Source: Obrimoposthia wandeli | Taxonomy: Eukaryota | Reading direction: 5' to 3' | NCBI GenBank assembly: GCA_977020255.1 | Contig: CDROCS010002637.1 | Span: 1 to 64,000, forward strand | Length of the DNA: 64,000 nucleotides | In this document: in pieces, positions 1 through 64,000 of the stretch | Position numbering within the stretch: position 1 is the first letter of the stretch | Layout of the letters: every line of letters starts with the position of its first letter | Notes under the pieces: generated by a model | Seen by the model: the letters and a program-made list of their open reading frames with translations, nothing else | Database searches by the model: none | Told to the model about the DNA's origin: nothing | Translations under genes and position numbers: made by a program

Positions 1-7
1 TTGAAGC

Positions 8-998
8 ATGTATTACATTATTATAACATTAGGTCAACCACTAGCGCCTGTCTTTGCCGGTTTGATTCTGGCTTTTTTGATGCAGGGTGGTGTGACTAAA
101 CTAAAAGCTAAAGGAGTGCCTCATCTAGCTGCTGTCAGCGTGGTATTCGTTGCGTTTCTTGGTGCGCTTTCGGCTTTATCCTTATTCGTTATTCCTCTAG
201 CATGGACGCAGTTGGCCAACCTATTTACTGAGTTGCCGCATGTTCCCAGTCAAGCAAGCGGGTTTGTTGGTGCTTCCAGAGCACTATCCAGGGATCGTTA
301 CTGAAGATCAAATTCGTCAAGTAATGGGGATGGCAACTCGTGAGTTGACCAGTTTAGGGCAATGGGTACTAACTTATTCGCTCAATTCATTAGGAAGTAT
401 TGTGGCGTTGCTGATTTACTTTGTATTGGTACCCATTTTGGTTTTCTTCTTTTTGAAAGATGGCCGAAAGTTGGTAGAAAACTGGACGGCTGTGTTGCCC
501 CAAAAAAGACAAATGATGTCACAAGTGTGGCACGAAATGGACCAGCAAATTGCTAACTATATTCGTGGGAAAGTTGTTGAAATATTTATCGTTGGTTTCG
601 TTACATACATTTGTTTTGTCTATCTTGGTATAAATTATGCGGCACTGTTGGGAATTATGGTTGGTTTGTCAGTCCTTATTCCTTATATAGGCGCGGCATT
701 AGTCACGCTACCTGTTGCCATTATTGGTTTCTTCCAATGGGGATGGGGAAATGAGTTTTTCTACCTGATGATGGTTTATGGTGTGATTCAAGCCTTGGAT
801 GGTAACGTTTTAGTCCCTTTATTATTCTCTGAAGCGGTCAACTTACATCCGATATCTATCATAGTCGCAGTCCTGATTTTTGGTACTCTATGGGGATTTT
901 GGGGTGTCTTTTTTGCGATTCCATTGGCAACGTTAGTCAAGGCAATTATTACGGCTTGGCCCAAGCCTGGTGAAGAATTTGAAGAGGCTGCCAAATAG
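8..998 (+). CDS. AI-2E family (PerM-like) transporter, split by a frameshift near 240-265; true 5' end probably upstream of the window
   Basis: ORFs 8..304 and 240..998 join into one multi-TM protein with AI-2E motifs (LAPVFAGLILAFL; LVPILVFFFLKD; IPYIGA; QALDGNVLVPLLFSEAVNLHP). Confidence 0.85.
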
Positions 999-1028
999 TT
1001 TTAATTGATCTGTTTATCATTAATACTT

Positions 1029-1054
1029 ACCGCACAGCACGTTTGCTGTGCGGT
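1029..1054 (+). terminator. Hairpin, probable intrinsic terminator after the AI-2E gene
   Basis: ACCGCACAGCA-cgtt-TGCTGTGCGGT, perfect 11-bp stem 30 nt after the stop codon. Confidence 0.65.
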
Positions 1055-1710
1055 CTATTTATAGCTCTTTCATTACCGCTGTTAGACTAACTTCTTTTTT
1101 ACATAACCCGTTTTCGAAGCACTCTTCTATTCAAATTCTTTGATCACTGCATTTAGATTTTTATCATAATTATCACACAGATATTTTGGTTCTTACCTAT
1201 ATGGTTATTAACCATGTATCTAGCTGCGATTGAATTAATAAGTAGCGCTACCTTTACTTAGATCATCGTCTATCATTAGTGGCAGGGTGGATATGTTATT
1301 TAACGTAGTGGTAAGGCATAAGCCATTTCGTTAAACGACACTATACCAATCGGAGGAAAAATAATTTCTTTTAGGCTTATCATTAGAAGAAAGGAGCAGG
1401 CTTTGTATGTTTTTAAAAGTGTTTCTTGAAGAATATAAATGAACACAAAAGTAAAATTTAATTTTAATGATGCTATATGAGGACATAAATTTAAGTGATT
1501 CTTGACGAATAACAAGAAGCATAAGAATAAGTCTAAAAATTTATATATGTGTTACAGCCAGTTGATTATTTACGTGTATTATTAAATTTAAATTATCATT
1601 ATTGAACCCTCTCATATGTTAACAAGGTAGTACATTGAAAGAAGTCTTTCTTAGTGAAAAATCAATCGTCCTAGAGTTGAGCAGCAGGCATATGCTTAAG
1701 GCGCTGCTAC

Positions 1711-2810
1711 ATGTATGATTTTTTACTCAATGACGATGATACCAGTGTGTCATCTAAAAGACCGGTTCAAGAATCATGGAATATTTTAATCGTCGATGAT
1801 GAGCCGGCTATTCATTCTGTCACATGTTTTGCATTAGAAGATGAGAGCTTCGAGGGTAAAAATTTCAACTTTATATCAGCTTATAGTGGAGAGCAGGCCA
1901 AAGAAATTTTGCCTAAGGCCGGCGATATTGCCAGTGATATTGAAGCGTCGCCAGGGACTGAGACATGGGCCTTGAGGTTGCTGCATGGATTCGACAAGAG
2001 TTAGGTAATAAGCTGATTCGGATTGTTTTACGTACCGGACAACCGGGCCAAGCACCTGAGAAAACAGTCATCCTCAATTATGATATTTATGATTATAAAA
2101 ACAAAACTGAGCTGACTGCGCAAAAGCTTTTCTCCTGTGTTATTTCCGGTTTACGTTCTTATCGGGATGTTTTAGCGCTGGCCAATCACAGCATTGGAAT
2201 TAAAAAAGTATTGAGCGCCTCTGCAGACCTTTTTAAAAACCGCTATATTGCTGAGTTTGCAACAGGGGTATTACAACAAATAGTCTCTCTTCTCTATTTT
2301 GATGCTGACGCTGCTCTAATTACTGGATGTTTAAAAGGTAGTGAAGTGAAGGAGCCAATAGTGATTGCTGCTATCGGAAAATACGCTTTTGCTAAAGGTA
2401 AGGAAGCAGAATTAGTGCTCTCTCGGGAGACTGTGCAAGAATGGTTTTTGAGTGATAAAACCATTCAATGCGATAGAGAGAAAAAGCGGATTCTCGTTGC
2501 TTGTCAGGGAAAAGATAATCATAAGTCATTACTTTGTTTACAGTATCAGCGCTCACTTGCAGAAGATGATGTCGAATTACTAGGATTATTTGTACAAAAT
2601 GTTTCTATTGCTCAAGAGCGAATGCGCTTTTGGCAGGAAACTGAAGAAACCCTCAATGAGATAATTGAATTATTGAGCATGACTTCTGCCAGCTTTGCCG
2701 CCAATGGTAATCAGCATTTTACCGGCGTGACAAAAGTTGCGATGTTGCTAGCCCGTAAACACGGGCTCGTTCTCAGGAAAAAACACGCAAACGATGTCTC
2801 TAATATCTGA
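1711..2810 (+). pseudogene. Response regulator REC + DUF3369, frameshifted near 1925-1965 and truncated at the start of an HD-GYP domain
   Basis: ILIVDDEPAIH REC start; RIVLRTGQPGQAPE and YDIYDYKNKTELTAQKL; GLRSYRD..GIKKVLSASADLF typical of DUF3369; ends shortly after ETLNEIIELL..HFTGV without HD or GYP motifs. Confidence 0.65.
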
Positions 2811-2888
2811 ATCAATCATCTAACTTTCTTTTCCTGTCATTAACTCTGCTATCCCTTATAATACAGCGCTTTTAATAGGGAGGGGAGT

Positions 2889-3590
2889 ATGAATAAGGGG
2901 TTGGTCACTAATATTTTAGCTTGCATTGTCGTGCTTATTGCAGAAATGGTTGATAGCGAATTGCTTTTTTCAATAGGCGTATTTGCGCTCTCTGGTGCGG
3001 TAACTAACTGGATAGCCATCCATATGCTGTTTGAAAAGGTTCCAGGTCTCTATGGCTCTGGCGTCATCCCTGCTCGATTTGAAGAGTTTAAGCAGGCGAT
3101 TAGATTGATTATCATGCAGCAGTTTTTTACCGAACAGAATATAGATCGGTTTTTTAACTCTGCCGGAGCCACTACCGATATAAACCTACAGCCAGTCATT
3201 GAAAAAGTAGATTTGGAGCCGACGTTTGATGGGCTGATAAAAGTTATTCAAGCGTCCTCCTTTGGTAGTATGTTAGAAATGGTGGGTGGAGTGGCGGCGT
3301 TAGAGCCTATGCGGGCTCCTTTTATCGCGGAGATAAGACGCTCGGTAACAGAGTTGAGTGCTAGTGAGAGCTTTAAACAGTTATTAGCGCAAGAGTTTCA
3401 ACATTCTACTAATGCATCGTTGCTAATTGAGAAAATAGAAACGATTGTACAACAACGGTTAGAAGAGCTGACACCTGCGATTGTTAAGGATATTGTACAG
3501 AGTATGATACGAAAGCACTTGGGCTGGCTGGTTGTTTGGGGTGGAGTGTTTGGTGGTTTAATTGGTGCATTGGTTTCTCTTTGGAATTAA
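2889..3590 (+). CDS. DUF445 family membrane protein
   Basis: GAVTNWIAIHMLFEKVPGLYGSGVIP and KHLGWLVVWGGVFGGLIG motifs. Confidence 0.85.
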   Translation: MNKGLVTNILACIVVLIAEMVDSELLFSIGVFALSGAVTNWIAIHMLFEKVPGLYGSGVIPARFEEFKQAIRLIIMQQFFTEQNIDRFFNSAGATTDINLQPVIEKVDLEPTFDGLIKVIQASSFGSMLEMVGGVAALEPMRAPFIAEIRRSVTELSASESFKQLLAQEFQHSTNASLLIEKIETIVQQRLEELTPAIVKDIVQSMIRKHLGWLVVWGGVFGGLIGALVSLWN

Positions 3591-3652
3591 TGACCTTATA
3601 TTAACATTAATGAGTTATGAGGAGTGGTTAGTTGCTCTCATAGCTTTGTAGG

Positions 3653-4492
3653 ATGGAAAGTAAAGTGATAGAAATTGGTAAAATTAACCAGCTTAAAGTA
3701 ATGCGCGAGGCTGATTTTGGGCTTTACCTTGACGGCGAAGAATACGGTAGCATTTTGTTACCCAAAGCCGAAGTGCCTGCTAATAGTAGTGTCGGGGATG
3801 TACTAGAAGTTTTTGTTTATCTAGATTCCGATGATTACGTTGTTGCCAGTACAGCTAAGCCTCTTATTAAAGTTGGAGAGTTTGCAACGCTAACAGTGGC
3901 GCAGGTCAATGATACCGGCGCGTTTCTAGAATGGGGATTGTCTAAGCAATTGTTTGTCCCCTATGCAGAGCAACGTAAGACGTTGGAAGAGGGCCAGCGA
4001 ATCACGGTGTGTGCTTATTTGGATAATACCAATCGTATTGCCGCTTCGACTAAGCTCGATAAATTTTTGGCAAAGGACCATGACGGTTTGAAGCAGGGGC
4101 AAGAAGTTGACCTATTTATCGTGCGCAAGAATGATTTAGGTTTCAGTGTGATTGTCGAGCAGCGTTATTGGGCTGTTTTGCATTCCGCAGATGTATTCAA
4201 AACAGTGAGGCCAGGTCATCGTCGTAAAGGGTTCATCAAACGCTTATTGGACGAAGGTAAAATCGACGTTATGCTGGAAAAGCCAGGCTACGCTAAAGTA
4301 GACGCGCTTTCACAACAGATCCTTGATGATTTGATGAGTAGAGGAGGTGTAAGTTCGCTAGGGGATAAAAGTCCTCCTGAAGAAATATATCAGCGCTTTG
4401 GTATCAGCAAAAAATCTTATAAGATGGCGTTGGGTACGTTACGTAAGTTAGGGAAAATTGATATTAACGGCGATGGAATTTCACTGCGTTAA
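3653..4492 (+). CDS. cvfB: CvfB/YitL family S1 RNA-binding protein
   Basis: [62 protein letters not shown]. Confidence 0.9.
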
Positions 4493-5102
4493 CAGTTTTA
4501 CTTCCCCCTTTATGGGCCAGTGGTTTTTTTCTCTGTGGTTTCGCGATGCTTTTGGTGGATAATTCTATGACTGCCTCGCGGCTCTCCCCCGGAGCTAAGT
4601 TGTCTAAGGTCCAATCGCCGATAGCATAGCGTATCAGGCGTAGTGTCGGAAAGCCTACAGCTGCCGTCATGCGCCTTACTTGTCGATTTTTACCTTCTTT
4701 TATTTTCAATTCGACCCATGAAGTGGGCTTGTTTTTCCGCTCTCTTATCGGTGGGTTTCTAAGCCATATATCGGGCTCAGTCATTAACTTCGCCTTTGCC
4801 GGTTTGGTTTTACCATCCTTTAGTTCAACACCATTGATTAGTGATGTCAGCGCTTGTTGATCTACTTCGCCTTCAACTTGAACCCAATAAGTCTTCTCTA
4901 GTTTGAAGGCTGGATTAGCAAGTTGATGCTGGGTTTGGCCATCATCAGTGAGTATAAGTAATCCCTCTGAATCGTAATCTAATCTTCCAGCAGGGTAAAA
5001 ACCTTTTTTAGAGACAAATTCTTTTAAGGTGGTGCGCTCGCCATCATCAGTAAACTGACTGAGCACCTGGAAGGGTTTGTTAAGTAGTATTAAATTGGCC
5101 AA
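4464..5102 (-). CDS. rluE: 23S rRNA pseudouridine synthase RluE (start probably TTG at 5102; ORF track starts 5138)
   Basis: [16 protein letters not shown], catalytic [38 protein letters not shown]. Confidence 0.88.
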
Positions 5103-5253
5103 AAAGCTCTCACGGAATAAGTAATTAAAATCGAGCATTATACGGGGTGCAAGCTAAGTGCGATAGTGTTGGAGGTCACTTGGACGGTTAAGCAGGTGTA
5201 AACGCGCGTGATGACACAGAGTGTTGCTGATTGTGAAATGAGTATTTGAGTGA

Positions 5254-5312
5254 TTACATGAGAGGCTAGTTGTCATTGGTTGTAAAATATACAACTAGTC
5301 TCTCTCATGTAA
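5254..5312. repeat. Long inverted repeat downstream of acnB (terminator-like hairpin)
   Basis: TTACATGAGAG-GCTAGTTGT (5254-5273) versus ACAACTAGTCTCTCTCATGTAA (5291-5312): about 20-bp stem with a 2-nt bulge and 17-nt loop. Confidence 0.7.
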
Positions 5313-5330
5313 GCTAATACAAAAAATATA

Positions 5331-8145
5331 TTAGCTAGGGTTCATCATCTTAACAGGTACGCTAGTGACTAGCGCTTCTAATGGAGGAGCGAAATCCGTC
5401 AAGTTGATACCTTCAACTGCTTTTTTATATTCATCCAAACTTGGTGTACGCCCAAGGATAGTTGACAAAACAACGACAGGTGTCGAGGCAAGCAGGGATT
5501 CGCCTTTCTTTTCAGCGGTATCTTCTACTACGCGGCCTTGAAATAAGCGCGTTGAAGTTGCTAGTACCGTATCGCCTTTTTCAGCTTTCTCTTGGTTACC
5601 CATGCATAAGTTACAACCAGGGCGCTCAAGGTACATTATGTTTTCGTATTTGGTACGTGCTGCATTTTTAGGCACAGCATCATCAAATTCGAATCCTGAG
5701 TACTTCTTAAGAACTTCCCAGTCACCTTCAGCTTTTAGCTCATCAACAATGTTGTATGTTGGTGGCGCTATGACTAAGGGAGCTTTAAACTCAACTTTGC
5801 CGTATTCTTTCTCAATGTTTCTTAACATTTGAGAAATAATTTTCATATCACCTTTGTGGACCATGCATGAGCCAACAAAGCCTAGATCAACTTGCTTACT
5901 GCCGTTGTAATATGAAATAGGTCTGATGGCATCATGTGTATAACGCTTTGAAACGTCTTCATTGTTAACGTCAGGATCCGCGATCATTGGTGCATCAATT
6001 GTATCTAGGTCTACCACTAATTCTGCGAAGTATTTTGCATTTTCGTCGGGTCTTAATGCAGGCTTCTCAGCAGATTTAATATCAGAAATACGCTTATCAG
6101 CTTTATCAATTAGACCCTGAAGAACTTGAGCTTGGTTGTCCATGCCTTTGTTAATCATGATTTGGATGCGGCTTTTAGCAATTTCTAATGATTCAATTAA
6201 AGTTTCATCTTCAGAAATACAGATAGAGGCTTTCGCCTTCATTTCTGCTGTCCAATCGGTAAAGGTGAAGGCTTGGTCGGCAAGCAAGGTGCCGATATGC
6301 ACTTCAATGACTCTACCTTGGAAAACGTTATCGCCAAACTTCTTGAGCATCTGGGCCTGTGTTGCATGTACTACATCACGGAAGTCAATATGGCTCTTCA
6401 TGCTTCCTTTGAAAGTCACTTTTACAGACTCAGGAATTGGCATGTTGGCTTCACCTGTCGCAAGTGCAAGGGCAACTGTTCCAGAGTCAGCGCCAAATGC
6501 CACGCCTTTAGACATTCTAGTGTGAGAGTCGCCACCAATAATAATCGCCCATTCATCAATGGTAATGTCATTCAATACTTTGTGAATAACATCTGTCATT
6601 GGGTAATAAACGCCTTTTGGATCACGGGCTGTAATAAGACCAAACTTATTCATGAAGCTCATAAGTCTAGGAATGTTCGCCTGTGATTTACTATCCCATA
6701 CCGATGCCGTATGACAACCGGATTGATAAGCACCGTCTACAATAGGAGAGATAACCGTTGCGGCCATTGACTCTAGTTCTTGAGAAGTCATTAAACCGGT
6801 AGTATCTTGAGAGCCAACAATGTTCACTGTGACACGTACATCAGATCCAGCGTGAAGGTCTGTCTCAGAGGCAACACCGACTGCGTTTTTATTGAATATT
6901 TTTTCAACCGCAGTAAGGCCTTGGTCTTTATACGAAATTTCTTTAGAAGAAGCGTAGACAGGCTCTATATCTATACCAAGTACTTTGGATGCAAATGTTT
7001 GTAACTTTTTGCCAAATACAATTGCGTATGAACCGCCAGCTTTCATGAACTCTACTGATTGAGGAGTGAAAGCAGAAGATATATCAGCCAGTTCTTTGTC
7101 GGCGTTATATAGCTTTTTCTCTTTAGTGTTAATGGTCAGTACGGTGCCAGTATCCACAGAGTAGGTTTTCTTCTCAAGAATAGTCTGCCATTTCAAGTTA
7201 AGAACAGCTTCTTAAGCATTAGCATCAAGCTTTTTCCTTTTTAACCCACCCTTAAGATCTAAAACTATCACTGCCAGTCACACCCACGGTGGTTAAAAAG
7301 ATAGGTGAAATACCGTTAGTTCCCGCAACAATCGGGGCGAAGTTCACAAAAGGAATATAAGGGCTTGCTTGATCTCCAGCCCATAAAGCAACGTTGTTAA
7401 TGCCTGACATACGAGAGGAGCCAACACCCATTGTGCCTTTTTCAGCGATTAACATCACTTTTTTGCCAGGGTATTGTTTTTGCAGATCTTGAATTTCAGC
7501 TTGTGCTGCTTCTGATATCAAACACTTACCGTGTAATTCACGATCTGAGCGGGAATGAGCCTGATTGCCAGGGGATAGAAGATCGGTAGAAATATCACCT
7601 TCAGCAGCGATATAGGTGACGACATCGATCGTTTCTTTTATTTCAGGAAGCGTGGTAAAAAAATCGGCTCTTGCATAGCTTTCAAGAATATCTTTGGCAT
7701 TACTATTGCCTTCTTTAAAGGCTTTTTCCATTCGATCTGTATCTGAGTCGTACAAAAACACTTGAGTTTTTAGTACATCCGCTGCAGGTTTAGACACTGC
7801 ATTATTATCAGAAAGCGCGAGGTCAAGTAGGACTTCTATCGAGGGTCCGCCTTTCATGTGGGATAGTTGTTCAAAAGCAAAGCTGGACGAGATTTCTGCT
7901 ACGACAGACTCCGCTAAAATGATTTCTTTTAAGAATTGAGTTTTTACGCTGGCAGCGCTAGTTGTTCCAGGCAAAGTGTTATAGATAAAGAAATCAAGAG
8001 AATCCTTTCGGTGCTCATGGTTTACATCTTTAATTTGAGCAATAATTTCCGATAGTAATTCGGCGCCGTCAATTGGCTTAGGCGCTAATCCTAGCTCATT
8101 TTTACGGGTTTCAATTTCTTTTATGTATTCTAAATACAAACTCAT
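5331..8145 (-). CDS. acnB: Bifunctional aconitate hydratase 2 / 2-methylisocitrate dehydratase, interrupted by indels at about 7195-7275
   Basis: ORFs 7252..8151 and 5331..7196 are the N- and C-parts; GDSHTRMSKG, GSCMVH and PGCNLCMG [4Fe-4S] cysteines are intact; GAGG RBS before ATG 8145. Confidence 0.9.
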
Positions 8146-8347
8146 ACACACCTCTTGTTGGCTAATACATTGTTCTTATTTGGGAGAGTTAAGACAGTCG
8201 TCTAAAGTTCGCCCATTATGAATGGCTTTTGTCGATAGTATTATGCAACAGATCATTGCGACTAGTCTGTTGATAATCTCCGAAGAGTGTTTGCAGGCTG
8301 ATATAAAGCCCATAAACAGAGTAAGTTATTTTAACGCACTAACTTCG

Positions 8348-8361
8348 GATTGTCGACAATC
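8348..8361. promoter_or_regulatory. Perfect 14-bp palindrome GATTGTCGACAATC; candidate GntR/FadR-family (PrpR-type) operator
   Basis: Perfect dyad about 200 nt upstream of the acnB start; the core ATTGTCGACAAT matches the motif I recall for GntR-family PrpR (not verified against a database). Confidence 0.55.
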
Positions 8362-8473
8362 TTGATTTGATTACACAAAACAACATTTATTTTTTGGATT
8401 TTAACTAGATAAAACGAAAGGTTTTCAAGCTTTTCGCGAATAGTTCTTGTTTGGTGAGAATTATGAGGGATAA

Positions 8474-8499
8474 AAAAGCCGACACAGTGGTCGGCTTTT
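8474..8499 (-). terminator. Intrinsic terminator of the ompA-like gene
   Basis: AAAAGCCGAC-acagtg-GTCGGCTTTT with A/T tracts on both sides, 15 nt past the stop. Confidence 0.8.
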
Positions 8500-8514
8500 A
8501 TAGGTAAATTCTGA

Positions 8515-9381
8515 TTAACTTTCCACTTGGATTTCTACACGACGGTTTTCACTGCGTCCCTCTTCTGTGCTATTACTCGCAACAGGATCGCTTTCGCCAA
8601 ATCCTTGTGCGCTAATGTTTGCCTGCTCTACGCCTTGTGACACAAGATAATCCTTAACTGCGTTAGCTCGTTCATCGGAGAGGTTTACATTATAAGCTTT
8701 ACTGCCTACTGAATCGGTGTAACCAGCGAGTAAAACAGGGATGTCCGCATTTATCAGTTTACGGGCAACATCGTTCAGCAGAAATTTTGAATCAGCGGTT
8801 AGATTGACTGATTTGTATTCGAAGAGAACGCCTTCTAAGTTAATAGCTGTATTTACATCACAGCCGAGGGCATTTACTTCAGTGCCAAAATCAGTGTCAG
8901 GGCATTGATCGGCATCATCGAAAACGCCATCGTTATCCTGATCGTTTATGATTTCGCAGCCTGTTTCATCAACTTCAGTTCCCGCAGGTGTGTCAGGGCA
9001 TTGATCAATAGCATTGGCAACGCCATCACCATCGGTATCACTACCACAACCTTTTTCGTCGACCTCGGTTCCAGGTAACGTATAAAGGCATTGATCTAAT
9101 TCATCGACCACGCCATCGCGATCGCCGTCTAGTACTGCATCAGGGGCACAAGCTACAGCGCCTATACCAGCGCCGACCAGTGCGCCAATGCCTTGGGCCG
9201 TGCCGTCACTGCTGTCGTTCGCTTGAGAGCCAATAGCGATACCAGCCAACGAGCCCGCTGCTACACAAAGCACACGCTTTGTATCCCATTGTTGTTTTTC
9301 AGGGGTACTGATGCAGCCGCTTATTGCGAGTGAAAGTGCGCATACGCTGGCTGTACGTTTTATTATTTGATATTTAGTCAT
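8515..9381 (-). CDS. OmpA-family lipoprotein with glycine zipper and three TSP3-like Ca-binding repeats
   Basis: Lipobox-like ISGC; GAL/GAGIGA zipper; three DxDxDGVxxxxDQC repeats; OmpA C-domain GYTDSVG..NLSDERANAV..ENRRVEI. Confidence 0.88.
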   Translation of the reverse strand: MTKYQIIKRTASVCALSLAISGCISTPEKQQWDTKRVLCVAAGSLAGIAIGSQANDSSDGTAQGIGALVGAGIGAVACAPDAVLDGDRDGVVDELDQCLYTLPGTEVDEKGCGSDTDGDGVANAIDQCPDTPAGTEVDETGCEIINDQDNDGVFDDADQCPDTDFGTEVNALGCDVNTAINLEGVLFEYKSVNLTADSKFLLNDVARKLINADIPVLLAGYTDSVGSKAYNVNLSDERANAVKDYLVSQGVEQANISAQGFGESDPVASNSTEEGRSENRRVEIQVES

Positions 9382-9801
9382 TGCTAAAGCATCCCTTTAT
9401 TATTCATTATATTCGCTGTTGTCCATGGCAAGCCCTAGCATTAATCTTTTCAAGAAAAGTAGAGCAAAAACGAGATGATGTTATACCGCTTTTACTGCGC
9501 GCCTTGGCTTATCTATCGTAATAATGGCCTAGGATACCCCATTTACTAGTAAATATTTATTTTAAATTAACGTTCATAGAGATTATCGAATTTTTTATCT
9601 CAAATAGTGATTTACTCACCGCTATGGATATTAAAAATAGGACAGAGAATGTTACGATTAACATTGACCAGAAAACCCGATTAGCTGAGAATTTATTTTA
9701 CTTTTACAGCGGTTTTTTACGTAATGGCTTTGTCAGAATTAATTTTGAGATGTTATTATACGCAGCTATTTTAAACCTTATAATTGTGATCAGAGAAGAA
9801 A

Positions 9802-10497
9802 TTGTCAAATCAAACAAGTACCTTGAATTTTCCCATACTGGATGACAATGACCTCTTCATAGTCGTTGTTAAACCCGCTAACCTCAGTGTTCATTGCGAT
9901 CAGAATATCACGGGGTTTTGTGCATTGTTAATTCAGCAATTAGGTTACCCGCTCTATGTGGTTCACCGGCTAGATAAGATGACATCAGGTGTCATGGTTT
10001 TCGCTAAAGAAAAACAAGGTGCGTCTATTTTCGGAAATTTATTTGCCACAAGACAAGTTTCTAAATTCTACCTTGCGCTGAGTGATAAAAAACCGAAGAA
10101 GAAGCAGGGTTGTATTAAAGGAGACATGCAAAAGTCTCGTCGAGGGATGTGGCGATTGGCAACAAGTTTTGACAATCCAGCAGTTACTCAGTTTTACAGC
10201 GCGGCGTTAGGTGATAAAAAGCGTATTTTTTTACTTAAACCGCACACCGGAAAAACACATCAATTACGGGTAGCGCTTAAAAGTATTGGCGCGCCAATTA
10301 TAGGCGATCCACTCTATGGTAGTAGCGCGAGTGACCGGGGTTATTTACATGCCTGGCAGCTAGGTTTTACTATAGATGGACAAGAGTTTAATTATCGACA
10401 CGATCCGGATGAGGGAGCGTTGTTTGTATCCGAATCTATACAGTCACCTCTAGAAAGCTGGGCGGCTGCAGCTGATTTACCCTGGCCTAAAGGCTGA
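9802..10497 (+). CDS. RluA-family pseudouridine synthase (TIGR01621-like)
   Basis: VVKPANLSVH, catalytic VHRLDKMTSG, TGKTHQLRVALKSIGAPIIGDPLY. Confidence 0.88.
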   Translation: MSNQTSTLNFPILDDNDLFIVVVKPANLSVHCDQNITGFCALLIQQLGYPLYVVHRLDKMTSGVMVFAKEKQGASIFGNLFATRQVSKFYLALSDKKPKKKQGCIKGDMQKSRRGMWRLATSFDNPAVTQFYSAALGDKKRIFLLKPHTGKTHQLRVALKSIGAPIIGDPLYGSSASDRGYLHAWQLGFTIDGQEFNYRHDPDEGALFVSESIQSPLESWAAAADLPWPKG

Positions 10498-10567
10498 GTG
10501 TACTTTTTACACCATATTAGTCGGCTTTTATTATGTGCTGACGACCAACCATTTTTAAGGAGTTAGC

Positions 10568-10792
10568 GTGAGCGAACCAACTGATCAAAAAATAGAGCGT
10601 GATTTTAATGAAAGAACAGCTGAAGATCGTCAGGATTTTATCAGTAATACTTGGTGTGACACTTGCCAAAAAGAAAACTTGGGTATGCACTCTCCCTGCG
10701 AATATGAACTGGAAGGCGTCATTTATATCGAAGGGAAGTGCAGTCAGTGTGACGATCTTGTGATTACAGAATTAACAGGAGATGATTTTTAA
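10568..10792 (+). CDS. Small acidic hypothetical protein with two CxxC motifs
   Basis: WCDTCQ..GKCSQCD; AAGGAG RBS before GTG start. Confidence 0.75.
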   Translation: MSEPTDQKIERDFNERTAEDRQDFISNTWCDTCQKENLGMHSPCEYELEGVIYIEGKCSQCDDLVITELTGDDF

Positions 10793-10817
10793 GTGACTTT
10801 TGAAGAAAGGGTTGCCA

Positions 10818-11606
10818 GTGTCTAGTTTCGAGCAACGATTTGGTGGTGTGGCTAGAATTTATGGTGATCGGGATTTAGAGGTTTTTCGCCAGTGTCATGT
10901 GTGTATCGTCGGTATTGGAGGAGTTGGATCATGGGTGGCTGAAGCACTCGCTCGATCGGGAATCGGAGAGATAACCTTAATTGATCTCGATGATATTTGC
11001 GTCACCAATACCAATCGTCAAATACATGCATTAACGCAAACAATAGGGCAATCAAAGGTGTCAGTGATGGCACAACGTCTGAGGCAGATAAATCCAGATT
11101 GTCTGGTGCATGAAGAGCATGCGTTTGTCGATACTGAAAATGTATCAACACTGATAGACAGCCACTTAGACTACGTCGTTGATGCCATAGACGATGTTCC
11201 GGCCAAAGCGGCGCTGATAGCACGATGCAAACGTAGCAAGGTGTCGGTAGTTAGCGTAGGTGGGGCGGGTGGCCAGCTCGATCCGACATTTGTTGATGTT
11301 GCGGACTTGTCACGAACAAGGCACGACCCATTAGCGGCGAAAGTCAGGGCTTATTTAAGGCGCCATTATGGTTTTAGTAAGAGTGGTAGGCGCTTCGCTA
11401 TCGAATGTGTTTACTCAAGTGAGCAGTTAAAGTATCCCCAGCCAGATGGCAGTATCAGTGCCAATAAAATAGTCCCACTGGAGGGGAAGTTAGATTGCAG
11501 TAGTGGTTTTGGAGCGGCCTGTGTAGTTACTACCACTTTTGCCATGGTGGCGGCCTCTAGAGTGTTGATTAAAATACAGCAAAAAATTGCTGCTGGTACC
11601 ATGTGA
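10818..11606 (+). CDS. tcdA: tRNA threonylcarbamoyladenosine dehydratase TcdA (ORF track starts 10800)
   Basis: FEQRFGGVARIYG, GIGGVGSWVAEALARSGIG, DLDDICVTNTNRQIHAL, CVYSSEQLKYP, LDCSSGFGA. Confidence 0.93.
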   Translation: MSSFEQRFGGVARIYGDRDLEVFRQCHVCIVGIGGVGSWVAEALARSGIGEITLIDLDDICVTNTNRQIHALTQTIGQSKVSVMAQRLRQINPDCLVHEEHAFVDTENVSTLIDSHLDYVVDAIDDVPAKAALIARCKRSKVSVVSVGGAGGQLDPTFVDVADLSRTRHDPLAAKVRAYLRRHYGFSKSGRRFAIECVYSSEQLKYPQPDGSISANKIVPLEGKLDCSSGFGAACVVTTTFAMVAASRVLIKIQQKIAAGTM

Positions 11607-11616
11607 GAGAGTCCGA

Positions 11617-11907
11617 ATGAAGGTTTTAGGTACGTTTTATTGCGCTTACAGCGCATCTCAGCTCGCCCCTTTGATTTGCCCTGAGCTAGCAGAGGTCAAT
11701 GTGATCGAAGCTTTACATTGTAAACTGTTAGGAGACGCTATTCATTTAGAGCTTGAAGGGCAAGGTGATGTGTTGATTTTTGGTGAGTTCGATCTTCCCT
11801 TGCAAGCTTTAGAGGCATGGTTGACAGCGCTTGGTGAGTTGAAAATTAGTTGCTCTATTGATGTTCATGGTGACGCTGCGCGGTTAATACGTCGCCATGT
11901 ACAGTAG
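11617..11907 (+). CDS. Hypothetical protein (96 aa from ATG 11617)
   Basis: Open frame 10 nt after the tcdA stop on the same strand; no family recognised. Confidence 0.6.
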   Translation: MKVLGTFYCAYSASQLAPLICPELAEVNVIEALHCKLLGDAIHLELEGQGDVLIFGEFDLPLQALEAWLTALGELKISCSIDVHGDAARLIRRHVQ

Positions 11908-12022
11908 AATTACTGATAATCGGTTAGGTTTTGATCCTAAAGGGTTTGTCACTTACGTAATAAATGCTAGATTGGTATAAACAAGAATAAGTATTCACGG
12001 GTTTAATGGATTGGAGTTATTT

Positions 12023-12922
12023 ATGACGGATCAAGTATTACTCGATCGATTTGATTTTTTAGCAGCTAACGTTGAAGAAATTGTTCTCCTTTTAAATAGC
12101 CAGGGAGAAGTGCTGCGTGCCAGCGCAGGTGTTGAGGATTGGTTAAAAATAGATTGCATGGTTAGTTTGTCTTTCCCTCTGCTATTCTCTTCGCAGATGA
12201 TGACCCAGGTCAATGCGCAGATTGATTCTGCTATGCAAAGTGATGAAGCTGTTTTGGCTCAGTTTGCGATGAAAGAGCAAGAAGCCCCTGATTGGGTGGA
12301 GCTTGGCCTAAAAGAGCCGCATGTATGGCACACACGTTGTCAGCGTTGTGGTGACGATGAGCTGATTTATGTGATTGCAGATCGCAGTGAGGAAATTAAG
12401 TTAGAACGTAAAATACATAATCAAGCGCAGCGCGATCCTCTCACGGGAGCGTATAACAGACGAGCACTAATGACGGTCTTAAGTCAGTCTGTCGCTCAGG
12501 CTCAACGTTATGATTGGTTGTGTTCCTTTTTAATGGTGGACATCGATGGCTTTAATCGTTTGAACGATAGCTTAGGTTGGGATGCCGGGGATATGATTCT
12601 GCAGCACTTGGTCTCTAACTTACATAGCTTCAAGCGGACCGCTGATTTTCTTGCTCGATATGCCGATGATAAGTTTGTGATGTTTTTACCTGAAACGAAC
12701 ATTGAGCAATCGGGCCTCGCTGCTGAGCGAGTGCGTAAAATGGTTGAAGAATTAGAGATCCCGTTTCCTCAAGGGGATTTAAAGTTCACCGTTAGCATAG
12801 GGGCAGCGACATTACGTGGTGTTGAAGAAACACATGAGTCTATGCTGCGTCGTGCTGAAGAGAATCTCATGATCGCCAAAGAAAGCGGTCATAACCGGGT
12901 CGAGGTGGATGAGTTGGCATAG
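12023..12922 (+). CDS. PAS-like + degenerate GGDEF domain protein
   Basis: RDPLTGAYNRR, DIDGFNRLNDSLGWDAGD, TVSIGAA; signature is ADDKF instead of GGDEF; RxxD (RTAD) I-site present; GGAG RBS before ATG 12023. Confidence 0.85.
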   Translation: MTDQVLLDRFDFLAANVEEIVLLLNSQGEVLRASAGVEDWLKIDCMVSLSFPLLFSSQMMTQVNAQIDSAMQSDEAVLAQFAMKEQEAPDWVELGLKEPHVWHTRCQRCGDDELIYVIADRSEEIKLERKIHNQAQRDPLTGAYNRRALMTVLSQSVAQAQRYDWLCSFLMVDIDGFNRLNDSLGWDAGDMILQHLVSNLHSFKRTADFLARYADDKFVMFLPETNIEQSGLAAERVRKMVEELEIPFPQGDLKFTVSIGAATLRGVEETHESMLRRAEENLMIAKESGHNRVEVDELA

Positions 12923-12964
12923 CGTAATCTGATGCAAACCTAGCATTTACATCAGAGGATATCG

Positions 12965-14023
12965 TTATTTAAGGTGCTGAGTTAAGCAGAGAGTTAGTGC
13001 CTGCATTTGCTGCTCGGTACCTACACTAATACGTAAATATTGTGCGATTTTCGTATTAGTGAAATGTCGGACGAGAATGTTATTTTGACGTAAGTGAGTC
13101 ATTAACTCATTGGCGTCATGTAGCGGATGACGTACAAAAAGAAAATTAGTTTTAGATTCAAGTACCTCAAAGCCCAATGCTTGCAATGAAGCTTTACTAC
13201 TCTCTCTGGTTGCCATTACTTTTTCAACACAGTGTTTGAAATAACTATGGTCTTCAAAGGAGGCGATGGCGATTTTTTCGGCTAGAGTGTCTAATGAGTA
13301 TGGGTTGAAGCTATATTTGACCCGCTCTAAGCCTTCAATTAATTCAGTACTGCCGATGGCAAAGCCAATGCGGGCTCCTGCGAGAGAGCGAGATTTAGAC
13401 AGCGTTTGTATTACTAGGCAGTTTGGATAGCGTTGAGTTAATTGAATAGCTGATTCTCCACCAAAATCTACATACGCTTCATCGACAATCACCACCGATT
13501 CGGTGTTCCGTTTTAGTAACGTCTCTATCTCTGACAATGGTAATGCAAGCCCTGTGGGTGCATTGGGGTTGGCAAAAATGATGCCTCCATTTTTCTCGCT
13601 GTAATCTTCCAGTTTAAGAGACAAATCATCGCGCAGAGGAATTGGCTTAGCTGTTACTCCGTAGAGATTGGCATACACGGTATAGAAACCATAGCTAATA
13701 TCGGGCATTAACAGTGGGTGCTCTTGACGGAAGAATGCCATGAAAGCATGTGCAAGTACTTCATCCGATCCGTTACCTATGAATACATTACTAGTATCAA
13801 CATTGCAGTGGTCGGCGATGGCTTGGCTGAGCTGGCTGTTTTGCGGGTCGGGATAACGCTTTAGATCATCTACATTGAAGTTGCTGAGTAATGAGGCAAC
13901 ATGCGGTGATGGAGGGTATGGGTTTTCGTTAGTATTTAACTTAATTAGATTTTTTACTTTAGGCTGCTCGCCCGGGGTATAGGGCACTAAGCTCGCTAGT
14001 GCGCTGCTCCAATACTTACTCAT
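12965..14023 (-). CDS. hisC: Histidinol-phosphate aminotransferase
   Basis: LNTNENPYPPSP, GNGSDEVLA, NPNAPTG, VDEAYVDF, PLP-Lys motif TLSKSRSLAGARIG. Confidence 0.93.
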   Translation of the reverse strand: MSKYWSSALASLVPYTPGEQPKVKNLIKLNTNENPYPPSPHVASLLSNFNVDDLKRYPDPQNSQLSQAIADHCNVDTSNVFIGNGSDEVLAHAFMAFFRQEHPLLMPDISYGFYTVYANLYGVTAKPIPLRDDLSLKLEDYSEKNGGIIFANPNAPTGLALPLSEIETLLKRNTESVVIVDEAYVDFGGESAIQLTQRYPNCLVIQTLSKSRSLAGARIGFAIGSTELIEGLERVKYSFNPYSLDTLAEKIAIASFEDHSYFKHCVEKVMATRESSKASLQALGFEVLESKTNFLFVRHPLHDANELMTHLRQNNILVRHFTNTKIAQYLRISVGTEQQMQALTLCLTQHLK

Positions 14024-14136
14024 GTCTCTCCACTCTCCACATAAAATCGGCAATGATCATAGCAGTATTTTTCTGCGCTTAATAGCGGATCAGAAGTGCT
14101 TTATCGTGCTGTGGTGAATGGAGAAGCGCTCTACTA

Positions 14137-15222
14137 TTAGTAAAAGCGCCGTACCACCTTCATGAAAACTTCTACCCAGCGTTCGCTGAATTCAACGCCC
14201 GCTTTTTTGTTGATTTCCAGAAGGGCTCGCATGAGAGGGCGTTTGTGTAATGAAACACTAGTGTGGCCATGGGTAATTGCTTCGAAAGTGTGAACGATAG
14301 CGATGATTTTCGCGCCCGCACCGATATCACCTGCGGTTAAATTATTGGGGTAGCCACTACCGTCAATTAGTTCTTGATGTTGCATCAGCATGCTACCTGC
14401 TTGGTGAGAGTCATGAATTGAGCGCATCAGCTGTGATGATGTTTGTACGTGTTGGCGTACTAACGATTGTTGTCGCTGGTTTAGCTGGCTCTGTTGATTA
14501 AGCAGGGGGGAGGGTAGAAATGCCATTGCTATATCGTGACAAAATAGTGAAGAGGCTAAAGTATTGGCATTGATAGGGCTTCCAGCGGTGAGGTTCATCG
14601 ATAGTGCCAACTGGGCGACACGATCTGTCCGTCCCTGCCAATATCCAACACGGCTCTCACAAGTTTGTGCCATTTGATAGAGAAACGTCAAATCCTCGCT
14701 GGGTTCTGTCAATCTTTCTAGCCAGTGCTGCTGTGTTTGAACAGTGACAGTAGTGTCTGGATCAATCATTGCGATAATTTTAACTAGCTGTGGTGCAATC
14801 ATTTCAGGGGAAGCTGAAGTAAGTGCTTGCAGGCCTTTTTCCACATTGGCATAGAGTGTTTCGTTGTACTCTACCTGTTGTTGCTTGCGAAACTGTTCCA
14901 TAAAATCGCGTGCCTTATCCATCAAGATCAGGGTTAAATCGCCCGCTCTATCTGAAAAGGGAATGCTACCTTTACGTACAAGATCGAGTACGGTTTCTAG
15001 CTCTTGTAGAATGACAACCATAGGGACAAAGCCCAGTACACTGGTGTTGGCTTTTACAGTGTGAATGGTACGAAATAAATCGTTTAATAAGACGTTGTCG
15101 CTGGGAGAGTATTCGAGATTAACAATACTTGCTTCACAGATGCTGTACTGCTCTAAAAACTCATCATAGGCTTCTGAGAACAGCTCGTTATCAATCGGGT
15201 CATTTAGTAAGAAAATAGCCAA
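14137..15222 (-). CDS. Hpt domain + HD-GYP-like domain fusion protein
   Basis: N-terminal LFRTIHTVKANTSVLG (CheA-P1/Hpt-like His helix); C-terminal CHDIA, QHQELIDGSGYP, AKIIAIVHTFEAIT; AAGGA RBS before TTG. Confidence 0.8.
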   Translation of the reverse strand: MAIFLLNDPIDNELFSEAYDEFLEQYSICEASIVNLEYSPSDNVLLNDLFRTIHTVKANTSVLGFVPMVVILQELETVLDLVRKGSIPFSDRAGDLTLILMDKARDFMEQFRKQQQVEYNETLYANVEKGLQALTSASPEMIAPQLVKIIAMIDPDTTVTVQTQQHWLERLTEPSEDLTFLYQMAQTCESRVGYWQGRTDRVAQLALSMNLTAGSPINANTLASSLFCHDIAMAFLPSPLLNQQSQLNQRQQSLVRQHVQTSSQLMRSIHDSHQAGSMLMQHQELIDGSGYPNNLTAGDIGAGAKIIAIVHTFEAITHGHTSVSLHKRPLMRALLEINKKAGVEFSERWVEVFMKVVRRFY

Positions 15223-15549
15223 TGTTCAATCCTTTGCTAGCGATGAGAAGATGTTTTTAAACCACAGAATAGCTCTGTCAGATCATTATAGGCTAAGTCT
15301 ATAACATATACAGTGCTTTGTCTGAAGGGAAAAAGTACAAAAATACATTTTCTGCCCTGATATTGCTGTTAAAGGTGTAAGACATGCCGGAGTGGATTTA
15401 AAATTGAACTCAAATGAATGAATATATTGTTTTCAGGGGTGTTGGGGTAAATCAAATGATCGTTTAGCTTTGAAATGTAGGGTGCAGTGAGCGAGTTTGA
15501 ATTGAGCGAAAGCGCTTTAAGACTGAAGTCCTCAAAGCGCTGACAGCTA

Positions 15550-16257
15550 CTAGCTTTCTGACTTTATGTTGTTCTCTTGTTCGATCAAACAGAAAATACG
15601 GAATGCAAATATCATTAGCAGCACATTTAATAAGTCGAAAGCAATATTTAAAGGTAATTGAAAATAAAGGTTATCGCCAAAGATGCTTGTTATAAGCTGT
15701 GCAATTAACATTTCTGTAGCGAGCGAGCCAAGAAAAATAATGGCTAGGCCTTGAAGCAATGGCCATAGATAATCCTGAGTATTCTCCCAGCTAAGTTTAA
15801 GGCTGGAAATAGCTGAATGCTTAGCGGCTACACAGTAGTAGTCTGCGAGGGAGAGACGCACGGCAATATAAATACCAGGAATAATAAATGCCATAAATCC
15901 AGCAAAAATTGCCAAGCTACTGACAGTGAAAATTAAGAATAATTTGGGCCAATATTTAAAGCTCGCTGCAATTGCCTGGCTACTGTTAAGATTATTATCA
16001 GTGAGCGTTGACTGCATGAAGAGAATTGTGGCACCCCAGTATATCGGCATCAGTACTAAGTTGAATAGGCTGATACTCAATAAAGTATCAGTCAGTTTTC
16101 CGCTATTTTGTGCCTCATTAGAAAGATCTATTTGGGTAAATAATAGATTTAGCACGATAATAAAGGGGAGCTGGATAACGGCGATGGTGTAAAGGTTACG
16201 GCGAAAGAAAAACCAACTTTGTTTTAAATACGTTAACATCATAGTTTGTAAGATCAC
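15550..16257 (-). CDS. Membrane protein, YciC/UPF0259-like
   Basis: About six hydrophobic segments; SWFFFRRNL start and IIPGIYIAVRLSLADY..SLKLSWENT pattern. Confidence 0.65.
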   Translation of the reverse strand: MILQTMMLTYLKQSWFFFRRNLYTIAVIQLPFIIVLNLLFTQIDLSNEAQNSGKLTDTLLSISLFNLVLMPIYWGATILFMQSTLTDNNLNSSQAIAASFKYWPKLFLIFTVSSLAIFAGFMAFIIPGIYIAVRLSLADYYCVAAKHSAISSLKLSWENTQDYLWPLLQGLAIIFLGSLATEMLIAQLITSIFGDNLYFQLPLNIAFDLLNVLLMIFAFRIFCLIEQENNIKSES

Positions 16258-16877
16258 TGTGCGATTTTGAGTGATGAGCTGTTAAGCATACGCTCGACGG
16301 TATCGACAATCGTTTGGGTCTGATGGTCAATCTCAATATTGATAATATCTCCAGCTTTTACATGTGCAAAGCTAGTGACGCTGAGTGTTTCGGGAATTAA
16401 ATGAACACAAAAGCGATCATCTTCAATGCTTGCAATCGTTAAACTGCAACCGTTTAACGCGATAAAACCTTTGTCCATTACATATTTTCTTAATGATGGA
16501 GGACTGTTGAACCATACTTGGCAGTTGTTCTCACTGTGGATGACTTCGCTCACTTCAGCGGTGTTCATAATGTGTCCGGAGAGTAAGTGACCGCCAATTT
16601 CGTCATTAAAGCGTGCTGCACGTTCAAAATTAACGCTATCGCCGACACGCAGAGAGGTTAAATTGGTAACGATCAGTGTTTGCTGGATAACATCAAAGTA
16701 AACATCGTGTTGTGAGAAGGCGCTAATGGTTAAGCAAGTACCGGCAACTGCAATACTAGCGCCAATTTTAAAATCTTCGCTGCAGTCTTTTGGCAGGCGT
16801 AAACCTATACGTTTGAGCGAGTCGAGATGCTCAATACTGATAACCTCTGCCAAACCTTGCACAATACCTGTGAACAT
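16254..16877 (-). CDS. ribE: Riboflavin synthase (alpha subunit)
   Basis: MFTGIVQ N-terminus, GASIAVAGTCLT, VNFERAA..EIGGHLLSGHI, KGFIALNGCSLT. Confidence 0.95.
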   Translation of the reverse strand: MFTGIVQGLAEVISIEHLDSLKRIGLRLPKDCSEDFKIGASIAVAGTCLTISAFSQHDVYFDVIQQTLIVTNLTSLRVGDSVNFERAARFNDEIGGHLLSGHIMNTAEVSEVIHSENNCQVWFNSPPSLRKYVMDKGFIALNGCSLTIASIEDDRFCVHLIPETLSVTSFAHVKAGDIINIEIDHQTQTIVDTVERMLNSSSLKIAQ

Positions 16878-17190
16878 CAAAAATACCTTCTATAAAACTG
16901 GATAAGTGAGAACCATTTGATCGCCATTAGTTTCATTTGGCGCTAACTTCTTAGCGAAACTATTACCACGCGACTGCGCAAAGTATATTGCGTATTTGAT
17001 ACGCTGCGCGCCAGTCTCTATATAGTGCTTAAACAAAGTAAATTCAAGCTAGCGACAGTAATTGCTACTCTACCGTTGTGGATTTATCACTCTGGGAAGA
17101 ATAAAAACGATATAATACAGCAAATTGTTGCAATTAAACCCTTAGATTTATCATCTATTTTGATAAATTTTTACTAGACAGAAGTGGTTA

Positions 17191-18138
17191 ATGAATAGAG
17201 AAGATATTGACAATAAACTTACGCCACAGTTAACGCAGTGGATCGATGAACAGTTCACGATTGCGCTTGCAAGCGGTCCGTGTGAGGTACGCCGTTTATT
17301 TCATGGTCGCAGTGATGTTGTTCCAGGGTGTAAAGATGTTGTTGTCGACTGGTTGCCCCCGGTGGCTGTTATTCGTTTATATAGCGACATAGATGCATTG
17401 CTACAAGAGCAGCTAATTGCGTATATGGCACAAAAGGAAGAAGTGAATGGTGTCGTTTTACAGCACAGAGGGCGAGGTGTAAAAGCACAAAATCAAATTG
17501 TTTATGGCGAAGTAGCCCAACAATTGAAAGTGGAAGAGTCAGGACTAATCTATGAAGTTGCTCCACTAGATTTTCAAAACAGCGGTCTATTTCTCGATAT
17601 GCGAAATGGACGTAATTGGTTACGTAACAGGGCTTGTGGCGCCAATGTGCTGAATCTTTTTGCCTACACTTGCGGCTTTTCGGTAGCGGCAGTTGCAGGA
17701 GGAGCGCGGCATGTGGTCAATGTGGATATCAGTAAGCGAGCGTTGACAATGGGGCGGCGTAATCATCAGCTTAATGCTCATCCTAAAGAGGCGACTCAAT
17801 TTATGCCTTATGACATGCTCAAATCCTGGTCGCGTATTAGTAAGCCTGGGCCTTATGATATTGTCGTCATAGACCCTCCCAGCTTTCAGCCAGGCTCATT
17901 TGTGGCACAAAAGGATTACGTCAAAGTGCTGCGTCGTCTCGAGCAGCTTACTAACGCGAATGCGACTGTTATGGTGTGTCATAACGATCCTGCGCAAAGT
18001 AGTGAGTTTATCCGTGAATTAATGCAATCAGAGTGCTGCGGGTTTAGCTTCGTCGAACAATTGGCCGTCCCCGCTGACTTTCATGAAAAAGATGTGCAAA
18101 AGAGTCTAAAAGTAATGATTTACCAACGTGTTAGCTAA
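17191..18138 (+). CDS. Class I SAM-dependent methyltransferase, RlmI/RlmK-like
   Basis: GLFLDMRNGR, VLNLFAYTCGFSVAA, VVIDPPSF. Confidence 0.85.
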   Translation: MNREDIDNKLTPQLTQWIDEQFTIALASGPCEVRRLFHGRSDVVPGCKDVVVDWLPPVAVIRLYSDIDALLQEQLIAYMAQKEEVNGVVLQHRGRGVKAQNQIVYGEVAQQLKVEESGLIYEVAPLDFQNSGLFLDMRNGRNWLRNRACGANVLNLFAYTCGFSVAAVAGGARHVVNVDISKRALTMGRRNHQLNAHPKEATQFMPYDMLKSWSRISKPGPYDIVVIDPPSFQPGSFVAQKDYVKVLRRLEQLTNANATVMVCHNDPAQSSEFIRELMQSECCGFSFVEQLAVPADFHEKDVQKSLKVMIYQRVS

Positions 18139-19472
18139 ACAGGCCAATGATCAATTTGCACAGTTAAGTACTCGCCCAATTGTGCTGTTGCAAGATGATA
18201 GTCTTGTGCTTCTGTGATCGCTGTCACCACCGCGACTGAACCAACCCCGCTCGCGGCCACTTGTTCAATATTACTCAATTTGATGCCGCCGATGGCTACC
18301 AGTGGAATATGTGCAGACAGTGTTCGACTCCAGCGATAGAGGTTGGCTAATCCTATTTCTATCGCTGGTTTTGTTTGCGTGGGAAAGACAGTGCCCATCG
18401 CAATATAGCTAGGTTTAACTGAGAGGGCTCGCAACCATTCAAATTCACTGTGAGTGCTTAAGCCTAGTCGTAGGCCCGCACTTTGGATGAGAGCAAGTTG
18501 GCTGTCGCTGATATCTTCTTGCCCTAAATGAACACCATATGCATGGTGTTTGATCGCCAGCTGCCAGTAATCGTTGATAAATAATCGAGCTTTGTGTTCT
18601 TTGCCAATAAGACATGCTTGCTCTACGAGTTTGTCTAAAGCTTCAGCGGTTTGATTCTTGACTCTTAATTGAATCGTTTTTATCCCTAGCTCCAGCAGCC
18701 TGGTCAACCATTCAATGCTGTCGACTACAGGATAGAGTCCTAAGGATAGGGTCTGTGTCACAGGAAAGGGCTTACTGTCATGGCGATAAATATCACTACG
18801 TAGCAGTGGGTATTCCTCTAAAGTACAAGGCCATTGTACGGTGTTTTTTTGTGTCATTGCGCAAGAGAGTACAACGCTGTCGCAAACCCTTTTGCCAATG
18901 CTGATAAAGGCACTGCAGTACTGAGCAAGTAAGGGTGTTTCTAATGGCTTTGCGGTAAAGGTGCGTTGGCTCCCCTGCGGTTGGCAAGTTAAGTCAATGA
19001 TGCTTTGGCCATCGTTACCCAGATAAATTAGCTGCAAACTGCTAGCATCATAGATCAGAATATTACTGGAACAATAATTTGAGTACGCTTCAATAAACTC
19101 ATCTAAGTTGCCTTGTATGCTGAGGTCGCATTGTGCCAGTGCACAAAATTGCCGCAGAGATAACAGGCACAGAGATTGTTGTTCAATAAGTGACCACAAT
19201 TGTGTTGGCGGTACGGCGTTTACGTTAAAGGCTTCCGCGAGTGCCAAGACTTTTGGTGATGCTAACTCAATACTCGCTACATTTGATAACTGATCTATGT
19301 TCTCTGTATTGCAAATATCAAACTGTATTGTTTGAAGCGCTGTGGGTGTAATAGTAAAATCACCAAAGGTATCATTGTTACTGGCGAGTAGTTGGGCCAA
19401 TATGCTGTTGGTATTTTGTGCAATCTTTGAATCATTAGAACGAATGCAAGTAAGCGAGTGGGGCGTTAGCAT
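18135..19472 (-). CDS. thiE: Thiamine-phosphate synthase with long N-terminal extension
   Basis: C-terminal LGLYPVVD, IQLRVK, INDYWQLA, GVHLGQED, GLSTH, VAIGGI; about 240 extra N-terminal residues. Confidence 0.9.
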   Translation of the reverse strand: MLTPHSLTCIRSNDSKIAQNTNSILAQLLASNNDTFGDFTITPTALQTIQFDICNTENIDQLSNVASIELASPKVLALAEAFNVNAVPPTQLWSLIEQQSLCLLSLRQFCALAQCDLSIQGNLDEFIEAYSNYCSSNILIYDASSLQLIYLGNDGQSIIDLTCQPQGSQRTFTAKPLETPLLAQYCSAFISIGKRVCDSVVLSCAMTQKNTVQWPCTLEEYPLLRSDIYRHDSKPFPVTQTLSLGLYPVVDSIEWLTRLLELGIKTIQLRVKNQTAEALDKLVEQACLIGKEHKARLFINDYWQLAIKHHAYGVHLGQEDISDSQLALIQSAGLRLGLSTHSEFEWLRALSVKPSYIAMGTVFPTQTKPAIEIGLANLYRWSRTLSAHIPLVAIGGIKLSNIEQVAASGVGSVAVVTAITEAQDYHLATAQLGEYLTVQIDHWPV

Positions 19473-19485
19473 TGTTAATCCTTAA

Positions 19486-20292
19486 TTACTGTTGGTGCCA
19501 AAATGGTTGGCCAAGAATCGGTGTGCTGGCGTTGGCGGTTTGTCGGCGCTGCATCAGACCTGCGTGGTAGGCGCTGCGACCGGCACGTATCGCCATAGAA
19601 AAGGCGTTAGCCATAGCAATAGGGTCGTCAGCTTTTGCTACTGCAGTGTTCAGTAGCACCGCATCAAAGCCCATTTCCATTGCCTGGGCCGCTTGTGAAG
19701 GTGCTCCGATACCGGCATCAATAATAAGGGGTAAGTCGGGCATTCTCTGCCGCAGGCTCTTAAGTTGGTACTGATTGAGCAAGCCTTGGCCTGTACCTAT
19801 GGGCGCACCCCAGGGCATTAATGCTTGGCAGCCTGCATCGCGTAATCGCTGACACAGTACTAAATCGTCTGTGCAGTAGGGGAGCACTTTAAAGCCGCGT
19901 TTGATTAACTCTGTCGCGGCAATGAGAAGTTCGAACGGGTCGGGTTGTAGATTGTAGTCATCGCCAATTACTTCAAGTTTTATCCAGCTAGTATCGAATA
20001 GTTCACGTGACATTTCCGCCGTGTTAATCGCTTCTTTTGCCGACTTGCAGCCAGCGGTATTGGGCAATAGGCGACAACCGGTGTCTTTAATTAGTTGCCA
20101 GAAAGTGTCACCGCTATTCTGCTCTGGGTTTTGGCGGCGCAAGCTTAAGGTAATAAACTGTGATCCAGAAGCTTTGATTGAGTCACACATTTCTTGGGGC
20201 GAGCGATAAAGTGCTGTGCCAAGCAAAAAGCGGCTTTGAAACTGCTCATCGTATAAGGTTAGTGCATCATCTTTAGTTGATAGTGGGAGCAT
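19486..20292 (-). CDS. thiG: Thiazole synthase
   Basis: [44 protein letters not shown]. Confidence 0.96.
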
Positions 20293-20495
20293 TATCCACC
20301 TCCTATAGGTTTAACAATATCGACAGTATCATTCGCATTTAATTGAGTAGACGAATAATTCGCCTTGGGTATGAATTCGCCGTTCAATGCGATAGCAATG
20401 CTCTGGTTTTCGAATCCACTTAATACAATGATCTCACTGAGGTTTGCCTGTTCTGGGATGTCTAATGTCGCATTATTGACACTAATCATTGGCAT
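20292..20495 (-). CDS. thiS: Sulfur carrier protein ThiS
   Basis: 67 aa, [13 protein letters not shown]-terminal GG; stop overlaps the thiG start (TAATG). Confidence 0.92.
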
Positions 20496-21609
20496 ATAGT
20501 TGCTCCTGTTTCTGGTACAAAAAATCTAGGTGTCTATTGGGTTTTGCTGCTAAGAAGTCGATCAGGCATTGACAGATAGCGGGAGCCAGTAAATAACCAT
20601 GGCGAAATAATCCGTTGATTGAAATGTGCTGCTCGCGTTGCATAATACGCGGCATATTATCGGTCAGAGCAGGGCGAAGATTGGTGGTTTGTGAGGTAAT
20701 ACGTGCTTCAGCAAAAGCGGGATTAATACTGTAGAGCGCGCTGCAAAGTTCGAGCATGGACTGCACGCTTACAGGTGATCTATCTTCGCTTTCAATTTGG
20801 GTCGCACCAATCACAAAATGCTGCGCAGGCTTAGGGGCGATATAAAGCTGGTAACGGGGATGCATTAGGCGTACTGGGCGCGACAAGGTAACATCATTAG
20901 TGTGTACCGTGAGTACTTCACCACGCACCCCTCGAATACCCGGTAATTGAGCTTTAGCGCCTACACCGCGACAATCAAGAACGAGGTCGTGTGCTCGCGA
21001 TTGATCTTTAAAAGTGATTACATTATTTTTTACCTGGACAGGTTGATTGTCTAAGTAAGTCACGCCTAATTGCTTGCTCTGGATGAGTAACTCAGCGAGT
21101 AGTTGGTGGTTGTCTACTTGGCCCTCTTCCGGTAGGAATAGGCCCTGCTGGATGTTGGCGCAAATGTCGGGCTCTAGTTGGCTAATGCCGGCGCGATCGA
21201 GTACTTCAAATTGTGCGCCAACGCTGCGTTTTAGCTGTTCCACTTTACGGGTGAAATGCGATAATTCAGCGTTATCTTGACGGTGACAAACAACTAAGCT
21301 TCCTTTGTGCTGATACATGATAGGAGTGTTTGTATGGCTGTTTAATTCGTCAATAATACTAGGCCAAAGCACTAGAGAGTCTGCACCTAGATGGTATATT
21401 TGCAGGTCGTCCTCAACGGATTCTGATATAGGGGCGATCATACCAGCTGCCGTAAAGGCGGCAGCGGACATGTTTTCGATGGATGTGGTTAATTTATCCG
21501 CTTCATAAGCAGTCACATTGTAGTTTAATTTGACTAGTTGCCAGGCGAGTAACCTGCCAAGTAAGCCTGCGCCGACAATTGCGATGTCAGTGTTAGGGCG
21601 ATTACTCAT
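20482..21609 (-). CDS. thiO: Glycine oxidase ThiO
   Basis: GAGLLG FAD motif, AAGMIAPISE, RPVRLMHPRYQLYI, NLRPAL, NGLFRHGYLLAP. Confidence 0.9.
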   Translation of the reverse strand: MSNRPNTDIAIVGAGLLGRLLAWQLVKLNYNVTAYEADKLTTSIENMSAAAFTAAGMIAPISESVEDDLQIYHLGADSLVLWPSIIDELNSHTNTPIMYQHKGSLVVCHRQDNAELSHFTRKVEQLKRSVGAQFEVLDRAGISQLEPDICANIQQGLFLPEEGQVDNHQLLAELLIQSKQLGVTYLDNQPVQVKNNVITFKDQSRAHDLVLDCRGVGAKAQLPGIRGVRGEVLTVHTNDVTLSRPVRLMHPRYQLYIAPKPAQHFVIGATQIESEDRSPVSVQSMLELCSALYSINPAFAEARITSQTTNLRPALTDNMPRIMQREQHISINGLFRHGYLLAPAICQCLIDFLAAKPNRHLDFLYQKQEQLYAND

Positions 21610-21713
21610 TTAGTATAAATTGACGAGGGTAAAGAAAATTATGCATGATGCCGCCCTATTTGAAGGTCAAAGGGAGCGTGAGCGCGGTTAAATGAGGAGT
21701 TTATTTATCGCGT

Positions 21714-21802
21714 TCTCGTTCCCTACGCGAGTATTAGCTCGATCAGGTTCAACGGGACATGGCATAGCCAATCTCAGCCCGATTAAGGCGCCCCGACAAG
21801 AA
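21714..21802 (-). ncRNA. TPP (thi-box) riboswitch
   Basis: Minus strand reads TTCTTGTCGGGGCGCC..GCTGAGAT..CCCGTTGAACCTGATCGAGCTAATACTCGCGTAGGGAACGAGAA, matching the TPP consensus, about 105 nt upstream of thiO. Confidence 0.95.
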
Positions 21803-22026
21803 TGGCTGAAGTCTATTATCTGTTATAGGCGCTGGCAAGGGCTTAAAGGGGATTTTTTGTAATCATTGGCCTTTGCTGTGACGGGCAGCACCAATCGACA
21901 AAAAGTCACAGATCCAGAAAGTGAAAATTATGCATAGCGATGTTGTTTTTAGTTATATGCTTATTACTAAATGTGATAAATTGTGGCGAGTAATGATGAA
22001 GTTTAATTAACTGGAAGAGGAATAGC

Positions 22027-23040
22027 ATGAAAGGGAAATTACAGGCAGCATTGGACAAGTTCAACGCAGTGCCCAGAGTGGATATTACTCATCAACCAAC
22101 CTTGTTAGAAAAAGCGCCGCGTCTGTCAGAGCATTTAGGATGTCAGCTCTATTTCAAACGGGATGATTGTACCGGCCTTGCTGGTGGCGGTAACAAAGCA
22201 CGTAAGCTTGAATATATTATCGCGCAAGCCCAATTGGCAGGTGCAGATACGTTAGTAACGCTCGGTGGTATGCAGTCAAATCACGCTAGGCAAACAGCCG
22301 CAGCGGCGGCCAAATTTGGTTTTGAATGCCACTTGGTACTTGAGGATGTGGCAGGATCGCCCAAAGAAGATTTCTTTAATAATGGCAATGCTCTGCTTGA
22401 TAACTTGCTGGGCGCGACGATTCATCAGATAGAGCTAGGCTGTGATATTAAAGAACGTGGCCAGCAATTGATGGATCAGTTAACGAAGCAGGGCAAGAAG
22501 CCTTTTTTCGTCCCTATTGGCGGCTCCAGTGTGCATGGTAGTTTAGGGTATGTCCGCTGTGCGTTAGAGTTGTTGGCACAGCTAGAGCAGCAAAATATAG
22601 AATTGGATCAGATTGTTTTAGCCACAGGTAGCGCGGGTACCCAGGCGGGTCTTTTGGCGGGCTTGATTTTGGCTGGTAGTGATATTGCAGTATTGGGGGT
22701 CAGTGTTAGTCGTGATCAGGAAGAGCAAGAGGCACTAGTAAGTGCTCTGCTAGAAGATGTTTTATGCTTTTTGGGTTTGCCTGCCTCTCTGGCCAAAAAT
22801 AGAGTGATCGCAAATGGTAACTATTATAAGAGTTATGGTGTTTGCACTGAGCAGATGTTGGCGGCGGTTCGCTGCTGTGCCACAAAAGAGGGGATATTGC
22901 TAGACCCTGTTTACACAGGCAAGGGGATGGCTGGATTGATTGATTTGATTGAGAAGGGTGAAATTACCCGTCATAGTCGGCAGCTTTTTCTGCATACAGG
23001 CGGTAGTCAGGGGTTATTTGCCTATCGGGAGGTCTTTTAA
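22027..23040 (+). CDS. dcyD: D-cysteine desulfhydrase family PLP enzyme
   Basis: KRDDCTGLAGGGNKARKLEY, QSNHARQTAAAA, LDPVYTGKG, HTGG. Confidence 0.88.
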   Translation: MKGKLQAALDKFNAVPRVDITHQPTLLEKAPRLSEHLGCQLYFKRDDCTGLAGGGNKARKLEYIIAQAQLAGADTLVTLGGMQSNHARQTAAAAAKFGFECHLVLEDVAGSPKEDFFNNGNALLDNLLGATIHQIELGCDIKERGQQLMDQLTKQGKKPFFVPIGGSSVHGSLGYVRCALELLAQLEQQNIELDQIVLATGSAGTQAGLLAGLILAGSDIAVLGVSVSRDQEEQEALVSALLEDVLCFLGLPASLAKNRVIANGNYYKSYGVCTEQMLAAVRCCATKEGILLDPVYTGKGMAGLIDLIEKGEITRHSRQLFLHTGGSQGLFAYREVF

Positions 23041-23123
23041 ACAGTTAGTGAGCAAGATATTAATGGGTAAATATAAGCGCACGAGCGAATATGATAGTGC
23101 GCTCTATATCTGAGCATCTGCAG

Positions 23124-23312
23124 TCATTTTGATTTTTTAGGGTTTCGAGTGTTTTTCTTTTTCTTGAAGATGCTCAGTAATTTCTCTTTGGCGCTTTTTT
23201 CAGTAGGCAGTGCTCGCTCGAATTGCTGCTGCATTTGTTCAGCGCGGGCTTCTTTTTCTTTGTGTTTGGCTTTGTGCTGCTGGGATTTAAAATCGACAAC
23301 ATTATCTTTCAT
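23124..23312 (-). CDS. Small basic hypothetical protein (62 aa; MKDNVVDFK...)
   Basis: ATG at 23312 inside ORF 23124..23417; the longer start overlaps the upstream terminator hairpin; NVVDF start and Lys-rich tail. Confidence 0.65.
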   Translation of the reverse strand: MKDNVVDFKSQQHKAKHKEKEARAEQMQQQFERALPTEKSAKEKLLSIFKKKKNTRNPKKSK

Positions 23313-23407
23313 TTGACTGTTACCAAATATAATACAATTGAAGCTTATCATACCGAGTGAGCGGTGGTTTGTCTGCATTTGAGGAGGTGAAGCTGAGTTG
23401 ATAAAAT

Positions 23408-23449
23408 AATCGAGCACTCACCTAATAAGATGGAGGCAAGTGCTCGATT
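23408..23449 (-). terminator. Hairpin after the DUF5610 gene
   Basis: AATCGAGCACT (23408-23418) / AGTGCTCGATT (23439-23449), followed on the minus strand by TATTTTAT. Confidence 0.6.
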
Positions 23450-23455
23450 GAAAGC

Positions 23456-24604
23456 TTAAAGGTTATTAGTCTGCTGGTTTTGTAGACTAGTGATAACCTC
23501 TTTAATTATGTTTAGACCTTTATTGAATATATCTTGCTGCTTGTCATCTGCTTCTAGGTAGCGATTGTCTTGTTGTACTAAACTATCTAGGATCTGTTGA
23601 CTAATGCTGGCGACGTTATCGAGGAAGTCTAGCGCTGGTCGCTGTGTTGCCTGTTCGAAATTGTTAAATAGATGACCGGCGAGTTTGCCAACATTGGCAT
23701 CGTTATTGTTTTGCACGCTGCGATAGCTTGATGCCGCGCTGTATTCCTGGCTGCGAGTGAGCTGTAGGCTCATGGATGCCAATTCAGTTTTATCCATTTT
23801 AAATTCAGTCGCAATTTCAAAAGCCTTTTGCACATCCCCGTTAAAAAACTCTTCAGAAATCTCGCCAACATCTTGAATTAATTTATTGATAGCAGCTATT
23901 TCGTCTTCGTCCAAATCGCCCTGAATTTGGAATTGCATGGAACTGCTTTGACTCTGAGATAGGCTGAAAGCCGCACTGCTATTACCATTGCCATCACTAG
24001 TAGCCGCAAAGGCGCTCTGTGCACTGCTTTGATTGGCAAATAAAATTTTAACGGTATCACCATCTTGAGTTTTAAGGTCAAGTGAAAACGTTTCTGACTG
24101 ACTAAAGCGTTCTGCTGTGGCGACTTGATAATTACCAGAAAGGGAAGGGCTGTTATTACCGTTATTGGCATTGGCGGGATTGATTTCTGCCAGTGCCTGG
24201 AATGTTAAGTCTTCCGTCTCGCCTATCATGCTTGAAATATCATCGCTAAGCAGGCTTAGATTTTCGAGGATTTCACGCGCTTCGGCAAATCCTTTTTCAA
24301 CGCCTCTGACCGCGGCATCGTATTTACTTTGGATTTCGGCTTCGCTGCGCCCTTCGTTGCGGGCGTTTTGTAAGCCTTGAGAGACAAAATTAGCAATTCG
24401 GCCAGCAATTTTTTCAGCGCTGAACTCATTTTCACTGAGGTCTTTTACATCGCTGACGCCCATATTTGGAACGTTTTTGGCTAAGCGAGCAAGTAAGGCG
24501 TCGCTAGCAGTGCCTTTTGGGTTTTGCTCGGCACTGGCGTTGATACTGCTAAATTCACTCTGTAGGTGAGTGTACGAAATATTGGAAGAAAAAGAATTAA
24601 TCAT
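23456..24604 (-). CDS. DUF5610-like domain protein
   Basis: FSAEKIAGRIANFV..GVEKGFAEAREIL; LDLKTQDGDTVKI; FQIQGDLDEDEIAAINKLIQDV..EEFFNGDVQKAFE; GAGAGG RBS before ATG 24604. Confidence 0.78.
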   Translation of the reverse strand: MINSFSSNISYTHLQSEFSSINASAEQNPKGTASDALLARLAKNVPNMGVSDVKDLSENEFSAEKIAGRIANFVSQGLQNARNEGRSEAEIQSKYDAAVRGVEKGFAEAREILENLSLLSDDISSMIGETEDLTFQALAEINPANANNGNNSPSLSGNYQVATAERFSQSETFSLDLKTQDGDTVKILFANQSSAQSAFAATSDGNGNSSAAFSLSQSQSSSMQFQIQGDLDEDEIAAINKLIQDVGEISEEFFNGDVQKAFEIATEFKMDKTELASMSLQLTRSQEYSAASSYRSVQNNNDANVGKLAGHLFNNFEQATQRPALDFLDNVASISQQILDSLVQQDNRYLEADDKQQDIFNKGLNIIKEVITSLQNQQTNNL

Positions 24605-24637
24605 AATAGGCCCTCTCACTAAAATTGCTATTAATGT

Positions 24638-24664
24638 CTATCGGCTGTTATGAGTAAAAATTAA
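24638..24664 (-). promoter_or_regulatory. Sigma28 (FliA)-like promoter of the DUF5610 gene
   Basis: Minus strand TTAATTTT-N11-GCCGATAG versus consensus TAAAGTTT-N11-GCCGATAA (6/8 and 7/8 matches), 33 nt upstream of the ATG. Confidence 0.6.
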
Positions 24665-24885
24665 CCTTTTTTGATGGAAGAATCATTATTTATTAAAAAC
24701 GACTAAAAATTATTGCTTTTACTAGTGAAAATAGTGAGCTGTGATCTTGTTAATTATTTGATTTTTTCGTAGCCATATTCTAATGATTGGCGCATAATCG
24801 CCTGTTTTCTGCAGCTGATTGGGCTGTGGATGGGTAGGCCTATCATTGGGTCAGTTGTTAGTTTTTTGAATATAGAAGGGTTTCC

Positions 24886-25998
24886 ATGAAACGTGTAGGT
24901 TTTGTCGGTTGGCGCGGTATGGTAGGTTCTGTGTTAATGCAGCGCATGTTAGAGGAAGGTGATTTCGATCATATCGATGAGCCTGTTTTCTTTACCACAT
25001 CTCAAGTTGGGCAGGAGGGGCCAAAAATAGGTAAAACTATTCCCACCCTAAAAGATGCGACCGATATTAGCGAGCTTGCGACAATGGATGCCATTATATC
25101 GTGCCAGGGCGGGGATTATACTAAATCCGTGTACGCTCCATTGCGCGATTCGGGCTGGAAAGGCTATTGGATTGATGCGGCATCAACGCTTCGCATGGAA
25201 GATGAGAGCATTATTGCGCTGGATCCCATTAACCGTTCGGTCATTGATAAAGGCGTCGCTAGCGGCGTAAAAAGTTTCATTGGTGGCAATTGTACGGTTT
25301 CTCTTATGCTGATGGCGCTCGGTGGTTTGTTCAAGTCGGGCCACGTTGAATGGTTGACGTCTATGACCTATCAAGCAGCTTCTGGTGGCGGGGCGCAGCA
25401 CATGCGCGAGCTAATCAAGCAGATGGGCGTGATTAACGGCTCAGTTGCCGATCAGTTAGATTCAGGGTCGGCAATTTTAGGCCTTGATGAGAGTGTTTCA
25501 AAAATTTTGCGCAGCAGTGATATGCCCGTTGATAATTTTGGTGTTCCACTAGCCGGTAGCTTAATACCGTGGATCGATGCTGAGCTTGATAATGGCCAAA
25601 GCAGAGAAGAGTGGAAAGGCTTTGTAGAGACCAATAAAATTTTAGGAAAAAACAATACCCCTATTCCTATTGACGGCACTTGCGTGCGTATAGGTTCTAT
25701 GCGTTGCCACTCTCAGGCGTTCACCATAAAATTGAATAAAAATATCCCAATTAATGAAATCGAAGATATGATTGCGCAATCCAATCAATGGGTCAGTGTT
25801 GTGCCTAATCATCGTGACATCACGATGACAGAGTTAACGCCAGCTAAAGTGAATGGTACCTTGAGTGTTCCTGTTGGGCGCTTACGCAAGATGAATATGG
25901 GCGGCCAGTTCCTCAATGCTTTTAGCGTTGGCGACCAGTTGCTCTGGGGGGCTGCTGAGCCTCTACGTAGAATGCTGCGTATTCTCTTGCAGGCATAA
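24886..25998 (+). CDS. asd: Aspartate-semialdehyde dehydrogenase
   Basis: [50 protein letters not shown]. Confidence 0.96.
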
Positions 25999-26017
25999 GA
26001 ATTAAAGAGATTGTCCG

Positions 26018-26044
26018 ACAGCCCGATTTATTCGGGCTGTTTTG
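26018..26044 (+). terminator. Intrinsic terminator after asd
   Basis: ACAGCCCGA-tttat-TCGGGCTGT followed by TTTT. Confidence 0.75.
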
Positions 26045-26119
26045 TGTCAGCATTATGGATGCTGAGCGATATAAAATTGGCGCGATTCAAGCTGAATGTT
26101 TTGTAAGTGAGAGAGATAG

Positions 26120-27142
26120 ATGGAAACTAAGTATAGCTTTGCTGTTGTAGGGGCGACTGGATTGGTCGGTGAGACTGTTATATCAATATTGGAAGAGCGT
26201 AAGTTTCCTATTGATACTTTGTACTTGCTTGCGAGCGAGCGTTCAGCAGGGGCTCGAATTCAGTTCGGTGATACGAGTGTTGTTGTTGTAGATATTGTCG
26301 ATTTTGATTTTTCCCAAGTGCAATTGGCTATTTTTTGCGCCGGCGGGGAAGTATCTAAACAATATGCGCCAATCGCAGCAGATGAGGGTTGTATCGTCAT
26401 TGATAATTCCAGTTATTTTCGTAATGAGTACGATGTGCCTTTGATTATTCCCGAGGTCAATCCCGATAGCCTAGTAAACTATAGTGCCCGCAACATTGTT
26501 GCCAACCCAAATTGCTCGACGATACAAATGTTGCTTGCGCTTGCGCCTATTCACCGTGAGGTGGGGATTGAGCGGATCAATGTGGCCACTTATCAAGCGG
26601 TTTCAGGTGCGGGAAAGAAAGGCATAGAGGAGCTGGCAAAGCAAACTGCCCAGCTTTTAAACGCAAGGGATGTTGAGGTTAACGAGTTTTCACAGCAGAT
26701 CGCGTTTAACGTTTTGCCGCATATTGATAGCTTTGAGGAAAATGGCTATACCCGCGAAGAAATGAAGATGCTTTGGGAGACACAGAAAATTTTAGAGGAT
26801 GAGTCTATTGCGGTGAATGCTACTTGTGTTCGTGTGCCGGTATTTCACGGACATAGTGAAGCGATTCATATTGATACAGCCGGTTATATGAGTGCAGAAG
26901 AAGTGCGTGCGGTGTTGGCCGAAGCTGATGGAGTAGAAGTGGAAGATGCTCCGCAGGCGCAAGGTTATGCAACAGCTGTCGGCAATGGTAGTGGCAGTGA
27001 TAAAGTTTTTGTCAGCCGAATTCGCGAGGATGTGAATGGTGGCAATGGTTTAAATATGTGGGTTGTCAGTGATAATGTGCGAAAAGGTGCTGCATTAAAT
27101 GCGGTACAAATTGCAGAGCTGTTAATTTCGGATTATCTATAA
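26120..27142 (+). CDS. Aspartate-semialdehyde dehydrogenase paralogue (Asd2/USG-1 type)
   Basis: VVGATGLVGE, IDNSSYFR, ANPNCSTIQM, SDNVRKGAALNAVQIAE. Confidence 0.9.
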   Translation: METKYSFAVVGATGLVGETVISILEERKFPIDTLYLLASERSAGARIQFGDTSVVVVDIVDFDFSQVQLAIFCAGGEVSKQYAPIAADEGCIVIDNSSYFRNEYDVPLIIPEVNPDSLVNYSARNIVANPNCSTIQMLLALAPIHREVGIERINVATYQAVSGAGKKGIEELAKQTAQLLNARDVEVNEFSQQIAFNVLPHIDSFEENGYTREEMKMLWETQKILEDESIAVNATCVRVPVFHGHSEAIHIDTAGYMSAEEVRAVLAEADGVEVEDAPQAQGYATAVGNGSGSDKVFVSRIREDVNGGNGLNMWVVSDNVRKGAALNAVQIAELLISDYL

Positions 27143-27607
27143 AGCTACCCAAAGTTGATTCAAAATGGAGGGAGGTTATGTACGATGATAAGAAGCCTTC
27201 CTTTGCCTGTGTATGTCTGTCATGAAGAATGGGTGTCGGATGGTCTTTTAGGGCGTTATCTGCATTCCACCATTGCTTGATGGCCTCGCTCTATTTATCT
27301 CTTGCGCGTTATCAAGGTATAGTTTTTTGTCTGATTGTCGATAAGATAACGTAAATGCTTTTTTAAATTAGAATAAACGGATAGAAAAATTATGCACTTG
27401 TTTCAAAGTCTTGCTATAAATTAAAGATAGCAGGCTCTTTTATTGACCTGTGTAAGTGAAATGGGTATCGTCTATTCTTCAATTTTTGTAACCTATTGAT
27501 TTACATAAATGTGCAGGGATACGTTTTTAAGTGCCGCTAAATGGGTCCTGCTAGAGTGCTTGCTGAGTGCTCGGGCAGAGGTTGACAGTTTTCAAGGGAA
27601 AGTATAA

Positions 27608-30364
27608 ATGCTTCGCAAACTCGGAATAAGTGTTGCTATTGCAAGTGCTGTAATGGTTCAAAATGTCAATGCATTGGGAATGGGTGAAATTCGAGTAAGA
27701 TCCGCATTGAACGAACCTTTATATGCAGAAATTCAGTTGTTGCAGGTCAAAAACCTCAGTCCTCTGCAGATTAAATCCCGGCTGGCTGATCTCAATGATT
27801 TTGCGCTTGCAAACCTGGCTACTCAACGCGCGTTATCCGATGTGCGTTTTCAAGTTCGTGTTAACCGAAACGGTACTGGTCGAGTGATTTTGACGTCTAA
27901 GCTGCCCGTCACCGAGCCATTCATGAATTTCCTGGTTGAGGTTAATTGGCCAAGTGGCAGGCTGGTGCGCGAATATACTTTGCTGCTTGATCCGCCTTCT
28001 TATAATGCCCAGCAGAATGATCGAAACTATCAGCAGCCAGCACAGCAGGCGGCGGCGCCGAAGCCAAGAATCAGTGCCGTTAATAAGCCAAAGATCCCAG
28101 CAGTAGTAGCAAAGCGCTCAGGCGGACCTGAGTTAAAGCCGGGCCAATATTATATTCGATCAAAAGATACACTATGGGATATCGCTGTCTCGAATAAGCC
28201 TGATGCGAGTGTTTCTTCGCGCCAGATGATGGTGCTTATCCAGCGTAAAAATCCACACGCATTTCCCTCTGCTAATATCAATATGATGAAGGCGAAGCAA
28301 ATAATAGAATTGCCGACCAAAGAAGAGTTGGCGACGTTAAGTGCTGCAGATGCAAATAAGGAAGTGCAGCGCCAAACAAGGTTGTGGAATGCGGGCTTGG
28401 TCCCAGCTATAGCGCCGGTCAGTGATGCGGTTGCAGCGCCTGTGGTAGAGCAAACTATCCCAGCCAAGAACAAAGATGAAGTCGTAAAGAAAGCAGAGGA
28501 AATGGCGCCCGAGCAGAAGCCTGAAGAGGAAATGTCTGCTGAGGAAAAAATGGTTAAGGCCATGGATTCTAAAGCAAAAGAAATAGCAGAGAGTGTGCCT
28601 GAAAAAGGCGTTCTTAATGTGGTGGCCCCTGACGATAAAAAAGACAAGACCGATGTTCCCTCGACTGATCAAACAGCATCCTTGGCTTCTTCTAAAGATT
28701 CAAAGCAAATCGCTGAACTACTAAAAAATAACGCTGAATTGGATACTAAGCTTGCGCTGTCTCAAGAGTCAATTGATCAGTTGCAGCGAAGTGGAAGCGA
28801 GCTCAATAAGAAGCTTGAAACGATGGCTAAGCAGCTTGAAGATATTAGTCGTCTAATTATGTTAAAGGATGAGCAGCTGACTGCTTTTCAGCAAGAGCGA
28901 GACGACGCGGAACAGGCGTTCGAAATGGCAGAGAAAGCTCTGCGAGAAAAGAGCTGGTTAGATAAGTTGCTTGAGAGCCCTGCACAATTAGCTGCATTGA
29001 TTGTAGGCTGGCTGCTGGCTATTGGTGCGGGTGTCATGCTGCTGTTACGTCGTAAAAAAAGTGATAGTGATGAGAATGGGGTGTCTGAAAAAAGTGAGCC
29101 CTCCATTAGTTTGCCGGACAATGTGATAGAGGAAGAGCTTGATGAATTGCAAAGTTTGGGTGCAGATGAGGCATTGCCTACTAGTACCGATGACGATGGT
29201 TTAGATGATGATTTAGCAGATCTGGGGGACGTCGACGATTTAGATCTTGATCTTGACTTAGATCTGGATATGGACCTTGATCTCGATGAGAGTCTTGAGG
29301 CGCCCATGATGGATGAGCCATCTATTGATAGTGGGGAAGAGACGGAAGATGATTTAGCTGCAGAGCTCGATGCCCAGCTAGAAGGTGAAGATGACGATGA
29401 TGATTTGCTTGAAGGTATCGATAGTTTAGATTTTGACTTGGGTGATGTAGAAGAGCTTGAAACAAGTGATGCGATGGATGAAGAAGCGCAAGCTAGGGCT
29501 TTTTCCGAGCTAGCAGGGGTCATGGATGAAGAGTCGGCGGATGAAGATTCTACAGTAGAAGAGTTGACTGCGGACCTCGAAGATCTAGATATTGATCTAG
29601 CGGAAGATGATGAGCTTGATGAGTTGCCATTAGAAGAGATGCAGGGCCTACCGGATGAAGAGCTTTCTCTCGAAGAGACCGATCTAGATGGCGAGGTGTC
29701 TGTAGAAGAAATGGAAATGGATATTTCTGAACTGCAAGATGAAGCGATTTCTCTAGAGGATTTAGAGGCGGATGAGCTGCTATCTGAGATGTCCTCGGAC
29801 GACCTTGATATCGAAACGGAGGAAGTTGCAGAGCCGGCAGAGCTTAGTTTAGAAGATGAGTTGCTGGAGCAATTTTCGCTGTCAACAGATGACGAGGATG
29901 AGTCGGCTGATCCGGAGGATGATGAGTTTTCTTTGGACAGCGCGGCCATGGATATAGAAGATGACGAAGAAGAGATTCCAATGGATGGGGGTCTGGATGA
30001 ATTATTATCCTTAGAGGATGATGATTTGCTTGAGCCTGAAGTAGATTTTACAGGAATAGCAGATGAGTCTTTGCCAGTATCAGAGGTTGAGGTCTTAGAC
30101 AGTGAAATAGACGACCTACTAAACAGTACTGATGATGATATAGCCTTAGATGAAATACAGCCGGCTTTAGATACCGATACAGAAGATGCTATGGATTTTC
30201 TCGCCGGTGAAGATGGGGTCCAGATGAAGTTGGATCTTGCCAGAGCTTATATCGAAATGGGTGATGATGCCGGCGCCACTGAGATAATTGAAGAAGTCTT
30301 ACAAGATGCTGATGCGCAGCAGCGAGAAGAGGCGCAAAATATGTTGGATAAATTAAAATCTTAA
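27608..30364 (+). CDS. fimV: FimV/HubP polar landmark protein
   Basis: ALGMGEIRVRSALNEPL, EVNWPSGRLVREYTLLLDPP, LysM (DTLWDIA), coiled coil, one TM, long Asp/Glu tract, KLDLARAYIEMGDDAGATEIIEEV C-domain. Confidence 0.93.
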   Translation: MLRKLGISVAIASAVMVQNVNALGMGEIRVRSALNEPLYAEIQLLQVKNLSPLQIKSRLADLNDFALANLATQRALSDVRFQVRVNRNGTGRVILTSKLPVTEPFMNFLVEVNWPSGRLVREYTLLLDPPSYNAQQNDRNYQQPAQQAAAPKPRISAVNKPKIPAVVAKRSGGPELKPGQYYIRSKDTLWDIAVSNKPDASVSSRQMMVLIQRKNPHAFPSANINMMKAKQIIELPTKEELATLSAADANKEVQRQTRLWNAGLVPAIAPVSDAVAAPVVEQTIPAKNKDEVVKKAEEMAPEQKPEEEMSAEEKMVKAMDSKAKEIAESVPEKGVLNVVAPDDKKDKTDVPSTDQTASLASSKDSKQIAELLKNNAELDTKLALSQESIDQLQRSGSELNKKLETMAKQLEDISRLIMLKDEQLTAFQQERDDAEQAFEMAEKALREKSWLDKLLESPAQLAALIVGWLLAIGAGVMLLLRRKKSDSDENGVSEKSEPSISLPDNVIEEELDELQSLGADEALPTSTDDDGLDDDLADLGDVDDLDLDLDLDLDMDLDLDESLEAPMMDEPSIDSGEETEDDLAAELDAQLEGEDDDDDLLEGIDSLDFDLGDVEELETSDAMDEEAQARAFSELAGVMDEESADEDSTVEELTADLEDLDIDLAEDDELDELPLEEMQGLPDEELSLEETDLDGEVSVEEMEMDISELQDEAISLEDLEADELLSEMSSDDLDIETEEVAEPAELSLEDELLEQFSLSTDDEDESADPEDDEFSLDSAAMDIEDDEEEIPMDGGLDELLSLEDDDLLEPEVDFTGIADESLPVSEVEVLDSEIDDLLNSTDDDIALDEIQPALDTDTEDAMDFLAGEDGVQMKLDLARAYIEMGDDAGATEIIEEVLQDADAQQREEAQNMLDKLKS

Positions 30365-30387
30365 CTAAGAGTGATTAGGGGTTTCGT

Positions 30388-31233
30388 TTGCAAAATGAAA
30401 AATTGAGCAAACTAGATGAGGTGGCGCAGGCCACCTCAGTGCGTTTGGCGTTATGTGTAGAGTACGTGGGAGAAAAGTACAAGGGATGGCAGCGGCAAAA
30501 CTTTGATAATTTAGCAACGGTGCAGGAGGCGGTTGAGAAAGCCTTGCAAAAAGTCGCCGTGCATCCCGTGAATGTTATATGTGCCGGTAGAACGGACACG
30601 GGGGTTAATGGTACTTATCAAATAATACATTTCGATACCACTGCTGTGCGTCCAGATCGGGCATGGGTATTAGGTACTAATAGTCATTTGCCAGAAGATA
30701 TAGCGATTCGTTGGGCAAAAGTAGTTGATTCGAGTTTTCATGCGCGTTTCTCTGCGCTAGAACGTCGCTATCGCTACCTTATTTATTCTAGTGCGGTAAA
30801 GCCCGCTATTTTAGTAAAAGGAGTGACTTGGACGCGTAAGCCTCTGGATATAGAGGCGATGCAGCGCGGTGCAGCTTATCTGCAAGGTGAGCATGATTTT
30901 ACTTCTTACCGCGCAGTGGCGTGTCAGGCGAAAAGTCCAGTGCGAACTATTCGTAATATAGAAGTGTATCAGTGCGGTCATATTATCGTGTTAGATGTCT
31001 GTGCGAATGCATTTTTGCATCATATGATACGTAACATTGCAGGAGTGCTAATGTCCGTTGGTGCGGGAGAGGCTGAGCCGCAATGGGTGGAGCAAGTTTT
31101 ACAAGCGCGAGATCGTCGAAAAGGAGGGGTGACCGCACCGCCTTACGGACTCTATTTTGTGGACGTGAAATATCCGGAGCAATACGCGCTGCCGGCATCG
31201 CAATTGGGGCCGTTTTTTTTAACGCTTAATTAA
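30388..31233 (+). CDS. truA: tRNA pseudouridine(38-40) synthase
   Basis: CAGRTDTGV, FHARFSALERRYRY, NAFLHHMIRNIAG. Confidence 0.96.
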   Translation: MQNEKLSKLDEVAQATSVRLALCVEYVGEKYKGWQRQNFDNLATVQEAVEKALQKVAVHPVNVICAGRTDTGVNGTYQIIHFDTTAVRPDRAWVLGTNSHLPEDIAIRWAKVVDSSFHARFSALERRYRYLIYSSAVKPAILVKGVTWTRKPLDIEAMQRGAAYLQGEHDFTSYRAVACQAKSPVRTIRNIEVYQCGHIIVLDVCANAFLHHMIRNIAGVLMSVGAGEAEPQWVEQVLQARDRRKGGVTAPPYGLYFVDVKYPEQYALPASQLGPFFLTLN

Positions 31234-31369
31234 CAAAGTATGCTCGAAGAAGTCGCTGGATTAAAGCGGTTCAGCGACGTTATAAATTAATTGAGTTGTT
31301 CGCATGTTGGAGAAATTGCTGTTAGAATTCGCGCTCTGTAAATGAATGTTTAAAGTGACTTTATAATTC

Positions 31370-31990
31370 ATGATCTCAAGAGTAAAAATTTGCGGTATTA
31401 CCCGATTGTCGGACGCGATCAGTGCGATTGATGCAGGTGCTAGTGCGCTAGGTTTTGTTTTTTACCGGCCTAGTCCTCGTTATATTGAACCCGCTATTGC
31501 CGCAGATATTATTAGTAAAATCCCACCTTTTATAACGACTACCGCGCTTTTTGTCGATGAAGATAAAGAGAGTGTGTCGCACATAGTCGAGCTGACAAAA
31601 GTTGATCTGCTTCAGTTTCATGGTGCAGAGACAACCGATTACTGTCAATCATTTTCCAGGCCGTATATCAAAGCACTACGTGTCAATGACACGATTGATA
31701 TCGCTGCGTTAGCGGCTACTTATAGCAGTGCTCGGGCGCTGCTGTTAGATACTTATGTAAAGGGCGTACCGGGGGGGACGGGAGCGAGTTTTAACTGGCA
31801 GTTGATCCCTGTTGCTCTACGTAAAAAAATCATTCTTGCAGGTGGCTTAGATGCATCAAATGTAGCGGGTGCTATTAAATCAATAGCACCTTTTGCAGTT
31901 GATGTTAGTGGTGGCGTAGAAGCTGATAAAGGCATTAAGTCTGCAGAAAAAATTAAAGCATTTATGGACGAGGTAGCGGGTGTTAACTGA
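31370..31990 (+). CDS. trpF: Phosphoribosylanthranilate isomerase
   Basis: [39 protein letters not shown]. Confidence 0.96.
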
Positions 31991-33213
31991 TAAAGAATTA
32001 GCGGCATTGAGTCGTTTGCCTGATGAAAACGGGCACTTTGGTCCTTACGGCGGTGTATTTGTTGCTGAAACGTTAATGGATGCGTTACAAGATCTAGATA
32101 AGCTGTATCAACAGATGTCTAATGATCCAGAGTTTCAGCGTGAGTTTGATCGCGATCTTGCTCATTATGTCGGTCGTCCTTCGCCGCTGTATTTTGCTGA
32201 GCGTTTAACGGCCCAAGCTGGTGGTGCCAAAATCTACTTAAAGCGTGAAGATTTAAACCACACAGGTGCGCATAAAATAAATAACACTATTGGTCAAGCA
32301 TTACTGGCCAAGCATATGGGCAAGCCTAGGATAATAGCAGAAACTGGCGCAGGACAGCACGGTGTTGCCTCGGCAACTGTCGCGGCACGTCTAGGCTTGG
32401 AATGCTGTGTTTATATGGGTATTGATGATATCGAAAGGCAGGCGTTAAATGTCTACCGGATGAAGCTACTCGGTGCAAAAGTGATCCCAGTTACCTCGGG
32501 AACTCGTACTCTTAAAGATGCACTTAACGAGGCGATGCGCGATTGGGTTACCAATATCGACAATACCTTCTACATCCTCGGTACTGCAGCAGGTCCGCAC
32601 CCTTATCCTAAGTTAGTACGTGATTTTCAAAGTGTCATTGGCCGTGAAGCTCGTGCGCAGTGTTTAGAGCAAGAAGGTCGACTACCAGATGTTATTATCG
32701 CTTGTGTTGGTGGTGGCTCAAATGCTATTGGTCTGTTTCATCCCTTTATTGAAGATGCCAGTGTACAAATGATTGGGGTTGAAGCCGGCGGACACGGCTT
32801 AGAGACCGGTCAACACGCGGCGCCATTAAATGAAGGTGTGCCCGGGGTTTTACACGGTAATCGCACATATTTGATGAGCGATGAAGCGGGTCAGATTTTA
32901 GGCACTCACTCAGTGTCTGCCGGTTTAGATTATCAGGTGTCGGTCCTGAGCATGCTTGGTTAGAGAATGCGGACGTGCAGAATACACCGCAATTAACGAC
33001 GATGAAGCGCAGGCTGCAATTCGCAAGCTTCCTCAAATTGAAGGTATCATGCCGGCACTTGAATCTAGTCATGCCGTCGCGCAGGGAATGAAAACTGCAG
33101 CGAACATGCGAGCGGATCAAATTGTTATTATCAATCTCTCAGGGCGTGGTGATAAAGACATTCACACGGTGGCAGGCATTGATGGTATTAAATTGCATGA
33201 TGGAGAAATGTAA
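31980..33213 (+). CDS. trpB: Tryptophan synthase beta chain, frameshifted at about 32935-32962
   Basis: [16 protein letters not shown] and AETGAGQHG in ORF 31980..32963; [28 protein letters not shown] in ORF 32956..33213; restoring two single bases gives [18 protein letters not shown]. Confidence 0.93.
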
Positions 33214-34016
33214 TGGGTAGAATTGATCAATGTTTCGCCGCGTTGAAGTTGCAAGGTCGAAAGGCGTTAATTCCATTTGTTACAGCAGGTGATCCTGGAT
33301 TATCTGCCACACTTTCTCTGATGCATACGATGGTTGAAGCGGGTGCTGATATTATTGAACTAGGAGTACCATTTTCTGATCCCTCAGCAGATGGCCCAAC
33401 AATACAGCTTGCGTGTGAACGAGCATTGCTGCAAGGCACGCGCTTAGTAGATGTGTTGAGTTTGGTTAAAGAGTTCCGTCAACGAAATGATACAACGCCT
33501 GTTGTTTTAATGGGGTACCTAAACCCAATAGAGCGCATGGGTTATCAAAATTTTGCCGAGCAAGCTTCAGCTGCAGGTGTTGATGGTGTGTTGACCGTTG
33601 ATCTGCCGCCAATCGAATCAGCCGATTTTGTGCCCGTCATGAAAGCCGCGAATTTAGATATAATCTACTTACTTGCGCCGACCACTACGCAGGCGAGAAT
33701 TGAGCAAATATGCGAGTATGGCTCTGGCTATGTTTACTATGTATCGGTCAAAGGTGTAACAGGTTCAGCCGCTTTAGATGTCGATGAGGTTGCTCGTAAG
33801 TTAGAGCAGATTCGAAGCGAGACAACAATGTCTATTGGTGTCGGTTTTGGGATTAGCGACGGCCCGACAGCGGCAGCTGTTGCCAAAGTCGCAGATGGTG
33901 TAATTGTTGGGTCTGTATTAATAAAGAAAATTGCACAACATCAGCAGGACAGTGTCAAGATGAACGCTGAAGTGGGCGCTGTATTGTCAAGTATGCGCCA
34001 GGCGATGGATGCATAA
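33213..34016 (+). CDS. trpA: Tryptophan synthase alpha chain
   Basis: [45 protein letters not shown]. Confidence 0.96.
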
Positions 34017-34105
34017 TAAGTTTATATTTAAGGCGCTAGCGCCCGAGTAGTGCTAGCTGAAAAGATTATTGCCACGTTAGTGGCACAGTAAACAGGTTAA
34101 AGATT

Positions 34106-35062
34106 ATGAGTAACTGGTTCGATAAAATTATACCTTCGTTAACCCGTCCGGAAAAAAAGGGAGCGTCGGTTCCTGAAGGGCTGTGGAAAAAATGCCCAAA
34201 GTGTGAGGCGGTACTTTACCTTCCAGATCTAGAAAATAATTTGAGTGTCTGTACTAAGTGCGATCATCACATGCGTTTGCCTGCTAGAGCGCGCTTGGAA
34301 GGTTTCTTGGATGCGGGTTCGTTTACTGAGATTGCGGCGGACGTTGAGCCTGTCGATCGACTTAAATTCAAAGATTCAAAAAAGTATAAAGATCGCCTGA
34401 GTGGTGCGCAAAAAGCGACAGGGGAAAAAGATGCCCTCATTGCTATGCGTGGTGAAATGAAGGGGATGGATCTAGTGGCTGTCGCCTTTGATTTTCGTTT
34501 TATGGGTGGCTCAATGGGGGCGGTTGTTGGTGAACGCTTCATTCAGGCAGCTAATATTTGTCTGGCCAATAATATTCCGCTAATTTGTTTTTCTGCCTCC
34601 GGTGGAGCGCGTATGCAAGAAGCGCTTATCTCTCTATTTCAGATGGCTAAAACATCTGCGGTATTGGAAAAGATGCGCTTGCAGGGTGTTCCATATATTT
34701 CAGTATTAACAGATCCAGTCTACGGCGGAGTTTCGGCGAGTTTGGCTATGCTTGGCGACTTGAACGTGGCAGAGCCTAACGCGTTGATCGGTTTTGCCGG
34801 TCCGCGTGTAATCGAGCAAACAGTGCGAGAAAAACTACCTGAAGGTTTTCAGCGCTCGGAGTTCTTGTTGAAGCACGGTCAGGTGGATATGATTATTTCG
34901 CGCTTAGAGTTACGCGATAGATTGCATAGCATGCTTTCCATGATGACCCAGCAATTTCAAGTTAGCGGTGAAGTAGAAGTGGCTGAGGAATTAGCTGAAA
35001 CGCCTGTTGAGGATGCTGAAAGTATAGAGCACGCAGCGACAACTGAAGCTACTGAAAAGTAA
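34106..35062 (+). CDS. accD: Acetyl-CoA carboxylase carboxyltransferase beta subunit
   Basis: [12 protein letters not shown] zinc finger, [42 protein letters not shown]. Confidence 0.96.
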
Positions 35063-35075
35063 TGATTTTTTAAAG

Positions 35076-35097
35076 AACCGGCGCAGTGCCGGTTTTT
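35076..35097 (+). terminator. Hairpin with U-tract after accD
   Basis: AACCGGC-gcagt-GCCGGTT-TTT. Confidence 0.6.
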
Positions 35098-35111
35098 AAT
35101 GTGATATAGAT

Positions 35112-36395
35112 TTGATGAATACACAAAGTTTTGATTTAGCCCAGTGGTTGCATTGGATGGAGAATAACCATCCGACAGAGATAGAACTTGGTTTGGAGCG
35201 TGTTGGCAGTGTATTTACCAAAATGCAGGTTGATTTGTCTACCACAAAGATAATCACTTTGGCAGGCACTAACGGCAAAGGGACAACGACAGCATTGCTC
35301 GAATCTGTTTACCGCAGCGCCAATTATCGTACGCTTGCTTATACTTCACCTCATCTTATCCGCTATAACGAAAGGGTACGTATAGACGCGGAAGAAGTTC
35401 AAGATCAATTACTAGTTGATGCTTTTTGTGCGATAGATCGAGCGCGTGGCGATATTAGTTTAAGCTACTTCGAAATGGGTACCTTGGCAGCTCTCTGGTT
35501 GGTGGGTCAGATAAAGCCTGATATAGCGCTGCTTGAAGTAGGGTTAGGTGGCCGATTAGATGCAGTTAATATTGTCGATGCCGATGTGGCGGTTATTACA
35601 ACACTTGGAATAGATCACGTTGATTGGCTCGGAGATGATATAGAGCAGATAGGACGTGAAAAAGCAGGTGTCGCGCGTACAGGAAAGCCCTTGGTTTGTG
35701 GCGAATACGCACCGCCTAGCAGCATTGAGCAGTTATGCACGCAAGAGGGTATTTTCCTCTACCAGGCAAAACGAGATTTCATCATTGATGTTAAGCAAAA
35801 TGATTGGTCTTGGCAGGGTCTGGATAATGATGGTAACGCAATAGAATATGCCAAGTTACCTTTGTCAAAACTGCCATTACAAAATGCAGCTACGGCACTT
35901 CAAGCGTTGACGCTGTTAGGGTTGCCGTGTTCGAGAAAGTCGATTGAATTTGGTATCGCAAACGCACGAGTTACAGGGCGGCAACAGAGATTTGACTACC
36001 GTGGCAGCAGTGTGCTGCTTGATGTAGCGCACAATCCACAGTCTGCGGCGTATCTGGCGCAAGAATTGACTGCGCAGAGTCCAAATAAAGATGTACAGCT
36101 TGTGTTAGGTGTATTGGCGGATAAAGACAGTGTGGCATTAGTTGAGGCGCTTAAACCATTAATAGCACACTGGCATTTAGTGACTCTCCATGTTCCCCGT
36201 GGTCAGAGTGCGTTACAGCTTAAACAGGCATTGTTGGATAATTCAATTGATGAAAGTAACATAAGTTGTCATGCAGATATGGAGTGTGCTCTCAGTGAAA
36301 GTGTTAAAGCGGCAGCTAAGAATGATCGTGTACTTGTCGCGGGATCATTTTTTACCGTAAGTGACGCCTTGCTGTTGATTGAAAAGGAAAATTAA
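35112..36395 (+). CDS. folC: Bifunctional folylpolyglutamate synthase/dihydrofolate synthase
   Basis: AGTNGKGTT, YTSPHL..NERVRI, LEVGLGGRLDAVN, LDVAHNP. Confidence 0.95.
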   Translation: MMNTQSFDLAQWLHWMENNHPTEIELGLERVGSVFTKMQVDLSTTKIITLAGTNGKGTTTALLESVYRSANYRTLAYTSPHLIRYNERVRIDAEEVQDQLLVDAFCAIDRARGDISLSYFEMGTLAALWLVGQIKPDIALLEVGLGGRLDAVNIVDADVAVITTLGIDHVDWLGDDIEQIGREKAGVARTGKPLVCGEYAPPSSIEQLCTQEGIFLYQAKRDFIIDVKQNDWSWQGLDNDGNAIEYAKLPLSKLPLQNAATALQALTLLGLPCSRKSIEFGIANARVTGRQQRFDYRGSSVLLDVAHNPQSAAYLAQELTAQSPNKDVQLVLGVLADKDSVALVEALKPLIAHWHLVTLHVPRGQSALQLKQALLDNSIDESNISCHADMECALSESVKAAAKNDRVLVAGSFFTVSDALLLIEKEN

Positions 36396-36405
36396 GGTGA
36401 ATCAA

Positions 36406-36879
36406 ATGGCGAAAAAACAAATCGTTGGAGCGCTAGCGCTGGTTTTTATTGTGATCGTTTTTTTGCCGTTGTTTTTTACAGGTGAGGGTTATAAGGAACG
36501 TCATCTTGTTTCGGCTATACCCCCTAAACCGCAGACTCAGACCTTTCAAAATATAGAGCCTGTGTTAAAACCTCTTAAAGATACCAGTGCACTTGCCCCT
36601 CCTATATCAGGGCAGGACAAAGATGCAGGGCTTGATGTGCAAGGTGTGCCTGTTGCCTGGACGCTGCAGTTGGCAAGCTTTCGCGATGAGGCCAATGCAC
36701 GTGCGCTGCGTAAACAGTTAATTAAAGCAGGTCATAAGGTTTATACGCGTGCCAGCGGAGACATAGTTAAAGTGTATGTTGGGCCTGAGTTAGAAAAGAA
36801 GCGCTTAGAAACGTTAAAGTCAGGTCTTAAAAAAGAATTTGGCCTCGATGGTTTGTTGGTAAGATTTACCACGCAATAA
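36406..36879 (+). CDS. dedD: SPOR-domain cell division protein DedD (ORF track starts 36379)
   Basis: N-terminal TM, WTLQLASFRDEANA SPOR motif, position between folC and cvpA. Confidence 0.85.
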   Translation: MAKKQIVGALALVFIVIVFLPLFFTGEGYKERHLVSAIPPKPQTQTFQNIEPVLKPLKDTSALAPPISGQDKDAGLDVQGVPVAWTLQLASFRDEANARALRKQLIKAGHKVYTRASGDIVKVYVGPELEKKRLETLKSGLKKEFGLDGLLVRFTTQ

Positions 36880-36922
36880 TTTGTTATTCGTACAGTAATG
36901 CTGTCTTTATAGGATATAGAAC

Positions 36923-37435
36923 ATGATGAATTGGGCCGATTGGCTAATTTTGGCTATTTTGCTTATTTCAGCGCTTTTAAGTTTGCGCCGCGGTTTTGTG
37001 AAAGAAGCGCTTTCGCTGGTTACCTGGGTATCTGCCTTTATCGTCGCCAGATTATTCACTGAAGTGCTGGCTGTAGTGTTAGAACCCTACATTGAAACGC
37101 CTTCAATTCGTATTGCTAGTGCTTTTGCTGTGCTATTTATTGCCACGCTGATTGTTGGCGCGCTGGTTGCTAATATTTTTGATATGTTGCTTTCGGCCAC
37201 AGGTTTAAGTGCAACTGATCGAGTGTTGGGAATGGGGTTTGGTGTTGCCCGTGGTGGTCTTGTTGTTGTGGTATTGGTAGCGTTGGCTGCCCAGACGCCT
37301 GCCATAGGTGATCAGTGGTGGGATGAATCACAATTGATACCGCACTTTGTTTTAATGGAGCACTGGACCCGTGAAATAGCCTCTGACGTTGGTCAGTTGA
37401 TTTGGCAGGTTGGAAATCCTGGTGAGCCGGGTTAA
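36923..37435 (+). CDS. cvpA: Colicin V production protein CvpA
   Basis: MNWADWLIL..SLRRGFVKEALSL, DRVLGMGFGVARG; lies just before purF. Confidence 0.93.
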   Translation: MMNWADWLILAILLISALLSLRRGFVKEALSLVTWVSAFIVARLFTEVLAVVLEPYIETPSIRIASAFAVLFIATLIVGALVANIFDMLLSATGLSATDRVLGMGFGVARGGLVVVVLVALAAQTPAIGDQWWDESQLIPHFVLMEHWTREIASDVGQLIWQVGNPGEPG

Positions 37436-37542
37436 TAAATTTTATTCTTTGATCACAGTGGTCAAAGGTGGTGTGCAAGATGTTCTAATTGAACCTTGCG
37501 AATGATGATAACGATAAATTATTAGTCCCCGAGGTGTTTTAA

Positions 37543-39045
37543 ATGTGCGGAATAGTTGGCTTAGTCTCCAAGTCACTGGTTAATCAAACGATCTTTGATG
37601 CGTTGACAGTATTGCAACACCGCGGACAGGATGCTGCAGGAATGGTTACTTGTGAAGGTAATCAATTCCATTTGAGAAAAGATAATGGTCTGGTGAATGA
37701 GGTGTTTCGCACTAGGCACATGAAAAAAATGCTGGGTAATATAGGCATTGGTCATGTGCGTTACCCGACTGCTGGTAGCTCCAGCGCGGCAGAGGCTCAG
37801 CCTTTTTATGTCAACGCACCTTACGGTATCGCACTTGCTCACAACGGTAACTTGACTAATACGGACGTGTTAACAGAAGAGATGAGAGTGACTGATTTAC
37901 GTCATATAAACACGACTTCTGACTCGGAAATTTTGGTTAATATATTGGCGCACGAGTTGCAGCAACTGGGCAAGTTGGTACCTACCCCACAAGATATATT
38001 CAGTGCGGTGGAAAAAGTACATCAGCGCATCAAAGGTGGTTATGCTGTCGTCGCTGTTATTACTGGTTTCGGTGTGTTGGCTTTTAGAGATCCTAATGGC
38101 GTTAGACCCTTAATATACGGTTTGCGACAGACTGAACAGGGTCAAGAGGCTATGGTTGCTTCGGAAAGCGTTGCGCTTGATATTTCTGGCTTCAAGCGTG
38201 AGCGCGATGTGGCTCCAGGGGAGGCTATCTTTATCGATCTTGATGGCAATGTACACAACCAGCAATGCGCTAAAAATACCCAGCTGAATCCGTGTTTGTT
38301 TGAGCAAGTCTATTTTGCTCGTCCAGACTCTGTGATCGATGGTATCAATGTACACAAGGCGCGTATGCGCATGGGTGTAAAGCTGGCTGAGCGCGTTAAA
38401 GCAGAGCGTCCTGATCATGATATAGATGTGATTATACCAATACCTGATACGAGTCGTACCTCTGCCCTAGAAATGGCTAAGCAGCTTAAAGTGACTTTTC
38501 GTGAAGGGTTTATTAAAAATCGCTATATAGGCCGAACCTTTATAATGCCAGGTCAAACTGAGCGTAAAAAATCTGTGCGCCGCAAGCTTAATCCGATTGA
38601 GTCGGAGTTTAAGGGTAAGGTTGTGATGTTGGTTGATGATTCTATCGTACGTGGAACCACCTCTAAGCAAATTTTGCAGATGGTGCGAGATGTAGGGGCT
38701 AAAAAAGTATACTTCGCATCAGCTGCACCACCAGTACGACATCCAAACGTTTACGGTATAGATATGCCATCACCTCATGAGTTTATTGCGCACAATCGCA
38801 CTGAGCAAGAAATTGGCGAGGCAATAGGCGCCGATTGGATGTTGTATCAGCATTTGGATGACTTAAAAGATGCAGTGGCAGGTGATCAAACGTTTGAGAA
38901 CTTTGAGACGTCTGTGTTTGATGGCCTTTATGTCACAGGTGATATTGATGCCGCGTACTTGAGTCGTATCGACGCCAAGCGTAATGATGCAGCAAAAGTT
39001 GACGTCGCTGATGACGATGAGCCTGAAGACGACGCTGACGAGTAA
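37543..39045 (+). CDS. purF: Amidophosphoribosyltransferase
   Basis: MCGIVG Ntn Cys, [31 protein letters not shown]. Confidence 0.97.
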
Positions 39046-39077
39046 TTTTTTATTGGCTATTGCTGTTAGTTATATAT

Positions 39078-39108
39078 AGCGCCAGTGAGTCCTCTTGCTG
39101 GCGTTTTT
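39078..39108 (+). terminator. Intrinsic terminator after purF
   Basis: GCGCCAG..CTGGCGT stem followed by TTTTGTTTTT. Confidence 0.65.
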
Positions 39109-39265
39109 GTTTTTAGAAACTGGAAATCGATCTGTAATTATGACGAAGGCCAGTACTTTGTTTTCAAGATATTCGATAGAGATTGTAGTAGCAGGTGGCT
39201 TTCGCTTTTAGGTTTGCGGTTGTATCTGGTGTTGGGGTATCTGGGACTTTAATGGGTAGAATGTA

Positions 39266-40234
39266 ATGTCTAATATTATGCTGGCTCCGATGGAGGGTGT
39301 GGTTGACGCTAATATGCGTCGACTTTTAACCTCGATAGGTGGAATTGACCAGTGTGTTACTGAATTCGTACGTATAACCAGCCAGCCGCTACCAGAGCGT
39401 GAATTGCTGAGAATGGTGCCAGAGCTACAAAGCGGAGGAAAAACGGATAGCGGCGTGCCTGTTATTGTTCAGTTTCTAGGCAGTGATGCTCAAATGATTG
39501 CACATAGTAGCTTGAATGCAGTCGCGCTGGGGGCGCTAGGTATTGATCTCAATTTTGGTTGCCCCTCTAAAACAGTTAATAAACATCGGGGTGGAGCGGT
39601 GTTACTTGATGAGCCGCAAACTATCCATGATATCGTAAAAGCCGTTCGCCAAGTTGTACCGCCACATATACCGGTATCGGCTAAAATGCGCTTGGGTAAT
39701 AAGGATAAATCACTGGCGGTAGACAATGCGCAGGCGATAGAGAGTGCAGGTGCTAGTTCGCTAGTTGTGCACGCCCGAACCAAAGTGGAAGGTTATCGCC
39801 CGCCCGCGCACTGGCACTGGATAGCGCAGATTAAACAGGCGGTAACGCTACCGATTATTGCCAATGGCGAAATTTGGAATTGGCAAGATTACCAGCTCTG
39901 TCGAGAAGCGAGCGAGTGTGAAGATGTCATGATTGGCCGAGGCATACTGGCTAACCCGTCACTAGCATTACAGATAAAGCAGAATTTATCTGGGGATGAA
40001 TCGATGGCTTTTAGTTGGGCTCAAGTTATACAGCTTGTGACACAGTATTATGAGGTGGTGAGGCTGCAGCTACCGCCGCGCTGTGTCAACGGTCGGGTCA
40101 AGCAGTGGTTGAACATGATGCGTAAGCACAGTCCTCATGCACAGCTCTTATTTGATAAAGCGAAACGAGTGACTGAATTAAATGATATGACACTGCTGTT
40201 AGAAAATGAGTATCAACTGGCGCTGAAGCTATGA
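39266..40234 (+). CDS. dusC: tRNA dihydrouridine synthase, DusC-type
   Basis: LAPMEGVVD, CVTEFVR, IDLNFGCPSKTVN, VSAKMRLG, VHARTKVEGYRPPAHW. Confidence 0.9.
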   Translation: MSNIMLAPMEGVVDANMRRLLTSIGGIDQCVTEFVRITSQPLPERELLRMVPELQSGGKTDSGVPVIVQFLGSDAQMIAHSSLNAVALGALGIDLNFGCPSKTVNKHRGGAVLLDEPQTIHDIVKAVRQVVPPHIPVSAKMRLGNKDKSLAVDNAQAIESAGASSLVVHARTKVEGYRPPAHWHWIAQIKQAVTLPIIANGEIWNWQDYQLCREASECEDVMIGRGILANPSLALQIKQNLSGDESMAFSWAQVIQLVTQYYEVVRLQLPPRCVNGRVKQWLNMMRKHSPHAQLLFDKAKRVTELNDMTLLLENEYQLALKL

Positions 40235-40237
40235 CCC

Positions 40238-40816
40238 TTATATAGGAGAAACTCCTTTAGCGCGCAGCATTTTTAGTAGCTCTATTAGAGGAAGTCCAAT
40301 CAGGCTGTTGAAATCATTTCCTTCGAGCTTTTCGAATAAACTGATGCCTAATCCTTCTACTTTAAAGCTGCCTGCACAATGTAGCGGTTGTTCTCGCTCA
40401 ACATAGGCTGCTATTTCAGCGCTTGTGAGGTGGCGAAAATGCACTTTATAGATCACATCTTTGCATTGGTAGCTGTTATCTTTGCTATCAAAAAGACACA
40501 GCCCTGTGTGAAAAGTGACGGTATTACCAGAGCAGAGCGCCAATTGCTGGCAGGCTTTCTCTGTTGATAACGGTTTGCCAAGCATTGTATCTGCTATCGA
40601 GGCGCTTTGGTCGCTTCCAATGATTAGCGAGTTTGGGTGAGAGAGGGCGACTTTTTTACATTTTTCTACCGCCAATCGCTGCACCATTTCACTGATGCTC
40701 TCATCTGGGATTTTACTTTCGTCGATCTCTGGTGAGTAACATTGATAGGGTAGTTGTAATGTATCGAGCAGGCGCTGTCGGTAAATTGAGCTGGAGGCTA
40801 AAATTAAATTCTTCAT
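40238..40816 (-). CDS. Maf family nucleotide pyrophosphatase (YceF-like)
   Basis: LILASSSIYR, IIGSDQ, CAGSFKVEGLGISLF, LIGLPLI; divergent from yceD. Confidence 0.92.
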   Translation of the reverse strand: MKNLILASSSIYRQRLLDTLQLPYQCYSPEIDESKIPDESISEMVQRLAVEKCKKVALSHPNSLIIGSDQSASIADTMLGKPLSTEKACQQLALCSGNTVTFHTGLCLFDSKDNSYQCKDVIYKVHFRHLTSAEIAAYVEREQPLHCAGSFKVEGLGISLFEKLEGNDFNSLIGLPLIELLKMLRAKGVSPI

Positions 40817-40956
40817 GAGCGGGTATGCACTTTTTGCTTTATCAGATTAAGGGCTGTTCGTAGAGATGGATTAAGCGTAAACTATACGCGATTTTTAATG
40901 GGAAACCTATGTTTCCCTTTGACACAATGGCCTGTTGGCCCTAGAATTACGCGCTT

Positions 40957-41484
40957 ATGTCGAATGAGAAGTTGCCCAGGTATGTTAATCCGCGGAAATT
41001 AGCGGATAAAGACATACAATTAGAGGGTACAGTTAGCGTCACTACCATGACGCAATTTGCTCCAATGCTGCAATCTGCAGATGTTGAAGTGTTTACAAAA
41101 TTGAAATTTTCAACGGATGAGTTGAGGATAAGAACGATAAAGGGAACGGCTCACGCCTGTGTTCAAGTGCAGTGTCAGCGCTGTCTCAATCCGGTCGATG
41201 TGAATGTTGAAGCCGAATTGAATCTAGCGGTGGCCTACAGTGAAGAACGTGCTGAGAAGTTGCCGGGATATTATGACCCTCTGATTGTAGAGGAAGATGA
41301 TGTCGAATTATCGCCTTTGATTGAACAAGAAATGATACTTAGTTTACCTATCGTTTCGTATCACGCCGATTGCAATATTCAAACCAATTTTGGTGATGGA
41401 GATCCAGCGGACAATTCGGAAGCTGAAAAACCAAATCCATTTAGTATCTTGGCCGGCTTAAAGGGCAAGATCGCAAAGAAATAA
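40957..41484 (+). CDS. yceD: YceD family protein (DUF177)
   Basis: CQRCL, LIEQEMILSLP, NPFSILAGLK; precedes rpmF. Confidence 0.92.
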   Translation: MSNEKLPRYVNPRKLADKDIQLEGTVSVTTMTQFAPMLQSADVEVFTKLKFSTDELRIRTIKGTAHACVQVQCQRCLNPVDVNVEAELNLAVAYSEERAEKLPGYYDPLIVEEDDVELSPLIEQEMILSLPIVSYHADCNIQTNFGDGDPADNSEAEKPNPFSILAGLKGKIAKK

Positions 41485-41506
41485 GTTATCTTAGGAGTTA
41501 CACAAA

Positions 41507-41686
41507 ATGGCAGTACAGAAAAGTAAGAAATCACGCTCACGTCGTGATATGCGTCGTTCACACGATGCGCTAAAAGGTCCAACATTGAGCGTTGATGCGA
41601 CTACAGGTGAAACTCACCGTCGTCATCACATGACAGCTGACGGTATGTACCGTGGTCGTCAAATTACATTACCAACCAGCGTGTAA
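41507..41686 (+). CDS. rpmF: 50S ribosomal protein L32 (59 aa; absent from the ORF track)
   Basis: My translation: [59 protein letters not shown]; AGGAG RBS. Confidence 0.97.
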
Positions 41687-41703
41687 TTGCTGTTTGGCTA
41701 CAG

Positions 41704-41750
41704 CTTGCTGTGGTTGATGTAGGGTGGGGGCTTCGGTCCCCATCAGTTCC
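41704..41750 (+). pseudogene. Probable relic of the plsX 5' end, overlapping a cUUCGg hairpin (41723-41744)
   Basis: GTT GAT GTA G GGT GGG GGC TTC GGT CCC CAT reads VDV-GGGFGPH, aligning to PlsX IAxDAMGGDFGP, at the position where plsX normally follows rpmF. Confidence 0.5.
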
Positions 41751-42164
41751 TTATCATGATGATTGTTACAAGAGAATGTGTGCCGCTTTTCTAGCTATTG
41801 TCGTTTCTATAAAATATAAGCCCCTATTTCTGCTCGCCAATGAAGGGTGTATCTGCTTGTAAGCCGTTACGGTGCAGGTCTTGTTTTTTAATTTTCAAAT
41901 AAAATGCTTCTTATTTCCCCGCATACCACGCTGTTTTTGTCTGTATTACCTTATTTTTACGCTGTAAATTACCTTCATCTCGTTATTTCCTTTTCAATAA
42001 TCGTCTAAGACGTGATATGTCACTTAACCTAAAGTGTATTATGTTTTATCATGGGACGGCTTTTCGACGGCTTGGTTGTAAGTGATCTTATAGCATTGCT
42101 ACAAACAGAGAGCGGCGAGTTTTTTCGTGCGCTAGTTATGAATAAATAAAGGTTGAATCTATCG

Positions 42165-43097
42165 ATGTCAGTATCAAGTGTATTTGTATTTCCAGGGCAG
42201 GGCTCGCAGCATTTAGAAATGCTGGCAGAGCTTGCCAGTGTTAATCCTATTGTAGAAGAAACCTTTGCTGAGGCATCTCTTGTATTGGGTTATGATCTCT
42301 GGGCGCTGGTGCAAGAGGGGCCGATAGAGGACTTAAACCAAACGGATAGGACGCAACCTGCATTATTGACAGCAGGAGTGGCTCTGTGGCGGCTGTGGCA
42401 GCAAAAAGGTGGAGCGCAGCCCCAGGTGATGGCCGGACACAGTTTAGGCGAATATACGGCGCTGGTTTGCGCTGGTGCGTTATCGTTCGCCGATGCTGTT
42501 GATTTAGTGAAACTGCGTGGCGAGTATATGCAGCAAGCTGTGCCAGCGGGTAGTGGGGCAATGGCTGCGATCTTAGGGCTTGCAGATGATCAGGTTGTCG
42601 CTGCATGCGCTACAGCAGAGCAGGGAGAAGTGGTTGCTGCGGTGAATTTCAATTGTCCCGGGCAAGTGGTTATAGCGGGTCAGAAGGACGCTGTCGCGCG
42701 CGCCATAGTGCAATGCAAAGAAGCGGGTGCTAAGCGTGCCATTGAACTGCCGGTAAGTGTCCCCTCGCATTGCGACTTGATGCGCCCTGCCGCTGAAAAA
42801 CTGGCAGAAAAGTTGGCTGAAATTGAATTCAGTATGCCTAGTGTTACGGTGATACAGAATGTTACAGCACAACAAGCATCTTCAGTTGAACAGATAAAAG
42901 AGAATTTAATTTCACAGCTATATAGCCCCGTTCTGTGGACTAAGACAATGCAGCTAATCAGTGAGACTGGTGTTCAGGTGGCGTTAGAGTGCGGTCCAGG
43001 CAAAGTGCTATGTGGTTTAAATAAAAAAATAAACCGTGAATTACAGCTTATTTCATTGGCTGATCAAGCGGGTTTCGATAAAGCGTTAGTAGAATAA
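42165..43097 (+). CDS. fabD: Malonyl CoA-ACP transacylase
   Basis: FVFPGQGSQ, AGHSLGEY, VNFNCPGQVVIAG, LPVSVPSHC. Confidence 0.96.
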   Translation: MSVSSVFVFPGQGSQHLEMLAELASVNPIVEETFAEASLVLGYDLWALVQEGPIEDLNQTDRTQPALLTAGVALWRLWQQKGGAQPQVMAGHSLGEYTALVCAGALSFADAVDLVKLRGEYMQQAVPAGSGAMAAILGLADDQVVAACATAEQGEVVAAVNFNCPGQVVIAGQKDAVARAIVQCKEAGAKRAIELPVSVPSHCDLMRPAAEKLAEKLAEIEFSMPSVTVIQNVTAQQASSVEQIKENLISQLYSPVLWTKTMQLISETGVQVALECGPGKVLCGLNKKINRELQLISLADQAGFDKALVE

Positions 43098-43151
43098 AAA
43101 TATATCAGCGGTGATTAGATCGTACCGCCTTACAATTGGGAACAAACTATT

Positions 43152-43895
43152 ATGAGTATTGAAGGTAAAGTTGCCTTAGTGACCGGTGCGTCACGTGGTA
43201 TAGGACGCGCCATTGCGGAGATTTTAGGTCAACAGGGCGCGATTGTGATAGGTACGGCAACCAGCGACAACGGTGCTGCAGCGATTGCGCAATATCTTGA
43301 TGCGGCGGGCATTAAAGGCACTGGGATGTCTTTGGATGTTGCTAGTGACGAATCTGTTGCGCAAGTGATGAAGCAGATTACGGATGAGTATGGTGTTATC
43401 TCTATCGTGGTAAATAATGCGGGTATTACCCGTGATAATATCATGTTACGCATGAAAGCTGATGAGTGGGATAGTGTGATTAACACTAACTTGAGTTCAT
43501 TGTATCGAGTATCTAAAGGATGTTTACGTGGCATGACCAAGCAGCGCTGGGGTCGTATTATCAGTGTCAGTTCTGTGGTGGCTTCTATGGGTAATGCAGG
43601 TCAGGCAAACTACGCTGCTGCAAAATCGGGAATGGAAGGCTTTACCCGCGCCTTGGCTCGTGAGATCGGTTCGCGTAATGTGACAGTCAACTGCGTCGCG
43701 CCCGGTTTTATTGATACCGATATGACAAAAGATTTACCGCAGGCGCACAAAGACAAATTACAGGCGCAAATTCCGATGAACCGCCTTGGTGCACCAGAGG
43801 AAATTGCCAGTGTAGTGGCGTTTTTAGCGAGTGAAGGAGCCGGTTATGTCACTGGTGAAACCATCCAAGTTAACGGTGGAATGTACATGGCGTAG
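43152..43895 (+). CDS. fabG: 3-oxoacyl-ACP reductase
   Basis: TGASRGIG, NNAGITRDN, YAAAKSG, VAPGFIDTDMT, VNGGMYM. Confidence 0.97.
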   Translation: MSIEGKVALVTGASRGIGRAIAEILGQQGAIVIGTATSDNGAAAIAQYLDAAGIKGTGMSLDVASDESVAQVMKQITDEYGVISIVVNNAGITRDNIMLRMKADEWDSVINTNLSSLYRVSKGCLRGMTKQRWGRIISVSSVVASMGNAGQANYAAAKSGMEGFTRALAREIGSRNVTVNCVAPGFIDTDMTKDLPQAHKDKLQAQIPMNRLGAPEEIASVVAFLASEGAGYVTGETIQVNGGMYMA

Positions 43896-44071
43896 CCATT
43901 GTTATGCCCTGAGGAATAAAAAAACGTGTTTTCTGATTGATATTTTCAGAGATTTGTTGATAATTGCCTCAGCCAAACAGAATTTTAAAGGTTACTAGCT
44001 CTTTTGAGCTAGACGCTAAATAATCAAAAGCCGTAGGAAATATGGTGATTTGATAAATAATAGGAATAGTT

Positions 44072-44305
44072 ATGAGTAATATTGAAGATCGCGTTAAGAA
44101 AATTGTTGCAGAGCAGTTAGGCGTTAAGATTGAAGAAGTGACTGATGCAGCATCTTTTGTTGACGATCTAGGCGCGGACTCTCTAGATACTGTTGAGCTA
44201 GTAATGGCTTTGGAAGAAGAGTTTGAAACAGAGATTCCAGACGAAGAAGCTGAAAAGATTACAACTGTACAGTTGGCTATCGACTACGTGAATTCAAACC
44301 AGTAA
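44072..44305 (+). CDS. acpP: Acyl carrier protein
   Basis: [20 protein letters not shown]. Confidence 0.98.
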
Positions 44306-44339
44306 TCGAAACGAACATTGTTTTGATTCGATAGGTAAT

Positions 44340-44376
44340 AAAGCCGTTTCTATTTTGTAGAGCGGCTTTTCTTTTT
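44340..44376 (+). terminator. Intrinsic terminator after acpP
   Basis: AAGCCGTTTCTA..TAGAGCGGCTT followed by TTCTTTTTT. Confidence 0.7.
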
Positions 44377-44437
44377 TATAAGCTAGTAAAATCTGATCGG
44401 CCCGTGCGGGCACAGAGAGTACAATGGGAGAAGTACG

Positions 44438-45670
44438 ATGTCTCGAAGAAGAGTGGTAGTTACCGGGCTAGGTGCATTGACGCCGGTGGGCAACACTGTC
44501 GATGAGTCTTGGAAGGCTGTTCTAGCGGGGAAAAGTGGTGCCGCTCCCATTGAGCATTTTGATGTATCAAATTACAGCACAAGATTCTCAGCATCGGTAA
44601 AAGGGTTTGATGTCAGTAAGTACATGAATCCTAAAGATGCCCGTAAAATGGATTTGTTTATTCAATACGGTCTCTCGGCTGCAATGCAGGCGATTGAGGA
44701 TAGTGGGATTCAAGTATCTGAAGAAAATGCACCGCGTATCGGCTGTGCTATCGGTTCAGGTATTGGTGGTTTGGCAATGATAGAGTCGACTTACGACACG
44801 ATCAGTAATTCTGGGCCGCGCCGTGTATCACCGTTTTTTGTCCCTGGCAGTATTATCAATATGATCGCTGGGCATTTAGCGATCAAATACGGCTTTAAAG
44901 GTCCAAACATCGCCATTACTACTGCCTGTACTACAGGTACCCATAATATCGGTCAAGCGATGCGTATGATTCAGTACGGTGATGCAGATACGATGATTGC
45001 CGGCGGTGCTGAAATGGCAACAACTCAGCTGGGGTTGGGAGGTTTTGCGGCCGCTCGTGCGCTATCTAAGCGAAATGATGATCCTCAGGCGGCAAGTCGG
45101 CCTTGGGATAAAGATCGCGACGGTTTTGTGCTGGGCGATGGTGCTGGTATTTTAGTGTTAGAAGAGTATCAGCAGGGACAGGCGCGTGTGGCAATTATCT
45201 ACTGTGAATTAGCAGGCTTTGGTATGAGTGATGACGCACATCATATTACCGCGCCACCGGCTAGTGGTGATGGTGCTGCTATGTCAATGGCAAACGCGGT
45301 CAAAGATGCCGGTGGATGCGAAGTGCAATATGTTAATGCGCACGGTACATCAACACCTGCCGGTGATATGGCAGAGACAAATGCTTTGAAGCAGCTTTTT
45401 GGTACCAGTGCCGCAAAAATGCGTATGAGTTCTACCAAGTCTATGACTGGGCATTTGCTCGGCGCAGCGGGTGCGGTAGAAGCCATTTTCTGTGCGTTGG
45501 CTATTCGGGATCAAATAGCACCACCCACGATCAATTTAGACAATCCCTCTGAAGGGTGTGATCTTAACTATGTTGCGCATCACGCGCAGCCTTGCGAGAT
45601 CAATGCCGCGCTATCCAATTCGTTTGGTTTCGGCGGTACAAACGGCAGCTTGTTGTTTCGTAAAATATAA
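44438..45670 (+). CDS. fabF: Beta-ketoacyl-ACP synthase II
   Basis: TACTTG, NAHGTST and GHLLGAAG catalytic triad; [10 protein letters not shown]. Confidence 0.96.
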
Positions 45671-45672
45671 CA

Positions 45673-46548
45673 GTGTCTAACGATGTGGTAGCGACTAGCG
45701 CTACCTTAATCAACGGGCGGCTCACACATATGATCGACAGTGCTGAAAGGGCTCTGTCATACGGTGACGGGCTGTTTGAGACTATTCGTTTGCACAATGG
45801 TATCCCCCTGTTTTGGGATGCGCACATAGCACGTTTAATTGCCGGTTGTGAACGCCTCAAAATCAATTGTCCTCATAATCTTAAACAATTGCTTCTCGAT
45901 GATGTCAGTGTATTAATTGAGCGCGCTTCCCTGAAAAACGCAGCACTCAAACTGATCTTGAGTCGAGGCGCGGGGCCGCGCGGTTATAAATACAGTGAGC
46001 AATTACAAGCCACTCGTATTGTCAGTATCAATCCTTGCGCCAGTTTTGAGCTTCAACAAAAGCAGGGTGTTGCGCTGTATTGTTGCGCGACAGCTTTAGC
46101 TCGTCAGCCTTTACTAAGTGGCTTGAAGCATTTAAATCGTTTAGAGCAGGTGCTAGCGCGCAGTGAGTGGCAGCAACCAGACATCTTTGAAGGTGTGGTG
46201 TGTGATACCAGTGGCTTTGTCATAGAAGGCACGATGAGCAATCTCTTTTGGTATAAAGAGGGTTGTTGGTTTACGCCAAGTCTGGCTTGGGCAGGTGTTG
46301 AGGGGATCATTCGCCAGGTGATTCTACAATTGATGCCTACTCTGCAAATGGAATATGAACAGGGGGAGTATTTGTTGGCGCATTTGCTGGAGGCGGAACA
46401 GGTATTTGTCTGTAATAGTCTAATTGATATCGTGCCGGTACGAACCATATTTAACGGCGACGCTCAGTATGATTTTGCAACTGAGGGAGCCACTTTATTG
46501 CTACAACAAACGTTGCAGCAACATTACATCGAGGATAGTTTACGTTGA
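45673..46548 (+). CDS. pabC: Aminodeoxychorismate lyase
   Basis: RALSYGDGLFETI, GLKHLNRLEQVLAR, EGTMSNLF. Confidence 0.93.
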   Translation: MSNDVVATSATLINGRLTHMIDSAERALSYGDGLFETIRLHNGIPLFWDAHIARLIAGCERLKINCPHNLKQLLLDDVSVLIERASLKNAALKLILSRGAGPRGYKYSEQLQATRIVSINPCASFELQQKQGVALYCCATALARQPLLSGLKHLNRLEQVLARSEWQQPDIFEGVVCDTSGFVIEGTMSNLFWYKEGCWFTPSLAWAGVEGIIRQVILQLMPTLQMEYEQGEYLLAHLLEAEQVFVCNSLIDIVPVRTIFNGDAQYDFATEGATLLLQQTLQQHYIEDSLR

Positions 46549-47582
46549 AGAAGTTTCTCAGCTTTGTATTTGTTTTATTATTAGTAGGGGCTGCTACAGC
46601 GTACTATTTTTGGCAAGAAATACATAAGTCAGTACAGCAAGTTGTATTCTCTCAAGGTGAAAATAAAGTTTTAATTGTGAAGCGCGGAGTCGGTTTTAAT
46701 CAACTGACAGCCTTGCTCAAAGCAGAGGGCTTGATCAACAATACTCTCTATTTCAAGCTTTACACGCGTTACTACAAGCTGGGTCGCAATATAAAGGCAG
46801 GTGAGTATTCAATTCCAGTCGACCGCTCTCCTGTGCAAATACTGCAGCAGTTGTCTTCAGGTGATGTGGTTCGTCACAATGTGACCCTTATAGAAGGCTC
46901 TACCTTTGCCGAGTTGCGCCAGCAAATCGCAAAGAAAGAGGGGGTGCTAAAGCTCGAAACGACGCAGATGAGTGAATCGCAGATCCTAACGGCTATCGGT
47001 GCCACTGAAAAAAAGCTAGAGGGTCTGCTATTAGCGGAAACTTACCGTATTGAGCGTAATAGCACGGATTTAGCTCTAATGAAGCGGGCATATAAAAGTA
47101 TGCAAGACTTGCTGGATAAACAGTGGCAGCAGCGTGATAAGGCGCTGCCTTATACCAGTGCTTATCAGGGTTTGATCATGGCTTCTATCGTTGAAAAAGA
47201 AACGGGGGCTCCTAGCGAACGTCCGGTTATAGCGGGTGTTTTTGTTAATCGTTTACGAAAGGGAATGAGACTGCAAACAGACCCGACTGTTATTTACGGT
47301 ATGGGCGAGCGTTACAAGGGGAATATTACCCGTGCAGATCTTCGCCGTCCCAGTGCATATAATACCTATGTTATTCCAGCGCTGCCGCCATCGCCAATAG
47401 CGACGGTTGGGCCTCAGGCAATAGAGGCTGCTTTTAACCCAGTAAAGACCGCCTATTTCTATTTTGTTGCTAAAGGCAATGGAAGTCACTATTTTTCCAA
47501 GAGTTTACGTGAGCACAATAATGCGGTGCGCCGATATCAATTAAAGCGTAAAAAGAACTATCGCTCTGCGCCATCATCTTGA
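46545..47582 (+). CDS. mltG: Endolytic transglycosylase MltG
   Basis: IKAGEY, MASIVEKET, MRLQTDPTVIYG, YNTYVIPALPPSPI, YFVAKGNGSHYFS. Confidence 0.95.
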   Translation: MKKFLSFVFVLLLVGAATAYYFWQEIHKSVQQVVFSQGENKVLIVKRGVGFNQLTALLKAEGLINNTLYFKLYTRYYKLGRNIKAGEYSIPVDRSPVQILQQLSSGDVVRHNVTLIEGSTFAELRQQIAKKEGVLKLETTQMSESQILTAIGATEKKLEGLLLAETYRIERNSTDLALMKRAYKSMQDLLDKQWQQRDKALPYTSAYQGLIMASIVEKETGAPSERPVIAGVFVNRLRKGMRLQTDPTVIYGMGERYKGNITRADLRRPSAYNTYVIPALPPSPIATVGPQAIEAAFNPVKTAYFYFVAKGNGSHYFSKSLREHNNAVRRYQLKRKKNYRSAPSS

Positions 47583-47619
47583 GTGATCAGGTTAAAGAAT
47601 TAGGCTACTGGAGAGAACA

Positions 47620-48261
47620 ATGAGTGCGCAAGAAAATCCCCGTGGACGTTTCATCAGTGTTGAAGGCACTGAGGGTGTTGGCAAAAGTACTAATATAGCG
47701 CACATAGAACAGCGTATAAAAGATGCTGGCCATGATCTTGTGCTCACTAGAGAGCCTGGTGGTACGTTATTGGCTGAGCAAATAAGAGAAATTCTATTGA
47801 CCCCTCGACAAGATGCTATCTCTGTCGACGCCGAGTTGCTTTTAGTCTTTGCGGCCAGAGCGCAGCATATTGCCATGGTTATTGAGCCTGCACTTGCAAG
47901 CGGGCAGTGGGTGCTAAGTGATCGATTTACTGATGCCACCTATGCTTACCAAGGAGCGGGTAGGGGAATAGCGACGGAGCGTATCGCACAACTTGAAAGC
48001 TTTGTTCAGGGGGTGTTGCGTCCAGATCTTACTTTTCTGCTCGATGCGCCAGTAGAGATTGGATTGGCCCGTGCATTGGCGCGCAGTGAACCCGATCGAA
48101 TAGAGCGTGAAAAAGTAGAGTTTTTTAGCCGCGTTCGCAACGGTTATCTTGAGCGTGCTCAGATACAGTCTGAGCGATTTGCTGTTGTTGATGCTGCACA
48201 GAGCTTGCTGAATGTGCAAAACCAGATAGACAGCGCTTTACTCGCCAAATTAGGGTTATAG
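47620..48261 (+). CDS. tmk: Thymidylate kinase
   Basis: [30 protein letters not shown]. Confidence 0.96.
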
Positions 48262-48263
48262 CC

Positions 48264-49286
48264 ATGGATGTTTCGGATCGCTATCATGCAGTTTCGTCGC
48301 AGCTTTATCCTTGGTTTGAAGCTTCGTGGCAGCGCATCTTTAAATTACATCAAGTGCAGAGGTTACCTCACGCGTTAATGATAAATGGCGCTGCAGGTAT
48401 AGGTAAAATGCATTTTGCCGGATACTTGGCCGCCGCTGTATTGTGCCAAAACAGCGATGAAGAGGGCGCATGCGGTAAATGTCGTAGCTGTGCATTGCTC
48501 ACTTCAAGCGGACACCCAGATTTGTTTCATTTACACCCAGAAGATAGTGCTGCTCAAATAAAAGTTGATCAGGTGCGTCAACTCGCTCAGTTTATGCAAA
48601 GTACGGCGCAGCAAGGCGGTTTTAGAGTGGTCATTGTAGAGCCTGCAGAGTCGATGAATATAGCGGCATCTAATGCCCTTTTGAAAACCTTGGAAGAGCC
48701 TGGCAAAAATAGCTTGATACTATTACTCAGTCATCAGCTTGGACAGGTTATGCCGACGATTAAGAGTCGTTGCCAGAGAGTGGATTGCCCTATTCCTGAT
48801 AGCCATACCGCTGTTGATTGGTTGAGTACTCAATTGGCCTTAGATGCGGTTGCAGCAAAGCAGTTGCTTAATATTGTGCATGGAGCACCTTTGCAAGCTT
48901 TGGCATTTAAGAGTGCGGGGAGCCAGGTGCAGCGTTCGGATTTGTTTGTCGCTCTTAAGAGCGTATTGCAAGGTAAGACTAGCGCGCTTGAATTGGCAGT
49001 AACTTTGGCAAAGCAGGAGCTGACTCCTATCTTGGCTTGGGTATATAGCCTGTTAGTGGATATAGTCAAAATTAAGTTAGCAGGAGAGCAAGCGGCTATT
49101 GTGAACGCCGATATGTCTAATATGATAACGGCGCTTGCCAAACGTTGTCAGTTGAATAAGCTTTACCATTTAAGTGATAAGATACAACAGCAGCGCACAT
49201 CGTTACTGCAACACCAAAACCCCAATAAACAATTATTACTCGAAGAATTACTGCTAGCTTGGCAAAGCTTAATCAGAAATGATTAA
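48264..49286 (+). CDS. holB: DNA polymerase III delta' subunit
   Basis: ACGKCRSC, HPD, NALLKTLEEP, TIKSRCQ. Confidence 0.94.
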   Translation: MDVSDRYHAVSSQLYPWFEASWQRIFKLHQVQRLPHALMINGAAGIGKMHFAGYLAAAVLCQNSDEEGACGKCRSCALLTSSGHPDLFHLHPEDSAAQIKVDQVRQLAQFMQSTAQQGGFRVVIVEPAESMNIAASNALLKTLEEPGKNSLILLLSHQLGQVMPTIKSRCQRVDCPIPDSHTAVDWLSTQLALDAVAAKQLLNIVHGAPLQALAFKSAGSQVQRSDLFVALKSVLQGKTSALELAVTLAKQELTPILAWVYSLLVDIVKIKLAGEQAAIVNADMSNMITALAKRCQLNKLYHLSDKIQQQRTSLLQHQNPNKQLLLEELLLAWQSLIRND

Positions 49287-49400
49287 ATGTCACAGTTTTG
49301 TGATTCTGTGTATAATACATGCAAAATTAATATGTTATAGAAATTAGCGAGTCAATCGAAAGGTGACTCGGCGATGAATATAGAGGGCATAGGGAGTATC

Positions 49401-49748
49401 ATGGCGGGAAGACAGCGAATGAGTCATGGGATATTGACTATTATTTTGCGCCAAAAAGAGGAGCTGTATGCCGCTTATATGCCTTTCGTGCAAGGTGGCG
49501 GTTTATTTGTTGCTACGAATCGAAATTTTCGTCTGGGTGAAGAGATTTTTGTGCTCTTACAAATGATGGATGAAGAGGATAAAACACCGATCACTGGTAA
49601 GGTGATTTGGATGACGCCAAAGTCACCACAAAATGGTACTAAGCAGGGCGTAGGTATTCAAATATCAACTGAAGATGCTGATTTAGTTAGGAAGATTGAA
49701 ACTTACCTCGCCGGTGTTGATGTAGGTTTAGCCACGCAAACTTTGTAA
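49401..49748 (+). CDS. pilZ: Type IV pilus assembly PilZ protein (ORF track starts 49374)
   Basis: LYAAYMPFVQGGGLFV..LGEEIFVLL..GKVIWMTP..QGVGIQ; holB-pilZ-tatD synteny. Confidence 0.9.
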   Translation: MAGRQRMSHGILTIILRQKEELYAAYMPFVQGGGLFVATNRNFRLGEEIFVLLQMMDEEDKTPITGKVIWMTPKSPQNGTKQGVGIQISTEDADLVRKIETYLAGVDVGLATQTL

Positions 49749-49815
49749 TTATAGATAATATTACCGTTGTTTCTTTTAAGCGGTTCCGTAAACTTTATGT
49801 TGGTTTCCCCCCATT

Positions 49816-50598
49816 ATGTTCATTGATTCCCACTGTCACTTAGACAAGTTAGATTTATCGCTTTATGAGCAATCGTTTGATCACCTTTTGCAGCAAAGTC
49901 GCGAAAACAGTGTAGAACGCATGTTGTGCGTTAGCATTGATAACGCTGGGTTTGATGCAATGTACGGCTTAATCGATGGCTATGATCAAATTGATGCCAG
50001 TTTTGGCATCCACCCGTTACATGTTAAATCTGATGAAGATATGTTGAGTGTTGAGCAGATATGCTCACGTGTTAAGGCGCATCCCAAAGTAATAGCAGTG
50101 GGTGAGACGGGGTTGGATTACTATTATGATAAAGAGAGTATTCAGCGACAGAAGCTAAGTTTCATCAATCATTTACAAGCGGCTCAACAGCTGTCATTGC
50201 CGGTCATAGTTCATACTCGGGAGGCACGTCAAGATACGATTGATCTTATAGCAGGTCACGCACAGGGAAATGGCGGCGTTTTACACTGTTTTACAGAGTC
50301 GTTGGAGATGGCTCACCAAGCGTTGGAATTGAATTACCTAATTTCTTTTTCAGGTATTGTAACTTTCAAAAATGCATCAAGCTTACGCGAGGTGGTAAAG
50401 GCGATGCCGTTGGAAAGTATTTTAATTGAAACAGATTCTCCTTATCTGGCGCCTGTGCCGTATCGTGGTAAAGAGAATCATCCAAAGTATGTTGCCGAAG
50501 TTGCCCAATGTGTTGCTGATTTAAAAGGAATCTCGCTTCAGGTTCTTGCTGATGCCACTCGAGAGAATTATTTACGCTGCTTTAAGGCGCGCGCTTAA
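49816..50598 (+). CDS. TatD family hydrolase (YcfH-like)
   Basis: IDSHCHL, GETGLDY, VHTREA, LHCFTE, ETDSPYLAPVPYRGKEN. Confidence 0.94.
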   Translation: MFIDSHCHLDKLDLSLYEQSFDHLLQQSRENSVERMLCVSIDNAGFDAMYGLIDGYDQIDASFGIHPLHVKSDEDMLSVEQICSRVKAHPKVIAVGETGLDYYYDKESIQRQKLSFINHLQAAQQLSLPVIVHTREARQDTIDLIAGHAQGNGGVLHCFTESLEMAHQALELNYLISFSGIVTFKNASSLREVVKAMPLESILIETDSPYLAPVPYRGKENHPKYVAEVAQCVADLKGISLQVLADATRENYLRCFKARA

Positions 50599-51007
50599 TG
50601 ACGCTTAGTGAAATTCGCGAGACACAATTGAGCCGAGCTTGATCGTCGTGAATTTTTATTTCCCACACTTGAGTACTGCGACCAATATGTAGTGCTTTAG
50701 TTGTGCCAGTGACAATTCCTTGTGTGACGGGGCGTAAATGATTGGCATTAATCTCAAGTCCTACGCAAGTAAAACCCTCTTCACAAGCCAAATCTCCTGC
50801 AATGCTGCCTAGTGTTTCTGCAAGTACAACAGAAGCTCCTCCATGTAAAATTCCCATTGGTTGATGAGTACGGTGATCTACAGGCATGCTGGCGACTAGG
50901 TAATCATCACCTATTTGGGTAAATCGAATATCCAAATGCTGCATGATAGTGTTTTTTGAATATTGGTTGATTTGCTCTAAAGTGGCAATTTTTTTCCAAA
51001 TAGACAT
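50582..51007 (-). CDS. Hotdog-fold acyl-CoA thioesterase (MenI/YdiI-like)
   Basis: MPVDHRTHQPMGILHGGASVVLAETLGS, GLEINANHLR. Confidence 0.92.
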   Translation of the reverse strand: MSIWKKIATLEQINQYSKNTIMQHLDIRFTQIGDDYLVASMPVDHRTHQPMGILHGGASVVLAETLGSIAGDLACEEGFTCVGLEINANHLRPVTQGIVTGTTKALHIGRSTQVWEIKIHDDQARLNCVSRISLSVIKRAP

Positions 51008-51280
51008 CTATTTATATCCTCTATTCTACAGTTGTTGATGCTCATAGGTTGTGTGCAAGCCTATGATAATTAACGTTGCTTATCAAAAGACTATTTATAT
51101 TATTTCAATGAATTAAGGTAAGTGTTTCGTCATGTATGACTTAGTGGGTGGCCTTAGAATGATGACTGTGTTTATAAATAGGGATGTCATTAAAAAGCAT
51201 ACTATGTAAACAGTCAGACTAGCGCAGCTGGCTCTGCTTTATATTGTTTGAAATGCTAAATAAAGATAGTTGAGTGCTAA

Positions 51281-51538
51281 GGAACATGCGAACAAGTCCA
51301 AAACGCCTCTTGTGCATAGGGCTTTTCGTGATTGCGGCAATGCTTATAGGCGGGCTGGTTGCCCGGCGAAAAGCATTAACAAAGAGCACCAATAATCCTG
51401 TACACCCCGAAGGGTTGATATCTAAGGGGCATCTCCTTTGTCAGAAAACTTGTAAAGGACCGAACCATTCACTTTCTTTCGCAGATCTGCCTCCTTAGCT
51501 ATCTACAGAGAACATTTGGGGACTTGTTCGCGTGTTCC
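51281..51538. mobile_element. 258-bp non-autonomous IS5-type element (MITE) with 19-bp TIRs and CTAA target-site duplication
   Basis: TIR GGAACATGCGAACAAGTCC (51281-51299) and GGACTTGTTCGCGTGTTCC (51520-51538) are 18/19 complementary; CTAA flanks both sides (51277-51280, 51539-51542); 14/16 match to the E. coli IS5 end GGAAGGTGCGAACAAG; no transposase inside. Confidence 0.85.
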
Positions 51539-52118
51539 CTAAGTATGTGGGGCGTTGTATTCGCGAATATAGACCTTAGTTTGGCAGTGCATCCTAATGG
51601 TTCCTCATCTATATATCTGCCAAATAGGTAGGGTAAAGTGCTTGGGCCAGCAGGAGATAAGCTGTGATTATTTGACGGTCTTTGAGCTTAGCGCCAGTCA
51701 AATTAGAGGGTGTTCTTTTGATGATGAAAATACGATAGATAGGCACACGCTTGGCGAAATAAAGAATAAAAAGGTTCGCTTTAGTGCTTAAAAATATCTT
51801 TATGTTGCAATAGCGTCATCAATAAATCTAAATCACTCGGGTAAAGTTGTTGTATAAGCTGATAAGTGGTTAATTTGCGCGCTATTTTCTGTTTTGATCT
51901 TTCATCAGTGGTAAAGAGGTACTTTTTTTAAGGTTTTTATTAGCTTTGCCGCAACACTTCTATGATAGATCGACTATGCTCATGTATAATCGACAAGTTT
52001 TTTGGTGGGATATTTTGTGGTCGTACAAATAATAAGCACAATGCTGTCGGCTCTAAACTAGAGTTGTAACGGGCGATTACGATATCTTAAAATTTATAAT
52101 CTATTTTGGGTGAGGTGT

Positions 52119-53456
52119 ATGATCAAGATCAATAAAGGTCTAGATCTACCGATTGAAGGTACTGTAGCGCAGGAATTAACTGCCGCGCCTACTATACGTT
52201 CGGTCGCCGTGAGTGGCCCTGATTACGTCGGTTGTAAACCGACGATGGCCGTGAAGGTAGGAGATCGAGTTAAACTCGGTCAAGTGATCTTTTCTGACAA
52301 GAAAATCAAAGGTGTACATATCACAGCGCCAGCTGCTGGTACTGTAAGTGAAATTAACCGTGGCGATAAACGTCTGTTCCTCTCTGTCGTGATCGATGTA
52401 GATCAGGAAGAAGAGGCAGTAGAATTTGCCAAGCATTCAACGCAACAGCTGCCAGCATTAAGTGGTGAGCAAGTTGCAGAGCAATTGCAAGTGTCTGGAA
52501 TGTGGAGCGCTTTGCGTACCCGTCCTTTCAGCAAGGTGCCAGCGAGTGACTCAACAGCAGCGGCTGTCTTTGTTACTGCAATGGATACAAATCCATTGGC
52601 TGTTGACCCTGCAAAAATCATTGCAATGGATGCGCAAGCTTTTAGTGATGGTTTAACTGTCATTTCCAAGCTGACAGCTAAAACTTACTTGTGTAAGTCT
52701 GCTGGTAGCGATGTGCCTACTGTAGAAGGTGTGACGGTCGAAGAGTTCTCTGGTGTTCATCCAGCGGGCAATGTCGGCACACATATTCACTTTCTAGAAC
52801 CCGTGTCGCGCGATAAAGTAGTTTGGACGATAGGTTATCAGGATGTGATTGCTATTGGCAAATTGTTCACTGAAGGAAAGCTAAACGTTGAACGTGTTAT
52901 CAGTATATCGGGCCCAGCAGTTGATAAGCCTGTATTGCTTCGCACGCGCGTAGGTGCAGACTTAGCGCAACTTCTTGAAGGTGTTGCCAGCACAGAAGGC
53001 AATCGTGTGATTAGTGGGTCTGTTTGGAATGGTCGAACAGCTCATGGTGCATTGAACTACTTAAGCCGTTACGCCAACCAAGTAACCGTGCTAGAGCAAG
53101 GTGATAAACGCGAATTTTTAGGCTGGGCAGTACCTGGAGCAAATCGCTTCTCTGTACTCAATGTCTTCAGTTCAGCGCTATCAGGTGCTAAGAAGTTTGC
53201 TTTTTCTACCACCACTCATGGCTCAGAACGCGCCATGGTACCGGTAGGTCAATTCGAGCCTCTTATGCCTCTTGATATTTTGCCGACACAATTGCTCCGT
53301 GCAATCGTGACAGGTGATATTGTCTCTGCTATGCAGTTAGGCGCTCTGGAACTCGATGAAGAAGATCTGGCACTTTGTACGTTTGCCTGTCCTGGCAAGT
53401 ACGAGTACGGGCCGATTCTTCGCGATAACTTAACACGCATCGAGAAAGAGGCTTAA
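52119..53456 (+). CDS. nqrA: Na+-NQR subunit A
   Basis: [56 protein letters not shown]. Confidence 0.97.
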
Positions 53457-53460
53457 GAGT

Positions 53461-54669
53461 ATGAGTTTAAGAAATATTCTTGATAAAATGGAGCCGCATT
53501 TCCATAAAGGCGGTAAGTATGAAAATTGGTACGCGCTTTACGAAGCGGCAGATACCATTTTCTACACCCCAGGTGAAGTCACTAAGAGCGCATCTCATGT
53601 GCGTGATGGCGCTGATTTAAAGCGTATGATGATCTTGGTTTGGGCCTGTACTTTTCCGGCGGTATTCTTTGGTATGTACAACGTTGGCCTACAAGCTAAC
53701 AACGCCATGGATGCAATGGGGGTGGCTGAAGCTTCAGGTTGGCGTGGTGCTATAGCGGCGGCTTTGACCGGTTTTGATGCTAACAGCGTTTGGGATAACA
53801 TTATCTATGGAGCCACTTATTGGCTACCAATTTATCTAGTGACGTTCGTCGTCGGTGGATTCTGGGAAGTGTTGTTTGCAATGAAACGTGGTCACGAAGT
53901 TAACGAAGGTTTCTTTGTTACTTCCATCCTGTTCTCTCTGACCCTTCCCCCTTCAATTCCACTGTGGCAAGTTGCTTTAGGCATCAGCTTTGGTGTGGTT
54001 ATCGGTAAAGAAGTATTTGGAGGCACCGGTAAAAACTTCCTTAACCCGGCTCTAACGGGTCGTGCTTTCCTATTCTTTGCTTACCCAGCGCAAATGTCAG
54101 GTGATGCAATTTGGACAGCCGTTGATGGTTTCTCTGGTGCAACGCCTCTCGGTCTTGCAGCAACAGGGGGTGTTGAGGCTATTATCGCTAGCAACCTTAC
54201 TTGGATGGATGCTTTCATGGGTCGTATTCAAGGCTCTGTCGGTGAAGTGTCTACCTTAGCTATTTTGATTGGTGGTGGTGTGCTTGTCGCAATGCGACTG
54301 GCCGCTTGGCGAATTGTGGCGGGTGTCTTCATGGGCATGGTTGCCATGAGTACGATACTCAATCTTATCGGCTCTGATACTAATCCAATGTTCCAGCTAC
54401 CGTTCTACTGGCACATGGTCTTAGGTGGTTTTGCGTTTGGTATGTTCTTTATGGCTACCGACCCAATATCTGCTTCAATGACCAATGTTGGTAAGTGGTA
54501 CTTCGGTGCTCTGATCGGTGTCATGGTGGTGCTTATTCGTGTCGTTAACCCAGCTTTCCCAGAAGGCATGATGTTGGCGATTCTGTTTGGTAACTTGTTC
54601 GCTCCATTGATTGATAGCTTTGTAGTACAGGCCAACATTAAACGGAGGTTACAGCGCAATGGCAGCTAA
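53461..54669 (+). CDS. nqrB: Na+-NQR subunit B
   Basis: [16 protein letters not shown] site [26 protein letters not shown]. Confidence 0.97.
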
Positions 54670-55438
54670 TAACGATACGATAGGTAAAACGATTGGTGTA
54701 ACCGTTGCTCTCTGTGTTGTTTGTTCTGTTGTAGTATCTGCAGCAGCGGTACTGTTAAAGCCGCAGCAAATAAAAAACAAAGAGTTAGACCGTCAGTCAA
54801 ACATTTTGGCAGCAGCGAACATCGACTATAAAGGTCAAGATGTTCAGAAACTATTTGCCGAGAGAATTACAACGAAATACGTTGAGCTCAAAACCGGTAA
54901 ATATGTTGAAAAGCCAGAGGGTTATAAAGACTCCAAACGTGCGTCGAAAGAACCTGAACTGTCTACAGCGCTCGCGCGTAAAGATGATCTTGCTTCTATC
55001 AAGCGTACAGCGGATGTTATGCCTATTTACTTGATTGAAAAAGATCAGCAACTAAGTACGGTTATCTTGCCCGTTCACGGCTATGGCCTGTGGTCGACAC
55101 TCTATGGTTTTTTAGCATTAGAGGGTGATTTAAATACTGTTGTCGGTTTGGGTTTCTACTCACACGCGGAGACCCCAGGTCTAGGTGGTGAAGTTGATAA
55201 TCCTAAGTGGAAGGCACTATGGCCAGGTAAAGAAGTTTACGCCCCAGGATCAATGGAGCCAAAACTTGGCTTGATCAAAGGTTCGGTTAATGCGGCGTCA
55301 GCAGATGCTAAATACCAAATCGATGGTCTCTCAGGTGCAACCTTGACCAGTAATGGTGTGTCGAATCTGGTTAAATTTTGGATGGGTAAAAATGGCTTTG
55401 CCACTTACCTGACTAACTTGAAAGCAGGGGAGAGCTAA
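54659..55438 (+). CDS. nqrC: Na+-NQR subunit C
   Basis: [22 protein letters not shown] site [11 protein letters not shown]. Confidence 0.97.
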
Positions 55439-55441
55439 GCA

Positions 55442-56092
55442 ATGTCTGAAACTAAAGACTTAATTGTAAAGCCAGTTATTGCAAACAACCCAATTGCGCT
55501 GCAAATTTTGGGTGTATGTTCTGCGCTGGCGGTAACATCTAACTTAAACACTGCGGTGGTAATGACTTTAGCGGTAATGACAGTAACAGCTTTTTCAAGC
55601 ATGTTTGTCTCGCTAATTCGCAATCACATGCCCAGTACTATTCGTATTATCTGTCAAATGACGATCATTGCATCATTGGTTATCGTCGTCGATCAGATTC
55701 TAAAGGCAGTTGCCTACGATGTGTCTAAGCAGCTATCTGTGTTTGTTGGCTTGATTATCACTAACTGTATTGTTATGGGTCGCGCAGAAGCATTCGCGAT
55801 GAAGAATCCGCCGATTCCGTCATTCTTTGATGGTATAGGTAACGGCCTTGGCTATGGCGCAGTACTGATGTTCGTTGGTTTTATCCGCGAATTATTCGGT
55901 TCTGGTTCACTGTTTGGTATCGAAATTCTTCCGCTGGTAACTAATGACGGCTGGTACATGAGTAATGGTTTATTACTGCTACCACCGAGTGCATTCTTTA
56001 TTATCGGTATGATGATTTGGATTATCCGCACCGTCGATAAAAAACAAGTTGAAGCACCTGACTTTGTGATCGCTCACAATACTAAGAAGTAG
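55442..56092 (+). CDS. nqrD: Na+-NQR subunit D
   Basis: [27 protein letters not shown]. Confidence 0.97.
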
Positions 56093-56100
56093 AGTGCGTA

Positions 56101-56709
56101 ATGGAACAGTACATTAGCTTGTTTGTAAAAGCTGTGTTTGTTGAAAACATGGCATTGTCGTTCTTCTTAGGCATGTGTACTTTCTTGGCTATCTCTAAGA
56201 AAGTACAGACGGCGATTGGCTTGGGGATTGCGGTTATCGTTGTATTGGCGATAACAACCCCTGTTAACAACCTACTTTACAACAATCTGTTGAAAGAAGG
56301 CGCGTTGGCATGGGCCGGTTACCCCGATGTAGATTTGAGCTTCCTTGGCTACATTTCTTACATTGGCGTTATCGCGGCGATGGTACAGATACTAGAGATG
56401 ATCTTAGATAAGTTCTTCCCGGCACTGTACAACGCTCTCGGCGTATTCTTACCCTTGATTACAGTTAACTGCGCCATTATGGGTGCGGCGCTATTCATGG
56501 TAGAGCGTGATTACAATTTCAGTGAATCAGTTGTCTACGGTGTCGGCGCAGGTCTTGGCTGGGCATTGGCAATAGCAACACTGGCGGGTATTCGCGAAAA
56601 GCTAAAATACAGCGATGTTCCAGCGGGTCTGCGTGGTTTAGGTATTACCTTTATCTCGGTAGGATTGATGGCACTTGGCTTTATGTCATTCTCTGGCGTA
56701 CAGCTATAA
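56101..56709 (+). CDS. nqrE: Na+-NQR subunit E
   Basis: [29 protein letters not shown]. Confidence 0.97.
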
Positions 56710-56739
56710 CATGATAATTGATAAAGGAATATATTAGCC

Positions 56740-57969
56740 ATGAATGCTGAAATTATTCTCGGTGTTGTCATGTTTACCGTGGTAGTGCTTGCACTAGTCG
56801 CGGTAATTTTGGCAGCACGTTCCAAATTAGTAAGTACGGGTAACGTTAGTATTGGTATTAACGATGACCCGTCTAAATCGATCGAAGTGACAGCCGGTGG
56901 CAAACTGCTACAGACTTTATCTTCAGCGGGTATCTTTGTACCTTCTGCCTGTGGTGGCGGTGGTACTTGCGCACAGTGTAAGTGTCAAGTTCTCAGTGGC
57001 GGTGGCTCAATGCTTCCAACTGAAGAATCACACTTCACAATGCGTGAAGCAAAAGAGGGCTGGCGCTTAGCTTGCCAAGTAGCTGTAAAGCAGGATATGC
57101 AACTTGAACTCGAAGATGAAATTTTCGGTGTTAAGAAGTGGACTTGTACAGTGGGTGCTAACCCCAACTTGGCAACTTTCATCAAAGAGCTAACACTTGA
57201 GTTACCTGAAGGTGAGAACGTAGATTTCCGCGCTGGTGGTTATGTGCAACTTGAATGCCCTCCACACACTGTCGATTACAAAGATTTTGATATCGAAGAA
57301 GAGTATCGTGGCGATTGGGATAAGTTTAACGTGTGGAATAATATTTCCACGGTAAGCGAAACCACTATTCGTGCTTACTCAATGGCCAACTACCCAGAAG
57401 AGCGAGGGATTGTAAAGTTCAATATCCGTATCGCTTCGCCGCCTCCGGGCAGTCAGGGTATCCCACCGGGTATCATGTCATCGTATGTCTTCAGCTTGAA
57501 GCCAGGTGATAAGATCGACGTTTATGGACCTTTCGGCGAGTTTTTCGCCAAAGATACTGACAACGAAATGGTCTTTATTGGTGGTGGTGCTGGCATGGCA
57601 CCAATGCGCTCGCACATCTTTGATCAGTTAAAGCGTTTAAATTCAACACGCAAGATCTCTTTTTGGTATGGAGCTCGTTCATTGCGCGAAGCTTTTTACA
57701 ACGAAGAGTACGATATGCTTGCCGCGGAGAATGAAAACTTTAAATGGCACTTAGCTCTGTCCGACCCACAACCAGAAGATAACTGGGACGGCATGACTGG
57801 TTTCATCCACAATGTATTGTTTGAAAACTATCTTAAGGATCACGAAGCGCCTGAAGATTGTGAATTCTATATGTGTGGACCACCAATGATGAATAATGCT
57901 GTTGTCCAAATGTTAGTTGATTTGGGTGTTGAGCGTGAAAACATCTTCCTCGATGACTTTGGTGGCTAA
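56740..57969 (+). CDS. nqrF: Na+-NQR subunit F
   Basis: [12 protein letters not shown] 2Fe-2S motif, [34 protein letters not shown]. Confidence 0.97.
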
Positions 57970-57974
57970 GCTAG

Positions 57975-59021
57975 ATGTTTAAGTCTCTATTTAGCGTACC
58001 TAAGTACGCTTTACAACGGCTGGCAGTTTATCTGCTGGCCGTTTTTGTACTCAGCCCTACAAATACCTTTGCAAGTGACATTGTTGCTGTAGAAGGCCCT
58101 ACGATGGGTACTGCTTATCATGTTAAGTGGGTAGATGAAAAAACAAATACCACTGTGGATAAGCAACAAATACAACAAAAGATTGATCAGCTGTTGCAAG
58201 ATATCAACCAACAGATGTCAACTTATATTAAAAATTCTGAATTATCGCTATTCAATCAAAAGCCTAGCGGTAGTGAACAAAAAGTATCGAGTGAACTTTA
58301 TCAAGTCTTAAAACTTGCCCAGCAAATTAGTCACAGCACTGAAGGTGCCTATGACATCAGTGTGGGGCCGTTAGTCAATTTGTGGGGTTTTGGTCCAGAT
58401 GGGCGTATTACAAAAGCCCCTAGTGATAGTGACATATCAAGAGTACGTCAGCGAGTAGGGTTTCAAAAGTTGCAACTATTGGCTGATAATACAATCAAGA
58501 AGAATGCTGATCTCTATATCGATTTATCGTCAATTGCCAAAGGGTATGCCGTTGATTTGGTTTCCCAATTATTAGAGCAATACAATATCAGCGCTTACCT
58601 TGTTGAAATTGGTGGCGAACTGCGAGCAAAAGGTAGCAAACCGAATGGTTTAGAATGGCGTATTGCTGTTGAAAGTCCTACGAGTGGGCGCGCTATTCAA
58701 AAAATCGTTTCTGTATCAGGTGTTGCCGTGGCGACATCAGGTGACTACCGTAATTATTTTGAACAAGATGGAGTGCGCTATTCGCACACCATTGATACTA
58801 AAACGGCCAGGCCGGTCAGTCATAACTTAGCATCCGTGACTGTTTTAGCGAAAGACAGTGCTCTTGCAGATGCATTGGCAACCGCGTTTCTCGCAATGGG
58901 GCAAAAGCGTGCTTATCAATATGCAGTGGCGAATAATATTGATGCCTTTTTTATCAGTAAAGAAGCGGATGCTTTTGTTGAGAAAATGACAGCGGGTTTT
59001 GCGAAACGCGTGATTAAGTGA
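57975..59021 (+). CDS. apbE: FAD:protein FMN transferase ApbE
   Basis: GPTMGTAYHVK, DLSSIAKGYAVD, ATSGDYRNYFE, ADALAT; follows nqrF. Confidence 0.95.
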   Translation: MFKSLFSVPKYALQRLAVYLLAVFVLSPTNTFASDIVAVEGPTMGTAYHVKWVDEKTNTTVDKQQIQQKIDQLLQDINQQMSTYIKNSELSLFNQKPSGSEQKVSSELYQVLKLAQQISHSTEGAYDISVGPLVNLWGFGPDGRITKAPSDSDISRVRQRVGFQKLQLLADNTIKKNADLYIDLSSIAKGYAVDLVSQLLEQYNISAYLVEIGGELRAKGSKPNGLEWRIAVESPTSGRAIQKIVSVSGVAVATSGDYRNYFEQDGVRYSHTIDTKTARPVSHNLASVTVLAKDSALADALATAFLAMGQKRAYQYAVANNIDAFFISKEADAFVEKMTAGFAKRVIK

Positions 59022-59063
59022 CGGCTCGGCAATCTAGAATTTAAATTTTATTAAGAGGTAATT

Positions 59064-59303
59064 ATGGGAACGTTTGTAGCAGTGTTAAGTGTCTTATTGC
59101 TTGTCGTGATTGCGATGTCAGTGGGTGTTTTATTAGGCCGTAAGCCAATTGCGGGCTCTTGTGGTGGCATGGCATCCTTAGGTATGGATACCGCATGTGA
59201 TATTTGTGCGGGTGATAAACAAATTTGCGAAGATGAAAATGAGCGTGTTGCACGCGAGGCTCGTGAGTCTAAAACAACAGATTTGGGCTACGAAATTAAA
59301 TAA
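59064..59303 (+). CDS. nqrM: Na+-NQR maturation protein NqrM
   Basis: TM segment then KPIAGSCGG..CDIC..C. Confidence 0.93.
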   Translation: MGTFVAVLSVLLLVVIAMSVGVLLGRKPIAGSCGGMASLGMDTACDICAGDKQICEDENERVAREARESKTTDLGYEIK

Positions 59304-59458
59304 TAAACTTGCCAGTAATTTACCACAAGAAGCTGATTGTCTATGGGACATCGTTAGTTGACGTCAGTTATGATAAGTTACGTGGCATTTATGAATGATA
59401 TAAGAAGATAAAAGCTGTGGGCAGATGATTCACAGCGCTAAATGCGAAGGGGATATTG

Positions 59459-60859
59459 ATGGCTGAATATGACTATGATGTAGTAGTAATTGGATCGGGT
59501 CCTGCAGGTGAAGGTGCGGCGATGAACGCCGCTAAGCACGGCCGAAAAGTAGCAATCATTGAAGAGCAGCAATCCGTGGGTGGTAATTGTACTCACAAGG
59601 GAACAATTCCATCTAAGTCACTACGTCACTCAGTGAAGCAAATCGTTGAGTTTAATACCAACCCGATGTTTCGTGAAATCGGTGAGCCACGCTGGTTTTC
59701 GTTCCAAAAAGTGCTTAATCGTGCTGAGAAAGTTATGGCTAACCAAGTCATGCTTAGAACAAATTTTTATGCGCGTAACCGCGTCGACGTTTTCTTCGGT
59801 ACCGCCGAATTTCACGATGCCAAGACAGTTATTGTTAAGGGCACTGCTCGTGGCGATGAGACACTTAAAGCAAAAAATATAGTGATTGCAACGGGCTCTA
59901 GCCCATATAGCCCTGCCGATATAGATTTTGATCACCCGCGTATCTATAACTCTGACACTATTCTTAAGCTCAATCATACGCCGCGTACTATTATTATATT
60001 CGGTGCGGGAGTTATCGGTTGTGAATACGCCTCTATCTTCAGTGGTTTAGGCGTGAAGGTCGATTTGGTCGACACACGAGATCGTCTATTGTCTTTCCTT
60101 GATGGCGAAATTTCCGACGCTCTGAGCTATCACTTGCGTAACACCGCGGTTAAAATTCGTCACAATGAGGAATACGAAAATGTAGCAACCGATGAAAAAG
60201 GCGTTATTCTTTCGCTGAAATCGGGTAAGCGAATTCGTGCAGATGCGTTCCTTTGGTGTAATGGGCGCACAGGTAATACCGCTGAATTGAAGCTTGAGAA
60301 CGCAGGTTTAACGGCAAATAACCGCGGACAATTAGAAGTAGATCAACGCTATCGTACTGCTGTTGAAGGTATTTCGGCAGCAGGTGATGTTATTGGTTGG
60401 CCAAGCCTTGCATCAGCGGCAATAGACCAAGGACGCTCAGCTTCTTCTGATTTCTTAGAATCGGGTGATTTCCGTTATATCAATGAAGTGCCGACAGGTA
60501 TTTATACCATTCCTGAGATCAGTTCTATTGGTAAGACAGAAGAAGAGCTGACGTCAGAAAGAGTTCCCTACGAAGTTGGGCAGGCATTCTTTAAAGATAC
60601 GGCTCGTGCTCAAATTACCAGTCAGCCGGTGGGTATGCTTAAAATCTTATTTGATCCTGAATCATTAAAGATATTAGGTATACACTGTTTCGGTGATCAA
60701 GCTTCTGAGATTATTCACATCGGTCAAGCAATTATGCGTCAGGAGGGAGAGGGAAATACCATTAACTACTTCGTTAATACCACCTTCAACTATCCGACCA
60801 TGGCTGAAGCTTATCGTGTAGCTGCGATTGCAGGCTTGAACAGAATTGCGCATCTGTAA
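59459..60859 (+). CDS. sthA: Soluble pyridine nucleotide transhydrogenase
   Basis: [55 protein letters not shown]. Confidence 0.96.
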
Positions 60860-60867
60860 AATGTTGT

Positions 60868-60899
60868 AATAAAAAAGCGCCCAAGGGCGCTTTTTTATT
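60868..60899. terminator. Bidirectional intrinsic terminator
   Basis: AATAAAAAAGCGCCC-aa-GGGCGCTTTTTTATT between convergent sthA and 60920..61201. Confidence 0.85.
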
Positions 60900-60919
60900 G
60901 GCTATAATATGTAGGCTAT

Positions 60920-61201
60920 CTACTCTTGATCTTTAGTTTTCTCTTTGTAGTAGCTATCTTCGTAGTATGTGCCTTTTATCTGCAGTTTTTTCTCTACCCA
61001 ACGAGTATAACGACTCCAGATGGCAAACGGGATTATCATCCCTAATCCTATGCCCAACATTAAGCCAGCCCCTTCGTATTCAGGGCTGAACTGTTGTGTG
61101 ACTAAGTCAAAGAATTCAAATTTTTGCAGTAGGTAGTAACAGAGAATTAAAAAGGCGAAACCAATAGCCGTCGCTATGTGATGAGGTAATTTGTTATTCA
61201 A
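60920..61201 (-). CDS. Hypothetical small membrane protein (two TM segments)
   Basis: 93 aa with two hydrophobic segments; ends just before the bidirectional terminator. Confidence 0.7.
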   Translation of the reverse strand: MNNKLPHHIATAIGFAFLILCYYLLQKFEFFDLVTQQFSPEYEGAGLMLGIGLGMIIPFAIWSRYTRWVEKKLQIKGTYYEDSYYKEKTKDQE

Positions 61202-61573
61202 AAGTATATCGATTTATTTATGAGTGAGAGGGTAGCTTATAATATTTTACTTTGGCCTGTCTAGCTGGTAGCTAGGTTAAGCGGTTATCCGTAATTGAAA
61301 CATGAATGCTTTTATCACTAACATACTCGTTATTAGGCAGTATTGCTTCGGTTCGCCATCGTAAGAACACAATGGCTTATTTTATTTTCTCTCTATAATT
61401 TGCTGTTTTCTGGGTGTTAACGGCCTGGTTGACGTCAGATTGAAACATCTGTTTGTTTATATTCCTTAAAAAGCATCAAAAATTCAGCATAATGATCCGC
61501 TTCAATTAAACGGGCTCAGCAAGATACTTGTGCCGATATTATGACTTAATGGATTAGGTCGTCAGGAGACGAC

Positions 61574-62068
61574 ATGCGTTATTTTTTAACTTTACTCAGT
61601 ATTAACTTTTTATTGCTATTGAGCACAGCTACAAGCGCTCAAGATAGTAAGGTAATACTGTCACTCAGCGGATATTCGGCACAGCTGAACCAGCAGGTCA
61701 TTCGCACTTTTAGCTATCAGCAATTAATGACGTTACCGCAAAAAACAGTCGTAACAACGACAAATTGGACAACGGGTGATACCGAATTTAAAGGGCCATT
61801 ACTAAGGGATGTGATCGCCTTGAGTAAAGTCTCGGGCAACAGCTTAACCGCGATAGCGGCCAATGATTACAGTATTGACATCCCTTCTGAAGATTTTGAA
61901 AAATATGACGTTATTCTTGCATTGGAGAAAAACCAAAAACGTTTAACACTCCGCACTAAAGGTCCCATTTGGTTGATCTATCCTTGGTCAGATCATGCAG
62001 AACTGCAACATGGTGTTTATTACTCACGTTCTATTTGGCAATTGATCGAACTTAATAGCCATGACTAA
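61574..62068 (+). CDS. Secreted SUOX/Oxidored_molyb-like protein, PruR-like (no Cys)
   Basis: Sec-type signal ending ATSA; TNW..FKGPLLRD, ANDY..IP, VILA, KGPIWLIYP, WQL motifs; no cysteine; AGGAG RBS. Confidence 0.8.
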   Translation: MRYFLTLLSINFLLLLSTATSAQDSKVILSLSGYSAQLNQQVIRTFSYQQLMTLPQKTVVTTTNWTTGDTEFKGPLLRDVIALSKVSGNSLTAIAANDYSIDIPSEDFEKYDVILALEKNQKRLTLRTKGPIWLIYPWSDHAELQHGVYYSRSIWQLIELNSHD

Positions 62069-64000
62069 GACAACTACGCGGGCTTCAGTTTGGCTTGCTG
62101 CTAGTATGCTGGGTATGATTTTATTAAGTTTGATAAGCTCAGTGCTACTTTTTAAGCAAATATCTAGATTACAAATCAGCAGTGAACGCTCCGAGATGGC
62201 TTTTTTTATGCATCAATACGAGTATGAGTTGCAACGTGCGACAACGTCTTTCGTTGAGGCTTATCCCGAGCCAAAACATAACGATAGTACTGAAATTTTT
62301 GACAAGTGGTTTAATATATTACTCAGTCGTGTCGATAGCATTAGTGAAGGCCCCCTAGGTATTCGCGCTATTAATGATGGATTTGATTTAAACGCGTTAC
62401 AGTACTCTACCGGTAAAATTGAAGCACTTTTACTGGGAACGAAGTTGATTACCAGTGATGAGTTTTTGACTGTGCGTACTCTGTTTTATCAGCAGATAGA
62501 AGCGTCGCACAACTATCAGTTAAAAAGAAACTTTGTCTTTCGCAATGAAGCGTTGGAGCGACAACGTAAGACCTATATCTCCTACCGTAACTCCATACTG
62601 CTCAGTATAATTACTTTTGTGATCGGCTTATTTATGGTGTTCTATCTCTTTGGCAACAACAAAAAACTGATTTTTTTGCAACGTACTTTAGAAGAAAAAG
62701 TTCTATTGCGGACCAAAGCCTTACGCGACAAAAATAGGCATTTACGTAGTGAAGTTGATGAGCGTAATAAAACGCAAGCAAAGCTAGAATCAAGTCAGCA
62801 ACAAATTGAGCTAGCTCATGAAAAGCTGGTGTTTCAAGCTAACTATGATTCCTTAACCGAATTAGCCAATCGAAGCTTCTTCCTCAGTTGCTTTTCCGAT
62901 GCTATTTGCCGAGCACAACGAAACGGTACGCTAGTCGCACTTTTATTCCTAGATTTAGACCGCTTTAAACACGTTAACGATACTATGGGGCACTCGTTTG
63001 GTGATTTATTACTCAAAGAGACATCTCAGAGAATTAATGCAGTACTGCGTACAAGTGATACAGCCGCTCGTTTTGGTGGTGATGAATTTGCAGTGGTACT
63101 CAATGACATTATTGATATTCGTACCATTGATTTAATTGTTGAACGTATTTTGGAAAGTTTGGCCAAGCCATTTCGCCTAGGAGGCAACGATGCTTTCGTC
63201 TCTGCCAGTATAGGTATTGCTATTTATCCTGCCGATGGCGAAAATTCTGAAACATTATTGCGTAAAGCAGACAGTGCGATGTATAAAGCAAAAGAGCTGG
63301 GCCGTAATAACTACCAATACTTTACGTTGGAAATGGATTTACAGGCAAATCAAAGGCGTAAACTAGAGGCTGCGTTATACAAAGCGATGGACAATAAAGA
63401 ATTTAGTTTGAACTTTCAGCCTATCTACAATCTTGAACTGCAAAAAACAGTGGGCGCTGAAGTGCTGTTACGCTGGAAGCATCCGGAGCGTGGATTTATC
63501 TCACCGGCGGAATTTATCCCCTTAGCGGAAGAAGTAGGTTTGATAATTCCTATTGGTGAATGGGTGTTACGCAGTGCCTGTCATTACGCAGCGCAATGGC
63601 CATTGGATGAGAAAGTACCCATGCATATAGCGGTCAATATGTCCTCGCGACAATTTCAGAAAACGGATGTCGCTAGTCTGGTTGAGGAAGTATTGACTGA
63701 AAGTGACCTACCTGCACACCGTTTAGTCTTAGAAATAACGGAAGGCCTACTCATGTCAGATAACCTTCAGATCAGACAGCAGTTAGAGCATATAAGGATG
63801 CTAGGTGTTGGTTTGGCAATAGATGACTTTGGCACGGGTTATTCCTCTTTGAGTTATCTTAAAAAGTTCCCGATCACCACACTGAAGATAGATCAGTCGT
63901 TCATCAAAGACATTAATGTTGATTCTGATGACGATGAACTGATCAAAGGTATTATTTCAATGGCGCATAATTTGCGTTTAAACGTTATCGCCGAAGGTGT
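62061..64000 (+). CDS. Membrane-anchored GGDEF-EAL protein, DcpA-like; 3' end beyond the window; absent from the ORF track
   Basis: My translation from ATG 62061 stays open to 64000: TM1, about 145-aa periplasmic region (WFNILLSRVD), TM2, coiled coil, DLDRFKHVND..RTSD..GGDEF (63075-63089), EVLLRW, EITE, DDFGTGYSSL. Confidence 0.93.
   Translation, partial: MTKTTTRASVWLAASMLGMILLSLISSVLLFKQISRLQISSERSEMAFFMHQYEYELQRATTSFVEAYPEPKHNDSTEIFDKWFNILLSRVDSISEGPLGIRAINDGFDLNALQYSTGKIEALLLGTKLITSDEFLTVRTLFYQQIEASHNYQLKRNFVFRNEALERQRKTYISYRNSILLSIITFVIGLFMVFYLFGNNKKLIFLQRTLEEKVLLRTKALRDKNRHLRSEVDERNKTQAKLESSQQQIELAHEKLVFQANYDSLTELANRSFFLSCFSDAICRAQRNGTLVALLFLDLDRFKHVNDTMGHSFGDLLLKETSQRINAVLRTSDTAARFGGDEFAVVLNDIIDIRTIDLIVERILESLAKPFRLGGNDAFVSASIGIAIYPADGENSETLLRKADSAMYKAKELGRNNYQYFTLEMDLQANQRRKLEAALYKAMDNKEFSLNFQPIYNLELQKTVGAEVLLRWKHPERGFISPAEFIPLAEEVGLIIPIGEWVLRSACHYAAQWPLDEKVPMHIAVNMSSRQFQKTDVASLVEEVLTESDLPAHRLVLEITEGLLMSDNLQIRQQLEHIRMLGVGLAIDDFGTGYSSLSYLKKFPITTLKIDQSFIKDINVDSDDDELIKGIISMAHNLRLNVIAEG

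What the first reader, a model, noticed from the sequence alone, without database searches (positions are those of the whole stretch)
61574..64000. PruR/DcpA-like module: candidate pterin-sensing c-di-GMP switch
Seen: a 164-aa Sec-exported protein with sulfite-oxidase-fold motifs has no cysteine (so no Mo-ligating Cys) and no twin-Arg. Its stop overlaps by 8 nt (ATGACTAA) the start of a TM-periplasmic-TM-GGDEF-EAL protein with intact GGDEF, RxxD, EVL and DDFGTGYSS motifs. Established: in Agrobacterium tumefaciens the Cys-less SUOX-fold periplasmic protein PruR binds pterins and controls the co-transcribed dual DGC/PDE DcpA. The periplasmic NILLSR here resembles the D-x3-SR element I recall for DcpA-type sensor domains. 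Inference: this marine gammaproteobacterium has an equivalent extracellular-pterin-to-c-di-GMP circuit. Automated pipelines would probably label the first gene an oxidoreductase, and the ORF track missed the second.
Basis: partly seen in the sequence, partly recalled or inferred. Interest (0 to 1): 0.75.

Follow-up and report, generated by a model that had tools for sequence, protein, structure and literature searches.

The report
PruR–DcpA pterin-sensing c-di-GMP module

Summary
Observation confirmed in every checkable detail.

**ORF1 (61574..62068):**
- 164 aa, with a Sec signal peptide, no Cys and no twin-Arg.
- By sequence it matches only the four solved PruR pterin-binding proteins (A. 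tumefaciens 7kos, E 2e-28).
- Its AF2 model (pLDDT 91.5) fits them at TM 0.85-0.89. That is about ten orders of E-value better than sulfite oxidases, and YedY/MsrP scores lower still.
- The pterin pocket is intact: N97, Y99 and W155 correspond to At N102, Y104 and W160.

**ORF2 (62061 to the window end):**
- Its start overlaps the ORF1 stop by 8 nt.
- Layout: TM, a ~145-aa four-helix periplasmic bundle, TM, coiled coil, GGDEF, EAL. All visible catalytic motifs are intact.
- About 55 codons lie beyond the window.

**Family context:**
- In 76 PruR-linked partner proteins from other genomes the same periplasmic domain recurs.
- The published "invariant" Trp of WX7E is Phe here, and is Trp in only 35/76.

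**Not shown here:** pterin binding, the PruR-DcpA contact, and the direction of the switch.

**Verdict:** a new member of a known kind (Greenwich et al., PNAS 2024). The scan has already noted two other PruR modules on other pieces of this genome. Interest is low to moderate.

The parts
61202..61573 (+). Upstream intergenic region with the presumed promoter and the ribosome-binding site AGGAG (61564-61568). No known riboswitch or other RNA family.
   Evidence: Sequence. Promoter-like hits are no more than chance (5 found vs 4.3 expected). Rfam scan at E<=1 gave only sub-threshold sRNA noise, all of it near 60836-60940.
61574..62068 (+). pruR-type gene: a 164-aa periplasmic pterin-binding protein of truncated SUOX fold. 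Signal peptide is aa 1-22 (61574-61639); the mature protein is about 142 aa. Pocket residues N97, Y99, W155. W65 stands where SUOX enzymes carry the Mo-ligating Cys. No Cys.
   Evidence: PF00174. PDB 7kos 2.2e-28, 7rkb 5.7e-28, 7kp2 2.5e-25, 7kom 3.7e-15. Y99 and W155 invariant, N97 in >=90% of 24 homologues; model pLDDT 91.5, TM 0.85-0.89 to the PruR structures.
62061..62068 (+). 8-nt overlap ATGACTAA between the pruR stop and the dcpA start, implying translational coupling.
   Evidence: The same 8-nt overlap is present in loci L004, L005 and L007, in L002 at the aligned start, and in L001.
62061..64000 (+). dcpA-type gene, cut by the window end at codon 646. Orthologues are 698-710 aa, so about 55-60 codons are missing.
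62085..62153 (+). Transmembrane helix 1 (about aa 9-31), preceded by a short positively charged cytoplasmic N-terminus.
   Evidence: Hydropathy and AF2 helix 5-38.
62154..62585 (+). DcpA-type periplasmic sensor domain (about aa 32-175, roughly 144 aa), an all-helical bundle. Conserved residues are Q52, E56 (the E of WX7E, with F48 in place of W), N85, S89 and R90 (NILLSR).
   Evidence: E56 and R90 invariant, Q52 and S89 in >=90% of 32 sequences; counts over 76 sequences; pLDDT 90.3, helices 40-67, 76-96, 98-105, 110-124 and 132 onward; only helical sensor bundles match.
62586..62651 (+). Transmembrane helix 2 (about aa 176-197).
62652..62837 (+). Cytoplasmic coiled-coil / signalling-helix linker (aa 198-259). 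No HAMP or PAS domain.
   Evidence: AF2 gives a continuous helix 132-209. Pfam finds no domain between TM2 and GGDEF. The LEE+V..RT..L motif is shared with PruR-linked kinases.
62838..63311 (+). GGDEF diguanylate cyclase domain (aa 260-417) with I-site RTSD (330), active site GGDEF (339), DSLTELANR (263) and DLDRFKHVND (298).
63369..63998 (+). EAL phosphodiesterase domain (aa 437-646, C-terminus missing). Visible motifs: EVLLR (467), AVNMS (524), EITE (558), DDFGTGYSS (588), LKID (608), IAEG (643).
   Evidence: Orthologues continue with VE...QGY(F/Y)YSKPL.

Best explanation
This is a two-gene PruR-DcpA operon. ORF1 is exported by Sec into the periplasm. There it binds a small excreted pterin, most likely a reduced monapterin/neopterin-type molecule. 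The pterin ring would stack between Y99 and W155 and hydrogen-bond to N97, in the shortened cleft of a sulfite-oxidase-like fold that can no longer hold molybdenum cofactor. The loaded protein docks on the four-helix periplasmic bundle of ORF2. The signal passes through TM2 and a coiled-coil linker and shifts the balance between the GGDEF (synthesis) and EAL (breakdown) domains. In this way the redox state or abundance of periplasmic pterin sets cytoplasmic c-di-GMP and hence attachment and biofilm behaviour. Shown here: homology, fold, conserved pocket, operon structure, topology, intact catalytic motifs, and recurrence of the same pairing in many genomes. Inferred by analogy with A. tumefaciens: the ligand, the physical contact, and the direction (pterin-PruR favouring phosphodiesterase activity).
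For: PruR identity by sequence: the only PDB sequences matching ORF1 are four crystallised PruR proteins (2.2e-28 to 3.7e-15). PruR identity by fold: the AF2 model (pLDDT 91.5) has the PruR structures as its top seven Foldseek hits. They score E 4e-15 to 2e-12, TM 0.85-0.89 and rmsd 1.9-2.6 A, against E>=1.4e-5 and TM<=0.31 for Moco enzymes. Pocket: residues shown by mutagenesis and co-crystals to bind pterin (At N102, Y104, W160; PMC11194511) are N97, Y99 and W155 here. They read N-Y-W in all but one of 76 loci (a single Y-to-F). Mo-ligating Cys: there is none. Trp65 sits at the position of At W70. Partner architecture: ORF2 has the published layout of 2 TM flanking a 138-150-aa periplasmic loop, followed by GGDEF and EAL. 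Partner fold: the model is a confident helical bundle (pLDDT 90.3), as the paper predicts for DcpA. Genomic linkage: in 80 genomic loci found with a PruR profile, the gene just downstream nearly always has the same TM-~150 aa-TM N-terminus. The nearest relatives carry GGDEF-EAL and the rest mostly histidine kinases. E56, R90, Q52 and S89 are invariant or nearly so. Coupling and synteny: the 8-nt overlap is conserved. The whole locus nqrF-apbE-nqrM-sthA-small ORF-pruR-dcpA is syntenic in a related MAG.
Against: No biochemical or expression evidence was available here; the only sequencing run holding the stretch is DNA. The published invariant Trp of the DcpA WX7E motif is Phe48. The Pro of the PruR 'PW' motif is Asn64. 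The acidic residue before SR is Asn85. I had no A. tumefaciens DcpA sequence, so the partner domain was matched to the family only through other PruR-linked proteins. No PruA-type pteridine reductase lies in the 64-kb window, and the rest of the genome could not be searched; V. cholerae also lacks one. The last ~55 residues of the EAL domain, which carry the final catalytic Glu and Gln, are outside the window.
Confidence: 0.85

Rival explanations
1. Same partner-switch architecture but a different or modified ligand. This sub-clade of PruR proteins would sense something other than the A. tumefaciens tetrahydromonapterin signal, for example another pteridine or flavin-like heterocycle or another oxidation state, or would couple with the opposite sign.
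For: PruR is the fastest-evolving gene of the syntenic block: 53% identity to the L002 orthologue, against 77% for DcpA and 94% for SthA. The window and its nearest relatives replace the Pro of the PW loop (N/R/H/Y/Q) and the Trp of WX7E (F/Y/L). The 2026 review stresses that the in-vivo ligand is unknown even in A. tumefaciens, and that pocket substitutions may tune specificity.
Against: The three ring-binding residues are unchanged, and N97 is Asn as in A. tumefaciens PruR, not the Asp variant the review links to specificity. Pocket geometry in the model superposes on neopterin-bound 7rkb at 1.9 A. Trp-to-other substitutions in the partner are common across the family, so they do not mark a special clade.
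Confidence: 0.1
2. ORF1 is a small molybdenum-cofactor oxidoreductase (MsrP/YedY- or SUOX-like) and merely neighbours an unrelated GGDEF-EAL protein.
For: It matches Pfam Oxidored_molyb above threshold, and public annotation of relatives reads 'molybdopterin-dependent oxidoreductase'.
Against: There is no Cys at all, so no Mo ligand. The signal is Sec, not Tat. The mature protein is about 142 aa, against about 260 or more for the Moco domains. Foldseek scores YedY/MsrP at E about 1e-3 and sulfite oxidases at >=1.4e-5, versus 4e-15 for PruR. No Moco enzyme appears in the PDB sequence search even at E<=10. The 8-nt overlap and near-universal linkage to the same sensor domain argue against chance adjacency.
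Confidence: 0.01
3. The pair is a decayed or decoupled copy. ORF2 would act as a constitutive or otherwise-regulated DGC/PDE, and ORF1 would no longer control it.
For: Phe replaces the 'invariant' Trp of WX7E. The genome appears to hold further PruR modules, so redundancy could relax selection. The orthologue in Aliamphritea spongicola appears frameshifted.
Against: Both ORFs are intact, with conserved functional residues. The pair is conserved in synteny with L002, with DcpA at 77% identity. The Trp position varies in more than half of all PruR-linked partners, so Phe is not a sign of decay.
Confidence: 0.04

Closest known systems
PruR-DcpA of Agrobacterium tumefaciens (Atu3496-Atu3495; Feirer et al. 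2015, PMC4488946; Greenwich et al. 2024, PMC11194511)
   Same: Both have a Sec-exported, Cys-less protein of truncated SUOX fold, about 165 aa, with the N/Y/W pterin pocket (39-41% identity, rmsd 2.2-2.6 A). Both are co-transcribed with and immediately upstream of a TM-periplasmic helical bundle-TM-GGDEF-EAL enzyme whose two catalytic motifs are both intact.
   Different: The host is a gammaproteobacterium, not an alphaproteobacterium. Here the PW loop is NW, WX7E is FX7E, and the EAL motif reads EVL. The genes overlap by 8 nt. No pteridine reductase gene is known nearby. Nothing has been tested experimentally.
Vibrio cholerae VC1933-VC1934 and VCA0075-CdgA; K. pneumoniae and V. vulnificus PruR (PDB 7kp2, 7rkb, 7kom)
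   Same: These are gammaproteobacterial PruR proteins with solved structures, two of them with neopterin bound. The operon layout is the same. Fold match is TM 0.85-0.89.
   Different: In V. cholerae the two partners each keep only one activity: VC1934 has a degenerate GADEF motif and CdgA is DGC only. The protein here keeps both, like A. tumefaciens DcpA.
PruR-DTB systems (PruR plus a DcpA-type sensor on a TorS/BaeS-like histidine kinase)
   Same: They share the same PruR and the same periplasmic sensor domain with the Q-x3-E and [D/E/N]-x3-S-R motifs. They make up most of the 80 loci retrieved. One was reported by the scan elsewhere in this genome.
   Different: The output is phosphorelay, not c-di-GMP.
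Partner-protein-dependent four-helix-bundle sensors (QseG-QseE, XylFII-LytS, NspS-MbaA, TorT-TorS)
   Same: In each, a periplasmic binding protein docks on a helical membrane sensor domain. QseE and LytS-N are among the best, though weak, structural matches.
   Different: There is no sequence relationship, and the structural scores are in the range expected for any helical bundle. The binding partners have unrelated folds.

Membership tests
PruR pterin-binding protein family | N-terminal secretion signal; about 170 aa | tested here: met
   164 aa. Sec-type signal ending TSA|QD, with no twin-Arg. The model gives helix 2-21 followed by the folded domain.
PruR pterin-binding protein family | SUOX-like fold with truncated Moco cleft | tested here: met
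   The seven best Foldseek hits are PruR crystal structures: E 4e-15 to 2e-12, TM 0.85-0.89, rmsd 1.9-2.6 A. Moco enzymes cover only part of themselves (TM<=0.31; YedY 0.40).
PruR pterin-binding protein family | Mo-ligating Cys absent and replaced by Trp (PW motif, 'conserved in most') | tested here: met
   No Cys anywhere. W65 aligns with At W70. The preceding Pro is Asn here, and is R/H/Y/Q in the nearest relatives.
PruR pterin-binding protein family | Pterin-ring pocket Asn / Tyr / Trp (At N102, Y104, W160) | tested here: met
   N97, Y99 and W155 align to these residues in the 7kos, 7rkb and 7kp2 alignments. Invariant or nearly so among homologues.
PruR pterin-binding protein family | Binds pterins (H4-monapterin preferred) | not testable with these tools
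   Needs purified protein.
PruR pterin-binding protein family | Immediately upstream of a gene with a DcpA-type periplasmic domain | tested here: met
   8-nt overlap with ORF2. Same arrangement in the related loci.
DcpA-type PruR-linked regulator | Two TM segments flanking a periplasmic domain of 138-150 aa | tested here: met
   TM1 at about 9-31 and TM2 at about 176-197, leaving a loop of about 144 aa.
DcpA-type PruR-linked regulator | Glu of the WX7E motif (At E48) | tested here: met
   E56 is invariant in 32 sequences and present in 71/76.
DcpA-type PruR-linked regulator | Trp of the WX7E motif (At W40), published as invariant | tested here: not met
   It is F48 here. However, only 35/76 PruR-linked partners in my sample have Trp (27/62 by an alignment-free pattern). 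The rest have A, L, F, S and others, including kinase-type members that the authors count in the family. So the Trp is not a reliable defining feature, and I do not take its absence as exclusion.
DcpA-type PruR-linked regulator | Predicted four-helix periplasmic bundle ('four-helix CACHE-type bundle' in the paper) | tested here: met
   All-helical model, pLDDT 90.3. Best matches are helical chemoreceptor and kinase sensor domains: McpS Z 13.1, LytS-N 10.8, QseE 9.7. No alpha/beta Cache fold.
DcpA-type PruR-linked regulator | Cytoplasmic GGDEF domain, often followed by EAL | tested here: met
   GGDEF E 3.9e-49 and EAL E 2.9e-63. Motifs are intact as far as the window reaches.
DcpA-type PruR-linked regulator | Direct sequence similarity of the periplasmic domain to A. 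tumefaciens DcpA itself | not tested
   No DcpA sequence was available from any tool. There is no solved structure of this domain. Similarity was shown only to 75 other PruR-linked partners.
DcpA-type PruR-linked regulator | Physical PruR-DcpA interaction and a PruR-dependent DGC/PDE switch | not testable with these tools
   Needs experiment.
Moco-dependent SUOX / MsrP (YedY) oxidoreductases | Conserved Mo-ligating Cys on a long beta-hairpin | tested here: not met
   No Cys in the protein. Trp occupies the homologous position.
Moco-dependent SUOX / MsrP (YedY) oxidoreductases | Tat export of the cofactor-loaded enzyme; full-size Moco domain | tested here: not met
   No twin-Arg. The mature protein is about 142 aa, against chains of 262-463 aa for the enzymes matched.

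The most novel reading that the evidence does not exclude
The window and its nearest relatives (L001-L005) form a PruR-DcpA sub-clade in which PruR evolves much faster than its partner (53% vs 77% identity in a fully syntenic locus). In this sub-clade the PW loop of PruR has lost its Pro and the sensor's WX7E Trp has become Phe, Tyr or Leu. This could mark a re-tuned PruR-sensor interface or a changed pterin specificity in marine Oceanospirillales-like bacteria. Together with two further PruR modules reported for the same genome, it could be one channel of a multi-output pterin-sensing network.
Probability: 0.12. Interest if true: 0.45.

Novelty: new member of a known kind. Interest (0 to 1): 0.25.

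Why it matters
The finding adds a well-supported PruR-DcpA pair with both catalytic domains intact, in a marine gammaproteobacterial lineage whose closest database relatives of PruR are only 59% identical or less. This supports the view that excreted pterins act as signals well beyond plant and animal pathogens.

Two small by-products may help anyone building family definitions:

- The Trp of the published WX7E signature is far from invariant among PruR-linked sensors.
- Q-x3-E together with [D/E/N]-x3-S-R is a better signature.

Neither changes the picture of how the system works. No experimental system exists for this organism.

Tried and rejected
- **Moco enzyme / MsrP reading:** rejected.
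- **True alpha/beta Cache fold for the sensor domain:** rejected. The model is an all-helical bundle. The 'CACHE-type' wording comes from the 2024 paper.
- **Riboswitch (THF, Moco, c-di-GMP) or other RNA family in the 372-bp leader:** none. Only sub-threshold noise, downstream of sthA.
- **Promoter and terminator scans:** uninformative, at chance level.
- **Co-variation between the PruR PW-loop Pro and the sensor Trp as a hint of an interface:** not supported. Trp is replaced in many loci that keep Pro, and the Pro losses sit in one clade, so they could be a single event.
- **PruA/FolM-type pteridine reductase in the window:** none. The only SDR-like ORF is FabG, in the fab cluster at 43152..43895. 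The rest of the genome could not be searched, and word searches of the scan's notes found nothing.
- **Whether the 2024 Dataset S1 already lists this lineage:** could not be checked; the supplement is not held.
- **Earlier findings by sequence:** blank.
- **Sequencing runs:** one DNA run, probably the source sample, holds the stretch and there is no RNA run. Read laying was therefore not used, and co-transcription is not shown.
- **PDB profile search with the sensor domain:** only designed helical bundles, meaning no solved relative.
- **Large protein-representative search:** not used, because nothing here rests on absence of relatives.
Full report
**1. Observation**

ORF1:
- ORF 61574..62068 (+) encodes 164 aa with no cysteine.
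- It starts with a Sec-type signal peptide: a single Arg, a hydrophobic core and ..TSA|QD, with no twin-arginine.
- It is preceded by AGGAG at 61564-61568.
- Pfam places it in Oxidored_molyb (PF00174, E 2.6e-7, above the curated cut-off). NCBIfam has no model for it.

The overlap and ORF2:
- The TAA stop of ORF1 overlaps by 8 nt (ATGACTAA) an ATG at 62061, which opens a frame that runs to the window end (646 codons).
- That protein has two hydrophobic segments, at about 9-31 and 176-197.
- It has a GGDEF domain (aa 260-417, E 3.9e-49) and an EAL domain (aa 437-646, E 2.9e-63, cut at profile position 210 of 236).
- The named motifs are all present: RTSD five residues before GGDEF (330/339), EVLLR (467), DDFGTGYSS (588) and the periplasmic NILLSR (85-90).
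- The usual accessory motifs of active cyclases are also there: DSLTELANR and DLDRFKHVND.
- So are those of active phosphodiesterases: AVNMS, EITE, LKID and IAEG. My reading of these as catalytic consensus rests on general knowledge of the PleD and RocR literature.

**2. The small protein is a PruR**

- A phmmer search of all PDB sequences at E<=10 returns four sequences and nothing else. They are the PruR pterin-binding proteins of A. tumefaciens (7kos/7kou, 2.2e-28), K. pneumoniae (7rkb, 5.7e-28), V. cholerae (7kp2, 2.5e-25) and V. vulnificus (7kom, 3.7e-15).
- These are the structures of Greenwich et al., PNAS 2024 (PMC11194511).
- That paper shows that the pterin ring is sandwiched between At Y104 and W160 and hydrogen-bonded to N102. 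Mutating these residues abolishes function. The Mo-ligating Cys of SUOX enzymes is replaced by Trp (W70) on a shortened hairpin.
- In the printed alignments these positions are Y99, W155, N97 and W65 here.
- Among 24 homologues Y99 and W155 are invariant and N97 nearly so. Across 76 genomic loci the triplet reads N-Y-W in all but one, a single Y-to-F.
- An AlphaFold2 model built on that alignment is confident (pLDDT 91.5, pTM 0.81).
- In Foldseek against the PDB, its top seven hits are the PruR structures: E 4e-15 to 2e-12, target TM 0.85-0.89, rmsd 1.9-2.6 A.
- Sulfite oxidases and dehydrogenases begin only at E 1.4e-5. YedY/MsrP (1xdq/1xdy) begins at about 1e-3, covering less than half of those larger chains.

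**3. The downstream protein is of the DcpA type**

The paper defines DcpA-type partners by two TM segments around a 138-150-aa periplasmic domain. That domain carries a WX7E motif and is predicted to be a four-helix bundle. It is followed by GGDEF with or without EAL, or by a TorS/BaeS-like kinase in the 'PruR-DTB' type.

Related loci:
- I built a PruR profile (A1) and fetched 80 loci from species-representative genomes.
- In nearly all of them the ORF directly after the PruR homologue has TM helices at about 10-30 and 180-200.
- The nearest relatives (L001-L005, L007, L008) carry GGDEF-EAL proteins of 643-802 aa; L001's (643 aa) is frameshift-truncated and L008's (802 aa) is the longest. L004, L005 and L007 have the same 8-nt overlap.
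- Most of the rest carry kinases.

Conserved residues:
- Aligning the N-terminal ~210 residues gives E56 and R90 invariant, and Q52 and S89 at >=90% in 32 sequences (A2).
- Over 76 sequences the counts are E56 71, Q52 67, S89 73 and R90 75. Position 85 is D 48, E 15 and N 8.
- The published 'invariant' Trp is different. It is Phe48 here, and is Trp in only 35/76 sequences by alignment, or 27/62 by an alignment-free pattern.
- I therefore record that feature as not met, but do not treat it as excluding membership.

Fold:
- The AF2 model of residues 1-210 is confident (pLDDT 90.3) and entirely helical. It shows a TM helix, a bundle of helices 40-67, 76-96, 98-105, 110-124 and 132 onward, and a long helix running through TM2 into the cytoplasm.
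- Foldseek finds nothing at E<=1e-3. The weak hits, and the VIA-align list, are dominated by helical sensor domains of kinases and chemoreceptors.
- Examples are McpS at Z 13.1, LytS-N from the XylFII complex at 10.8, and QseE from the QseG complex at 9.7. De novo bundles also appear.
- That is the range expected for any helical bundle, so it shows the fold class and not ancestry.
- It is not an alpha/beta Cache domain. 'CACHE-type' is the paper's phrase.
- No solved structure of this domain exists.

**4. Context and organism**

- Upstream lie nqrF, apbE, nqrM and an SthA-like flavoprotein (Pfam), then a 93-aa membrane ORF on the minus strand without Pfam match, then a 372-bp leader.
- Locus L002, a 'Pseudomonadales bacterium' MAG, is collinear through the whole block.
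- Amino-acid identities to it are SthA 94%, NqrF 89%, NqrM 87%, DcpA 77%, ApbE 67%, the small ORF 64% and PruR 53%.
- This supports a marine, Oceanospirillales-like gammaproteobacterium, and shows the pair is a stable, vertically inherited part of the locus.
- PruR is the fastest-diverging gene of the block. Its best database relative overall is 59% identical.
- The leader holds no Rfam family.
- No pteridine reductase gene lies in the window.
- The scan's notes list two more PruR modules on other pieces of the same genome: one kinase-linked, already followed up as PruR-DTB, and one linked to a cyclase. I could not verify them. The genome entry is large (794 windows on 498 pieces), so a common organism is assumed, not shown.

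**5. Mechanism**

By homology to the A. tumefaciens system, I propose the following sequence:
- ORF1 is exported and binds an excreted, probably reduced, pterin.
- It docks on the ORF2 bundle.
- It biases ORF2 toward phosphodiesterase activity, lowering c-di-GMP and disfavouring attachment.

Established here: the components, their fold, the pocket, the topology, intact catalytic motifs in both domains, translational coupling, and family-wide linkage.

Inferred: the ligand identity, the contact and the sign of the response.

The last ~55-60 residues of the EAL domain are outside the window. Orthologues continue with VE...QGY(F/Y)YSKPL.

**6. Novelty and verdict**

- PruR-DcpA operons were described in 2015, and in 2024 were catalogued as >5,500 unique pairs across Alpha-, Beta-, Gamma- and Deltaproteobacteria. 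Up to four occur per genome. A 2026 review covers them.
- This locus is a correct, well-supported new member of that kind. It has minor sequence peculiarities (NW for PW, FX7E for WX7E, N-x3-SR, EVL) and no evidence of a new mechanism.
- Interest is low to moderate.

Noticed in passing
L001:4967-7044 (Aliamphritea spongicola JCM 16668, AP025283.1): The dcpA orthologue after pruR is split. A 56-aa ORF (4967..5137) has the same 8-nt overlap with pruR and encodes TM1. A 643-aa ORF (5113..7044) in another frame begins inside the periplasmic domain. This is an apparent frameshift near 5105-5113, so either a pseudogene or a sequencing error in a complete genome.
   Followed up: partly
window 61574-62068 versus L002:3729-4151: Within a fully collinear block, PruR is the fastest-diverging gene: 53% identity, against 77% for its partner DcpA and 87-94% for NqrM, NqrF and SthA. 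The pterin pocket residues stay fixed.
   Followed up: partly
76 PruR-linked partner proteins from loci L001-L080 (alignment positions 48-56 and 85-90 of window ORF2): The Trp of the published WX7E signature is present in fewer than half of the partners (35/76). Q-x3-E and [D/E/N]-x3-S-R are nearly universal (E 71, S 73, R 75 of 76). This would be a better family signature than the one in the literature.
   Followed up: yes
window 60920-61201 (-): A 93-aa ORF with predicted membrane helices and no Pfam match lies between sthA and the pruR leader. It is conserved in position and at 64% identity in L002. Function unknown.
   Followed up: partly
window 12011-12922 (+), 14137-15222 (-), 1965-2810 (+): More c-di-GMP-related genes are in the same window.
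   Followed up: partly
window 52110-59303 (+): A complete Na+-NQR cluster by position. NqrF, ApbE and NqrM were confirmed by Pfam. The nqrA-E ORFs at 52110-56709 were inferred from order and size only. The cluster is followed by an SthA-like pyridine nucleotide-disulphide oxidoreductase.
   Followed up: partly
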